A DNA stretch of 64,000 nt from Vitrella brassicaformis CCMP3155. Taxonomy: Eukaryota > Protista > Chromerida. Below are positions 1 through 64,000 of the stretch, in pieces. The stretch is taken from NCBI GenBank assembly GCA_001179505.1, contig CDMY01000227.1:614613-678612 (forward strand). The letters run 5' to 3'. The notes beneath the pieces were generated by a model, which was not told the DNA's origin, ran no database searches, and saw only the letters and a list, made by a program, of their open reading frames with translations. A program made the translations under genes and the position numbers. How positions within the stretch are numbered: position 1 is the first letter of the stretch; each line of letters begins with the position of its first letter.

Positions 1-1335
1 TGTGGGTCGGGGCGGCTGGGGCCACTGTTGTTGTCTGGTGGGCTGGGGGTGGGGGAGGGAGAGGGAGAGTGGGTTGGTGATGGGGCTTTGGTGCGGACGA
101 CCTGGTACACTCTGATTGATTGATAAGGGACACGGAAGACGGAGAGAATGGATGGGGTTTTGTGTTTTCGTGTGTGTTTTCGTGTGTGTGGTCGCCCGTG
201 CCTTTCTTTGGCGAGTTTGAAGATGAGGTCCGCCTCGGTCGTCCCCATCCACCCACTGCTGCTGGACTGGCGGACGGATGCACACACAAACGTACAAGAA
301 GGTCAGGCCGCTCTCCCCATCTCTCCCTCCCTCTCGTCTGTCTGTCACCTCCCTCACCCACATTGCTCCACCCACCTCACCCACCTTGCTTGAGTCGTGA
401 AGGCTCTCGACGTACATGAAGAACGTGACGGCGTCGTATCTGAGCATGTAGTGGAGCATCTTCCTGACCTCCCCGATGGCCTTGATGAGCGACTCCACCT
501 CCGGCCCCAGCTTGTTCCACACGGGATCGCACTTGTCCCGCAGCTGCACCTCAAACGCCTTGAACAGGCAGTCACCCACCGTGGCGATGCCCTCCAGGTC
601 GACCACCTTGTTGCGCTTGAGCTTCTCCAGGCCGCCCTGCAGCAGCTTGACCACGGCATGCTGCATCGAGCGCACGCTGTCCGTCAGAGGCAGCTGCACC
701 TCCTCGGTGTCAGGCTCAGCCAAGCCGCCCAGGGTGTGGCTGACGTCAGATTGGATGCGGGGAAAGAGGTGCAGGCGTGTGACGGCGAGGGCCTTCATGA
801 CCTTCTCGACGGCTGCAAAGCCTCGCATGAGCATCTCAGGGCGGTCGGTGAGGCCCTTGATGAAGCCCCGCTTGTTGCGCTTGCGGAAGAGGCGAATAAT
901 GAAGGCCTCGTTCCAGCGGTCCGTCAGGGTGTGGGCGTGCATCACCAGCAGCCCGTCAATCATCTCGGGCGGCAGCTTGTTCATCAGCAGGTCCGTCACC
1001 AGAATCTGCGACGACACCAGGAAGCACCCGCCCTTGGCGTAGAGGTCGCTGCGCTCGCCCTTGTCGGTCTCGGCGGCGATGGCGTAGATGGGCATGCCGA
1101 TCCCGCCCTCCTGCGCCACTCGCCGCTGGAACACCGTGGTTTCCTCTTTGCTCGCCAGGTTGAGCAGGAAAATGAGTTTGTGGGCGCAGCCGAAGGAGCG
1201 GAGGTAGTGGATGGCCACCGAGTAGAGACCCAGGCCACGGGCGGCCACGACGAGGCAATCGGACTCATTCAGTCGGTCTACTATGCGCTGCTGGAAGCCG
1301 AGAGCCGGACTTTGTTGCTGCCGACGCTCAGCCAT
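1..1335 (-). CDS. ERCC4: DNA repair endonuclease XPF/Rad1, N-terminal helicase-like part; exons 1335-385, 266-202, 111-<1; continues beyond window
   Basis: Manual translation (not in the ORF track): MAERRQQ...LYAKGGCFLVSSQILVTDLLMNKLPPEMIDGLLVMHAH...EAFIIRLFRKRNKRGFIKGLTD...VEKVMKALAVTRLHLFPR. This matches the XPF signature (YTQGGVIFATSRILVVDFL...[22 protein letters not shown]). Splice phases are consistent. Confidence 0.92.
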   Translation of the reverse strand, partial: MAERRQQQSPALGFQQRIVDRLNESDCLVVAARGLGLYSVAIHYLRSFGCAHKLIFLLNLASKEETTVFQRRVAQEGGIGMPIYAIAAETDKGERSDLYAKGGCFLVSSQILVTDLLMNKLPPEMIDGLLVMHAHTLTDRWNEAFIIRLFRKRNKRGFIKGLTDRPEMLMRGFAAVEKVMKALAVTRLHLFPRIQSDVSHTLGGLAEPDTEEVQLPLTDSVRSMQHAVVKLLQGGLEKLKRNKVVDLEGIATVGDCLFKAFEVQLRDKCDPVWNKLGPEVESLIKAIGEVRKMLHYMLRYDAVTFFMYVESLHDSSKVGEVGGAMWVREVTDRREGGRDGESGLTFLYVCVCIRPPVQQQWVDGDDRGGPHLQTRQRKARATTHTKTHTKTQNPIHSLRLPCPLSINQSVPGRPHQSPITNPLSLSLPHPQPTRQQQWPQPPRPT

Positions 1336-1541
1336 GCTCAGAGGGAGTCAAATGGGCATCTATAGATCAACGCTGTCGCAGCGGTCGGGATGGTGTGATC
1401 TCTCACCGCGGAGTCGCCTCATCCCCGAACCCAAGAAACCCTGGACCCAAGAAACCCTGCTCTCTTCCACCAGATCGTCCCGGGCATCCTCCAGTTTTTT
1501 GACTCATCGTCCTGCTTGTCTGAGCCGCAGGTGTTGTGCAG

Positions 1542-2238
1542 ATGGACGAGAGATGTGACCAGTTCTTCAGCGATGCCCAATCACTGACCCAGCAGGCGAC
1601 AGTGCTCAACAGCAAGGTCTCCAAGGACCTCGGCAAGCTGCGGCGCTTCCTAATGAAGAACCAGGAGCACCGCTTCACTCCCAAGGCGCAGCAGCGGCTG
1701 TTCGATACTATTGGAATCTATGTCACCTGGGTCAAGAGGACCGAGATGGGCGCAGGTAATGAGGATTCCGTGTCAGCCGTGCTGGATGTGGTCAAGGACG
1801 CGCTGGCCATGCCCTTCACAGGTGGGTGGGTGCGACGGGCAAGGAAGCACCAGATGGAACAGAGAGAGTTCTCCCTTTCATTCGGTTTGTCTGGTCTGTC
1901 CTGTCTGTCATGCAGTGTTTGGCACAAAGCACAAGACCACACTGCTCCAGTGGCACGACCATCTCACCGCAGCAATAGCCGACCGTCCTGGCGGATCCGG
2001 TGGCGACGGGACGGAAGACGCGGCGCAAGAGTATCAAGCGCTGAGCCTGGATGAGGGAGGCCAGTGCGTGACGGTGTGGGACGAGTCTGCAGAGGCGACG
2101 CTCGAGGGGATAAATGTGCGGGACGAGGCCATGCGGGGGCGGGTGAAGGTTGGGATTGACGAGGGGAAGATGGTCCATGTGCGAGTGGGGCTTAAGGACA
2201 GAACAGTGCTGAGTGTGAGGGTGGAGGAGGGGGACTGA
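1542..2238 (+). CDS. Hypothetical protein, at least 2 exons (~1542-1821, ~1916-2238)
   Basis: Coding-like open frames MDERCDQFFSD...LAMPFT and VFGTKHKTTLLQWHDH...VRVEEGD* are joined by a GT-AG intron. No family recognised; the start may lie further upstream. Confidence 0.6.
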
Positions 2239-2545
2239 CTAGCCTGGTCAGTGAGTGAGATTAGATTGCCAGGGAGAAAGGCAATTGATCAACATTTAGT
2301 GAATGCTCCAGAACAGATCAGACCAAGGTGGGTGCATTCAAGCTTTTGGTGTCTTCCCGCTGAAGGCAATCATGTCCCCCCAGATAGAACCTGCTTGTCT
2401 CCCTCACGTAGCACAGTACCGCACCCAGAGAGCACACACACACGCAGACGGACAGCGTCACGCAAGAGAAGCGAACAAATATGACGGAAGAGAGACACAA
2501 GAAGACATCACACGCACATCCATCACGACAATCTCTGGTAGCAGG

Positions 2546-4755
2546 CTACGCCAGTCCCATAAGACTCTCGTGCATCCCCACGAACGCCTGCAAAGCGCCC
2601 CGGCATCGTTCAACCGGTGCCCTCGCACGGCCGCAGGGTGGGGTATACGAGGCATTCGATGAACCTGTCCGCCACCTCATGGGGTCAAGCCCTGCTGTCG
2701 CAATCCTTACGCGCGACCGCATTACACTTCCCGGCTTGCGGTGAAGGTGGAGAGGCTCAACGAGGGGTCCGTCGGTGGGTGTGTGTACGAGTGGGGGGTT
2801 GGTCATGGTGCCGCATCCCGCGCCCCGATAGTTTCTGGGGGGAGCAGATGGGGGCGGCCGTGCAGTGGCCAGGGCGGAGTTGATCAGATCAGTGAGGGGA
2901 AACAGGAGGTCTGGCGGGCCGTCGTTGCTGCAGGCTGTGACTCCGGCCGCCCACTCGTGGACCTTGTGGACAGAGGGGTCATAATGCGGCATGGTGCCGG
3001 GCAGGATACCTGCGGAATCGGCCAGTTCTATCAGCTCGCTCCTCAGCGCCCTCATCTGTAGTCTCTCGACAGTCGACAAGTCTCGGAACTTGTCGACCTT
3101 CTCCGAGTTGCTCCGATCAGCGTCCGCAGCGCCCGGGGGGCCCCTCTCGCTGATGGGCGGCAGAAGGCCGGGCGACCCCTCTCGCATTGACATCGGTCCC
3201 GTGTCGGCCGTCTCCATCTCACGCCAAAACACGTCTTGTGTGTCGCTGAAGCGTGCTGACGACGAGGGGGGCATCAGGGCCAATACATCTTCGGGAGGCT
3301 CGTCACACAGTCGGAATGTCTGGAAGGGGCGAAACATGCACGGCCATGCCGGCCAGATGCGATGCGTGGGCCTTGGCTGGTCGTCCTGGCTATGTGTGTA
3401 GTGTGCACCTCTTGCGAGATCATCTTGGCACGCGGCGGGCTGCGGAAGGTCTTTGAGCTCCTGGTGCTCACACTGACTCCAGACTTGCGCAGACGATCGT
3501 CACGCAGGGATGTCCAGGTGCTCATCATACTGTCGCATAGAGACCCTGATGAAAGGCATACAAACAACCGACATCCACACAGCGGGGTGGTTGTGTCAGT
3601 ATGCTCGCTCGTCGCGACCGACCCCACCTGAGTATGGCGTGATGGCGAGAAACCGCTCCATGACTGTCGCAGGCGCAGAGGGGGAGGGGTTGCTGAGAGC
3701 CCTGTAATAAGACCGCTGGCCGACCGGCCGCGACTTGGGCGTCACCAGAGGCGTCAGGTCTGACAAATCGGTACCCAGCCGGAGTCGAGGACGCTCTGTC
3801 AGGCCCTGCATTCACCGCACGAACAAAGCTGTGATGACCCACACCATTCCACTCGGCCATGTGAAGCACATGAACCCACCTGTTCGTCTTTCACACGCCG
3901 AAAGTCGTCGACCACCGAAGGGCTCGACGTCAGCACCTCGGATAAACTGAACCGCCCAGCTGGGACGTCCCCCGCCGCCCTTTTATCCTCCCTCCGGTCC
4001 CTCCACGAGCCGCTCCGTCTAGGCTGCCTTCTCATTGCGAAGCGCCGCCCACTCTGGCTCAAAACGGGCTCTTCACGCCCCGGAGGGCCTCTCTTGAGCT
4101 TCACGCGATAACGAAAGGGCACGTCTGCAGCCGGCGGTGGCTCCAAAGGGGCCTCTGCTGCTTCTGACGGCCTCTCCCCCTCAGCTTGCAGTGGGCTCTT
4201 GTCTTCTTCCATCTGCTCTTGCCCATCCTCCAGCTGCTTCTCCCTCTCCCCGTCTCCTCCGTCGCCCAGTCTGAGTCTCTCCTGAATTTCAATCGAGGAA
4301 GTGGGCGCGAGCTCCCCCACGTCCAGCAAGAGCGCAGGCAGGCGCTGGCTGGGCTGCGTCGACGACCTTTTGCCGTTGTCTTGACTGGGCCTCGCGAAGG
4401 CAAGAGACCTCGACCGCTGGGAGAAGACGGAGCCATGTGTGGCTGGGGTACTGATGACTGTGGCTCGGCTGCTCGGGGCCCTTGACCGCCGCGCGCCTGC
4501 TGTCGTCGCCTGTTTGGCCGCCTTCTTAGCGCTTTGTTGGAGGGCATGGAGGCAGCTGGCGAATGCGCTGAGCTGCGTTTGGCCTCCCCTCGATATAAGG
4601 TGGTTGATGACCTCCACATGGAGGACTTTGCCTGGCTTTCCCTCTGAGAACATCACCCTCTCTGCTAACCACGACGAGGTAACAAACAACAACAAACCGG
4701 GAGGCGATCGTCGAGATGTACGGAGATAAAGGACCGTGACGAGGGTTTGACGCAC
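2546..4755 (-). CDS. Hypothetical Ser/Arg/Pro-rich low-complexity protein (multi-exon, boundaries uncertain)
   Basis: Successive minus-strand open frames (4755-3799, ~3800-3620, ~3545-3400, 3337-2546) separated by plausible GT-AG introns; no domain recognised. Confidence 0.4.
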
Positions 4756-4888
4756 TGAAAAACTCTACGTCCTGCTGAGCCAAGAGGACTTCTCTGAGCA
4801 AAGATCACTCGAGAAGGAGCCAGCTCCCGAGGTGACAAAGCCTCTCCACGGCGCTTCTCATTGTTCTCACGTGGGGTTGGAGAGAAGG

Positions 4889-6754
4889 ATGGCACTGCTG
4901 TGGTGGGAGATCTTCATCGTGGTTTTCTTTGTGTTGGCGGTGCTCCTGCCTGCCGCCGTCATCGCGTTCAAGGTATACGCAGCGGGGGGGACGGTGGTCT
5001 GGCAGGCGCTCACCTTCTCTGTGAGTCTCGCGTGTGTGTGCGTGCAGCCACAGTGGGTGTTTTTCAGCAGGGGAGCGAAGAAATCCAACGCCGAGACCAT
5101 CAATCTTGTCAGGTGCGGTGCGTCCTGGAGATGAGAATGGCCGCGGCAAACACGGCCCCCACGCACACCCATGATGATGTGCTTGACCATGTGTCACTGT
5201 GTATGTCTTGCTTGTCTGTGCGTGGCTGACAGGACCTTCATGACGCACTATTCCCTCCCTCTCGGCATGGATCCCTTGCACCGACAGCTGTGTCTCGCTT
5301 TCATGGACCCCTTCGTCAAGGTGAGGGAGAGGTCACCAAGCCAAGACACGTGTCTTCGCCATGTGTATTGCAGACGGTATACTCGTTGTTTGCCATCCTC
5401 CCCGACCCCTGGATGGTGGCAATATGCCGGGCGGTTGACGCGTTCCCAGGCAACACTCTCAGATATATCCTCCACGCCATTATTGGTAGGCACATGGGCA
5501 TATCACGAGGGACACACACGCACCGGCATCCGTCAATCGTTTCCCTACTGCAGGCCGCACCCACCTGATTGATCATGTAGTAACCGAAGGCATCAAGCGT
5601 GCCGGCCTGGGGCGATGTCAGTGGGTCTTGCTTGGCGCAGGTAACAAGACACGCTCGACAGACAGACAGACAGACGGACAGACGGACAGGCAGATCGACG
5701 TACCGTCACCCACGATTGTTGTCCTGTCCTGTCTCTCTGTCTGTTGCCATGCCATGCAGGCTACGATAATCGCACGTACAGGATGGCCCCCCTGAGGCAG
5801 GCGTATCAAGTTGCCACGTTTGAGGTCGACCAGGAGCCCCTGCAGCAGGACAAACTGAGGCGATTGAGGAAGGTAGGTAGGTCGACAGGAAACCTGCTGA
5901 TGGGATGGGATGGCCCACGGCTGATGTCGGTCGGTTTGTGTTGGTTCCTTCATTCAGTGTGCGGCGGTGCCTCCCTCTGCTTATGAGGATGTCAAGTACG
6001 TGACATGTAACTTCAACACCGAGCGCGTGCAGGACGTCCTCCTCTCCGCCAACTACCAGCCGGGCAAGCGCACCATCTTCCTCCTTGAAGGCGTCTCCAT
6101 GTACCTCACCAAGGAAGGCTTCGCGCAGACCCTCGCCGCCATCAAGGAGCTGTGCCCGGACGACTGCACCCTCACTTTCGACTACGTTGACGAGCGGGTC
6201 ATCAACGCATACAACGGCCGCACCGACATCGTGGATCCCCCCACGCCCCCCCTCGGCAGCCCCAGGAGCGTCGAATCCACCACACTCGACGAGGGAATGA
6301 GCGACTGTGAGGAAGGCGCGATGGTCGTCGACAAGAAGACGGCTGCGAGCAAGAAGGAGGAGGTGGCCAGCCGTGCGTCGACCCCCTTGACAGCTGAGGA
6401 GCGCCGGTATGGTGTGCAGTACTGCTCGGTGCTCGAGAGGAACCAGACGCCCGTCACCTTCGGGCTGGACCCGTCGCGACTGGAGACACAGATGGCTGGT
6501 GGGTGGGTGGGTGAGACAGGAGAACGAAGAGAGGATGTCATTCATTGTGCCCACCTTAATTGTGTCGTTGTGTGGGTGTGCATTCAGAGCATGGGTATGA
6601 GATCGTGCAGCACTGGTCTCCCGATGAGCTGGCGCAGCAGTTCCTCAAGTGGCCTGGCGGCAAGGAGAGCAAACATGGGGGCGAGATCGTATCACGGGCG
6701 TGCACCTACTTTTACTATTGCACTGTCCGGCCGGTCAGGGGGAGTGCCGTGTGA
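4889..6754 (+). CDS. LCM-family class I SAM-dependent methyltransferase with N-terminal hydrophobic anchor
   Basis: Exons encode AGYDNRTYRM, ATFEVDQEPLQQDK, YVTCNF and TIFLLEGVSMYLT...LTFDY, matching the LCM/TIGR00027-type motifs (GLDTRAYRL, FEVD, EGLLMYL). The N-terminus MALLWWEIFIVVFFVLAVLL is hydrophobic. Confidence 0.8.
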
Positions 6755-7968
6755 CACACAAACAACACGCGTGCGGGCCTTTTGTTCTTTCTTTCGATCT
6801 TTCTTTCTGGATGTGTGTATGGCGACTCCTTTTTGATGCATACCCTGCCTACATCCACACACACTTACTCGTAAGCGAGTGCAAGCTTTGGTGTTTTCTT
6901 CTTTCCTTTTGGGTCTTTTGGGGGGCAGAAAGAATAGCCAGTCGATCACGTTGATGCATGCTTCGTCCGTTGGTTGTTGTTGTGGTGCGCGTCTAGTGCG
7001 TGTGTGTTGGTTTTGGTCTTCTCTCTGTGGCGGTGTCTATGCTGGATGGATTCCTGCTGAGCGAGGCGAGACAGACAACATCTCTGCGTGTGGCCCAGTC
7101 ATGGCGTATGTGTGTACTCACGTCACGTCTTGTACAGACAGACAGACAGGCTGATGATTCCCACGGCAGAGACGCATCATAAGGGCGTGGGAGAGGGGAA
7201 TATGTATGGTTTTCATACGGTGTTTTCGCGGGAAAGGATATACGGAATGCAATGCGCCCATTTGTTTTGTCAAGACCGGCCTGTGGCGTGTGCGCACTCA
7301 TTCCTACCTACATGTGTTCTCTCTCCGTGTGTGTGGGTGTGTGGGGGGGGATCTGAATTTGATCTTCTTGATACCGTGAGCTTTGCGACGCTCGCAAGCG
7401 TAAGTTTGTTGGCCACATAATCCATACAAGGACGGGTTTGGGGTTGGGGGGATGGGATATAGAAAGACAGCATGACGTTCATGTGCCAGCCAGCCTACCT
7501 GCCTCACTGACACCCTGCCAGTATGCGTCATCCTGCGTGCCAGTTTTCCGCTTGTGTGTGTGTGTGTGTTTGTACGTGCCCCCTCAAGTTTGTTTTTGCA
7601 AGCCTTCTTTTCTTTTCGTCTTTAGTGGGGGTCTTCCTTTATACGACAAAACAATCAATACAGTCAGTGGCTGGCAGGCAGGCAGGCAGCTTGGCCAGTC
7701 AAGGCAGGCGGACTAGCCAACTAGTTAGTGTCTTACATCACTTAAGTACATGTGTGTATTGATTGCAAGTGTGTGGTAGGTGTTCATTCATGTCATGTCC
7801 ATGTCCGTGTGCATGTGCTGCATGTGAGTCTCGTGTCAATCAGCAGACCCATTCATTCATTCATGCCAGCCAATCGTATGTATGTACAGTACAACAGAGA
7901 CAGACGAGCCAAAAGAACCCACCCACCATGCAATGCAGCCCCCCGCCGTTCAGTCAGTCCACTCAAAC

Positions 7969-8760
7969 TCAAACATCATCAGCTGTCTGCTCCCCGCCGC
8001 CTCGCTCGTCATCGTGCATGTTGGCAGGCACAGCGTCAGGCTGCAGCCGCCGGTGCCGCTTCTCGTCGGGCGCATTCGGATTCCCACGCGCATAGAAGCG
8101 CTGCAGCAGTGCAATCGCCTCATTCCCCAGCAGCCCGCCCTGGCAACCCAGCCCCGGCCAGCTCTCGCTCACCCACTCGTGAATCGACATCCCCGGCACA
8201 GACCCGCAGCCACCGAACCGCTCGTTGGCGCACCCGTAGAAGACCTTCTTCAGCCCCAGGCACTGCAAAGCCGCCGCACACATGATGCACGGCTCCACCG
8301 TCACGTAAAGCGCCAGGGAGCCGAACACGGCACGTGCCCGATGCAGCGTCTGGTCGGGCGGCGAGAGGTCCTCCGACACAGCCGGAGGGACGAGGGATGG
8401 GAGAGGTCTTGTCGAGGGCTGGTGGCTATGGCCGTGGTGGTGGTGATGATGGGCATGGTGCACGTGGTGGTGCTGCCTGTGTGGCCTTTGGAGGATCTCG
8501 TCGGCAGCCACCATCTCGCAGTGGCGCGAGGCGTTCCGCGAGCGGTTGGTGTCGTTGTAGGCGCGTGCGACTATGGATCCGGTTGGCTGGTGGACGATGA
8601 CGCACCCCACGGGCACCTCCCCTGCCTCCAGAGCCTTGTTGGCCTCCTCGAGAGCGGCGCGCATGAAGCGTTCGTCTGGGCTGAGATCTTCCTCCACCGA
8701 TGGGACATCGGTGCCCTCACAAGAAAGGGAAGGTTGCTGAAAAGACTGCGCAGCAGCCAT
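7969..8760 (-). CDS. ADAT2: tRNA-specific adenosine-34 deaminase catalytic subunit TAD2/ADAT2
   Basis: Single-exon ORF: GEVPVGCVIV, NASRHCEMVA (H-x-E), VTVEPCIMCAAAL (PCxxC), FYGCANERFGGCGSV, ALLQRFYARGNPNAP. Confidence 0.92.
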   Translation of the reverse strand: MAAAQSFQQPSLSCEGTDVPSVEEDLSPDERFMRAALEEANKALEAGEVPVGCVIVHQPTGSIVARAYNDTNRSRNASRHCEMVAADEILQRPHRQHHHVHHAHHHHHHGHSHQPSTRPLPSLVPPAVSEDLSPPDQTLHRARAVFGSLALYVTVEPCIMCAAALQCLGLKKVFYGCANERFGGCGSVPGMSIHEWVSESWPGLGCQGGLLGNEAIALLQRFYARGNPNAPDEKRHRRLQPDAVPANMHDDERGGGEQTADDV

Positions 8761-9514
8761 TCTCTTCCGGTAGCGAGGGGAGCTTGCAGATGGAGAAGAT
8801 CGACGTGCGATCGGAGGATTGTATCCATTGCAGGTGCCAAGTGATCTGGACGACGGCCTTCTTCAATCTGTATGTCCACGCACGTGGGAAGAGAAGACGA
8901 ACGCCCACTTGCACACCCCTTCCACAACACTATCTGTTCGTTTGTCTGCCTTTGTGGACTCCAGGTCTGTCATCGAGAAGACGGCTAGGCCAGGCCTGTC
9001 AGAGAATGTCAAAACAGAACACTAGCGCAGGGTGTGCGTATCGCAAGAATATATTGCCGCAGCAGATAGACAGAGAGATGGAGTACACCGACAGACATCC
9101 CTGTCTGCGCATCGCATGCAAAGCAAAGCAGAGAGAGGCACTTCCTTCCCAGCACTCACTCACCCGTCCCATCCGAATGATTCCATGTACCATCATCCAT
9201 CACACACGCATGGCATGAAACCGCTTTCCATACGCACACACCATGGAAAGAGGAAGAGGAGGACACCTCTTGGCCCTCTCATCCTTCCAGCAGCACAGAA
9301 AGCATCCAAGAAGGCATCAGCCACCAACTGACTGACTGACTCGCAGCATCAGCCGACCACAGGCATCGACACCAGGTGGACCAATATAGAGTAGACTCAC
9401 ACGGCAACTCGACAGGAAAAGGCGCCCCGCTTGTCCCTCTCATCCCTGCAGCATCATAGACGACGACAGACACAGCAGCTGGAAGTCTGAATTGCTGTGC
9501 ACATCCGAGCCCGA

Positions 9515-10567
9515 CTATCCCCACCTGCGTGTTGTCCTGCGACTCAGGCGCACAAGTGCTTTGCGTCTCCACATAACGGCTACCTGAACAGACTGACAAG
9601 CGACAACACACACACTCCATCCACGAACATCACTGCAGGCGAACGAAAAGCGGCTACGCGTCTCTTTCACACCTCTTGCCGTCTTGACACGTTTCGCAGG
9701 TCGCTCAAACTCGAATATTTCCGCGTCACAGCACAGTTTGCATTGCCACTTTTCCATGGCAATCACCATCTCCCCGACAAGCCGCGCATCGCGTTGGGCC
9801 TCCAGCTGGGGCTTGTACGCCTTCTGTTGCCCGTCGGGGAGGCACAGCCGGGCATGCATGTCATGACGCGTCAGCCACCGCAACTTGCCCGCAAGTCGGC
9901 CGAAGCTGAAACTCTCGAGGTTCTGACCGAGAAAGCGTCACAGCGTCACACAACCATTCAGTGTGCGTCCGTGTCAAGACACAGAAACGGAGGTCGGTGA
10001 GCCTACCTGGAACTCCGAATGGACCGAGTCTCGAAGCTTGATAAGCACCTTCTCCGCCATTGTATCGATCACTCGGGGTGAGGAAAGGGCTTCCCGCAGC
10101 TCAGCCACGATTTTCTCCGCAAAATTGTGCTCCACCATCTCGTTCAGAATCGTTTGCACATGGAAGTCCACGTTGTGGGCCGCAATGAAGCACCCAGCCG
10201 CATGCGCGTCGTTGAGCACCTTCGCTATGCGCTCCAAGGCCGTCACGCGAGGGACACCCTTGTCCTCCACAATGTCGTCCGTGATGCCATGCTTGGCCTC
10301 CGCTTCCTTGGCACACGTGACGCCGTCGATTGGCTTGAGGTAGAGGGACTGCGAGGTCAGTCGGTTGGCACCCGCGTCGTAGCTGACCCAACCAAACTGG
10401 ATAAGTCGGCAGGAGCTGAAGTTCCAATTCCTCGGAAGATCTGTGGTTTCTAAACATATGACCAAGCAAACCCAACAACTCAACAACACCATCCCTGCCC
10501 GCCGTTTCCTCCTCATCTGTGTGCACACCCGTATCGAAGCAGAGCAGTGTGGCTTTTGGATGATCAC
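9515..10567 (-). CDS. DnaQ/DEDDh 3'-5' exonuclease-fold protein with degenerate active site (2+ exons)
   Basis: VICLETTDLP..W...RLIQFGWV, HGIT, IAAHNVDFH, IDTM, then after an intron RWLTRHDMHARL...EAQRDARLV follow the DnaQ motif order. Start and end are uncertain. Confidence 0.6.
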
Positions 10568-11312
10568 GAGATGAACGCCTCATGGCCCCTTGGATCCTTC
10601 TTCTCCCTTCCAGAAAGCAAGCTTGAAGGGAACCAGTTTCACCGTTTGCCTGAAGGGAGAAGGTGAAGCTTCTCTTCGGGCAAAGAGCGAAACGATTTCC
10701 TTTGATTCCGAGTAAGGGGCACCCACTGCGTGGGCACCCCGGGCCGCGAATTGGGCGGGGGTCCAAAGCAGCGTGCGAAGTGGCGGTGAATTATGCGTCA
10801 CAGAGACATGCACAGCACGAGTGTTGGCGAGAAGCACACCGACGCATGCAACAATAGCGAGAGTGTCAAAAAAGACAACAATGGCGGGAGCTTGAAAAAC
10901 ATGCAGATCTCGAAGACAGACGTGGCAATAACATGCAGGTACTCAGAGGGCTGCAGTAAGAACACAAGACACGCCCTTGTTGAAGACGTGCTTCGCCAAG
11001 TATATCAATGCATCGATGCATTGATATGTGAACCTATCGATATCCAGCGGTGATATCAATAGACATGTATCAATCTAGCGCGCCTGTTGAAGGGGCTATT
11101 GAAGACTGCCTTCGATGACTGTCAATCGGCTTGTCAATCAAATGGGAGCCGCCAGGGTCAGCCCAACGACGACCTGCACCAGCAACGCAACAAGGTAAAT
11201 GAAATCGGCCACAGCCGCGCCACGTCAGATGAAGCAAGCCCCCTGAGTAGCTTCTCTTCGAGTCGAATCTCTTCACACCCGGTGGTCACTCGATAGATGC
11301 TGCCAGCCTCAC

Positions 11313-11612
11313 NNNNNNNNNNNNNNNNNNNNNNNNNNNNNNNNNNNNNNNNNNNNNNNNNNNNNNNNNNNNNNNNNNNNNNNNNNNNNNNNNNNNNNNN
11401 NNNNNNNNNNNNNNNNNNNNNNNNNNNNNNNNNNNNNNNNNNNNNNNNNNNNNNNNNNNNNNNNNNNNNNNNNNNNNNNNNNNNNNNNNNNNNNNNNNNN
11501 NNNNNNNNNNNNNNNNNNNNNNNNNNNNNNNNNNNNNNNNNNNNNNNNNNNNNNNNNNNNNNNNNNNNNNNNNNNNNNNNNNNNNNNNNNNNNNNNNNNN
11601 NNNNNNNNNNNN
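11313..11612. other. Assembly gap (300 N)
   Basis: Run of N. Confidence 1.
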
Positions 11613-12050
11613 TGAACGGACAAAGGAGAAACATCCCATCCACCACAAACTGGCGCGTTCGTGTGTTCAGTCAGTTGATGCTTCTTCCGTTACGGATCTT
11701 GCTTTTTTAAGAAGTTCGCGCCCAGAGATGTCCTTCAAGCATCAGCGGCTTCATCGAGCACCCTAGACGTCCCGACCGCCAAGCTTTTTCCAATAACTTG
11801 CCGCTTTAGGGCATATCCGTTTGACGGTCACTGATCCAAACGTGACAAAAAACATGAAGCTGTTCGACATATTGGCGTCTCTGTAGTAGTGCGAGCAACA
11901 CATCACCCCTACCGATTTCCCCTTTTTCTTCCATACGATCGCGATCGAACGTTTTGTCTGACCGGACGTGTTGTTTCTTAAAGGCGCAAATCGGGCACTA
12001 GCCCAATTCGCGGACCTCGCAGGAATGGGCTTGCCAAAGAGAAGGAGCGC

Positions 12051-13798
12051 ATGAGCCAAACAGCCGCTTCTGGGAGGCATTCAATTCTTGCCCTTGTGGC
12101 CCAATCCATTGATGTGTTTGACCACGGGAAGAGTGTCGCCGTGATTGGCGCCGGAGCAGGTACGCGTTACATGGCTCTGGAATTGTTGGTCTGCCCGTGT
12201 GTCTCTGTATCTTTCTTTGCCTCTTGCAGGTGGGCTTGTGGCAGCCCGGCATCTCCGCGACGCCGGCTTGGCTGTGCGCGTCTTCGAGTCATCGGGTCAG
12301 GTCGGCGGCATATGGGTGTACGGCGACCACTCGGCCATGTATGATTCGCTTCGCACCAACATACCCAAGGAGATCATGGCCTTCAGCGACGTCCCCTTCG
12401 ACCCATCCCTGCCCTCCTTCATCAAGCACACAGACGTGCTCAGCTACCTGCAGGCATACGCCGACCGCTTCGCCCTCCGTGACTCGATTGCCTTCAATAC
12501 GACTGTCCACTCAGCCGAGTACGTGGCAGCTGGCAGGGAAGGCGCAGCGGTGGAGGGCGGCTGGCGGATCAACGGCGAGGAGCGGCTGTACGACGCTCTA
12601 GTGGTGGCGAATGGGCGTTACAACAAGCCGCGGTATCCGAGACTGATAAAGATGGGGTTTCGTGGGCCGTCTACGCACTCGAAATACTACCGCGAGCCGT
12701 CAGCATACGCCAGCCAGCGGGTGCTTGTGGTCGGCGGCAGCTGGTCGGGATCGGGTACGCCCATGCGTGAATGAACCTCCCCCAGTCATATTAGAGGCGC
12801 CTGTCCATCCAGGTCTTTCTTTTGCTGTCCCTCCTCGTGTGTGTGGCAGATTTGGTGTGGGAGCTCAGCAGCGTCGCGACTACCGTTGTGTGGTCGGGCA
12901 CGCAATTCACAGACGCCGACACAGCGGCTGACCTGGTGGCCAAGCTGCCAGCCAGCGTGTGTTTGGTGGGCCGCATTCAAGGTGTCGAGGAGGACGGCCG
13001 GTACATCAGCGTGGGGAGCGACGGGCAGCTGGTCACCAGCACCGACACAATCGATGCCGTCATCTGGGCGACGGGATACACATACGGTAGGTACGGTGGG
13101 TAAAAGCGAGCAGGCCACGACGGCACGGCACACTATTTGTTGTGGTGTTGTACGGTACGACATTCAGATTTCCCGTTCTTCGCTCCCGGGAGCGGGCTGA
13201 TCCCGTCGGGCACAGCGGATGACCCACAGTGCCTGTTTGACGCCCTCCACCTGCACGTGTTCCGCAAGAGTCACCCAGCCAGCCTGTTCTTCGTGGGGCT
13301 GACCTTTGGGACCGGCGGGTTCTTCTTCTGCATGGAGGTGCAGGCCAAGGCGATAGTCGCCGTCCTCAAGGGGCAGGTCTCGCATGCGGTATATATAGTT
13401 GATTGATTGCACAGATACTCACACACACGGGTGTTCGCATGTGCCTGCTTTCTGTCTGTCTGTGGTGTCCGTTTCAGGAGCTGGCGGCTCTGCCGAGGTT
13501 CCCGCACCACTACACGCCCGCCTGCTACTGCGCGCTGCTCGAAATGATCGCCCAAGGCAGTCACGAGTCCTTCCCCCACACCCACAGCCGCAACGGCAGT
13601 AGCGAAATCATCACGGCCGACCCCGATGCCCTGCAGCTGCCCCCGCACATTCTGCTGAGGAAGCATCTGCACATGGACACGACGCTGTCGAGGAAGAGGC
13701 TGCCCGGCAGATATAGGGAGAGGAACTATCACATCTGCATGAGGGAGGGAGGGGAAGGGGAGATGATGGCTTGGCAAGTGACCGAGCCCGTAGAGTAG
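12051..13798 (+). CDS. Flavin-containing monooxygenase (class B FMO), multi-exon
   Basis: VAVIGAGA|GGL (FAD GxGxxG split by an intron), GGIW, MYDSLRTNIPKEIMAFSD, FRGPSTHSKYY (FxGxxxHxxxY), VVGGSWSG (NADP site) and VIWATGY. The start codon is tentative. Confidence 0.9.
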
Positions 13799-14271
13799 TG
13801 TGATGGAATTGAAGGGAGGCGTGTATTTGTCGTTTGGTGCTGGCGGGGAGAGGAGAGACCCCTTTTCGTAGGTCGTCGGTGTGGTTTAGGTAGTGGTTGG
13901 TGGTTGTGGTTGGTGGCTCGCGCTGTTTGTTGCGCTGGGCGGCGCAGAGGGCCAATTGGCTCGTCGGCCTGTGTGTGTGTGTGAGAGAGAGAGAGATTGT
14001 GTGGCGTGTTTGTGGACTGGATTGGCGTGTGTTTCCTCTGCGAGTTCGTGCGATGAATGGATGGATATGTGCGGACTCGTCTGAGTGAGAATGGATGGAT
14101 TGAGATCCGATTTGCCTCACATCGTCATACATCCGGCCATTCATTCAGTCAACATGAATTTGGCCAATCCATCCAGTCAGTCAGTGTGTCGTCTACTCCT
14201 CGATCTACTCTACAGTCTGTCTGTCTGTGTCAGTCGGTCGGTCGGTCTGTGTGTGGGCAGCTGGCTCAGGC

Positions 14272-17200
14272 TCAGAGGTACCAGGGGAAGGTGGCGAGGG
14301 CGTCGGTGGGCGTCTTGAGCTGCAGATTCTCCGCGACCTTACGAGCACACACCTCCGCCATCTTGACCACCGCTGGCACACGGATCGGACCTGATCGATT
14401 GACATTCACACACACACACAGTGAGAGAGAGCGAGAGGGCAGGATGTGTGTGTGTGTCTGTGTGTGGCACTGGTTGGTTGCTGACCGCTCCAGTTTTGGT
14501 ACATGGTGCTGAGCTGCATGGTCAGGTTGGTTGTTTGGTCGACGTCGAGGCCCCAGCGATCCATGTGCAGCACCTCATACCTGTTTGTTTGTTTGGTTCC
14601 ACACAGGCAGGCAGAGCAAAAACCCACACACGCACAGCGTGTCTCTCTCTGCCTCTCTGTCTGTCTGTCTCTGTGTGTGTGTTGGTGGTCACTTGGTGGG
14701 TGTGATGGTGCCGCTCGTGACCTGCTGATGGCAGCCGTACCAGACGTACACTCCCTCGTCGGCAACACCTGATTGAAATGCACACACACACACACTCCAC
14801 TCACACACAGCAGTCACCTCAGCCCCCATCCACTCACTACTGATTTACCTTTGTCGAAGACGGAGAGGGGCGGGGGGTTGGACAGCTGGTTGCCTTTTGC
14901 CGTGGCGAACCTACACACACAAAAACACAAACACAAACACATACGCACACATACACACACACACACAGAGATGGGTGGGGGTCTCTCTCCCTCTCCCTCT
15001 CCCTCGCTCTCTCTCTCCGTGTGTGTGTGTGTGTGTGCCTGGTGTTGGTCTGTTGTGTGGTGAGTATGACGGCGAGCTCTGGTTGCTTGTCGCCGCAGGC
15101 CTGCTCGAGGCCGGTCTTGATGGCGGGAATCTCGTACTCGGTTGCAGCGACCTTCTGCCCTTCCCCCAGGCCGGTGCGGTAGATGATCATGCGCTTGACG
15201 CCGATGTTGTTGCGCTGCTTGAACGTCTCACACGCACCCGATTTGATTATATGCACAGAGAGAGAGATGCATCCTGTGTGTGTGATGTGTGGGCTTGTGA
15301 TGTGTGTGGATACGAGAGATGAAGTTGGTGAGTGCTCCGGCCAGGTCCATCTCAGACGAGTACACCTGCGACACTGAACCACACACACACACACACACAC
15401 ACAGAGAGACAGAGAGGGATCTGTGTGTGTGTGTGTGTGTGTGTGCGGCTGGCTGTGGGTGGTTTACGTGTGAAGTGCTCGATGAACAGGTCATCGACCG
15501 TTGCACACAGCGACACGATCGTCGAATCTGCACACACACACACACACACACGCACACACACGCACACACACACGTGCCTGTCTGTCTGTCTCTGTCCTTT
15601 GTTTGTGTGGCCTCGACTCACTGACTCACTGACTGACCTTTGCTCTTGCGCGAGTCGACGCCGATGGCCATCAAGGGCTTGCGCCCCTTGACGTTGAGCC
15701 CCCACGCAGCGCCGCCCACCTTGCACACGATCTGCACACACACACACATGGATGGATGTGTGTGTGTGTTGAACGGATGGATGTGTGTGTTGGTTGACCT
15801 GACCTGCTGGACGACCTTTTGACAGGCTGTTTGCCACTTGTTGCTGGCCAGCGTCTTGCTCTGCACGCACTGCGCCACACACGCACACTGGCTGCCCTCG
15901 CACGTCAGCAGCTGCTTCAACCCCTGAACACACACACGCACACACGCACACAGCCGCGTCATTTCTCTCTCTCTCTCTCTCTCTCCGTGTGTGTGTGTGT
16001 GTGTGTGGTGTGGTTTGGTTACGTACGTTGTAGAGTTGTGTGACGCTTGTTGTCTTCCCTTTGGAGTTGGGGAGGAGGCAGACCACGCACTGCGCTCCGC
16101 TGATTTCCTCGACGAGGGTCTGGTGGTCGGCCAACATGGCGCTCAGCGACTGGTTGATCAGCCACTTGGGCGGCTCCCAGTCGCCCATGCCGAGTGCTAA
16201 ACACACACACATCCACACACACACACACACACATGAGATGAGTGAATTTGGTGGGCGGGGCGTGTGTGTGGCCACGTACACACACACTTACACGTCGCAG
16301 CGGCGTAGATGTCCCTTGCCATTTTCTGCGCTTGTTGGGCGTCGCTCTTGTCGGCCAGCACAACCCATTTCTCGAGCTTGATGGGCTTGAGGCAGCCCTT
16401 GGGGATGAAGTTGAACGAGTCGCCGCGCAAAGCATTGCCACCTTGTAAATTGTTGACACACACACACAGACACACCAATCCATCCATCCATCCATTTATG
16501 TGTGTGGCCACTGTGTCGCTGACTGTTCTTGAGTGCGTCCTCGTTCTTTCCCTTCCTCGGCGCCTTCAGCGTCTCGAGCGTGTTGGGGCGGTCGTAGTAC
16601 TGACCATACACACACACACACATGTGTCTGTGGCTGTCTATGTGTGGGTGGGTGCGGTGTGTGTGTACGCGGAACGAGTTGGCGTTGTCTCCGTCGTTGA
16701 GCTTTCTGCCCGTGACGCTCTCCTTGGCGTCGCAGATTTCGAGTTTGAATTTGTCCAGCACGGCCTTGGCGTTGGGATTGTCACGCAGCACCTCGACGAA
16801 CCGATGAGCACGCTTCAGCCGATCGTCTACACACACACACACTCACACACACACTCATCCATGAGATGGATGGATGTGGCCTCTCTCTCTCTCTCTGCGT
16901 GTGTGTGGTGTCTCTCTCGCCCACCAGGGGTCATGCGGCAGGCCTTGCCAACCAGATCGTTGATCAAGTGGTCGTTGCGAATCGTATGACCATACATAGA
17001 GACACAGAGAGGGATATATGGCGATGCCCGCGATGTGTGTGTGTGTGTGTGGGGGGGGGTCTGTGGGAGGGGGTCACACACAGACTCACTCGTCGAGTCC
17101 GGTCAGCGTGACGCACTGGACGGGCAGTTTGATGGTGCGAATGACGACCTCCACCTTTGCACCATCGCTGTTGGTGACCTTCTTGCGACGCTCAGATACC

Positions 17201-17841
17201 ACTGCACACACACACACACAGACAGACAGACAGACACACAGACAGACGTGTGTGTGTGGGTTGCTTCCTTCCTTCCTCCCTCCCACACAGACTGACCGAG
17301 TGTCTGGCGGGGCTGGCACTCGACGCCGTACATCTTGAGGAGGTACTCGGCTATGGAGGTTTCGTTGCCGCTCGAATCGACGAACTTGGTCTCAGGCGTC
17401 TCGTCAAACGCTACCTGCACACACACACACACACACACAGACTGAGTCCTCAAGGGAGAGAGAGAGCCAAGTGGATGGCTGGCCGTGTGTGCGCTGTCTC
17501 GCTCGCTGTGGGGTGTGGTGTGTGTACGCGCGTACGCGGTCGATGCAGTAGAGTGATCTGCTGCGGTTGTTGTCAGGCCCCGACTCCTGCACACACACAC
17601 ACAGACAGACATACAGACGTGTGTGTGTGTCTGTGTGTGTGTGTGCACTTTGTGCGTGCGTACGTATGAGGTCATGACGCGCCTGCCCTTGAACTTGTCG
17701 TTGATGTGTGTGTGGAACGCTGCACACACACGCAGGGTGGGGGAGAGTGGTGTGGGTGTGCCGGGGGTGGGTGTGTTGAGGGGGAGAGGGAGGGGGTTTA
17801 CTTACCATCCTCACTCCCACTGAACCCTCGCTGCATCACAC

Positions 17842-17881
<40 letters not shown>

Positions 17882-19081
17882 GGGCCATAAGCACATGGAT
17901 GGATGAAAGGATGAGTGTGGTGTGGTTGGTGTGTTGATTGAATGGGCGTAGTACCTTTTCGTTCTGGATTACGGCGAGCAGCGTCTCGTTGTGGACTATG
18001 CGGTGCGTGAGGTCGGCCTGGAGGTAGAGGGACTTGCCGATCTGCTGGATGGACGTGAAGTGACCTGACAACCAACCAACCCAAGCCACAAACCAAGACA
18101 ACACATCCATCCATCCATCCATCTGTGTGTGTGTGTTGGGGGGGGGGGTTCACCTGGGAGCAGCAGCATCTCTTTACTATTGTTGGGCCCGTACTTGACT
18201 TTCTTGACGAGGGTGCTGAGCTGCTCGGGCGAACGCTCGCTGCACATGTTGGTGAGGAACCCGTGACGCCCGATGAACTCCATGTGCAGCTGGCCCTGAA
18301 AAAAAAGAAAAAAAAAAACACACACACACACATACAGGAGAGAGATTCATGTGTGTGTGTGTGGTTGGTGTGGGTCACCAGCGCCTTCTTGAGTGCGACG
18401 TTCATGTACTGGATGGCCTCCTGCGACAAATCGCCACCGCGCAGCACCAGGTCGTGCTTGAACGCCAACTGAATCGAAAACTGCACACCAATGACACCAC
18501 ACCACACACCAAAGACATGCATGGCCGGATGGGCCCATCCATCCATCCCCACCCTCCCATCCCCGTCTGTCTGTCTGTCTGTGTGTGTGTGACTTACCGT
18601 CTGCGAGTTGCCCTGGATGGTTGAGTCGACCGCCACGGTCTGGTTGGGCGTGAGGCTGTGCGGCAGCGTGACGAACAAGTTCATGCCCTGGTGCAGGATG
18701 GCCCCGACCTTCGCACCATCAGCAACCAACGCGTTCAGAATCTGCACACACCACACACCACACACCACACCACACCACACCGCACCATCCATCACACCCA
18801 TCCATTCATCCCATCATCCTTCTCTGTGTTTGTGTCTGTGTGCCATGGGGTGTGTGTGTGTGTGTCACAGTAATCACCGGTTCCTGGGCGTTGTAGATGA
18901 CCTTGCGCACCTCGCTGACATTGGTGATGGGCGGGGTGATGTTGACGGCGTACACCTGGATCTTGACCGACTCGTCCACCTTGAGGTTGAACAGGTTGGT
19001 GGAGGCGTCGACGGAATTGCCCAGCGAGCAGAAGGAAGGACGCACCACCGCACCGCCGCCAGCCCCGTTCGGCTCCGTCAT
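14272..19081 (-). CDS. Piwi-clade Argonaute (PAZ-MID-PIWI), ~20 short exons, predicted slicer-dead
   Basis: Exons encode LQADLTHRIV, SIAEYLLKMYG (PAZ), LYN-GLKQLL, AQCVQSKTL, QQ-IVCKVGGAAW, MAIGVD, MIIYRTGLGEGQ and YQNWSGPIRVPAVVKMAEVCARKV...FPWYL*. The last matches the Piwi C-terminus YYNWPGVIRVPAPCQYAH...LYYL. Confidence 0.9.
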
Positions 19082-19785
19082 GACCGCTCACCAACACCAA
19101 GTGCAGCAAGCAGGGGGAGGACGGGGCCTTCAGTCAATCACTCAGCGGAAAGAAATCAGTCTAAGCCGAGGAGAAAGAGAAGAACGCGAGAAAATGGCAG
19201 CTCGCTCCCTCTCGAACTGTAAACTCTCCCCCCACTGTCTAGGGACGGCGGCACATGCACACAGAAAGCCAGCCAGCCAGACCCATCCAGCGGTTGTATG
19301 GCACATGTGGGAGGTCGACAAAAAACGACATGCGTGTGTCTTGTCTTGCAATGATGTGTCTCAGCGAGATCAGTCAGTCGCCAATTCATGTGTTCACTTG
19401 TCCACAGAGCTGTTCACTGCAGGCAGACGGATCACATCGGTGGCATGGATGGCTTTGAATTTCAGCAGTGTATTTGTTGTGTATCTAGCCATCTAGGTGT
19501 CCATCTCACTCGTGCATCAATGCATGTGTGTCTACACGTCCCTTGCACCATCGTCATGTCGGACAGCGACATACCAACCAGCCTCCAGGCGCTGGGAACG
19601 ACGGGCAAAAGACTGACGGACCAGCCGGCGCATTGACTGCCACGCGAGAAAACCAACCAATCCCTATGCACAAGTCTTACTAAGCAAACCCCCCATCTCC
19701 TCTTCGACTCCCTGCTCGCTAGGCACAGCGTCAATTCCATCACCGCCGGACACATGCACATAATGCACGTATGTCCCTGCTACAG

Positions 19786-20910
19786 CTACCAGCCTTGATC
19801 GACTGCCGACCGTGTGACATCGCCGTCGAACGCATCGTAGCCTATATACGGGAGCGGCCGGTCGGACAGGAGCGCGTCAAAGTCAGCCTTCAACACCTCC
19901 TGCGCGTGCACACAGATATCGACGACTCACTCCGTACACACCTTTCCGTTTCCCTCCCCGTGGTTGGTGCCTGACCTTCGGTATCAGTCCAATGAGTGCA
20001 GTGAGGATCTCCCCCCGTGCTGACACGAGCGCAATGTGAGGAATGGCATCGACGCGGAACCTCTGCACCAGCCGCTGACTCGACGTGTCCGACCGGCTGC
20101 CATCTACCGTCACGAAGTTGACCCGCCCTGAGTACTCCTTCTCGATGGTCCGCATCGACGGCGCCATCGTCTTGCAGTTCTCGCACCACGGCGCGTAGAA
20201 ATCGATGACAGTCGGCCTCCCGTTGGTGAACAGCTGCGCATCTGGTCACACGGGGAGAGGAGGGCACCATGAGTGAGCACTGGTCAATCAACAAGGGTCG
20301 GCGTGTGCTTACCGACAGGCGGTGAGTCGCGTTCCATCTCGCGTAGGATGACCAAGGGGTCCGCACGGAGAGGATTCAGCCGCTGACCGCCATACAGCAA
20401 GGCCCCACCCAATCCACTACCTGACAGATGCAGGGCGCACGCACACACGCAGCACAGACAAGGGGATGCACAACCACGCCGCTCTCCACTGTGTGTGCTG
20501 GCATGCCTTCTCTGCTCACCCAAGGCGACCCTCATATTCTCGCGCCTCTCCACATTGAGTGCCTCCACCGCCGCCTCCCTCTCCCTCTCCCTCGCAGCAG
20601 CCGCTCCATCGTCGTTGACACTCTTGCCTAGCAGAAGCGCCATCCTCTCTTGGGCCGTAAGGCCGTCATCCGGTGCAGCGACAGCTGTGCTGTCGGCCTC
20701 TCTCTTGCCATCTGTTTCACCAGCGCTGGTCGATTGCTGCTCGGCGAAGCGGTGAGTGGGCCGTCTGCGGAGCTGCAGTGATGGAGCGGAGACGAATAGA
20801 GGGTCAAGCCACGGCCGCGAGTCAGAGATCACGGAGTTTGCCGGGTTGCGCGTCGCCGCGTCTCCTTGCAGCAGAGGGAAGAAACACAGGATGCCAGAGA
20901 TCTTCTTCAT
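19786..20910 (-). CDS. HCF164: HCF164/TxlA-like thylakoid thioredoxin, plastid-targeted, 4 exons
   Basis: TNGRPTVIDFYAPWCENCKTMAP...RVNFVTVD...FRVDAIPHIAL parallels HCF164 (GKPTVVEFYADWCEVC...VNFVML...GIPHFAF). A hydrophobic segment precedes the Trx domain, and there is an N-terminal leader. Confidence 0.8.
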
Positions 20911-21025
20911 TCTGGGAGGGAGTGGGAGAGACGGAGCGAATTTACGATCGGAGCGAATCAGTCCAGTAAGCTCGCAGTGAGGTCGAAGCCGCAGACCAGT
21001 GCCCTTTGGAAGACATCGCATCGCA

Positions 21026-21388
21026 ATGGCCTTCACTCAGCTGAAAGCGACGGGCCTGATCTGCCTGCTGGCCATCGCGCAGTGCTTCGCCATCGACACC
21101 AGAATCGACCTCTCGAGGGCTGCATTCATCAACCCGGCACCCATCGGCAGTGCATCTGGCAGCCGCGCCCTCTCCCGGACGGCATCGCCACAAGGTATCG
21201 GGTCGCCTCTCCTCGCACCCTTGCTGGGCCTTGACGGCAGCGACGCTTCGGCAACGGCCCTGAGCATGGCAGATGATGCGCCACCCGGCAGCCGCGCGTC
21301 GGTTGACTTGAACAGGACATCGTTCTTCTGGGGTGTGCTGCTGATCCTCATCCTCTCGGTGCTCTTCTCGAGCTACTTCTTCAACTGA
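21026..21388 (+). CDS. psbL: Nucleus-encoded photosystem II subunit L with bipartite plastid-targeting presequence
   Basis: C-terminus [29 protein letters not shown] matches PsbL ([28 protein letters not shown]). It is preceded by a signal peptide ([22 protein letters not shown]) and an S/A/R-rich transit-like stretch with AFINP. Confidence 0.93.
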
Positions 21389-21892
21389 CCGACCGACCGA
21401 CGGACGACGGACGGATGACCACTGCTGCTGCGGGAGGACAGGGCGGCGGGAAGGAAGACCGTGTTTGCTTTCTTTACCAGATGTGATGTGATGGCTGTCC
21501 GCAAAATGAAGTGACGTGTGCGAGCGTGGATGCGGGTTGGAGGAAGGCAGGCGTGTAGGTTTCTGTGTGACTGCGTGAAGTGGAGTGGGGTGCGTCACGG
21601 CCGACCGACTGGCTGCTGGATGTTGCCGTGCCACTCACGGTGGTATGGGTGACTGTTTGATTGGGCGCACCGCACCTGTGTGACTGACGTGGACGCATTC
21701 GTGCTTGCAATGCAATGCAATGCAAACCCTACCTACATGACAGACCGAACGAAATTTCTGCGGTGAAGGCTGTTGCAGTCAGTAATCTGATTTGGTATAT
21801 TCGATCGATTGCCACCCCAAAGGGAAAACGTCCTTACAGCATCCACACTGAAATGCCCAGTAGGTCCATCTCTCACACACAAACGCAAACGG

Positions 21893-24800
21893 TCATCTCC
21901 CAGCCGTCCTCACCAGTTTCAGAGCTTCCGTGATCTTTGCCTTCGTGTCATCATCCGCATCAGTCAGACCTGCCCGCGGCGCAGCCACACAGCCAATGAA
22001 CACAAATGCTGAATCAAGCAATCAGCCACTGCTCACCGGAGAGCCTGGTCTGGGCCTCCTGCAGCATGTAGGGCTGGGCAACGCCACTTCGCGACAGCCC
22101 CCATATGGTGTCGGCCAGTGTGCGGTCAGACATCCTGTGGACCTGCAGACAGACAGCCACGCAGACATTGCACACGTCGTCAACATTCAGACGAGCGTCT
22201 TGTCTATCCGTCGATGAATTCTTCGTCGTCTGACCTGTTCAGCTGCCTGTTCAGCCACCGCCGTGCCCAGCTCACGGCGAATCGACTGCACCACACACCA
22301 ACCAAACATTCGGGCTTCACCTCATTCCAGCGTCCCTACCTGATTCCTGCCCCGCGCCACTGCAGGTCCACCAGCTGTGGTGCCGAGCGTCCAGCTGAGC
22401 CTGGCCAGGTCGTTAGGGCTGACCAAGCCACTCTCGCCACGCGATGCAAATCGCCGGCGGAGCTCAGTGTACCCGACATCGAATAGCTGCACGGAAGAGG
22501 AGGCGAAACATTGATGCGAGATGAGACGGATGGGTACCTGGCTGGCTGGCTCGCTCACCCGCGGATGCTCATCGGCGGCGCCGAGGGAGGCGTAGCAGGA
22601 CAGAAGGCGGACCCATTGTGGAGTGGTCAGAGCAGCGCGACAAGACAGGGCCTCCGTTTCAAGCTCCTGCACACATGTAAACAAGGAAGAAATGACGTCT
22701 CCGTGTCAGCCTTTCTCGTGTTGTCCTGACCGTGAAAAGCTCCTGCTCATACACGCCAACGGTTGCGAATGACTGCGCACACGTGACGATGTCGACGGGC
22801 TGGAACTCCTGCAGTTTGGCCGACACCTTGCGGGCCAACGCCTGGAAGGAACCACGATCCACACGGGGATATATGGACCTGACAAGGACATGACGCAGGC
22901 CGTTTATCCATGATGATACATCTGTGCTCTGCTTCATGGTGTGCGCTTGCTCACTTCATAAGGTCCCACACCGTCTCCGAGAGCTGCGGGATCCGTCCGC
23001 GACGCAGACTGCTCGACGCCTCCTGAATGACCGACCAGTCACACAGCAAACAGGAATTGAGCTCATTCTTCTCTCTCCGATGCCACTGACGTACCTTTGC
23101 AGCCGCCTGATAAAAGTCCAGAGGCGGGCTGTCTGGCTCTGACGATTCCTTGGATGCAACGGACGACAGCAACACCACCGCTTCCTGACACAACACAGAA
23201 TGATACAAGCCAATCGATATGCTCATTCCCATACTTCTGTGCGTATGGACGAGCCTGAGGAGAGAATTCTCCTATCTGGGTGGCGGCCTTGTCAGCGATG
23301 GCCCGGATGAGGCGACCACTCTGATCCCCCTGATGCGTCTCGTTCATGGCCGCGTGGTACAGCAGCACATGCTGGAGCTTCGAGTATGCGTATGTGACGT
23401 CCCGCATGTCCTCGGGTGTCATCTCGTGCACCCTCTCGACCAAGTGGTCAGCCACCGACACCAGGAATGACGTGTGTAGCTGGGTGAGGGCCGACCGCTG
23501 GTGCAGGGCCGTCAGCTGCCGTTCCATGCGGCATGCGGCAAGCAGGATGTGGCTGATGGACTGCAGGCTCATCGACATCAGCCGGGGCGTGGCGAAACGC
23601 ACAGTCAGCTCCAGCAGATCCAGATCGACCAGGTCCGCCTGCACCAGGCAACGGGGGTGGCGGATGCATCACATGACGGTCATCTCTGGCTGCGTCTGAC
23701 CTGATTGAGCGCCCACATGACAATAGACACCTCCTGCGGCTTGACCGAACCCTGTGCCAGCGCCCGTTTGCCACCACCACCGTCGCCGCCAATGTCTCTC
23801 CTCAGTCGAGTCTTGACTTCAGCGGCCAGCGCACTAAAGACGTCTTCGTCGAACCACTTGAGCTTGGCGTATCCCCACATGATGATGGCGATGGCTTGCG
23901 ACGAATAGCTGCTGAACGACGATGTGCTCAGCAGCCGCTTGCGGGACTCCTCGTACAAGGCATCGGGGGGATCATCCGCAACGGCAAACGACCACACCAG
24001 CAGGGCCAAATCCTGACGGGAAAAGAGATGGGAAAAATGATAGCCACCTCACCACGTGATGTGCTTCGGGTGTGCGGTGTAGTGCGGTGTAGGTACCCGT
24101 GGTGGTGCTTGTTGGAGCAGCTCGGCCGTGATAGCCTTCCCGATCATTCGCAGCGCCTTGCGCACCAGCTCCACCACCACTGCAGACTCCGATATCAACA
24201 CTTGGCCCCCGCTCTCACCCCCATCATCGTCAGACTCCAATTCCTCAGCAGACGAAATGCTCGCGTAAGAATGTCGCCGCAGATGTGTGCTCATGGCCCA
24301 CGCAATGGTGGTCAGCTGTCCAGTCGAGAGGGAACCCCGAAGCAGCAGCCAGTTCAGCCGCGGAATGGCGGCCCGCAGGAGGGGAGCCGACAGTGTGTCC
24401 AGCTGCATCCACCAACAACAGGCATGGAAGGGACCTGAGGTCTAAGAGAGGTTGCGTCCATAAGCTTACCTTGACGGCAGCCCACAGAGTAGTAGTCAGT
24501 GCCCCTGCCCCCATGCTTGATGCCTGACGCACGCAGGAAAGAGCAAAGAGATATAATGGCTCTCAGGGCGCATGTGCGTACAACGCCAGTTGCCTACCCT
24601 TTCTGCGACGTGACGCCCCAGCAGGTCCAGCACATGTGCGCTATCCTCGGTCAAGCTGCGCTGTGGACGCTTTCTAGATGGGGAAACCTCATCAGAATCG
24701 CCGTCTGAGCCAGCCTCGAGTCGAGAAGGTATGGGCATGTCTGCAGTAAGGGCGTCGGCTGTGCCGCCCCGGGAAGGGCCTGACTGCATGGCGAGGCTCC

Positions 24801-27800
24801 TCAGCAAGCGAGTGGCGAGAGCTGTGCGCCTGCGCACCCCCTGGTCGCACTCCAGGGAGGCCCTGACCTGCAAGCAGTAAGGATGCGGCAGAGTCCAAAT
24901 CAGTGCACGCTTTGTGTTGTGGTGTCCTTGTATTCAGTCACCAATCCACTGACCCACTGACCTGCGTCATGATGAGCGATGACAGCCCATCATCCTGCCT
25001 GGACAGATCAAGAGCTCCTTTGGCAGCGAGGCAGCTGGCGATCTCAATGACCCTGTAATCGGACAGCTCGCCTAGGTGCTCACGCCACAACCTGAGACAG
25101 CAACAAATCAAGTGGGGGCATGCACAGGATGCATGTCATGCCAATGCACCTACCTCTCGGCTAGTGGCTGAATGATGTCACTCAGGCCGGCGCACATGTC
25201 CTTGGCCTGGAGGCCATCCTGCTCGCCCAACTCGACAAGTGAAGTGAATGCGAGGCTCACCACACTCGCCAGCCCCAGGACGTAAGGGGCATCGACCTCT
25301 CCAGCCGACAGCCGCCCCTCCGCTTCCCCGACGTACGCCCTGACGAAGACGGTCATCACATCTTTGATGCTCTTGACCTCCTTTGCAGCAGCCAGGCGAC
25401 CACTGGTGCTGCCGTTGATGACTTCTCGAAGGGTTGCGCGCAGCGCGACGGCCAGGCACCTGCCGAGCTCCACAATGACCCCATTGCTGTAGGACTCAAG
25501 ATGTCCCTGCGTCTCGTTCATGATTGATGCGAGGTCGGTGAGCGATGGCTTCCTGGCTCGGGCCCACGCCCTCAAGACGTTGGCCCTCTCCTTGTCTCGC
25601 GACTGAGAGAAGCGCTCCAGAGCGAGAGGGAACAGTCGACGCACGATCTGCTGCAGTAGGCTGTCTGCTGTGGTGACGTTCCCTCCTTCCTCGCGGATCT
25701 TCTCCAGCCGCTGCAGATCGATGGAGAAGCTCGAGAGGAGCATTGCCAGGGCTGCTGGCTTGGGTGCAGCTTGTCCGCCTTCCAGCTTCGGCAGCATGGC
25801 ATTCACCGCCACAGCAGCATCCTGGAAAGGCCGACCCTGAAGTAGGAAAACAACGAACAGAATGAAGCCATAACACGGCTCGCTGTGTGTCGGCTTACCG
25901 TGACACCGAAGAAAGAGAGACTCTCGACGAAGCTGGCGACATCGTGCAGAGGAAGGCTACCCCATCGCCCCTCAAGCCACCGCAGAGTGGCACTAATGAC
26001 ATCATCACTCCAGTGCCCTGTCTTGGCGAGCGCTAACATGGTCTTGGATAGCTCTTGTGACGCCACCATGTCCTCTGCCGCATTCCTGCGCCCCTGCTCT
26101 GCCAGCTCCAGTCGAAGCAGTGTCTGGTTGGCCACTGCAGTCATGGTGCGGTTCAGCAGCTGCTGCTGAGTGTTTTCTCTGGGCGCATCGTGTTCAGCGG
26201 GCGGGAAGAGAAGTGTTGCGCTCCACGCGACTGTCGCGACGTCCTTGTGGCTGCCCCAGAGCTTGTAGGAGGCGCAGCAGGCCTCCATGCTCTGACAGAT
26301 TCCTCGAATGAGAAGCTCATCATAGACCCTGGCCGACGCAAAAGCCCAAGCGAGACTCGCCTCGTCTCGTGGAAGCAGCCTCAGTGTGCGCTTCCTGCGA
26401 AGATCGACCTGTGCCGTGGATAACGGCAGGCATTGTGCGACACTCCTCAGGAAGGCTGGTGTGACGGCGCCCGTCCTGGCCAGACCCACGACGGAGAGCA
26501 CCAACTCCTTGGCGGTGAACGACTCACGACGCAGACGATCTCCGACAGTCGCAAGCAGACGGTCCCGCAACTCGTTGGCTCCATCGACGTCAGCTTTATT
26601 GACCTTGGAAGGCATCAAGAGACGAGAGGCACAAAGGATCCTTGAGCTCTGTGTTGTTTTTTCACAGTGATATCTTACTTCCTGCATCAATGAAGCAACC
26701 TCTGCAATGCACCGCGGAGAGAAACCAGGGAGCCCCTCAACAATGGACTGAAGGCAGCGGGCCATCAAGTCGCTGCCCTGCGGCGGGAGCCGGTCGGAGA
26801 GCAGCACCTTCAGCAGCTTGACCTGTTGGTCGCAGGACCACTTGCCACATAAAGACCCAACATGATCCATATCGACAGACCGGAAGGCCTCTGCAGCCGT
26901 GAGAGGCCGCACCGGAGAGGGCACCCGTGAAAGGGAGTAAAGTAAGTCGGGCAGATGGCTCTCAAGGCGAGTCCAGCTGTCATCATCCTCCACCCCTCGC
27001 CATGCTTCGCATCTTGAGGTTACCTCCCGGCCGATAGCCACCCGCAGCCGTCGGTCGATATCTCTCGACGCCGCTGCCGGTGGTGCCATCACCTCGAGGT
27101 TCCACATGTGCTGCGTCAGCTCCTCTGCCGACAGCTGTTGTAAAATGTCACTTGCCGCCGAAAGGGCATGCACTCTGTCGAACAAAGGCCTCCATGCCGG
27201 GCTGTTGAGCGCCTTCATCTGCCGGAGCTGCCCGAGGATGACCAGCAGCTCGGACGGTGCGATTGCGCCATGAAGCGGAGCTAGCCAAGCACGCTCGTCG
27301 TGTGAATCGAGCTGAGGCAGTGACGCCTGGATCACGCGCAGCATCATCTCGCGAATACTGCCATCGGACAGATAGAGCCGCTGAGCGGCTAGCAAGCTCC
27401 GCATAAATAAGGCAGCAGGCAACGCCGGCTCGATCAACTCTCTTCCTTCGCATCGCCGAAGCAGCTCCTCGAGAAAGCCACAAAGGGAGCTGACAATCGT
27501 GTTCAGATCCGTCGAGTGAGTCATGGCAAGTGCAGAAGCCGCATCGCCCGATGGCAGCCCTCCAAGTGAAGCAAGCCTCTCAAAGTTTTGGATTGCTTCG
27601 CTTGTCTTGACGATCCGCTCATGCTGCGCCTCACTGCTCCCCATCCCATCATATGCTGCTTCTCCTGCTGCAGTCACCGACTCATCTTTCGGCGCGCGTT
27701 GCCGCCTCCTCTGTGTCAAAGCTCGATCATCGTCGGCACTCAAGTGCTGCGCTCGCTGCTTCTTCCGTCTTCTCGGCCGATGTCCAAAGTCCGCATCCAG

Positions 27801-28031
27801 GAAGGGATCTTCGACGCCTCCTCTAAAAGCAGCGGGGAAAGCTGAGCTGTCCACAGGTTGACGCAGCTTCAAGCGAGCGGAGAGCTGCGATAACGAGTCT
27901 GGTCTGCCGATGGATGAGTCGGAGCGGGGTTGCTTGGACGAATGGATCCTGAATGCCGACGGGACGATGAATGCTCCGCTGCCTCGCAGCTCACAGCATC
28001 CAACCAGGGAGATACTCGCGAGCAGCTTCAT
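21893..28031 (-). CDS. Large OPR/HPR-type helical-repeat protein with plastid-type leader; 742-aa first ORF splices in frame to ~10 downstream exons
   Basis: Repeated motifs SSQAIAIIMWGYAKLKWFD, RQDLALLVWSFAV, PRDEASLAWAFAS, PNDLARLSWTLG, DRTLADTIWGLSRSG, QELSKTMLALAKTG resemble the OPR/HPR consensus (PQxLSNxxWAxAxLG). There is an in-frame splice FFGVT|GRPFQDAA near 25900-25838. The leader is MKLL...GAFIVPSAF. The 3' end is tentative. Confidence 0.72.
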
Positions 28032-28117
28032 TCACCAATTGATCCACATACCTCTCCCGCGCTCATTGCTGTCCTCAGCTCATACGAAGGGGAACAAGTA
28101 AAAGAAGGAAGATCGGC

Positions 28118-30474
28118 ATGGCTTCAAGCTCGCACGTTGAAGATCTGAGGCAGGCCTGGACTTTGTATGAGGCTGTGAGGTCACCAGGAAGATCTGCATG
28201 TTTTCCTTACTCAGAGGAAGGACCCGCTTTCGGTCCATGCGGCGGGCGCCTGTTGCAGCGCCCATCCCCCTTCGTCTTTGCTCTCTATCCTCGTTGCCTC
28301 ATCGCATCCAACCGACTCGAAGCTTCAGTGCCAATCCCGGCAGCAAGGAGGCTGAAGAACCGCCGCCAGCGACGAGTGATCCAGGCAAAGCTGATGATGC
28401 ACCTGCAGCCACACAGGCGACGCAGACGACTCATGAGATGGAGGACGATATAAGCCGCTTACTTCCCGTGTTTGCATTGCTCGGAGGATACGAGTCGCCA
28501 CCGCGGTGGCATGAGAGCTGGATGGAAAGGCTTGGCATGCGCTTCCAGTCATGGGTGAGCATGCATTGCAAGCAAGGCCAACAGGGGAAGGGAGGCAAGC
28601 AAGCGAGGGCAACAAGCAGATGAATGCTGTGCTTTTGTGTGGACTGGACTCATGTCATTCATCAGCTTGGCCTTAATTTCGTCAGCCAAGCATGTCCTGA
28701 TGTCTTCCGGTCGCGTGATTACTACCACAACTTATCTCGCGGCTCGGTACAGGCCTTCAAAATGACCATGCAAAAGGTACGTCTACTCACCACACGTGCT
28801 GCGGCCTGATTGTGGATGGTCGCCTGTCTATCTATCGCTGTACGTATGGATGAATCAGTCGTATGAGGGCGACTTATCTGACTTGGAGGATGTGGTGGAG
28901 AGCCGCCTGCTCAAACTCATCACCAAATGGCTCGAACGTGTCAACCAGAAGGGACTCAAGGTCGGTGGGGCAGGCGGCCACCAAGACCGATGAGGCACCA
29001 GGGACCAATCGTTGGTTGGTCGTGTGTCATGTGTGGTGTGTGTCAGGTCCAGTGTCAGCTTGAAGATGTTCATGTGCAGGGCTTTGGGAGGCTAGCGATC
29101 GTTCTAGGTGCCCATCGGGGCCAGGCTCTTGGCAAGCGAGTGGTTTACAGGGTACGGGAGGCCCCACCGTTGGTGCACTGAGAATGGCCGACGTGTGCGT
29201 GATTTTCTTTCATGGGTGACGTGTGCAGATGATGGGGCATTACTTGGTGGTACCTCCGTCCATCGTGCCGTCCAACAAGGACAGCACAGAGCCTAAAAAG
29301 TCATTCAACGAAGTCGTCCGCGAAGTCGAGGTGAGCGCCGTGAATGACGCGACACGAGCATTCCACTGTCCAGTTATCGATGGATGGATGGCTGGATGGA
29401 TGATGACGCAGGGGTTGATGCGGCAGGGTGGTGTGGTGCGCCAGGAGGTGCTCCTGAGCGCCAGGCAGAGCCTGGCTCTCGTCAGACCACAGCCACCCAC
29501 AGCAGCCAAGCCAGGGGCGGCTGCCGGGGCCGGTACTGGTGGAGAGAGTGCCAAGCCAACTGAGGAGGCGCGTGTGGCCGAGGCGACCACCGAAGCGGCA
29601 GAGACGAGGGACGCGGCAGGTGTGGATGGTGTAGGAGCTGCCAGCGAGTCTGATCAGACCAAGAAGACACGCACATCGGAGGTACCGATGCAACGACCTG
29701 TCAGCAAACGACATCGGGGGAGGCTTGACTGTTCCGTCCTTTGCTGACAGGTCTCTTACGTCGATCAGTCGAGTAGTGCAGCCGCGGACGGGTCCGCTGG
29801 CAAGGAGGAGAGGACCGGTGGCGGTGAGGCTGTCGAGGCTGTGGAGGTGGTGTACGGGAGCACCAAGAAAATGCGTGCTTTCCACACCATTATGCTGGAG
29901 ATGCCTCTCCATCCGGTCACCCTGCCCATGGCACAGTGAGCAGTCACGCGCACATCCATGCAGCAAGACAACAGTGACCAGCGGGGTGTGTGCTGTTGTC
30001 TGTCAGGTTTGCCGAGACTCAGGGAGAGGGCTATCCAGATGTCGAGTACGAAGCCAACCACTGGACAATATGCGACATCAATGACGCCCTCCTCGGCAAC
30101 CCGCCCCTGCCCCTGCCGCCCACAAGTGAGTTTCACTGACAGCACACGACCTCTCGACAGCACACAGCCTTCTCCCATTGGCTGCAGCGGGGTACATCAA
30201 TGTGGAGGTGACTGGTGATTGGGACCCCCCTGAGGCAGCCCCACAGGAAGCCAAGACGACCGATGCAGCTTCACAAGAGCCAAAGACCGAGGCTTCCCCC
30301 GCGCCATCACAAAACCCGCCATCACCCTCGGGCTCTGACGAGTCAGAAACCGACAAAGACAAGACCCGCGCGGATGGCGAGGCACCAGCTGAGGGGCGGG
30401 AGGGGGCCCCTGAGGCAAGTGACAAGGGCGACGACAGGCGCAATGATGAGGAGGTCAAGAAAAAACGGGTTTGA
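28118..30474 (+). CDS. Hypothetical, probably organellar protein (weak resemblance to Tim44/MAIP1-like proteins), multi-exon
   Basis: Arg/Ser-rich leader ending RSFSA; exons SRGSVQAFKMTMQK, SYEGDLSDLEDVVESRLL, acidic linkers, stop at 30474. The family assignment is weak. Confidence 0.45.
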
Positions 30475-31351
30475 GCAATTGGCCGGCTCTTGGTGTCGAT
30501 GGGATGGATGGGCGGACACGGACTGGCCGCGGCCTTGGCCGCTGCAACGTGCTTGTTGGTGGCGGGGAGATGGGCGTGTTCGGATGGCTGGTCATTGACT
30601 GCCACGATGGTGTCGCTTGCTTGTGTCTGCTGTATGCCGGTGTGCGATAGCGGAGGGCGGGTCGGTCGGTGGGTGGGTGCGTCATGTCATGAGTCGAGTG
30701 GGTGGGTACTGCGTTGGGTCATGTGACTCACTGATGGACATGTTCGTGTTTGAAAGTGATAGTATCATCGTGAACATATCGGATTCGTTGCTTGATTACT
30801 TCAATGCTCTCACCCCGATGTCGTCCCTGTGTCCTCCCTCTATCCCTCCATTTGTCTGTCCGATTGCAGCAAGCGGTGTCAAGTCAGGCACTCCTCTTTT
30901 TGGGGCACCGCGACTGACAACTGACCGCCAGACAATCACGCGGACACACACCACCCCATCACACAGTCCTCGAAAGGAACTCTCACAGACATGTACCCAC
31001 CGACCGACCCCATCATTCATGCCTCACATGCACTCTCACATCGACCTGATGAGCTCGTCAGTGCACGATGAAATCACCAACAAAGAAAGTGAGCCAGACA
31101 AATATATCGAAGGAGCAAACTATGTGTGTGTGCACGAACTACCCATGGCGTAGCGGCCAGCGCATGGTCACCCCCCACCCCTGCCCACCGCTCCCGGAAC
31201 ACACAACACGCACAGCCAATGAATTCATTCATGTGATGGATAAAGCACATACGCATTCAACATGACACAGCAAAAATCACGAATGGAAACAGCGATTGTG
31301 TGCACGTGTCTGGACGCTACAGAGAGGACTGATGCCGTCCTGTAATCCTAT

Positions 31352-32593
31352 CTACCACATCCAATTCCTGGGGCCTCCGGGGTTCCTGCAGACAGCTGGA
31401 TCGTAGTCATATCCAGTGACGGCCTGAAAAGACATACATACACATCCAAACCCAGCACAGGTGCTCAGTGGGCCTTCGCTGTTTGTCTAGTCGCATGTTC
31501 GCTCGCTTACGATTGCAGTGCACGGGAGGACGTTGTTGTTGCATGTGATCTGCATGAACAGATGATGGAACGCGTGAAAGGCAGGGTATCCGTAGGGGCA
31601 GTGTCTCCTGCACGGCAATGTGGAGACCCGGCGTACGTACCTGGACCCGGTAATTACGGAAGCCGAGGAATGAAAAAGTCCTGACCCAGACATTCGTTGC
31701 CAAAGTCCCCCCGTTCGCCCCGACGCAGTCGTCAGGCAAGGGGCCGGGTCTGCGATGCACATGGACAAATCGTAGCGAATGTGTATCTAGCGTATGGATC
31801 CGTAGTGAGTACCGAATCTCGCAGATTTCCAGACGCATTCCGCCGAGCGACTTCAAATTCCAGTTGTGACGATCGAATGCACCAGGGTTGACTGAGGCTC
31901 TGATGACCCTTGTCTGCCCCGCGCCGACAAGGCCGATGATTTGAGGCCCGTGGATCTCTGCGCACAAGACAGACACACACACAGTGTCCGGTAAATGAAA
32001 CGACAAGATGCCCTTCCCTCGTTCTCGTCGCTTACTGGAGCATGGGAATTGCTCAGAAGTAACATTGGTGCCGTTGTCGGTGACGTTGCTCACAGGCTCA
32101 GAGATACCCTCATACCAGGCAGCTGCATGTGGCCACACACACACGTGTGCGTCTCTCTGTCTCTCCCAGCGTTCGTGTGTGTGTGTGCATCAGTGATCAT
32201 ACGAAGGTTGAGGTCCTTCATCTTGGGGTCATCCTCGTCGCCACCACCGGTCCTGGTCCACACGCGGTCGCCGTGCACAACCACCTCGATGCCCTCCGCG
32301 GCGTTCTCCATGAGCACCGTGGAGATGGCATTGAGTTTTTTCACCCTGTTGGCCTCCTCCGGTGCGACCTCAACCTCCTCCCCATCCTCGCCGATGAACC
32401 TGGGAGCCGCTGCATGAAGAAGCCACGCACAGGGAGAGACGGCACAGAAGGAGAATGCATATCTGTCAAATCTCAAGCGCGGCCACGCGCATGAGGGGAG
32501 TGGCTCACGTTCACGTTCCGCTTGCAGTCTGCGGATCTGGCAGTTGGCGACGCCCGCGAGGGCGATGAGCAGCAGCAGGCAGAAGACCTTCAT
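31352..32593 (-). CDS. Hypothetical secreted protein, multi-exon
   Basis: Clear signal peptide MKVFCLLLLIALAGVANCQ, followed by coding-like exons (APRFIGEDGEEVEVAPEE..., EIHGPQIIGLVGAG...). The 3' end is approximate. Confidence 0.55.
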
Positions 32594-33008
32594 GAGGGGA
32601 GGAGAGATCGGGACAAAGATAAGAAGGACCGCACAAGAGAAGGCAGAGATGCGGGCAGCAGTAGGCAGATGGGAAGCTTCAAAAGGGGGAGAAGTCCGCA
32701 ACGGCGCCTCATCCGCAACGGCGCCGCAACGCAGTCAGACAAGTGGCGTGAGTGCCAGTGCCTGCCCTTCGGGCAGGCAGGCGCGGAAAACAGCAAAAGG
32801 GGATAGAGCAGAGGTGTGGTTTTGTGCGAAGTGTGATTTCCAGAGGTGTGTGAGTTCAGGTGTCGAGAATCGAGGCGGCAGTCTTTCACTGAATCATTGG
32901 GACTTACTCGCTGCACGCCTGTGGCTGTTTTTCTGCCGAGGAACGCCTGTCTCGGCTGTGACTGTGATTCTGAGCTTCGCTAAGATCTCTTGAGATCTGT
33001 TGGCAGTT

Positions 33009-33283
33009 ATGAGTGACCAGAAGAGCCCAGAGAAGGCCGCAAAAGAAGTGGCAGAAGGAGCTGGTGGTGAGGACCTGGAGCAGCTGGCGGCGCTGATCAA
33101 CGACTATGACCGGGCAGTGCGCTGTGATGACCTGGCAGGGGTGAGCGGACCACGGAAGCCGAACACCATTCGGAAGGAGGCAAGTGCTGGTGTGTGAGGT
33201 GTGTGTCCTGCAGGTGTGTCGACTCGCTGAGGAGATCGATAAGGTCCGTCCCTGCATGAACCAGCGCAGCAAGGCGCTGGCCT
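33009..33283 (+). pseudogene. Truncated 5' copy of the gene at 36012-38078, fused to antisense Helitron helicase
   Basis: 32993-33283 is nearly identical to 35996-36286, then switches at ...gctggcct|ccgcgtcttcc... to sequence matching 39937 onward. Confidence 0.85.
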
Positions 33284-35695
33284 CCGCGTCTTCCGCAAGG
33301 AGCGTCTCGTCTGCAGTGGGATCGATGTGGAAGGTGGGGATAAGTCCGTCACCGACCTGCACCACAAAGACAGCGAAGCGAGTCGGTGCGGTCGCTTCCA
33401 TCCCCTTGCCCACCTTGAGACACAGGTCAGAATAAGCTTGGTCGACGATCCGATGGTTGGTCAGCAGCTCGTACCTCTCGAAGCACGGCCAGAGAACGGA
33501 GGACTTGATAGAGGCCTTCCAGGCGTTGATTTCGTTGCTGTCCTCTCCTCGGGGCAGCACGGGAGTCAGCTGGCGGAAGTCGCCTGCGCACACGAACACC
33601 TTGCCGCCGAAGGGCCGGTCAATTCCTGTGATGTCCTGGAGCATGCGGTGTGTGGCCTCGATATTGTTCACGTGGGCCATAGTCACTTCGTCCTGCACAC
33701 ACACACGCATACACACACACACACACCACACACACACACTCCGCACATGCACGTGCTTGTGTGCATTCAGATAGGGCCGATCAGAGGCCTACCAGATGAG
33801 GAGCTGGCTGTGGCGCAGCAGCTCTGCCTTATGAGAGTTACGGCCGACTGTGCACTCCACCGGCTCCTTCGAGATGTTGTCGACTACCTTGATCTTCAAG
33901 GCGCCGTGCGCCGTGTGGCCCCCAGTGTAGTTGAGCGCTGCCAGCGCCGTCGTTGCAGTGGCGATGGCGATGTTGCCTCGCATGCGGACCGCCGACAGCA
34001 GGCACTGCAGCAGCGTGGTTTTCCCGGAACCGGCTGATCACCAGCAAAGACACACACGCATGCACCCCCCGGTCCACACCGCCTGTGTGTCTGCCTGTGT
34101 GTCTGTCCGTCTGTCTGTTTCTCACCCAGTGCGGGCACAATCACCGACATCGGAATCACGCCATCCACTGTCTCGTTGGCCCTCGACGCGTCCGGATAGA
34201 GGTGCTCGAGCACGTCATTGTAGACCCTCAGCTGCTCGGGGTCAGTCTCGAAGAGCGAAAACAACCGATCATGCTCTCGCCGCACGTCGGCGAGGTTCCC
34301 GTAGCTCTGCCGCTCCATGCCTTCGTCAGCAAAGTCCTCAGGCTCAGGCAGGCTGAAGTCCTTGTTGGTCTTGCCTGGGCTCATGGCATCGATGTCCTCA
34401 GAGATGTCGCGCAGCAGCAGCTGGTAGGCCGCGTTCGGGTCGAGCCCTTCGTCCTCCTCGTAGTCACTGACGAGGAAGTCCCGATGCGTCTCGAGGATCT
34501 CCGGAGCGTCGCACTCGTGGTTGACAATCAGCTGGACGAAGAGCAGACGTAGCTGGAACGGTAGCAGGCCGTGGTCCTCGATCGCCTCCAGCAGCAGTGT
34601 CTTCACGAACTCGTCTCCCTGGAGCAGGCCGCTCTCTCTCGCGGCGTCCACGTAATGGTCATACACCTGCCCGTTGATGGTTCGCAGGGCCTGCAGCACG
34701 TCACAGTCAGCAGCAGCCACCAAGAGGAGACATTGGCAGACGCCAGGAATGGAACGATGAATGCGGGAGTTGTTACCTCGTAGGAGCCCCGCGCCTTGGA
34801 CGTCTTGAGCAGCAGACGAAGGTAGTAGGGCTCGCCCTGCGAGACGTTCATGGTCTGCAGCCGCGTGCACACCTTGTGTCCGCTTGCTCGCTCGTAGAAG
34901 ACGTCGCCGTTCTTGGTGCGGAACGAACGGCGGCCCTTCGGCACCGCCTGCCGCTGCTGCTTCATCTGGTATCGCTCGAAGAACTGCTGATACGTCACGT
35001 CATCGAACTCAGGATCGTCAGGCCGCGCCAGCCAGTGCTCTAGCTCGTTGGGCTTGGGCTGGATCACCCGGCCTCGCTCGCTCTGCCTCCCGTACACCAG
35101 CTGCACCAACTTGCGCTTCTCTGGAAGGACCACTGGCAAAGTGATGACCGGCGGCTCGATCACCGTGATCCTGTGGCTCAGGATGCGGTGGCAGGCCTCG
35201 CTGCCGCAGATGACCCGGCCCTCCTGGTACTCGGCGATCTCGTCGCGCGCGGGAGCCGCTCCGCCGTGAGCCCCGCCACTCGCACTCGTGGCCGCCGAGT
35301 CCGCCCCCGCCAGCCTCTCGACGTAGGAGCTCTGCCTCGCCCGCTGCTCGTCTCGCTCCTGCTTGAAGCTGTGCCCCCTTGCGGCTGTGCTCGCCGAGTC
35401 GGTTGCCCACTTGATGGTGAAAGGATTCTTGTGGGGTTTCCACATGTACCGGAACATGTAGATGATCACCTTCATGAACGCAACGACGTCGCAGTACACG
35501 TGGCAGCGCAACAGCGCTAGCAGCACAGGCGAGTAGGACGCGATCCAGCGGTCGAGCACGTCTCGTCGTCGATAGATGCAGCGGCCGTGGACGTTCCAGT
35601 GTGTCTCGTTGCAGAGAGGCCACGGCGCCCCCAACTTGCACGGGGTGCGACATCGGTCCCCCAGCAACATGTACTCTTCCAGGCTCTTCTTGTCG
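33284..35695 (-). pseudogene. Helitron RepHel segment (Rep C-terminal part + helicase N-terminal half), helicase 3'-truncated
   Basis: IIYMFRYMWK, DEIAEYQEGR, GSGKT, DEVTMAH, FGGKVFVCAGDFRQLTPV and LLTNHR are present. Helicase motifs IV-VI are absent because of the junction at 33283/4. Confidence 0.88.
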
Positions 35696-35995
35696 NNNNN
35701 NNNNNNNNNNNNNNNNNNNNNNNNNNNNNNNNNNNNNNNNNNNNNNNNNNNNNNNNNNNNNNNNNNNNNNNNNNNNNNNNNNNNNNNNNNNNNNNNNNNN
35801 NNNNNNNNNNNNNNNNNNNNNNNNNNNNNNNNNNNNNNNNNNNNNNNNNNNNNNNNNNNNNNNNNNNNNNNNNNNNNNNNNNNNNNNNNNNNNNNNNNNN
35901 NNNNNNNNNNNNNNNNNNNNNNNNNNNNNNNNNNNNNNNNNNNNNNNNNNNNNNNNNNNNNNNNNNNNNNNNNNNNNNNNNNNNNNNNNNNNNNN
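35696..35995. other. Assembly gap (300 N)
   Basis: Run of N. Confidence 1.
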
Positions 35996-36011
35996 AGATC
36001 TGTCGGCAGTC

Positions 36012-38078
36012 ATGAGTGACCAGAAGAGCCCAGAGAAGGCCGCAAAAGAAGTGGCAGAAGGAGCTGGTGGTGAGGACCTGGAGCAGCTGGCGGCGCTGAT
36101 CAGCGACTATAACCGGGCAGTGCGCTGTGATGACCTGGCAGGGGTGAGCGGACCACGGAACCCGAACACCATTCGGAGGGAGGCAAGTGCTGGTGTGTGA
36201 GGTGTGTGTCCTGCAGGTGTGTCGACTCGCTGAGGAGATCGATAAGGTCCGTTCCTGCATGAACCAGCGCAGCAAGGCGCTGGCCTGGGCGTCGGAGCGA
36301 GACGCGCAGCTGCTAGGAGAGTTGGCGGCTTCAAGCAGCGCCGTGCGCAAGGGACTACACCAGCAGCGCCTCAAGCGAGTAAGGAGATGGCAGTTAGGGA
36401 GGTGTCTCTCAGTGAGTGGTGAGGGGATGTCACATGTTGGTGGGTGTGTCTGTGTCTCGCTGGCGGTCGCACGCAGCCTGTGCTGAGGCGCCTGCACAGG
36501 CGGCGTCGGACGAGCCCAAGGCCGACTGGGAGCAGACGTACGACGAGATGGAGCGACACTTGAAGGAGGCCGCTGAGCGCCAGCGCAAGAGAGGTACATG
36601 GAGGAGTCGGGAGAGAAGCGAACGGTTCGACACTGCGCACCTCGTTGGCTCTGCTGTGTGCAGGACGCGTTGCTGAGGGGCAGGCTGGGCAGTTCGCAGA
36701 TGACGAGGCAGTTGAAGACGAGGTAGGTGGGGTCTCTCGTGCCTCCTTTCCACACGCATCTATGCGTCTGTGTGTGCAGGAGGAGATGCGACAGGACATC
36801 GGCATCCCCAGCGCATCGCTGCCGGCCGACATCGACGAGTCGGACGAGGCCAAAGCGGTTCGCGATGTGCTGCCCGCCGAGCGTCTGGAGGCCTGCCCTG
36901 CCCCTGTTGTGGTGGTGGACAGAGTGGAGCACGTCAAGAACTCCATGGTGGGGATGTGGGATGGGGGCACGATGGATGCCGTGGTGAGGGCCGTCAACGC
37001 CAAGGACTACAAAGTCGGCGGACAGTACTCCTGCGACAGCTGCGTCATCACACGCCACGTGAGCGCGGGAGCAGGGCAGCTAGGCAGAGAAGCTATCACT
37101 GACGCGTACACCTGTGTTGTGTATCTGTGTATGCGCCTGTGTATGTCTGTGCAGGGCGGCAAGTCTCATCACAGCGCCGAGCGGTGCCCTACGGTCATGT
37201 ACGGCTACCAGCTCCACTTCCCCTTCCCGACCATCGACGGTGTGCTCAAGCGTGTGCTGCTGGCCAAGAGGCGGGCCAAGAACGAGGAGAAGATCACCGC
37301 CGAGGACATCAAGAACATCGCCAGCCACGGCCCGCACGCCAGAGAACACATCTTCCTCAACGCGGCCACCAAGATGAGCGAGATCGACATGACCAAGGCG
37401 TTCAAGATGATTCCCGTCGTGCAGGTAACCAGAGAGAGACAGACACGTACATACAGGGGGAAGGCAGGACGGGCGGGCGGGAGAGGGGCAGGGAGGCGGA
37501 CGGTTTCCTGTCCATTCGCTGATCCTCTGTGTTGTCTGTGGCCGTTCAGGCGTCGGGACAGACGGTGCTGCGCGATAGCGATTCCAACATCGTCTTCTAC
37601 GACCGCAACCACAACGAGACGCAGCGCATCTCGCTCCCCCAGCTGCGTTCGTGGATGGAGAAGAAGAGATTTCTGCGCGCGCGGGTGAGCTGGTCACAAC
37701 ACGTGTGTGTACACACATACGCACAGACCCATGGATGTATGGATTCATGTGGCTGCCTGTCTGCGTGTGTCTGTGTGGCTGTCTGTCTGTCTCTGCGGTC
37801 AGATCGTTGGTGATGCGGACATCGTCGGGCTGCTCAGCCTGTGTCCGCCACGCTGCCATCGCTGCGGCTGCTGGTGCAAGGGGTTCCCCGACGCCTACAC
37901 CCGCAGCCAGTCGGCCAACTTCGGGCTGGCGGGGTACCAGTGCGGCAACAGTACCTCGTTCGGCGGCACGTGCTCGTCGACGCCGCAGCGACCGGAGGAG
38001 AACGTCGCGTCGCTGTGGCTAGACGAGTATGTGGTCGCCCTGCTGGCCTACTTTAAGATCATCCCCTACGAAGAGTAG
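36012..38078 (+). CDS. Unknown protein (~8 exons) with acidic N-terminal half and Cys-rich C-terminus, convergent with Helitron RepHel
   Basis: GT-AG exon chain MSDQKSPEK...CPTVMYGYQLHFPFPTIDGVLKRV...CPPRCHRCGCWCKGFPD...YQCGNSTSFGGTC...IIPYEE*; strong coding bias; no family recognised. Confidence 0.75.
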
Positions 38079-38181
38079 ACAGGGGATGGGGCGGGCGAGG
38101 GCAAGGGGGGGAAGACAAACGTGTTTTTATGTGGGCGCATGCATGCGATGTGTGTGTGTGTGTGTGTGTGATGCGGGTGCT

Positions 38182-38530
38182 CTGAGCTGTGCGTATTTGT
38201 AGTATTCTCTCACACTCTGAGCTGTCCATATTTGTAGTTCTCTCACAGTCACAGCTGTCAGGTCGTCTGTGCGTCAGGGGCTGGTTTCGTGTGTGGTGGT
38301 CACCAACACATCTGGTCACCCACTTTGTCTGTCCATTCAGTGTCCATCGCTGCGCATTTGTCACTGTCTGTGCATACATGAGTGCGTGTGTGTGTGTTCG
38401 TGTGTATGTGTTTGTGTTGGGAAGCAGCTGGCAAACGTGTTTTTCGTGCGAGCGCATGCATATTTGTTTGTTCTGAGCTGTGCATATTTGTTGTTCTCAC
38501 AGTCACAGTCACAGCCGTCAGGTCGTCTGT
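38182..38530. repeat. Three imperfect copies of a ctgagctgtgc(a/g)tatttgt..ttctc(tc)aca motif, two extended by gtcacagc(t/c)gtcaggtcgtctgt
   Basis: Copies start at ~38182, ~38217 and ~38473. Confidence 0.8.
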
Positions 38531-39094
38531 TCACCGACTCTCTGCTATGAATTTGTCAGTGTGTCTATAATGCTTCCATGCCTTTACTCGTGTGTGCATG
38601 TCTGTGTTGCGCGCGTGGGTACATGCATGCGTGCACGTGTCCGAGGTCTGAGAGCTGCGTTTCTTGTCGTTCTCAACGCCTGTCTGGTGCTCTCCGCAAT
38701 CGGCCTTTTCTTATGTGTTCCACACAGCGGATCCATTCATATTCTTGGACGCATCCATTCATTGCATGCTTTCATCGGACAGAGTCGTCTGACCACATCA
38801 ATGTCACCATTCACGTGCAGCGAATCGGCACAGAGCAATCAAAAATAAACCGAACTTTCAACACAGTACGCTCAGCAGGCTCCTTGCAGTGGTGACCTGA
38901 CAGACACACGGAGGCACACACACACACATACAGACACACAATGTGAGAGCACACGCATTCGAGTGGCATGCAGGCGTGTTCGTTTGGCTTGTCCGTTTTC
39001 GGCTTCGATTGGCGTTCGAGTGCTGTTCGCGATTTCGATGTGAGAGAGGCTCCGTCGTTTTCAGCCCCTGGCTGGCTGTCTTGCCCTCACCGAA

Positions 39095-42000
39095 TCACAC
39101 GAGCAGTCTCTTGTGGACGATGTTGCGGCACATGGGCTTCCCGCTCGATGAGACACGGAATCGGGATGTCACGAGCAGGATGTCGACGGTGCGCCGGACG
39201 CGGGTGAGCGCAGTGTACAGGTGGCCGTGTTGAAACAGCTTGCCCCGGATGTCCAGCGCCACACGCTCCAGGGTCTGCCCTTGCGCCTTGTGGACGGTGA
39301 GACTGTAGGCGACCTGAAAGGGACAGACAGAGCACAATGCGGCAACTGAGCGCAATGAAAACGTGCAGCTGACCTTGAGAGGGAACTGGCACCGCACGAA
39401 GCGCTTTCCCAGCGTGCCCTTCCGGTGGACGGGTTGGATGGTGAAGTTGATCCGAGGTAGCACAAACGTCGGATACTTGGGGTCGGGATGGATCTTCCTG
39501 ACCTCGACGAGGTTGGGACCCCTGCTGCCCACATAGATGACCTTCTCGTTGTTGCAGAGCCCGTACCGCTTGGACAGGTTGCGCAGTACGATGCAGAGAG
39601 CGCCGGGCTTCAGGTCGAGCTGGTGCGGTGGCTTTGGCAGCTCGTCTTGGGTGGCCATGTACTCGTCCTCCTGGTCAACCTCACTCTCATCCAGAGGCAG
39701 GTCGTCAGTGGACCCGTCCTTGAGGGGCCGGTTGTGCGCGTAGTGCACATCCTTGTCTCCCTTCATGTCATCGATGATCTGCCTGTTGAAGCGGTCCACG
39801 GCTTCATTGGTCGGGCACAGAATGGCACGCGACGCGCACGCCTCAGGGTCGGTGTCGTAAAGTCGGTTGGGGAAGGCGAACTCGATCGCGTCCCTCGTCT
39901 GCTGCGTGGAGGGCAGGTCCAGCTCGATCCAGTGGTCCGCGTCTTCCGCACGGAGCGTCTCGTCTGCAGTGGGATCGATGCGGAAGGTGGGGATAAGTCC
40001 GTCACCGACCTGCACCACAAAAACAGCGAAGCGTTCTGAGTCGGTGCGGTCACTTCCATCCCCTTGCCCACCTTGAGACACAGGTCAGCATAAGCTTGGT
40101 CGACGATCCGATGGTTGGTCAGCAGCTCGTACCTTTCGAAGCACGGCCAGAGAACGGAGGACTTGATAGAGGCCTTCCAGGCGTTGATCTCGTTGCTGTC
40201 CTCTCCTCGCGGCAGGACGGGAGTCAGCTGGCGGAAGTCGCCTGCACACACGAACACCTTGCCGCCGAAGGGTCGGTCGATTCCTGTGATGTCTTGGAGC
40301 ATGCGGTGTGTAGCCTCGATATTCTTCACGTGGGCCATGGTCACTTCGTCCTGCACACACACACACATACACACACACACACACCACATACACACACTCC
40401 GTAGATACATGTGCTTGTGTGCATTCAGATGGAGCCGATCAGGCCCGACCCAGATGAGCAGCTGGCTGTGGCGCAGCAGCTCTGCCTTATGAGAGTTACG
40501 GCCGACAGTGCACTCCACCGGCTCCTGCGAGATGTTGTCGACCACCTTGATTTTGAAAGCGCCGTGCGCCGTGTGGCCCCCAGTGTAGTTGAGCGCTGCC
40601 AGCGCCGTCGTCGCAGTGGCGATGGCAATGTTGCCTCGCATGCGGACCGCCGCCAGCAGGCACTGCAGCAGTGTGGTTTTCCCGGAACCGGCTGATCACC
40701 AGCAAAGACACACACGCGCACGCACGCATGCACCCCCCGGTCCACGCCGCCTGTGTGTCTGTCCCTGTGTCTGTCTGTCTGTCTGTCTGTTTCTCACCCA
40801 GTGCGGGCACAATCACCGACATCGGAATCACCCCGTCCACTGTCTCGTTGGCCCTCGACGGGTCCGGATAGAGGTATTCGAGCACGTCATTGTAGACCCT
40901 CAGCTGCTCGGGGTCGGTCTCGATGAGCGAAAGCAGCCGATCATGCTCTCGCCGCACGTCGGCGAGGTTCTCGTAGCTCTGCCGCTCCATGCCTTCGTCA
41001 GCAAAATCCTCAGGCTCAGGCAGGCTGAAGTCCTTGTTGGTCTTGCCTGGGCTCACGGCATCGATGTCCTCAGAGATGTCGCGCAGCAGCAGCTGGTAGG
41101 CCGCGTTCGGGTCGAGCCCGTCGTCCTCCTCGTAGTCACAGACGAGGAAGTCCCGATGCGTCTCGAGGATCTCCGGAGCGTCGCACTCGTAGTTGACAAT
41201 CAGTTGGACGAAGAGCAGACGTAGCTGGAACGGTAGCAGGCCGTGGTCCTCGATCGCCTCCAGCAGCAGCGTCTTCACGAACTCGTCTCCCTGGAGCAGG
41301 CCGCTCTCTCTCGCGGCGTTCACGTAATGGTCATACATCTGCCCGTTGATAGTTCGCACAGCCTGCAGCATGTCACAGTCAGCAGCAGGCAGCAAGAGAA
41401 GACATTCGCAGACGCCAGGAATGGAACGATGAATGCGGGAGGAGTTACCTCGTAGGAGCCCCGCGCCTTGGACGTCTTGAGCAGCAGACGAAGGTAGTAG
41501 GGCTCACCCTGCGAGACGTTCATGGTCTGCAGCCGTGTGCACACCTTGTGTCCGCTTGCTCGCTCGAAGAAGACGTCACCGTTCTTGGTGCGAAACGAGC
41601 GCTTCATCTGATATCGCTCGAAGAACTGCTGATACGTCACGTCGTCGAACTCAGGATCGTCAGGCCGCGCCAGCCAGTGCTCCAGCTCGTTGGGCTTCGG
41701 CTGGATTACCCGCCCCTGCTCGCTCTGCCTGCCATACACGAGCTGCACCAACTTCCGCTTCTCTGGCAGGACCACCGGCAGAGTGATGACCGGCGGCTCG
41801 ATCACCGTGATCCTGTGGCTCAGGATGCGGTGGCAGGCCTCGCTGCCGCAGATGACCCGACCCTCCTGGTACTCGGCGATCTCGTCGCGCGCGGGAGCCG
41901 CTCGGCCGTGAGCCCCGCCACTCGCACTCGCACCCGCTGAGTCCGCCCCCGCCAGCCTCTCGATATAGGAGCTCTGCCTCGCCCGCTGCTCGTCTCGTTG

Positions 42001-42917
42001 CTGCTTGGAGCTGTGGCCCCTTGCGGCTGTCGGCGCCGAGTCGGTCGCCATCTTGATGGTGAAGGGGTTCTTGTGGGGTTTCCACATGTACCGGAACATG
42101 TAGATGATCACCTTCATGAACGCTACGACGTCGCAGTGCACGTGGCAGCGCAACAGCGCCAACAGCACAGGCGAGTAGGACGCGATCCAGCGGTCAAGCA
42201 CGTCTCGTCGTCGGAAGATGCAGCGGCCGTGGACGTTCCAGTGTGTCTCGTTGCAGAGAGGCCACGGCGCCCCCAACTTGCACAGGGTGCGGCACCGGTC
42301 GCCCAGCAGTTTGTACTCATCCAGACTCTCCTTGTTGGGGCGGCAGTACGGCCCGCATCGATGGCACATGAACTTGAGCACCAGCTCCTTCAGGAAGGGG
42401 TTGTTTCGCGGCACCTCGGCCGAAATGTACCGGTCGATGACGGCGGGGTCGGTGAAGTCAAGTTCAGTCTTCGGGCTCACGTGGGAGTGAGTGATCCCTC
42501 GCTGCTGGTACTCCATCACCGACAGCAGGTACACGAGCTTGCCGAACTCGCCCGCTCTCAGGCGTGAAAGCAGCGCCTTCTGCTTCTCGTAGAACACGCG
42601 AGATGAGATGTCGGGACGGTCATAGGCGGTCTGGCCTGCAAACGCACACAGAGGCACCCGCATCACACACATACACACACACACACACACAGATGTATGT
42701 ATGTATGCGTATATATGCATCTACACACCGCTCCTGTGCGTACATGCGTACCTGGCTCGATAGCGTTGACGATCTCGTCCCACTTGTCGTTGCACGTCAT
42801 CGTGATGAACAGAGACGGCTTGCCGAACTTGCCCGCTAGCGCCAGGGCGTCGCGGAGACTCCACCGAAAGTAGCGAGGCCCACCCAGGAAGCTGCCAGGC
42901 ATGTAGATATAGCCGGC
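39095..42917 (-). CDS. Helitron RepHel, copy A: Rep HUH domain to complete PIF1 helicase C-terminus; 5' end lost in gap; intron-containing
   Basis: KPSLFITMTCN, EYQQRGITHSH (HUH), IYMFRYMWK (catalytic Tyr motif), GSGKT, DEVTM, GDFRQL, ILCPTN, LRNL..GLCN, RCQFPLK-VAYSLTVHKAQGQTL, HGHLYTALTRV. Confidence 0.93.
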
Positions 42918-43217
42918 NNNNNNNNNNNNNNNNNNNNNNNNNNNNNNNNNNNNNNNNNNNNNNNNNNNNNNNNNNNNNNNNNNNNNNNNNNNNNNNNNNN
43001 NNNNNNNNNNNNNNNNNNNNNNNNNNNNNNNNNNNNNNNNNNNNNNNNNNNNNNNNNNNNNNNNNNNNNNNNNNNNNNNNNNNNNNNNNNNNNNNNNNNN
43101 NNNNNNNNNNNNNNNNNNNNNNNNNNNNNNNNNNNNNNNNNNNNNNNNNNNNNNNNNNNNNNNNNNNNNNNNNNNNNNNNNNNNNNNNNNNNNNNNNNNN
43201 NNNNNNNNNNNNNNNNN
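42918..43217. other. Assembly gap (300 N)
   Basis: Run of N. Confidence 1.
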
Positions 43218-46200
43218 GGCAGACGCCAGGAATGGAACGATGAATGCGGGAGTTGTTACCTCGTAGGAGCCCCGCGCCTTGGACGTCTTGAGCAGCAGAC
43301 GAAGGTAGTAGGGCTCGCCCTGCGAGACGTTCATGGTCTGCAGCCGCGTGCACACCTTGTGTCCGCTTGCTCGCTCGTAGAAGACGTCGCCGTTCTTGGT
43401 GCGGAACGAACGGCGGCCCTTCGGCACCGCCTGCCGCTGCTGCTTCATCTGGTATCGCTCGAAGAACTGCTGATACGTCACGTCATCGAACTCAGGATCG
43501 TCAGGCCGCGCCAGCCAGTGCTCTAGCTCGTTGGGCTTGGGCTGGATCACCCGGCCTCGCTCGCTCTGCCTCCCGTACACCAGCTGCACCAACTTGCGCT
43601 TCTCTGGAAGGACCACTGGCAAAGTGATGACCGGCGGCTCGATCACCGTGATCCTGTGGCTCAGGATGCGGTGGCAGGCCTCGCTGCCGCAGATGACCCG
43701 GCCCTCCTGGTACTCGGCGATCTCGTCGCGCGCGGGAGCCGCTCCGCCGTGAGCCCCGCCACTCGCACTCGTGGCCGCCGAGTCCGCCCCCGCCAGCCTC
43801 TCGACGTAGGAGCTCTGCCTCGCCCGCTGCTCGTCTCGCTCCTGCTTGAAGCTGTGCCCCCTTGCGGCTGTGCTCGCCGAGTCGGTTGCCCACTTGATGG
43901 TGAAAGGATTCTTGTGGGGTTTCCACATGTACCGGAACATGTAGATGATCACCTTCATGAACGCAACGACGTCGCAGTACACGTGGCAGCGCAACAGCGC
44001 TAGCAGCACAGGCGAGTAGGACGCGATCCAGCGGTCGAGCACGTCTCGTCGTCGATAGATGCAGCGGCCGTGGACGTTCCAGTGTGTCTCGTTGCAGAGA
44101 GGCCACGGCGCCCCCAACTTGCACGGGGTGCGACATCGGTCCCCCAGCAACATGTACTCTTCCAGGCTCTTCTTGTCGGGGCGGCAGTACGGCCCGCATC
44201 GGTGGCGCATGAACTTGAGCACCACCTCCTTCAGGAAGGGGTTGTTTCGCGGCACCTCGGCCGAGATGTACCGGTCGATGACGGCGGGGTCGGTGAAGTC
44301 AAGCTCAGTCTTGGGACTCACGTGTGAGTGAGTGATCCCTCGCTGCTGGTACTCCATCACCGACAGCAGGTACACGAGCTTGCCGAACTCCCCCGCTCGC
44401 AGGCGTGAAAGCAGCGCCTTTTGCTTCTCACAGAACACGCGAGATGAGACGTCGGGACGGTCATAAGCGGTCTGGCCTGCAAACGCACACAGAGGCACCC
44501 ACATCACACACACGCACATGTATACGTACACATCCGCGTAGCCGCCGTTCCTGTGTGTCCACACGTACCTGGCTCAATCGCGTTGACGATCTCGTCCCAC
44601 TTGTCGTTGCACGTCATCGTGATGAACAGAGACGGCTTGCCGAACTTGCCCGCTAGCGCCAGGGCGTCGCGCAGACGCCACCGAAAGTAGCGAGGCCCGC
44701 CCAGGAAGCTGCCAGGCATGTAGATATAGCCGGCCTTGGGCTGCGACTCGAAGTCGATCCCCTCGGCGGCGAGCTCCTCCTGCAGCTGCCGCGTCAGGGG
44801 ATGCTGCTGCCTCTCCAGCTCAGACAGCGTGCAGAGCCGCAGCTGGTGCCGACGGTGGTACTGCAGCCGCTCGTCCTCCATTCGCGCGCACAGATCGATC
44901 AGGTACTCCTGGCCGAGGCGGGGCATGAGGTGCACCAGGGGCTCGTTGAGCAGCCGCTGACGTGCATAGCGCATCGAGGTCCAGTACTTCTCGCTGGGCT
45001 TCAGCTCGCCGCTCGTGATGTCCTCCTCGCGAAAGGCCCGGGTGTAGAAACGTCGGTTGATAACCTGGCCGAGCTCCACGTCGTCGAAGTAGTCGTTACC
45101 CGTCCTGCCGCCACACACAGCACACCGACACGACCATTCACCCAGTCACCCAACCAATCGAACCCTCCGCCTTCCCGCCGCTCCCCACCTACCTGGACGA
45201 CAGAGGCATCGACGGACACCAGCCCAGCCACCCCTTCTGGAAGATGAGCGGGTACTGCAGCGACTCGCAGGCCGGGCTCTTGCAGTCGACGAAGTCTTCG
45301 TCGTGGCCAGTGGTGGTCCGTTTGTACGGACGGATGCACACGAGCCGCTCACACGGATCATAGGCAGGGGAGTCCGGCAGCAGCACGCAGACCTCGTCTG
45401 GACGTGGCCTGTACTGGAACTCCAGGACGACCTGACAGCCCTCCGCTTGCGCAATCTCCCCGAACATGCGCAGCTGCCGAACGAACGGGTTCTCCTTGAG
45501 CAGCATCAGATGCAGCCGATCGACCAGCTGCTGGACCATCAACACCCGCTGACTCCTCCCCTTTGTCGCCCCCTCCACTCCGGCTATCGTCTTGATGCGC
45601 TTCGTGCGCTCCTCGTCCGCCCGGGGAGTCTCATAGACCATCCACACCAAAGGCTGCTCTTCCGCCGACAGCACGCGGTGGTACACGCGTCCACACATCT
45701 GCACCTCACTGAAGCCCGCAGGAAACGACAGGGCCACGCTGGAGCGCGCGTGAAAGCCCATCGCCGTCATCGAGAACGTGTTGTTGTACCACCGGCTGTT
45801 CTTCCGCAGCTCAGGCCCAAAGGTGGGGTCCGACATGAGCGCCTTGAAGTCGTTCGCCCACGGCAGAGGCTCAAGCACTGCCCGGCCACCTTCACAGCAG
45901 AATGAGCTCCCCTCGCTCTTCCACACCCACGCCTTGCAATGCTGGCATTGCACTCAAGGACCGAGGGAAAGCTGTTTCGGGAAGGTGCGCGAGGGGTCCA
46001 GCAGGGGCTGGTTACATTTCCAGCTGTCTGCACCACCACAGCACACGATCACAGTGGCATGTGCCGTTGTCTCGCCGCTACCTGGGTAGTGAGCCTCCAT
46101 GAAGAGCCGCTTCTGGTCCAGCAAGGCGAGGAACGCACCACGGACCGCCGCAGCACGGAATCCCTTCTGACTTGGCACTGCCACGGTGCCCAACGCTCCC

Positions 46201-46748
46201 GTGAAGGGCCGTAGCCAGTGCTTTTCCACTCTTCGATCCGGAAGCACCAGCTCGAGCATGAACCAGTACCCCTCGCTCTTCCCCTTTACGGTCCATCTCA
46301 TTGAGCACAGCTCACAGGAGAACCCGTCGCTCCAGCAGTTCTCTGCCATGCGTACGTCGGGATACAGGAGCTCGCTCCGGATGAGGCCCTCAGCCAGCCG
46401 CTTCGTCTCTCTTTCGTCCAGCTGGGCCCCGCTACCCTCCTGCAGCGCAGCGATCGGCGACTGCCCGGTGAGTCTGGCGAACGAGACCTCGTAAGCTCCT
46501 CTCGCAGCCTCAAACGCCGAGTGTACGTCTGCCCGCTGCGGCTGAGCGGCTCGGAACACCCTCGCTGGACCACCCGCCCTCACACAGAACGCGCCCGCCT
46601 CCCGATCCCATAGGAGTGTCGCCACACCCGCGTTCATCTTCACCATCGCCTTGTACTCATACACGAGTGCTTGCGCAAATAGATGGACAGACACGGAACA
46701 GGTCTCGACACGACCTACCCAGCAACCATGAGCACACACATCGTTCAT
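43218..46748 (-). CDS. Helitron RepHel, copy B: N-terminal extension, Zn-finger and Rep domain; in-frame TGA at 45954-45956
   Basis: CQHC...FCC..G Zn finger, YNNTFSMTAMG, GRVYHR, ENPFVRQL, LQYPLIF, EYLIDLCARMEDERL, MPGSFLGGPRY, FITMTCN and HUH motif. The N-terminus probably extends across the gap to ~47500. Confidence 0.88.
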
Positions 46749-46951
46749 GCACGCATGCCCTAGCCACCATCTCGCCCCTTCTCTCTTTCCACACCTGGCT
46801 CATCGGGCGACGTATCCATCTTGGCTGCCTCGGCGCCACTCTCGACCGACATGGCTGGGTGCGTCTCCTTCCCTTCACCGTCGCTCGTCGTGCTGCTCTG
46901 TCCCATGCCCGACGTGCTCGGCTCGTCGCTCCCCCCGCCAACCGTCACGCC

Positions 46952-47251
46952 NNNNNNNNNNNNNNNNNNNNNNNNNNNNNNNNNNNNNNNNNNNNNNNNN
47001 NNNNNNNNNNNNNNNNNNNNNNNNNNNNNNNNNNNNNNNNNNNNNNNNNNNNNNNNNNNNNNNNNNNNNNNNNNNNNNNNNNNNNNNNNNNNNNNNNNNN
47101 NNNNNNNNNNNNNNNNNNNNNNNNNNNNNNNNNNNNNNNNNNNNNNNNNNNNNNNNNNNNNNNNNNNNNNNNNNNNNNNNNNNNNNNNNNNNNNNNNNNN
47201 NNNNNNNNNNNNNNNNNNNNNNNNNNNNNNNNNNNNNNNNNNNNNNNNNNN
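46952..47251. other. Assembly gap (300 N)
   Basis: Run of N. Confidence 1.
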
Positions 47252-47856
47252 AGCCTGTTCCTGTCTCCCGGGAAGAAGACTCGCACCTGCGGCCGCCTCA
47301 ACACCCCCTCGACGGACAAACGCAGCTGCCGCGAAGCTCTCGTCTCGACCTCCTCCGCCTCCTCGTCCGCCTCTCCACGTGTCCTCTTCACACCCGAAGA
47401 CACACACGTAACCACGCGCACACAGATGCAACAGAACTCCGAACCACCCTTCCCTTCGATTGCCAGAGTCACTGAACGCGCAGCCCTCGCCACGTTCCCG
47501 ATTTCGAGTCCGATTGCACCCCAGAGCAGCGTTCAGTGTCAACGCAACGCTACGGCTCACCTCTCGTCGATTGCTTCACCATCTTCTCCACACAGTCACC
47601 ACACACTTTTACGCATGCCCTAAGGCTCACCAAACGTTTTCCTTTTTCCCTCCTTTTGTTTGACTGCTGACAACATGCGAACGGCATCAGAAGCGAGAGC
47701 ATCCTGTCTAGTTTTGCTTAACGAAAACAGCTCTCGCATGCGCTGCCTACACGCATCGGAATTCCACTGGGAAAAAACCCCGGTTTCAAAATTCATATAG
47801 GGGATGATCACTTTTGGGAAACTGCGCGCCAATTTGAATTCTCCCGCTCACTGTCG

Positions 47857-49403
47857 ATGCTCTTGACCGGCCGCCTATCCCTTCTCCGTCTGCAGCTGGC
47901 CGCTCTCCCCATCTGCCAGAGCCTCGCATCTGCCCATCTCGCATCGATCTTCCGCCACTTTCACACATCATCGTCAACAGCTGAGTCGGTCACCATGGGC
48001 ATGCGCTGCGAGTGGACGCGCATAGGGGAGGGTGAGGGCAAGCCCAGCAGCCGCAGCTCCCACTCCGTCAACATCAACAACAACAACGTCTATCTGTTCG
48101 GCGGCGAGTCCGCCCCAAGAACACCCATAGACAGCAAGATCCACGTGTATGACCTCAAGAGCGACACCTGGACGACTCCCGTGACCCTCAACGAACCCCC
48201 ATCCGCGCGTCTCGCGCACGGGGCGGCATTCGCGAACGGCAAGCTGTACGTGTTCGGAGGGCAGACGTCAGTGGCGGCGAGCGTGGACATCGAAGACAAG
48301 GACAAGCGCGAGGAGGCCACACTCAACGACCTGTTCGTCTTCGACCCGGAGACCAGCACCTGGACTGAGGTGGGCATGGGCAACAGCAACAGACGGCACA
48401 CCGTCCACACAGACACACACATATTGCCATGGTTCTTTCTCCCTGTCTGTGTGCTGGTGTGTAGCTGACCAGCCAGACGCACGGCCCAACCCCCGAGCGC
48501 CGCAGCTACCACACCATGACAAGCTACAGCAACAAGATCTACCTATTTGGCGGAGTCGGAGTCAACGGACGGCTGAATGATCTGCACGAGTTCGACCCCG
48601 CGACCCTCACGTGGCGACAGCTGGCGTCACCTGACAGCGACAAGTGCCCTGGTGGGCGAGGCAAAGAATGGGTGGGGTGAGAGTGATGTGCTTGCATGTG
48701 TGTGTGTGTGTATGTGTGTGTGCGCGTATGACAGGGAGAGGCGGCTCGGCGGTTGTGGCCTACAAGGGGAAGCTGTACGTCGTCAACGGCTTCGCAGGTA
48801 GGTGCCTGAGACTGAGCAGGAAGGCGGCACGGCACAGGTCATCCACTTGCATCTGCAACCCTTCTCTTCTTTTTCCATCAGGCCACGAGAGGAATGATGT
48901 GCATGAGTACGACATCGGCAGCAACACGTGGCGGCAGACCGAGTGGACGGGCGACAACCCACCCAGAAGCGTCTCGGCTGTCGTCGTCGCTGGCGGCGGT
49001 ATCATCACCATGGGCGGCGAGGCCGACCCATCAAAACTGGGACACGCAGGTACAGATCACACCACAAGCAAGACACCTCCTCAGCACACATACGCAGACA
49101 GACGGCTCATGCATCTCCCTCCTCTGTGCAGGTGCGGGCAAGTTCACCGATGCCGTGTTCCATTTTTCTCCGCGTACGAACCACTGGACCCGCCTGCTGT
49201 GCGAGGGGGTCGGCAATGGCAAGATGCCGATGCCCCGTGGCTGGCACACGGGGGCAGCACTCAGCGACGGCTCGGGGCTGGTGATTTTTGGTGGCGTCGA
49301 TACCGACAACGCCCGCCTGGATGATTTTTGGAAACTGACTCTGGTGATATCTGCGTCAGAGCCAGTGGAGTCGGGCGGGCAGGTCAGACGCAATTACGAC
49401 TGA
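47857..49403 (+). CDS. Kelch beta-propeller protein resembling plant nitrile-specifier protein 5, with possible organellar leader; multi-exon
   Basis: PSSRSSHSV..NVYLFGGE, RSYHTM..IYLFGGV..GRLNDLH, GRGGSAVVAY..LYVVNGFAG-HERNDVH, RSVSA..MGGEADP..HAG-AGKF and PRGW follow the NSP5 motif order. Confidence 0.85.
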
Positions 49404-50534
49404 GTGGCAGGCAGACAAGAGGCAGGTCCGTGGGCTATGTGGGCTGCTATGCTAAGCGGTCGGGTGGTTTGAAGGATGGGTGGATGCATGTGTGTGCGCT
49501 GTTCCGTGCCTTCAGAAGTTGCTGTGCTGGTGCAGCGCAGCGGTGCATGTTTTTCGGTTGCGGGTCGTCTTTATCGACTCTGCTCACGTACCTCTGCTGT
49601 ACGTCTGTCTGTCTGTCTGGATGGGCCATGGGCGTCTTCTATCGCACCACGGCGGTGCTTCGTGATTTGTGTGTCGTTTTGGTCTGCGTCTGCCATCGAG
49701 TCGGATGCCTCACGGGCGGTTGACGGCTGATGAACCAGCTGTCGTCCAGATGACTTTTTGGCCATCCGACCCATGGCTGATGGACGCAGACCAAAGACAC
49801 ACTATGTGTATCACACACACAAGGATGATCCTGTCTTCTGTCGGCTGCTGATTGGTGGTTGGAGTATGATGCGGTTGTGCATCCGCAGGGCGTGTGTATG
49901 TTCCAACTACTCGGATGGGCTATTCGCTGATGAGCCACGGGCAGGAAGCCGACACTTCACTGCTCGTATCTCTTGAGGGTCTGGCGCATCAGGATGGTTG
50001 GAACAGCACCATATCAATGAGAGACGTTGAGACTCGCCAGCCGAGATGATCCGTCAATCCATCAGCAGCACCGAATGACTTGATCCATATGACCGCACGA
50101 CACAAAGGGCACCAGTCACACGTCACACCGCATCACTATCAATCTGTCTCATGGAAAAAAGACACGGCATCCGTCATTGTGGTGTACACATGGCATGCAC
50201 GCACAAATGACCGCACCAACGCAGCGCCACCCCACAAATACACCACGACCCACTCTCGCAAAAAAGAGTACCCACCAGAGCACAACCTGTACTTGTGTGC
50301 CAATGCAGCCAGCAGACAGCTACAGCCAAGGCATGGCCATGTCTGCAGGGCTATCTGCAGAGACCTCACGGATTTCAAACCGCAGCTCACCACAGCACTC
50401 GCTCCACCCATCAGGCCTCACCACAGCAGCCAGCTGCCCAGCGATATTAACACAGATAGATAAGGCAGCCAACTGAACACCCGCCACTCGCCTCCACCCT
50501 CGCCGCCTGCAGCACATCAGCACCGTCCCTTCCC

Positions 50535-50891
50535 TCACTCATCCTGTTTGCCCATGATCCTTTTGAACCGCTCCTCATTGCTGTAGTAGACCAGCGCCAC
50601 CACAAGCGGGATCACGAAGATGTAGATGGACCACGCCGCCACAGCAACGGTCAGGGTGCTCTCAGCGGGGAGGAAGGAGAGCACCTGCTGACTCGCCAGG
50701 CTCGACAGCTGCAGACGTGGGCTTCGTTGGAGCAGTGCTGCGGTGCTCCTGGACGATAACAAGGGAGATCTGCTGCTTGGAGAAGGCGCGACGAAGGCAT
50801 CTGCCGATGTTGAGGAGGCGATGAATAGGATCAGCAGCAGCAGAACGATGCAGGTGGATAGATGAGTCCGTGATGGTGTTGGCAGCGTCAT
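50535..50891 (-). CDS. Small plastid-targeted single-TM protein, copy 1 (118 aa)
   Basis: Signal peptide CIVLLLLILFIASSTSADA, then FVAP and an S/R-rich transit-like segment, then TM AVAAWSIYIFVIPLVVALVYY. The frame is conserved in a second copy. Confidence 0.7.
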   Translation of the reverse strand: MTLPTPSRTHLSTCIVLLLLILFIASSTSADAFVAPSPSSRSPLLSSRSTAALLQRSPRLQLSSLASQQVLSFLPAESTLTVAVAAWSIYIFVIPLVVALVYYSNEERFKRIMGKQDE

Positions 50892-51829
50892 CCGAGCGTC
50901 AGATCTCCGCTCCCTGGCGAATCGTGCGGCCCGGCTGTTGAGTGCGTCTGCGAGGAAGGCCAAAAGCGGCGCCGCTTGAAGCTGCAGAGCGATATGTTTC
51001 TCCTCCTGTGTTTGGACGCCTGGTGGGCGCCTTCCTTGACAGCGGTCCGTGTGGTGCCGTCGGTGCGCCACTCGTAGCTGTGAGCGAGCGAGAAGCGCCA
51101 CAGCCCTCTGACCGTCTCAAACCACTCATCTGATCCACACACACGACAGATAAGCACACACAGACAGAGAGGGTGGGCATCGATATCCGCTGCTGACCGA
51201 CCAAGGCTGGTGGCCGTGTCAGTGAGGCGTTTGTTGAGCAGCCGCGGCAGAGACGGCGCCTCGGAAATCACACTGTCCAACACGTAATACGTCTGCGCCA
51301 CGCACACACACACACACACGCAGAGAGAAACCACACAGCACACAGCCAGTGGTGAAGCAAGCAGGCATGAAAGAGTCCTTGATGGTCAGTGTACGTTTGT
51401 CGAATGCGTGACGTTGGCCTTTCGCGTCAGTTTGGCGATGATCCAGAGGTCTGAGAAGGTGATGAGTCCCCGCTGCTGCAGCTCCTCCATCTGCATGAAT
51501 CGACTGCACCACACACACTGCAAACACACACACGTGAACAATAGCGTTTGCCCTGCCGCTGTCTTGTCGGTTTGACTCACTCAGGCACCTCTCATTCATG
51601 CAGCGCCGATGAGTCAGTCGATTTAAAGTGCACTCAGGCAAGACAGCACACTCACTCATTCACTGCCTGTCTGTGTCTGTCTGTCAGTGCCGCGTGAGCA
51701 CATTGCATGATCCTGGTGTTCTCCAGCGGAAAGTCCTCGCCGCGATCGGCACTCATCTGCGAGCTTGGAGCGCGAGTGCGGCCCTGCCGGAAGGGATCTT
51801 GTGAGCGCAGCTGAGCGAGAGCGGCATCA

Positions 51830-54800
51830 ATGACAGTTGAGCGGGATGTACTCTCAGCGGTGGACCGGAGGACCTTCGCGGCGGCAGGAAGGAAACTGAC
51901 TGATGCTTGTGTCAATGAGAGAGTCACCAGACTGCAAGGCCGACATGTGCTCCGTCGGCTTCTCACAGACAAAGAAGCTCTTCGCCGCATACTGACCTGG
52001 CTGGTGGATGACAGCGAGAAAGAGACTCAGCTAGCAGCGGCAGATCTGCTCGGAGTTCTTGGTGGGGAGATCAAGCCCGCTCTTGCAGCACTGCAACCCT
52101 CTCAACTCGTGGATGTGGCTGCTGTCGTTGTGGATCTGGTGGGCCGGAGGCGGGCCGGAGAGGGCGGCAGCGGCTACTATGGCCCTGACGAGAGCCTCTA
52201 CGTCAAACACATCCTCGAAGCTGATGCTGCAGTGGATGTCGTGACCTATGTACGGCTGTTGCTTCTCGCCTCGGTGCTTCATGCTCTGCATGATGCTGCA
52301 CCGGACGAGGGCGCTCGTCTACGCGACTTATTCCTCGCCAGCCATCAGACGACCGTCAAGCAGTGCCTGACCGTCATGTGCACTGACGTTGAGGGGTCTG
52401 TTTCGCGTATGGCGTTTTCCGTCCTGGAATCGCTGCTGCTGCCATTCAACCCACCGCCGTCTTCACCCGAGGAGGACCTCACCCCTATCCCCCTACATCT
52501 CTCCCTCCCACTGTTCAGCCTGCTGGTCGACCACCTGCTGAAGCTGGCGGAGGGGGCCACCCACATGGACGCACAGAGATGGCTGATGGCGCTGGAGCTG
52601 CCTTTTCTGGTTGCCACCGCAGCCTTACAGAGGCAGAGCACATGTAAGACGCACAAATGCTGATGAGTGAATCGAGTGACCGGCCGACCACTCAGACACT
52701 CTGTGTGTGTATGTGTGTGTGGGGGGGTCCATCAGCCCTGCGCGTGGAGGACGTCAAGCTTCTCGTCGCACAACACCTGTATGACAACGTGGAGCTCATC
52801 GTTGGCATCATCGCCTCGGCAGATGGAGGGATGCTGGCTGTCGCGGCGGCCACACTAGGTGCCAACATTAATTGCGCCTTAAGACTAAGCCACCAGCTGG
52901 ACTTTCCCACCCATCTCTCCCTCTCGTCATTCCAGCCACTTCTCCTCAAACCCTCGTTGATCACGACGGCCAGCAGAGCGGCCAATGCCCTTGCTGACCA
53001 AGACGCCGAGCTACCGCCATCCCTCTACCCCGTAATGCTCAGCTGCTTGAATTCACCGTCCATGCTAGCTACAGGTTAGGCAGAATGGCCAGAGAAAGAG
53101 AGACAGAGAGAGAGGGAGGGAGGGAGGGAGAGAGAGAGAGAGAGGCGCAGGAGGGGACACAAAGTGACATGCAAAGACACAGTTGGGTGTGTGCTGTGTT
53201 TCCTTGCACAGGTTCAGGGGACACTGACGCAGGTCATCGAGTGGTAGAAGCTGTCTGCCAGCTGTTAGGCGAACCTGTGGCGCCGACACTCGTCGGCTGC
53301 ATCGTCGACGACCTCCAGTCAATGATCAGGTGAGCGGGGTGGCTGTCACATGTTCCAGGCGTGTGTCTGTCATGGGCTGTCCTGCAGGTGGGGTCATGAC
53401 TTGGTCACTCTCGGCAGGGCGACAAGAAACCCATTCGTCAACCAGATTGCACAGGTGGCACCGAACAAAGGAGTGTTCTGCCTTGCGGCCATACGTCGAT
53501 CGCAATGTGTCCGTGTCTGATTCTGTCGTTATTGCCAGTGTGAGGCCGTCCAGCAGCTGAGACGCCGCCGTGGCCTGTCAGCAGAGGTGAGGGCCGGAGT
53601 CAACGAGACCACACGACCAAACACATCAGCCGATGGACGCACAGATGCCTCTCTGATTCCCTCCTGCCTCATCTATAGGTCTTGTCCTTCATAGATTCGC
53701 TCCCCAAGACGGCCAACTCGGACAGCAGCTCAGCCACGACAAAGCTCTCAGCCCCAGCCAAACACAAGACAACCACTCACACTCATCATGCGTCAGGCCC
53801 TCGCTCGCCGCCTCGCCCATCGACATCGTCTGGCCGCCTCGATGGGCTGGAGGACGGCCTCTTCTCGGACGACATCGACACCTTCACTGCGGCAGTCAAA
53901 GACGTTGCTGGCTGCCTGCGGTACGGCGCAGTTGCTGATCCATTCCTCAAACGGCTGGCCATGAGGTTCGCCAAGGAGAGGACGGCTTTCCGCCGCTTCC
54001 TGATGCGTCTGGTGGATAGCAGCGGAGTGGAGTGCCAGGTGGCAATCGCGGATGTGCTCTTCTGCCTCCTCCGCAGGACCCCGTCGGATCGTGTGTCGGC
54101 GATCGAGGACATCTTCGAGATCCTGACGTGGAAACATTTGTCATCGGATGGAGGAGTGGGGGGCGACCTGGGGGGGAAGGTCTACAGCGTCATCGAGTAT
54201 GATATCGTCAGGGCATCGTCAGGCGACGAGCCGCTGCCCCGTGCCATCGATGTGGTGACATGTGCGAGACTGCGATTTATTCGATACGCTCTTGAAGCGG
54301 CCACCGCCCTCGAGGCTGCCGGAGGGCCCCAGCTTCGCGCGAGTGTCCTCCAGACCCACCAAACGACCCTCCGGCAGGCGATGGATGTGATTCGTGAGCG
54401 CAGACACGTATTATTGGCCAACGAGGCAGTCATGATGCTGAACAAGCTGTTCGAGCCCAGCCCCTTCGGCCCGTCAATTCAACTCGTGCTCGAGTTCGTC
54501 TCCATTTTCGTCGAGAGTCTGAAGCAGCTTGGCGATGACGAGACAGAGGGGACGAGGCTCATCACACTGCTGCTGGATAATCCCATATGCTACCTATTGA
54601 ACTCGCCACGCGAAGGTCAGAAAAGTGTATATAGATGCGTTCTATGGACAAGGCTGCCGTCCTTTGTGTTGACAGGCATGATGACGGCGTGGCCGGCCAT
54701 CAGGGCGGCTCTCAACACACACGTCTACGCTAACATGGACATGCTGGTGGACCGCATCGCGGCGTCCGATCCTTCCTCTCCCCTGGGCTTCGCGGCAATC

Positions 54801-55199
54801 CGCACCGTGGGAACTCTCCTCCAGCTCGCTCTCATCCTTTGCGTCCGAAAGAGGAAAGGTAGGCAACGGAAGGGATGGCGCAGGAGCGGCCGTCATGTGT
54901 GTGTGTGTGTGTGTGTGTGTACAGGTGGCGGTCCTCTTGCGCCTGATCGATTCGAGGATGCGATCGAACAAAACGGTGTGGGCAAGATCATGGCCGCTGC
55001 CCCTCTGCCGATGCAGTCGCTTCGTCGTCTACTGCTGGATGCCGCCGTCCGCGACAAGGTGGCCAACCCATTGCGCATGGACTACAGAACAGTGATGTCC
55101 TCCGGACCGGAAGTTGCGACTGCTCTACTAACGCCAGCGATGGCAATGATAGGTCCGTCAGTCAGTCAGTAGATCTTCCAGAGTCCCTCAACCACGTGT

Positions 55200-55232
<33 letters not shown>

Positions 55233-58200
55233 CAGAGGATGGGAATGCGCTGTCCTTAGTCGAGTCGGGGTTCATGTCGACCTTGATCTCCCTCTTGGAC
55301 AGCGCCGAGAGGATCAGGTCGATGGTGGTTCTCTGCATGTGCTGTTTGAAGAGCCTCATTCAGAAAGACAGGAAGGTCAGCAAAGAAAAATCACGGACCT
55401 CCCATGTCATTTGGACGAGAGTGCTGTGGTGCGTTTGTTTGTGTGTAGGTGTTGGGGACCGATGGACTGTCGAAGGCGATGTGTGACATGCTGCTCAAGG
55501 ACGCACAGGGACAGTTGCTCCTTCAAGGGCGGTTCGTCTTCTATGACAGTGACCGCAAGACGGCTGTCGACATTCTCAAGAGCATCGTCAGGTGAGCAAT
55601 GTGCTGCAGACAGGAAAGTCCGACGCATCATTGAGTGTCTCTGCTTGTGGCTGTGTGATGCATGGCAGCTATGGCAAGTCGCAGGTTCGCAAAGGCGCGC
55701 CGAATCCCATCGTCGGGGAGATACTTCAGGTGTGCACACCGAGGGTCGTGTGTGCTGTGCCTACCTGGCTGTCTGCATGTGCCACCATTGCAGCTCGAGT
55801 CCGTCAAGGCGATCCGTGACCCCAAGAACGGCATCGAGGTCTCACGACAAGTGAGCAACACTCCTCCACAGCACGATACTCTCCTCTTCACATCTTCCTG
55901 CCCCATCAGGTCGTCGAGTTCTTCAACTCCCTCGACCAGCAGCACCAGAAAGACACCCAGGCCACGACCGCCATGTCGGCTGAGCACTTGGCGGCCCAGG
56001 AGGCCAAGGCGAAGCGGATCGAGGATGCCCTCCTCAAGGAGGAACGACGCGAGAAAGAGGCCAAAGAGAAGAAGGGCAAAGACAAGAAGAACAAGGGCGG
56101 CAAGGGACAGCAGCAGCAGCAGCAGCAGGGGCTTGCAGGTGGGGATGCGAGCCCCTCCGACGTGGTGGTTGAGCCATCGGTGCCCTCCACTGCCGCATCC
56201 ACCAGGTAGGGAAGCCATCCAGCTCAGACCATGGCCGATGGAACTGTTTAACTCATGTGTGTGTGCATAGTCGGGTTTCTGCTGCGGAGGAGGTTGAGGC
56301 GAGTCAGCCGGAGCCCTCTCCGTCCATCGCTGACACGTGAGCAAGCCATCCACTTGACGAGATGCCCTGACACATTCGCTTCCTCTGTGAGCGAGGCAAT
56401 CTCTTTGGTTGCAGGTCTGGTGTGCCATCCGTGTCAGCCGCTGCGGGCAGCGATCGGCCTGGTGATGGCGGTGATGCAGTGAATTCGGCGGCTGATGGGA
56501 GCGACGGTGACGGTGATGATGAGGACCGCGACGCTATGCTGGTCAACTCGGCATTTGCACTTTATGCACGGCAACAGAGGAACGAGGGCAAGAAGAAAGG
56601 GGAAACACAGCACCAAGCCCACCGCGACGCCAACACCTTATCTCAACAACCAGCCATCGCGCCCCTCACTCCCACCAACAACCAAGACAAGTCAGACGGG
56701 GCAGATGGGCCGCCCTGCACCTGCCGCCAATCAGGACCGTTATCGCGGCGGCAACGCACCCATCCGGATGCCCGCTCCCATGTCCGGTGCTCTGTTCCCT
56801 AAGGGTCGCGTCAAGATGTTACCCGGCAATGGGGGGATGGCCCCTCCAGTGCCCAAGGGTTCGTTGATGCCGAAGCGTCCGTCGGTGCCCCGTCATCTGC
56901 TGTCTGACGATGACAGCCCGTCTGGGTCTGCGTCGCCTCCCGCCCGGCCTGTGGTGGCAGGGGCCTCACGACGATGTTTGCGCACCAGCCGCCCCCGCTT
57001 CCCTCTATCCCCTTCCGACTCCCGTTTGCCGAGGAGCTCCGCACCAGGCCATCGCTGCAGCAGCCCACTGGACAAGATGACCAACAGCAGCCGACACGTG
57101 ACGAGAGGCCGAGGTGACGTCGATTATCACAGCCAGGAAGAACTGTACACATTATTTGTCATTCGGCCTATTGTGTCATGCAGTCTGTCTGCTGCTGGTC
57201 CTTCGCTGAGTCCGTTCTTCGCCCATATGCCTGTCGGGCCCGCACCACCGGCTGCTGCTGCCGCTGCTGGTGGTCGTGGTGCTGGGGGGCTGTCGACTAA
57301 TCCGTTCCAGGACATGTACTGTGTGCCCCCCGCGCCGGCCTTTCGACCGCCACCCCCGCCGATCGATCCAAGGTAACACGGGCGTGCTGTCTGCCTATAT
57401 GAGCAACACTTCTATGGATTTCTCCTTGCCTGCTTTGCTGTGCAGCTCTCTCCATCCAATCGGTTCCCCTCTCCCTGGTAGCTACAATGGCGGCCCACAA
57501 GCGTCTGGCTTCTCGCCTCACCCATTTGGCTTTCCTCAGCCCTGTCCGTCTAGTCCAACGCCAGCTGCTGCGGCTGCTGCTGCTGCTAGTGATGGTGGTG
57601 GGCTGTCGGCTGACTCATTCTTCTACGAAAGCGGTCATGGTGGTGATGGCCTCGAGTATGATGAGGAGGGATATCAGCCACCGTCATCGAGCAGTGCAGC
57701 CTACCCCTTCGCTGCGGCTCCGACGGCCTGGGCCATGCAGGGAGGCAATAACGGCCCGTCCAGAGGGTACACAGAGGCACTGTGTTCCATGGCAGAGAGG
57801 AGAGTATCACTGTGTTCCATGGCTGCTATGTGCTTGTGTGTAGGTTTGGTGCGGTGGGTGCGGGTGGTTCCTCTGATAGCGAGCATCTGGTGGATCAGCT
57901 GTGCCGCCAACTCGAGCTGAAGGACCAGCAGGAGGCCAAACGGAAGGACCAGGAGGCTAAACAGAGGGCTCGTGAGGCCAAACGAAGGGCTCGTGAGGTG
58001 CAGGAGGCTAGAGAGAAGGAGGAGGCGCTAGTACGGCAGCTCCAAGAGGCGCAATGGACGTAAGGAAGGCACGCACGGACTCGCCCAGAACGAGCAATCA
58101 CTCGTTGCATGTTGTCCTGCCGTCAGGATTGCCAAAATGACGGCTCAGCAGTCCTCTCACCACCATCAGCAGCAGCCCTCGTCCAGCAGCAGCTCATCGG

Positions 58201-58604
58201 CCGCCCCTCCCCCGTCATCATTCGCCCAGCCACACCCATCCACACACGCCAGCACAACGGACCACCAGCAGCAACAGGATGGCGATGACGGTCCCGACTG
58301 CTCCATATGTTTCGGCGAGCACGGCCCATCGTCCGTCATGTACATCCCCTGCAGACACATGCACATCTGCACCAAGTGCTACGCCGACCGCCGGAGGGCC
58401 TGGCGGCAGAACCTCCCCCAAGTGAGGGCCGAGAATGCGCGGCGTGTGGAGGTCAACAAGGAGCTCATCAAGGAGGACAAGGAGCCCATGGCCATGCTGC
58501 CCGAGGGCTATCTGTGCGAGCAGTGTCAGACAGAGGTCGCATTTGCCTGGTCGGTGGAGGAAGTGAGCCGCTGGATGCGGCCATTCGTCACCGGCGCACC
58601 CTGA
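51830..58604 (+). CDS. Large protein: two tandem diverged ARM-like alpha-helical units, coiled-coil/low-complexity linker, C-terminal RING-HC finger
   Basis: In-frame splicing links 51830-53600 to 53680 onward (IAQ|CEAVQQLRRRRGLSAE|VLSFIDSL). C-terminal CSIC...PCRHMHICTKC...CEQC. The middle exon structure is approximate. Confidence 0.65.
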
Positions 58605-59251
58605 CTAGCATCGCAGTGATTGGCGTGCCTTAGTGGAGAGGAAGAAAAGGTATGTCTGTGTGGCGACTGATTTAAGCAAGACGTATGCGGTTGAGAGCTC
58701 TTTATGGCCAAGTCTCTTTCGTTTCCTTCACTGCATAGCCAGCCATTGCGTCCGTCAGTCAGTCAGTGCATGCATACATATGTACATATATACTGGATAT
58801 CCCTGCCTGGCTGCCTTGTCTCTTGGTCGCCTGCTCCGCTGACTGGCTGCAGTAGGGAGGATCACTCATTGCAATGCATCCGTGTTGGTGTCCATGTGCA
58901 TACAGACTTACTTACAGACTCCAACACTCAATTGCCCCTATTTGCCGCGGATCAGTGCTGTCAGGGTCTGCAACAGACCCGAAGCACCGGCTGCTGACTG
59001 GGCAGACAGCAGCTGGCCGACACGCTCTTCCAGCCGCTGTATGGTCATCTGCTGCTGGTTGAGCTTGCGTTCCAGCAGTAGCTGCTCTTGGGCGGCTGCC
59101 CAGCTGCCTCCTCGCTGACGGCGGGAGAGTCTGGCGAGGGAAGCGACCACACCGACCACTCCCACAGACACTCTGAGGACCAGAAACCCGCAGCGCCCAC
59201 CACGCCCACCACACCCTCGCCGCCTGCAGCCCATCAGCACCGTCCCTTCCC

Positions 59252-59608
59252 TCACTCATTTTGTTTGCCCATCATCCTTTTGAACCGCTCCTCATTGCTG
59301 TAGTAGACCAGCGCCACCACAAGCGGGATCACGAAGATGTAGATGGACCACGCAGCCACAGCAACGGTCATGGTGCCCTCAGCGGGGATGAAGGAGAGCA
59401 CCTGCTGACTCGCCAGGCTCGACAGCTGCAGACGTGGGCTTCGTTGGAGCAGTGCTGCGGTGCTCCTGGACGATAACAAGGGAGATCTGCTGCTTGGAGA
59501 AGGCGCGACGAAGGCATCTGCCGATGTTGAGGAGGCGATGAATAGGATCAGCAGCAGCAGAACGATGCAGGTGGATAGATGAGTCCGTGATGGTGTTGGC
59601 AGCGTCAT
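59252..59608 (-). CDS. Small plastid-targeted single-TM protein, copy 2 (118 aa; possibly spliced to a coiled-coil exon at ~59180-58938)
   Basis: Near-identical to 50535-50891, differing by about five residues. Confidence 0.7.
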   Translation of the reverse strand: MTLPTPSRTHLSTCIVLLLLILFIASSTSADAFVAPSPSSRSPLLSSRSTAALLQRSPRLQLSSLASQQVLSFIPAEGTMTVAVAAWSIYIFVIPLVVALVYYSNEERFKRMMGKQNE

Positions 59609-59741
59609 CCGAGCGTCAGATCTCCGCTTCCCTCTCACCTTGGCCCCGTGGATGATCGCACATTGGGGCCCCGCAATCTTAGCGAGCATCTGCTGATCTC
59701 TCTCTCTGTGGCTTGGCGGCGACATCAGGTTGTTGTCCAGG

Positions 59742-60673
59742 ATGATGTTTCTGAAGCGCTTCTTCCCTGCCAAGCCCAAACATCAGGACTTTGACGCGCC
59801 CGAGGACCTCAAAGTCAAGTGTGCTCTCGTCGGCAACGCCAAATCAGGCAAAACAGGTGACGATAGAACAGAGCAGCACCGTGCCAATGCCATTCTGCCA
59901 CCCATCTCCATCATTCAGCGGTATTCAAGCGGTATCTGATCAATGAATTCGACGATGAGTACATCCACACGGAGAAGGCGCAGCTGGGCTCCCGTGTGTG
60001 TCTGATCAACGAGCCGCTGCTGGCCACTCTGACAGTTGAGCTGTGGGACACCCCCGAGGTCATTGAGGACCCCAACCAGATACACAGGGTCTTCAGCGAC
60101 GCACACGTGCTGGTCATCTGTGTGGACGTCTTGTCGGGCGGCGTGGTGGACTTTGTCAATGCGTGGATAGAGAACGAGCTCGTGCAGTACTACGTCAAGG
60201 AGAACCAGCCGATCATATGCGCACTCATCACCAAGGTGAGCCGTTCAAAAGAGAGAGGGAGACATTCTCTCTTACCTTGTGTCTCTTCTTCTCGTGTGTT
60301 CAGTGCGATTTCTGTGCCCCGTCCCAATTAGAGAGCCTTGCCGTCGAGCTGGACGAGCTGGTGCGGGACCCCAACAAGTCCCTCGACCTCTGGGTGGCCG
60401 TGTCAGCCAAAGACAAGTCAAACCTGGAAGGACAAACGTACGCACACGAGACACAGAGGGAGGGAGGGAGGGAGGCAGGGAGGGAGGAAGACACATGTCT
60501 CTGCGCTTGGTTGTGTCGTCAGGGACATCTTCAAGCGTCTCTCTCGGATGATCTTGATGCGCATAGTCGAGGAGCGGCATCGGCTGCGACACCAGGTGTC
60601 GTACGACGCCAACAGGGGCGACTTTGAGCTCCTGCACCAAGCACTCTTCAAGAAGAAATCCACCAGAAAGTGA
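59742..60673 (+). CDS. Atypical Rab-like small GTPase, 4 exons
   Basis: KCALVGNAKSGKT (G1), VELWDTP (G3-like), ITK|CD (G4), VSAKDKSNLE (G5); no C-terminal Cys. Confidence 0.8.
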
Positions 60674-61537
60674 CGAATGGGCTGGCCAGTGGAGTGTGGC
60701 CTCGCTGCTGCTGCTGCTGCTGCTTGTGGCCTTTGCTGCGGGGAAGCTGTTATTGCTGTCCGCTGGGGGTCGTGGCGTGGGGGATTTGGTGGGTAAGTCG
60801 ACGGTGCGTGTAAACCTTCTCTTTCTCTGTGCATTGCCTGGGGCCGCTCGAGATGCCTAATGTGTGTGCTGAGTTGGTGCATTGACAGCAGCCATTCAAC
60901 GCTTCAACGCTCATGTAAAAAATGGTGTCCGTCGAGCTACCCCCTTTGTCTTTCAAAAACAGCACACACGCACAGAGCCAGCCAGACGGACAAAGAGGAA
61001 AGGGCCAGACGAACACCATAAGGCATCCACACAGAGGGCGGTCACTTCCACTTCACCCACACATGAACACATTGGAAAAAGAGTGTGTGTGTGTTGGGGC
61101 CACCCTGCAGTGAATGGCCTGCCTCCTCTGCTTGGCAGCGGGGGCGGCCATCACCAAACGCAGGTCATATCACGGCCATACTCCTATGTTGTCTGTACTC
61201 CAATTTTATATTATGTGGTGTATGTGGTTCCTGCCCTTTGATGTGTGTGTGGCGCATCCATCCATCCATCCATCGATCGGCTTTTAGAAAGAGAAGAGAA
61301 TGGGCTGTGAGTCAGGTAAAAGGAAAGGAGGCCACACGTCGCTATCTGCCGTCGGGCCCAGCGCCCTAGCCCCCCTATGCTCACACCCATTCATCACCCA
61401 TGCATCATGTATCGCATCAACCCCCCTCTCCACCTTCAGCGACCCTTCTCACCGATCCGTCCGTCCGTCCGTCCATCCAACGACTACAACCCTTCAGCCA
61501 CAGCACACGCAATCGACACACGAGACGGGACGCTGGG

Positions 61538-63810
61538 CTAGGGCAGAATGGACAGAGCATTGAGAAGCTCCACACGGATCTCCTCCAGAGTGCCCCTATC
61601 CTGCTGCGCCGACCTCAACGCCCTCTCGCTGATGGTGCCCAGTGTGTCAGCCCACGGCCCCGCCCACTCGAAGCCAGACTGGCCACGCAGCTGCTCGATG
61701 GGGCTCGCCAGGCTGCCCAAATGGTCCAGCGGCTGGCCGGTGGGGGTCATAAGGCGGCTGTGGTGGTCGTCCCACTCCGCCACCATCAGCCGCTCGTGTA
61801 GCTGCACCACAGACTCCTGGGTCCTCCTGTCGTTGTCATTGTCGACACCGTGGATGTCGAACACGGTGGAATCGGGGCAATCGCTCCTCATTGCCATGTG
61901 GGAGAGCATCCCGAAGGCCCACACCAGCGTCGGCTGCCCCACCCACATCGCCCGGCTGTCGCCCTCTCCCAGCAACACGCCCTCCGCCCGTAGTTTCCCT
62001 CCTAGCCTCGCCATGCCGTCCCAGGCGCGCCTTTTCTTCCCTGACGGCGCAGCCTCGCTGGCCGCTGGCGGCGGCACCGGCACGTCGGGCACCCCACGGC
62101 AGAGGGCCGCCAGCTCCGGCGGCGACAGCCATCGAGTGCTGTCCGGGATCTGCCTTTCGGCCTCCTTGCGATCATCAAGCAGTGGGACCAGTGCCGCTCT
62201 GGTGCCCATGAAGGCCGGCGGGGTGGGCGCGTGGCCGTCAGGTGGGTGCAGCGACGGGCCGGGAGGGCGGATCTTGGGGCGGATGGCGATTGTGTTGGCC
62301 AGGTCCAGCAGCCTGACGTCGTCGAGCGTGAGTGGGGCGTTGCGGGAGAGCAGGGCATCCCACCGCACCATGACATTGTTGACGAAAGCGTCAAAGTGCA
62401 GGATGCCCCGCTTCACCGCTGCGATGTGGGCGAGGCAGATCAGGTAGAGGGCGCGGGTGATGACGGTTACTTCATCGACGAAAGCCGCTATCGCCTCGTC
62501 GCTGTAGGCGCCCTCCTCCAGCCTCTGCAACGCCTCCATCAGGCTATACGCCCTCTGCATCTCGCTCACCCCCGTCCAGCCAAAGAGACGGCCCACCTCT
62601 ACCCAGTCCTCACCTGCGCACCCACAACACACACACGACGAAAGCAGCACCGATGTGTAAGTAGGCCCCCTCAGTCTCTCTGGCATCCGTCCATCCACCA
62701 TTTCCATCTCTCTCACCGAGTGGGGTCATCGCTACGCACAACGCCTCGGCCTGGATGCCCTCGGTGTTGGTGTAAATGGCGGGCCGGCGGCGGTTGGTGT
62801 TGACGGCCAGGAGACTGAGGAATGGGGAGTTGCCGCCGAGTGCCCTCAGGCGGGCCCCCTCCACCTCAAACTCCCTCGCCACCTTCTGCTGCAGCCTCGC
62901 CTCCATGTCCGCGAGCCAACCTATCTTGAAGGCGGCATCCCGTCCGATGCCCTGCCCCTCATATGGCGGCTGCAGGACGCCTCGTCGCACACTCGCTCTC
63001 GTGCCGTGCCCCAGCCAGCCGACCTCGTCATCTGGCCATGTGGCGTGGTGGCCGTCCTGCAGTGTGAGAACCGCTGGTGTCGGTGGTGTCGGTGCTGCTG
63101 GTGGTAGGCTGGTGCTGATGTTGTGGGCGTTGCTGGGCTGAGGCGCTGACACAATCTGACTCCGCAACACATCCGGCTCCAACGGCTGTGGGCACACACA
63201 CACACACACGTGAACAGAGGGCTTCCACACACTGACCTCACGCACCAGGTACCTGCGACGAGTGTGGGGACATGTAGAAAGCGCTCTGGGTGGTGGAGCC
63301 TGCAGACACACACACACACATGCAACGTCACACCACACACTGATGGACATCTTGCCCCAGTCATGCCTTTGCCTGTGTGTCGACGCACCTGGTCCGTTCT
63401 TGAGATCTTCGGCAGCAAATGCGTCTTCCTCTGTCACTGTCATGGCCTGCCCCTCAGGCAGGTCCACCCTCACACCACCGCCCAACCCGGACATTTCCTT
63501 GGTCGCCCGCCGGACCAAAGTCACCTCGGCGTCCTTGTCTTCCTTGCTCCCCTCCAGCCAGAGCTCATCTCTGAGCTCCTTTGCCGTTTCGGTGCTGGAG
63601 CGAAGCTGGGCGGGCTCTCGTGGCTAGCGCTTCATGTCCAAGCCCTCGACGATGGACTGCTCGCCATCGGCCGTGACCGGCTGGTTGGCGGGCTGGTTAA
63701 CGGAAGGGCGGCGGCAGGAAGGGATACGGGAAGGCTTGTGCTTGTGCTTGTGCTCAAAAAGTGTAATGAGTTGCCGAACCTTCTTGCAGGACGGCTGAAG
63801 CTGCTGTCAG
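61538..63810 (-). CDS. Divergent protein kinase-like protein, multi-exon; in-frame TAG at 63624-63626 in upstream exon
   Basis: LGHGTRASVRRG (Gly loop), AAFK, ILHFDAFVNNVMV (catalytic loop), LLDLAN (DFG-like), WLSPPEL (APE-like), VWAFGML. The 5' end is undefined. Confidence 0.68.
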
Positions 63811-63826
63811 AAGTGCAAGTCGGTCC

Positions 63827-63848
63827 AGGGTTTAGGGTCTAGGGTTCA
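63827..63848. repeat. Short telomere-like heptamer run AGGG-TTTAGGG-TCTAGGG-TTCA
   Basis: Direct reading; resembles the TTTAGGG/TTCAGGG telomeric unit. Confidence 0.45.
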
Positions 63849-64000
63849 TAGACCGACGATCCACTGATCTGTGAGACAGGACAGCTGTTGAGTCTTTGTC
63901 CGTTCCATGAGACAGGCCATGGCGGACAGGACGTCAGACAGGATGGACTGACGCATACTACATGTCCTACGTGGACTCTCCACAAAATCCACAGACCTTA

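Follow-up and report, generated by a model that had tools for sequence, protein, structure and literature searches.

To our knowledge, PsbL, a very hydrophobic and essential core subunit of photosystem II (PSII), is kept in the plastid genome by almost all algae and plants. A psbL gene in the nucleus bears on why organelles retain genes, and thus on two hypotheses, that of hydrophobicity and that of redox control. The closest described systems come from dinoflagellates and chromerids. In Symbiodinium minutum, there are four nuclear psbL models, psbL1-4 (Mungpakdee et al. 2014). For the chromerids, Sobotka et al. (2017) scored the genes of the thylakoid complexes as plastid-encoded, nuclear-encoded, or absent (their Fig. 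1). Their Table S1 gives psbL as EuPathDB nuclear models, Vbra_11908 in Vitrella and Cvel_21989 in Chromera, and cites psbI, psbJ, and psbK of Vitrella as GenBank plastid proteins. Thus, psbL is catalogued as nucleus-encoded in both chromerids, and the caution in an initial annotation of this DNA that the transfer may already be known was well placed. The table provides identifiers only, with no description of a leader, of expression, or of the plastid operon. Neither Vbra_11908 nor Cvel_21989 was found in the text of the other literature searched, and that literature yielded no earlier description of the leader, the expression, or the broken plastid operon. Nuclear psbL in chromerids is therefore already published as a table entry, and what is new here is its confirmation and the detail.

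The locus described here lies in a window of 64,000 nucleotides from Vitrella brassicaformis CCMP3155 (contig CDMY01000227.1, positions 614,613 to 678,612); all coordinates given without a contig name are those of the window. Since the assembly has a single psbL, Vbra_11908 is this locus. We consider it very probable (roughly 0.93) that it is the functional, nucleus-encoded psbL of Vitrella, which goes back to an old endosymbiotic gene transfer and took over from the copy in the plastid; import, processing, and assembly into PSII are what we infer for its product.

The psbL reading frame

The gene is an open reading frame on the forward strand at 21026-21388, with an ATG at 21026, 120 codons, and a TGA stop codon at 21386-21388. 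The Pfam PsbL profile (PF02419) matches residues 91-120 with 54.2 bits (cut-off 33, E 1.5e-14) and is covered from position 8 to position 37 of its 37 positions; a profile search of the whole assembly scores the same frame at 55.5 bits. In addition, residues 86-120 align without gaps to residues 4-38 of PsbL in solved PSII structures, of which 29 distinct PsbL chains match, the best with an E value of 2.3e-10. The NRTS motif, the single C-terminal transmembrane helix, and the C-terminal YFFN are all seen in the translation and in the alignment to these chains.

The complete PsbL unit, which starts with an internal methionine, comprises residues 81-120 (21266-21385), as judged from the Pfam match and from alignment to a plastid-encoded PsbL, P0121. 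Its single transmembrane helix spans residues 99-117 (21320-21376), according to Kyte-Doolittle hydropathy and to alignment with the solved PsbL helix. The Kyte-Doolittle mean within this helix rises to 3.49 over residues 104-114, and the helix ends 3 residues before the C-terminus. The approximately 80 residues that precede the PsbL part have no family match in Pfam. The GC content of the coding sequence is 62.5%, and that of the window ranges from 45 to 63%. Together with an RNA contig that runs through the frame without interruption, these results confirm what the initial annotation had claimed, a PsbL core fused behind a leader of about 80 residues in an intronless, GC-rich ORF.

A 230-residue ORF on the reverse strand (20942-21634) overlaps the gene. 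We attribute it to chance in GC-rich DNA; the match to PsbL lies on the forward strand. A scan of the region for bacterial promoters and terminators gave nothing above chance, and bacterial signals of this type are not relevant to a nuclear gene.

A single-copy nuclear gene without introns

Within a 678-kb scaffold of even composition, the psbL ORF has an interior position, and the genes on both sides of it carry spliceosomal introns. These are seen in the RNA contigs as CT..AC joints, which correspond to GT..AG on the reverse strand: three upstream of psbL and eight downstream. The presence of spliced RNA in both flanking genes places the psbL locus in the nucleus, as had been claimed from the letters alone. 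A six-frame search of the whole assembly (72,700,666 bp in 1064 contigs) with the PsbL profile, at E values up to 10, finds one place only, this ORF, and a search of the assembly with a plastid-type PsbL protein finds the same single place.

Two RNA contigs, one each from runs X1 (21001-21967) and X2 (21084-21799), are collinear with the genome over psbL and have no joint there. Set against the GT..AG joints in both neighbours, this collinearity indicates that psbL has no intron. Two other nuclear photosystem genes of the same genome, psaL (L010, C759:226560-226799) and psaF (L011/L012, C407:49212-49635), are matched exon by exon and are thus split by introns, unlike psbL.

The upstream neighbour is a divergent, spliced gene at 19500-20935 on the reverse strand, delimited by RNA contigs that have the three joints and that end at 20930 and 20935. 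It encodes a thioredoxin-fold protein: the Pfam Thioredoxin profile matches the exon at 19976-20239 with 57.6 bits and includes a WCxxC site. A short hydrophobic stretch at the beginning of the first exon is a candidate signal peptide, and the protein presumably resembles the plastid thioredoxins of the HCF164/TxlA type. This gene is arranged head-to-head with psbL, and the ends of the RNA contigs of the two genes are just 66 bp apart (20935 versus 21001). Thus, the two genes may share a bidirectional promoter.

The downstream neighbour, at 21804-23451 on the reverse strand, is convergent with psbL. Its RNA contigs contain eight joints, which define at least 8 introns of 50-92 bp. Its 3' end adjoins the psbL 3' UTR, and contig X1 fuses the two genes. 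The sole hint of a family for this gene is a weak match to FAST_1 (E 0.037) in the exon at 22731-22874.

A plastid contig that lacks psbL

The plastid genome is represented in the assembly by contig C467, which is 71,040 bp long with a GC content of approximately 42-56%. The gene order on this contig is psbJ-psbT-ycf4-psbE-psbF-petG-psbN-psbH-atpA, with psbN on the opposite strand (L008 3126-5413; L007 1251-1592). No psbL was found on C467, and the gap between psbF and petG, its usual site, is just 73 bp. A gap of this size indicates that psbL is gone from its normal position behind psbF and that psbJ has moved. The initial annotation had proposed the plastid genome as the place to look, and there psbE and psbF are followed directly by petG. 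Together with the RNA contigs that cover the nuclear copy, this is the opposite of an intact plastid psbL beside an unexpressed nuclear one.

At its end, C467 carries 342 bp that match C467:12150-12491 in reverse complement with 99.7% identity, indicating that an inverted repeat has been collapsed in this contig. The usual psbEFLJ operon is dismantled on C467; psbJ and psbT lie inside the inverted repeat, the edge of which coincides with the beginning of ycf4. The published plastid genome of Vitrella is reportedly about 85.5 kb, longer than C467. A small part of the plastid genome could be missing from the assembly, and the absence of psbL from the plastid is drawn from the searches of the whole assembly and from the table of Sobotka et al. 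(2017).

Expression and constraint

The 5' UTR of the psbL mRNA includes at minimum 21001-21025, where 21001 is the start of contig X1 rather than a mapped start of transcription, and the ATG at 21026 is the first ATG in that contig. The 3' UTR extends from 21389 to approximately 21799, the end of contig X2; a separate contig, that of the downstream gene, begins at 21804. The RNA contigs give neither the strand nor the true ends nor the level of the RNA. The mean word depth in X2 is 2470 for the psbL contig, and 50 and at most 6 for the neighbours; such depth measures expression poorly, and it is a hint that the psbL transcript is highly abundant. The exact 120-residue protein is on record in the MMETSP transcriptomes, at NCBI, and in UniRef.

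The GC content at third codon positions (GC3) is 0.785 for the psbL coding sequence and 0.805 for the PsbL part, compared to 0.38-0.58 for seven plastid genes. This difference indicates that the transfer is old rather than a recent insertion of plastid DNA. Together, these results show a transcribed nuclear gene that is present in one copy, lacks introns, and has taken on nuclear codon usage.

A contig from a sediment metatranscriptome (X6), which is 95-99% alike, covers 21100-21503. Within the coding sequence, it differs from Vitrella by two changes only: an A to C at 21197, which gives the conservative replacement I58L in the leader, and a synonymous A to G at 21283. The 3' UTR of the X6 contig, in contrast, has several indels relative to Vitrella. 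A coding sequence that is nearly unchanged next to a UTR with indels in this relative indicates that psbL is under constraint, as judged from this comparison. In the sediment metatranscriptomes of 2022 (X6 and X7), both psbL and its thioredoxin-fold neighbour have counterpart transcripts that are 90-99% alike (20618-20914 and 21100-21503), suggesting that sediments harbour an active close relative of Vitrella.

No protein-level record of the PsbL peptide in Vitrella PSII was found in Sobotka et al. (2017) or in the other literature searched. The functional endosymbiotic gene transfer that had been claimed is nevertheless borne out by a gene that is absent from the plastid contig, nuclear, expressed, and of nuclear-type GC3; function and import are what we infer.

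The leader

The leader was analysed by hydropathy and by manual application of the -3/-1 rule for signal peptide cleavage. Its n-region has one lysine within residues 1-7. A hydrophobic core follows at residues 8-23, with a Kyte-Doolittle mean over 11 residues that peaks at 2.57 for residues 11-21. The -3/-1 rule is satisfied at four positions, and the candidate cleavage sites are after C20 or after A22. By this manual rule, the parts of an ER signal peptide can be recognised: an n-region, an h-region, and a c-region, with a small residue at -1. Accordingly, the signal-peptide-like segment was placed at residues 1-20 (21026-21085). Chromerids keep a phenylalanine immediately after the signal cleavage site, and this motif is looser in Vitrella than in Chromera (Fussy et al. 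2019). In the psbL leader, F21 would occupy +1 only with cleavage after C20; cleavage after A22 would place an isoleucine there.

Residues 21-80 (21086-21265) form a transit-peptide-like segment, assigned by composition and by the lack of a Pfam match. Serine, threonine, and alanine together account for 40% of this segment, and its 4 arginines are balanced by 4 aspartates, so that it carries no net positive charge. By hydropathy, residues 21-80 include no hydrophobic stretch of membrane-spanning length; there is mild hydrophobicity at residues 57-68, where the Kyte-Doolittle mean reaches 1.5. Together, hydropathy and the -3/-1 rule support a putative bipartite leader with a signal-peptide-like part, followed by a transit-peptide-like stretch, and a possible phenylalanine at +1, in agreement with the signal plus transit peptide of the initial annotation; import would follow from this anatomy.

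Residues 81-120 are equal in length to the 40-residue, plastid-encoded PsbL P0121, and in both P0121 and the PsbL unit of Vitrella the first methionine stands at the same distance from the V-[DE]-LNRTS motif. Thus, Met81 may be the former plastid start codon; a single methionine at a given place could also be due to chance. With one copy, no introns, and a short leader, psbL could be used as a compact reporter of import.

A possible route to photosystem II

Entry into the ER, passage of the inner membranes by means of a transit peptide, and processing in the stroma make up the established import route of complex red plastids. By this route, the psbL mRNA would be translated on ER-bound ribosomes, and a signal peptide of 20-22 residues would bring the chain into the ER lumen and then be cut off. 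Cleavage would probably expose Phe21 as the new N-terminus, the motif used by complex plastids of the red type. The transit-peptide-like stretch of about 60 residues would next guide the protein through the inner plastid membranes to the stroma and be removed near Met81. Once inserted into the thylakoid, its N-terminus facing the stroma, the mature PsbL of 40 residues would take its place in the PSII core next to cytochrome b559.

Where the helix lies may be important for this route. With 3 residues between its end and the stop codon, the helix would still be inside the ribosome tunnel at termination, and a helix held there at termination could not be anchored in the ER by co-translational stop-transfer. 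The C-terminal position of the helix may therefore be why so hydrophobic a subunit could move to the nucleus.

Alternative explanations

Fragments of plastid DNA do enter nuclear genomes, and a protein-level record of Vitrella PsbL was not found in the sources searched; the locus might thus be a dead insertion of plastid DNA (NUPT) or another non-functional copy, with PsbL supplied from elsewhere. We regard this as very improbable. The ORF is the only psbL in the assembly, and psbL is gone from its site on the plastid contig. The frame is intact and has gained a leader of 80 residues, its GC3 of 0.79 lies well away from the plastid values of 0.38-0.58, and it is transcribed, with a coding part that is conserved in an environmental relative whose UTR has indels. 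It is hardly credible at all that the stretch is contaminating DNA or an assembly error, such as a piece of dinoflagellate DNA fused to a Vitrella scaffold. Such an origin would fit with the dinoflagellate origin of nearly all other leader-bearing PsbL proteins among the matches listed and with the heavy bacterial contamination of the raw data described by Woo et al. (2015), but the gene is interior to a 678-kb scaffold whose composition is uniform, and RNA contigs of several runs, at least 99% alike, run from psbL into a spliced neighbour. The leader and the N-terminal part of the Vitrella protein are also unlike the uniform dinoflagellate type with its LPEPRPNDAMLP stretch.

Another possibility is that the gene is functional and the leader works otherwise, through other start or cleavage sites, through use of residues 57-69 as a stop-transfer segment in the dinoflagellate style, or through transport of the protein anchored by its helix rather than soluble in the lumen. 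The four positions that satisfy the -3/-1 rule, the lower conservation of the +1 phenylalanine in Vitrella than in Chromera, and the Kyte-Doolittle mean of 1.5 over residues 57-68 are compatible with such a mode. Residues 57-69, however, are too short and too weakly hydrophobic for a membrane span, and the ATG at 21026 is the first of the RNA contig; we judge these variants unlikely. The preferred reading remains a functional nuclear psbL whose product would be delivered by a bipartite leader.

Comparison with dinoflagellate and plastid-encoded psbL

A word-based search with the 120-residue protein alone reached just two Yihiella proteins, and a query made from an alignment was needed to reach the dinoflagellate family. 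A profile built from the Vitrella protein and the two Yihiella proteins yields 418 PsbL proteins of 66-210 residues with N-terminal extensions. All of the named proteins among the matches listed are from dinoflagellates, including the genera Symbiodinium, Polarella, Prorocentrum, Alexandrium, Effrenium, Pelagodinium, Scrippsiella, Pyrodinium, Togula, and Ceratium; no protein named Chromera is among the matches listed (120 of the 418).

The architecture is shared. Like Vitrella PsbL, the nuclear-encoded proteins of peridinin dinoflagellates (Symbiodinium, Polarella, Prorocentrum, Alexandrium, and Yihiella; P0002-P0120), of approximately 95-140 residues, consist of a complete C-terminal PsbL behind a leader. 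They have the same 11-residue helix end and a phenylalanine after the hydrophobic signal segment. Thus, the comparison with dinoflagellates that had been recommended finds the same design, and a nuclear psbL is standard in that group. In contrast, outside the signal segment the dinoflagellate leaders show no alignment with that of Vitrella. In the alignment, the mature parts of the dinoflagellate proteins are nearly uniform, and a nearly invariant LPEPRPNDAMLP stretch, which is missing from Vitrella, precedes VELNRTS. In addition, dinoflagellates have several psbL copies, and Vitrella has one. No solved PSII chain of a dinoflagellate or chromerid was found that would give the mature N-terminus.

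A more far-reaching proposal is that psbL was transferred only once, as a whole reading frame, in the ancestor shared by dinoflagellates and the apicomplexan/chromerid line. According to this proposal, Met81 would be the old start codon, and the transfer would have been enabled by the helix in the last 22 residues, which would escape stop-transfer in the ER. We offer it as a tentative idea, on balance doubtful. If true, whether a small photosystem subunit can leave the plastid would depend on the position of its helix rather than on hydrophobicity itself.

Among plastid-encoded proteins, a search with the 40-residue core reached one plastid PsbL, P0121, which is 79% identical to Vitrella PsbL over 34 residues, with 17 identical helix residues. 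P0121 is encoded at L009 6001-6123 on a 28-kb plastid contig of run SRR26782605, in the order ycf4-psbE-psbF-psbL-psbJ-psbX-ycf66-psbI-petB-petD. The serine in LSVLF had been considered as a derived marker of nuclear copies and was dropped, since the plastid-encoded P0121 has a serine there too.

The mature part of Vitrella PsbL is collinear with plastid-encoded PsbL, both P0121 and the red-lineage PsbL chains 8wb4, 7y5e, and 9kqb. Plastid-encoded psbL is leaderless, lies in the psbE-psbF-psbL-psbJ operon, and has AT-richer codons; in all three respects the Vitrella gene is otherwise. The chromerid case connects the extreme gene export of the dinoflagellates with the apicomplexan line.

What the first reader, a model, noticed from the sequence alone, without database searches (positions are those of the whole stretch)
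32993..44734. Composite Helitron unit: an unknown gene travels with RepHel in two diverged copies
Contig A (35996-42917) reads [unknown gene +][repeats][RepHel -]. The flanking contigs (32993-35695, continuing as 43218-44734) read the same unit from the same starting point, with scattered substitutions in both genes. Because both copies carry the unknown gene in the same position and orientation, the gene appears to be part of the duplicated unit: captured cargo or a dedicated accessory gene of a new Helitron family. The alternative is two haplotypes of one locus.
Basis: partly seen in the sequence, partly recalled or inferred. Interest (0 to 1): 0.8.

Follow-up and report, generated by a model that had tools for sequence, protein, structure and literature searches.

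The report
Helitron transposon with orphan accessory gene
A roughly 10.5-kb rolling-circle transposon (Helitron) in the alga Vitrella brassicaformis carries, besides its transposase, a second gene of unknown function that also sits beside the transposase of a distantly related Helitron, so it looks like a long-kept accessory gene; this is a modest new twist on a known theme.

Summary
Contig c3 (35996-42917) does read [8-exon orphan gene +][repeats][RepHel -].

- **Second copy:** the c2/c4 copy keeps only the first 298 bp of the gene. A 3,642-bp deletion removes the rest of it and the RepHel 3' end.
- **Assembly:** neither N gap is continuous. c2 and c4 overlap by 961 bp at 100% identity, so c3 is a redundant contig placed between them.
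- **Real unit:** a Helitron spanning window 32740-47807, minus sense. It has a 5' TC, a 3' hairpin, a CTTG end, A/T flanks, no TIR and no TSD. About 30 short (about 250-290 bp) non-autonomous copies or fragments exist genome-wide.
- **Gene is internal:** long copies on C571 and C320 have different flanks.
- **The protein:** P0001 (468 aa, CEL95483.1) has no Pfam domain. A scan of 1.84 billion proteins found only Vitrella-type relatives.
- **Conservation:** its Cys-rich C-terminal domain recurs next to a diverged RepHel (49-54% aa in the helicase C-terminal block) on scaffold C200, in the same convergent layout, where it is transcribed and spliced.
- **Not alleles:** RepHel in copies A and B differs by dS 0.205 with dN/dS 0.13.

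Verdict: a lineage-conserved Helitron accessory gene. Its function is unknown; a zinc-ribbon DNA binder is only a lead. The scan had already noted this gene on this same window (s1-248814).

The parts
32740..47807 (-). Whole Helitron as laid out in the window. It includes the interloper contig c3 and three N spacers. The real c5/c4/c2 copy is about 6.3 kb of read sequence plus the c4|c5 gap. A full-length element is inferred to be about 10.5 kb.
   Evidence: Homology to other genomic copies begins and ends at these positions. Termini were aligned across 10+ copies.
47790..47807 (-). 5' terminus, TCATCCCCTATATGAATT on the minus strand. The host base before it is A in 10 of 10 copies.
32740..32779 (-). 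3' terminus: hairpin at 32759-32779 (about 8-9 bp GC-rich stem, short GAA(G) loop) followed by ...CACTTG. The host base after it is T in 12 of 13 copies. The hairpin lies 10 nt from the end in short copies and about 20 nt in long copies.
36012..38078 (+). Orphan accessory gene. Its 8 exons are 36012-36143, 36217-36378, 36500-36594, 36664-36723, 36780-37058, 37155-37424, 37550-37684 and 37803-38075, followed by TAG. All introns are GT-AG. The product is the annotated 468-aa protein P0001 / CEL95483.1.
37803..38075 (+). Exon 8, the conserved Cys-rich C-terminal domain. Motif: RCxxC..W.KGFP..Y...G.AG.QCGN..S..GG.C...E.N...W.D.Y..A.LA....P.
38079..39094 (.). Spacer between the two convergent genes. 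It holds TG microsatellites and degenerate direct repeats of about 260-320 bp.
39095..42917 (-). RepHel of copy A on contig c3, from mid Rep domain to the stop codon. HUH (THSH) at 42492-42478, YxxxY at 42102-42079, Walker A (GSGKT) at 40689-40675, plus PIF1, Pif1_2B and UvrD_C_2 domains.
33291..35695 (-). RepHel of copy B on contig c2, Rep to mid helicase. The C-terminal ~280 codons are lost to the deletion.
43218..46799 (-). RepHel of copy B on contig c4. 43218-44178 duplicates c2 34735-35695 exactly. It holds the N-terminal exons: a CxxC...CC block at 45953-45192, Helitron_like_N at 45145-44507, and HUH at 44333-44319.
32993..33290 (+). Stub of the orphan gene in copy B: exon 1 at 33009-33140 and the start of exon 2. 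The deletion junction is at about 33283-33290.
46763..47575 (-). Edges of an OTU-like protease coding block upstream of RepHel. Its core (PGDGDCFFHS ... THFDYL) falls in the N gap 46952-47251. It can be read in the C571 copy at L040:4301-5365.
35696..35995 (.). N spacer joining non-adjacent sequence: c2 ends in the Rep domain, while c3 starts 255 bp inside the element's 3' end.
42918..43217 (.). N spacer joining non-adjacent sequence: the last 1.5 kb of c3 is homologous to the first 1.5 kb of c4.

Best explanation
**The element (shown).** The window holds an autonomous-type Helitron of Vitrella brassicaformis at 32740-47807, with its sense on the minus strand. The assembly of this region is scrambled. 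Contigs c2 and c4 overlap and form one copy (B), which carries a 3.6-kb internal deletion. Contig c3 comes from another, more complete copy (A) and was scaffolded into the middle of B.

**Gene content (shown).** The full element is inferred to be about 10.5 kb. On its sense strand it encodes an OTU-like protease block and a multi-exon RepHel transposase. Between the RepHel stop codon and the 3' hairpin terminus, on the opposite strand, lies an 8-exon gene for a 468-aa orphan protein. The two genes are convergent.

**What the orphan gene is (inferred).** It is an integral, long-retained accessory gene of this Helitron lineage. It is neither an adjacent host gene nor a very recent capture.

**How it may work (weakly inferred, about 25%).** The protein has a helical N-terminus and a conserved four-cysteine C-terminal domain. 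It may act as a zinc-ribbon nucleic-acid binder that serves the single-stranded DNA stage of rolling-circle transposition. That is the role usually assigned to the RPA-like genes found downstream of RepHel in other canonical Helitrons.
For: **Boundaries and mobility**
- Both termini are shared by 10 or more aligned short derivatives of 247-285 bp with unrelated flanks. About 30 genomic matches exist.
- The 5' end is TC with a flanking A in 10 of 10 copies. The 3' end has a hairpin plus CACTTG with a flanking T in 12 of 13. There is no TIR and no TSD.

**RepHel**
- Helitron_like_N, PIF1, Pif1_2B and UvrD_C_2 domains are present.
- The only significant PDB match is Helraiser 7LCC, E=1e-20.
- HUH, YxxxY and Walker A motifs are present in both copies.

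**The gene lies inside the element**
- The 3' terminus sits 270 bp beyond the ATG in C227, C571 and C320, each with a different flank.
- There are four distinct versions of the exon-1 region.

**The gene model is real**
- All introns are GT-AG and frame-consistent, and the model equals the annotated 468-aa protein.

**Conservation across lineages**
- C200 has a P0001-like C-terminal block at 161260-161615 (+), 33-42% aa identity. It lies 1.26 kb from a convergent RepHel whose helicase C-terminal block is 49-54% aa identical, with other segments 34-55%.
- The C200 gene (P0005) is matched by a spliced MMETSP transcript.
- An environmental relative, L061, has the same layout. It keeps 87 of 94 residues (93%) while its spacer DNA is only 76-86% identical.

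**No host source found**
- phmmer over 1.84 billion representatives found only P0002 and P0003.

**A and B are not alleles or a neutral duplicate**
- In the Rep exon, dS is 0.205 and dN is 0.027, giving dN/dS 0.13.
Against: - Between the two closest copies (c3 and C571), the orphan gene shows 8 non-synonymous differences out of 11 coding differences. That gives no sign of constraint, though the power is low.
- Only the C-terminal ~90-230 residues are detectably conserved outside the family. The C200 gene is annotated as just 112 aa.
- Domain copies on C703, C742, C938 and C509 have no detected RepHel beside them, and I could not fetch their context.
- Other Helitron families in this genome (C326, C366, C219 and others) show no such domain.
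- No fully assembled intact copy exists, because c3 lacks both termini.
- The function rests on a cysteine pattern and on atlas scores of 0.75-0.81, which shuffled sequences often reach. Both AlphaFold runs failed, with pLDDT 37 and 42.
- The 3' end reads CTTG, not the canonical CTRR, and no empty site was found.
Confidence: 0.7

Rival explanations
1. Captured cargo. A host gene or gene fragment was picked up by an ancestral Helitron and is carried passively, with no role in transposition.
For: - Helitrons commonly capture genes, and 20 'stably included' domains are on record (PMC11417382).
- dN/dS between c3 and C571 is close to 1.
- The N-terminal ~230-370 residues are not conserved in the C200 and C703 types.
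- Solo domain copies occur without RepHel.
- Other Vitrella Helitron families lack the domain.
Against: - No donor gene was found in this genome or among 1.84 billion proteins.
- The position and orientation are the same in a lineage whose RepHel is only about half identical.
- The C200/L061 pair keeps 93% aa identity against 76-86% nt identity in the spacer.
- The C200-type gene is transcribed and spliced.
Confidence: 0.2
2. Two haplotypes of one locus. c3 and c2/c4 are alleles, one carrying a 3.6-kb deletion.
For: - c3 has no flanks of its own.
- The scaffolder placed c3 inside the other copy.
- c3 is colinear with c2/c4 apart from one indel.
Against: - Synonymous divergence is 0.205 with dN/dS 0.13 in RepHel.
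- Nucleotide divergence is 7-10% overall.
- c3's 3' part is closer to copies on other scaffolds (C571 97.6-99.6%, C320 98.2%) than to c2 (97%).
- c3's ends differ from c2/c4 within 8-15 bp of the contig tips.
- The vegetative cells are presumed haploid. This is my own assumption, from the organism's relatedness to apicomplexans, and was not tested.
Confidence: 0.07
3. A host gene next to a Helitron insertion, copied together with it by segmental duplication.
For: Sequence beyond the finding's limits is also duplicated on C571.
Against: - That extra sequence ends exactly at the Helitron termini, and the flanks beyond them differ at C227, C571 and C320.
- Short derivatives carry the same two termini.
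Confidence: 0.03

Closest known systems
Canonical Helitron (Helitron1 / HLE1), such as Helraiser
   Same: RepHel has a HUH/Y2 Rep domain fused to a PIF1-type helicase, and Helraiser is its only solved-structure match. The element has a 5' TC, a subterminal 3' hairpin and A...T flanking bases. It has no TIR and no TSD. Short non-autonomous derivatives share both ends.
   Different: The 3' end reads CTTG, not CTRR. An OTU-like block lies upstream of RepHel, which HELIANO reports for some HLE1. The gene is intron-rich. A convergent orphan gene sits between RepHel and the 3' end.
RPA-like accessory genes of Helitrons (plant Helitrons such as the Mothra family, PMC4683698; HELIANO, PMC11417382)
   Same: It is a second gene carried stably downstream of RepHel in HLE1-type elements. 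A single-stranded DNA-binding role is plausible here too.
   Different: There is no RPA or OB-fold signature (Pfam, PDB and atlas all negative). The protein is an orphan with a four-cysteine C-terminal domain. Its orientation is convergent. Homology to RPA is not supported.
GRF-type and topoisomerase-type zinc ribbons (PF06839, PF23549, PF01396)
   Same: Both are small four-cysteine modules. The nearest atlas clusters, by features and by the atlas's own model, are of these types. GRF domains bind ssDNA (PMC9561275).
   Different: No HMM match was found. The spacing after the fourth cysteine differs from GRF. The atlas scores lie in the range reached by shuffled sequences. This is a lead only.
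Helentron / Helitron2 (HLE2)
   Same: Both have RepHel, and an OTU domain may be present.
   Different: No terminal inverted repeats, no T-T target site and no AP-endonuclease domain. It is not a member.

Membership tests
Canonical Helitron (HLE1) | RepHel: HUH/two-tyrosine Rep domain (Helitron_like_N) fused to a PIF1-family helicase | tested here: met
   Pfam PF14214, PF05970, PF21530 and PF13538. Helraiser 7LCC at E=1e-20. THSH, YxxxY and GSGKT motifs located.
Canonical Helitron (HLE1) | 5' end begins with TC | tested here: met
   TCATCCCC... at the point where flanks diverge, in 10 of 10 copies.
Canonical Helitron (HLE1) | [quoted passage not shown] | tested here: met
   GCCTGCCC-GAAG-GGCAGGC lies 10 nt (short copies) or about 20 nt (long copies) from the end. 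DNA fold gives -13.2 kcal/mol, z = -2.4.
Canonical Helitron (HLE1) | 3' end terminates in CTRR | tested here: not met
   The end reads CTTG in all copies. Without an empty site, a boundary shift of 1-2 nt cannot be excluded. I therefore file it as a variant of the HLE1 type, not a textbook member.
Canonical Helitron (HLE1) | Insertion between host A and T, with no target-site duplication and no TIR | tested here: inconclusive
   Flanking A in 10 of 10 and T in 12 of 13; TSD 0; TIR 4-8 matches of 30. The flanks also show G at -2 and C at +2, so a GA^TC preference or a 2-nt boundary shift is possible. No empty site was found.
Helentron / HLE2 | 12-18 nt terminal inverted repeats, T-T target, often an AP endonuclease | tested here: not met
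   No TIR, A/T flanks, and no Exo_endo_phos hit in any block scanned.
RPA-like Helitron accessory protein | RPA70-type OB fold or Rep_fac-A_C domain | tested here: not met
   Pfam at E up to 10 shows none. PDB phmmer shows none. The exhaustive search finds no RPA relatives.
GRF-type zinc ribbon | Four zinc-binding cysteines with the GRxF[YW]xC ... CxFFxW signature, matched by PF06839 or PF23549 | tested here: inconclusive
   Four invariant cysteines, CxxC ... C-x10-C. No Pfam match. Atlas feature scores are 0.75-0.81 and TM is 0.41-0.55 on a low-confidence model. AlphaFold pLDDT is 42.
OTU cysteine protease (5' block of the element) | Catalytic Cys motif (DGxC) and His motif, colinear, matched by the OTU profile | tested here: inconclusive
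   PGDGDCFFHS and THFDYL align colinearly to nairovirus OTU domains at E=0.005. Pfam finds no family at E<=0.1.

The most novel reading that the evidence does not exclude
P0001-type proteins define a previously unrecognised class of Helitron accessory factor. They would be zinc-ribbon, single-stranded DNA or hairpin-binding proteins encoded antisense at the 3' end. Chromerid Helitrons would need them for rolling-circle transposition, in place of the RPA-like genes of other Helitrons.
Probability: 0.2. Interest if true: 0.6.

Novelty: new variant of a known kind. Interest (0 to 1): 0.4.

Why it matters
Helitrons are known to carry extra genes (RPA, OTU, EN and others), but whether these serve transposition is unresolved. 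This case offers a conserved, transcribed extra gene with no known domain, in a fixed position in two diverged Helitron lineages of an alga related to apicomplexan parasites. It is a tractable candidate for asking what a rolling-circle transposon needs besides RepHel. The held literature has nothing on chromerid Helitrons.

There is also a practical point. The locus is mis-scaffolded: a redundant contig sits inside another copy, and two contigs overlap. Gene models that cross these gaps should not be trusted.

Tried and rejected
- **Pfam on the orphan gene.** I scanned each exon and the whole of P0001 at E up to 10. Only noise came back.
- **PDB sequence search with P0001.** Nothing was found.
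- **ESM atlas on the whole protein.** No usable hit. On the C-terminal domain alone it gave weak zinc-ribbon leads, which I kept only as leads.
- **AlphaFold2.** The full protein with 4 sequences gave pLDDT 37. The C-terminal domain with 3 sequences gave pLDDT 42. Both models were unusable, so I ran no fold searches.
- **Empty site.** The paralogous region on C698 shares neither the last ~140 bp before the insertion nor the ~4.1 kb after it.
- **C326 Helitron.** I found no P0001-like domain in the 1.45 kb I hold upstream of its RepHel stop. This is inconclusive.
- **C509.** It holds only an isolated 270-bp fragment.
- **The look-up of encoding contigs.** P0001 and P0002 are not on record.
- **L061 as an independent lineage.** Rejected. 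It is 80-89% identical to the C200 element, so it counts only as a diverged copy of that lineage.
- **Context of C200 upstream, C703, C742 and C938.** I did not try to get around that limit.
- **Joined exon models.** I built and submitted none. RepHel and the OTU block were searched piecewise by reference. For the orphan gene I used the database protein P0001 as the search returned it.
Full report
**Organism and assembly.** The window is G000:C227:614613-678612 of a 72.7-Mb, 1064-scaffold genome. The names attached to the encoded proteins identify it as Vitrella brassicaformis CCMP3155. The window consists of five contigs joined by 300-N spacers: c1 1-11312, c2 11613-35695, c3 35996-42917, c4 43218-46951 and c5 47252-64000.

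**Gap test.** Self-BLAST gives four key matches:
- c2 34735-35695 is 100% identical to c4 43218-44178 (961 bp), so c2 and c4 overlap and form one sequence.
- c3 35996-36293 matches c2 32993-33290 at 97%.
- c3 39936-42335 matches c2 33283-35693 at 92.7%.
- c3 41408-42917 matches c4 43219-44734 at 90%.

Neither gap inside the finding is therefore continuous. c3 is a redundant contig of another copy, placed between two overlapping contigs. ORFs that run across the gaps are artefacts.

**What the second copy lacks.** Copy B (c2/c4) is colinear with copy A (c3) except that it lacks c3 36294-39935 (3,642 bp). The junction shows about 5 bp of microhomology. The c3 ORF 39095-40081 reads straight through the right breakpoint, so B carries a deletion and A does not carry an insertion. 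The deletion removes most of the 'unknown gene', the spacer and the last ~280 codons of RepHel.

**True unit and its ends.** Searching the flanks against the genome shows that homology to other copies starts at about 32738 and ends at about 47809. Scaffolds C267, C153 and others carry the two ends only about 50 bp apart. Aligning ten such elements (247-285 bp) fixes the termini. On the RepHel-sense (minus) strand:
- The element begins TCATCCCCTATATG at window 47807, with the host base A in 10 of 10 copies.
- It ends with a perfect hairpin (GCCTGCCC-GAAG-GGCAGGC) followed by ...CACTTG at window 32740, with the host base T in 12 of 13 copies.
- There is no TIR and no TSD. The hairpin folds at -13.2 kcal/mol, z = -2.4.
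- About 30 copies or fragments of the short element exist genome-wide.

By the criteria summarised in HELIANO (PMC11417382), this is the HLE1, canonical Helitron pattern, except that the 3' end is CTTG and not CTRR. The flanks also show G at -2 and C at +2, so a GA^TC preference or a 2-nt boundary shift remains possible. I found no empty site.

**RepHel.**
- Pfam finds Helitron_like_N, PIF1, Pif1_2B and UvrD_C_2 on the minus strand.
- The only significant solved-structure match is Helraiser 7LCC, E=1e-20.
- HUH (THSH), YxxxY and Walker A (GSGKT) are present in both copies.
- N-terminal exons extend to about 46800, outside the finding's limits.
- The c4|c5 gap is bridged in a C571 contig by 616 bp that encode PGDGDCFFHS ... 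THFDYL. These motifs align colinearly to nairovirus OTU domains at E=0.005, with no Pfam hit. This is an OTU-like protease block upstream of RepHel.
- Summing the segments gives an inferred full length of about 10.5 kb.

**Copies.**
- C571:43967-52242 is a third long copy with its own 3' flank and a different internal deletion (window 37531 to 44402).
- C320:1-498 is a fourth 3' end, again with its own flank. It differs from c3 (98.2%), from C571 (96.3%) and from c2 (93.2%).
- C115 is a further fragment of the 5' part.

In C227, C571 and C320, the 3' terminus lies 270 bp beyond the orphan gene's ATG. The gene is therefore inside the element.

**Alleles or not.** In the 420-codon Rep exon, A and B differ by dS 0.205 and dN 0.027, giving dN/dS 0.13. 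That synonymous distance is not expected between alleles, and the low ratio is not what a neutrally decaying duplicate would show. A and B look like products of two transposase lineages that diverged under selection. Because c3 has no flanks, its chromosomal position remains unknown.

**The orphan gene.** Open blocks with canonical GT-AG borders give an 8-exon, 468-codon model. The model is identical to the annotated protein P0001 (CEL95483.1). The C571 copy is annotated as the truncated P0002.
- No Pfam family was found, no PDB relative and no whole-protein atlas hit.
- An exhaustive phmmer scan of 1.84 billion representatives found only P0002 and the 89-aa P0003.

**Conservation beyond the family.**
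- P0003 lies on a 2,970-bp ENA metagenome contig, L061. That contig reads [P0001-like C-terminus +, 1380-1718][about 880 bp of tandem repeats][RepHel C-terminus -, 2809-2603].
- L061 is 80-89% identical to scaffold C200 of this genome, so it belongs to the C200 lineage and is not independent of it.
- C200 has the domain at 161260-161615 (+). Its RepHel lies on the minus strand from 162876 to 167153. The helicase C-terminal block is 49-54% aa identical to the window's, and the other RepHel segments are 34-55% identical. The accessory domain is 33-42% identical, which is a similar degree of divergence.
- The C200 gene (P0005) clusters at 90% identity or more with an MMETSP transcript ORF, P0004. 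That ORF lacks the intron that P0003 reads through, so the gene is transcribed and spliced.
- L061 and C200 share 87 of 94 residues, while the adjacent spacer is only 76-86% identical. This suggests constraint on the protein.
- A domain profile finds further short copies on C703, C509, C742 and C938, with stop codons in the C703, C742 and C938 matches and no detected RepHel nearby.

**Against.**
- c3 and C571 differ at 11 coding sites, of which 8 are non-synonymous. Among recent copies there is no sign of constraint, though the power is low.
- The N-terminal half is not detectably conserved in C200.
- Other Vitrella Helitron families lack the domain.

**Function.** The conserved domain has four invariant cysteines (CxxC ... 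C-x10-C). Atlas neighbours of this domain are GRF-type and topoisomerase-type zinc ribbons, with feature scores of 0.75-0.81 and TM of 0.41-0.55 on a poor model. Such modules bind ssDNA (PMC9561275). The scores are within the range reached by shuffled sequences, and both AlphaFold runs failed. The ssDNA-binder reading is therefore a hypothesis held at about 25%.

**Comparison and novelty.** Stable extra genes in Helitrons are well known: RPA downstream of RepHel in HLE1, OTU, EN and 17 further domains (PMC11417382). The held literature has nothing on Helitrons in Vitrella. Earlier scan notes record the same orphan gene on this window (s1-248814). They also record other RepHel types in this genome, including one fused to OTU. 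This is a new variant of a known kind: an HLE1-type family with a CTTG end, an OTU-like block, and a conserved convergent orphan gene.

**Method note.** I submitted no joined exon models. RepHel and the OTU block were searched piecewise by reference, and P0001 was used as the database returned it.

Noticed in passing
window 46952-47251 (N gap); L040:4301-5365 (+): The element's 5' coding block contains an OTU-like cysteine protease core (PGDGDCFFHS ... THFDYL). It falls entirely in the window's c4|c5 gap. The best PDB matches are nairovirus OTU domains at E=0.005, and Pfam finds no hit.
   Followed up: partly
L045-L055 (C267, C153, C757, C740, C674, C710, C221, C655, C138, C435, C288): A family of short non-autonomous Helitron derivatives (247-285 bp where both ends could be measured) carries the same two termini. 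About 30 copies or fragments exist genome-wide, each with different flanks.
   Followed up: yes
window 34735-35695 vs 43218-44178; C571:41000-51000 (L040): Scaffolding redundancy: c2 and c4 overlap by 961 bp at 100% identity, with c3 wedged between them. C571 shows the same pattern, with small contigs between N gaps that duplicate their neighbours at 94-100% identity. C115 1-628 is identical to one of these small contigs.
   Followed up: partly
window 32759-32740 vs the short copies: The distance from hairpin to 3' end is about 20 nt in the long copies (C227, C571, C320) but 10 nt in most short derivatives. Some copies carry a partial duplication of the hairpin arm.
   Followed up: no
L016 (C200:161737-162600) and L061:1722-2400: The spacer between the accessory gene and RepHel in the C200-type element is a tandem array with a period of about 83 bp. 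The window's spacer (38079-39094) instead has degenerate repeats of 260-320 bp plus TG microsatellites.
   Followed up: no
window 51790-55000, 50495-50914 and 59212-59631: Just beyond the Helitron lies a multi-copy gene family. Ten or more copies at 71-79% identity occur on C698, C601, C580 and C566. A 420-bp direct repeat at 97.9% identity occurs within c5.
   Followed up: no
window 30968-32600: The sequence to the left of the Helitron has an 81% identical paralogue at C698:112241-113897. The C698 region does not provide a clean empty site.
   Followed up: partly
G000 scaffolds C366, C219, C326, C347, C239, C314 and C541: Several other Helitron_like_N or RepHel loci exist in this genome, some with in-frame stops. 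None shows the P0001-type domain at the sensitivity used.
   Followed up: partly
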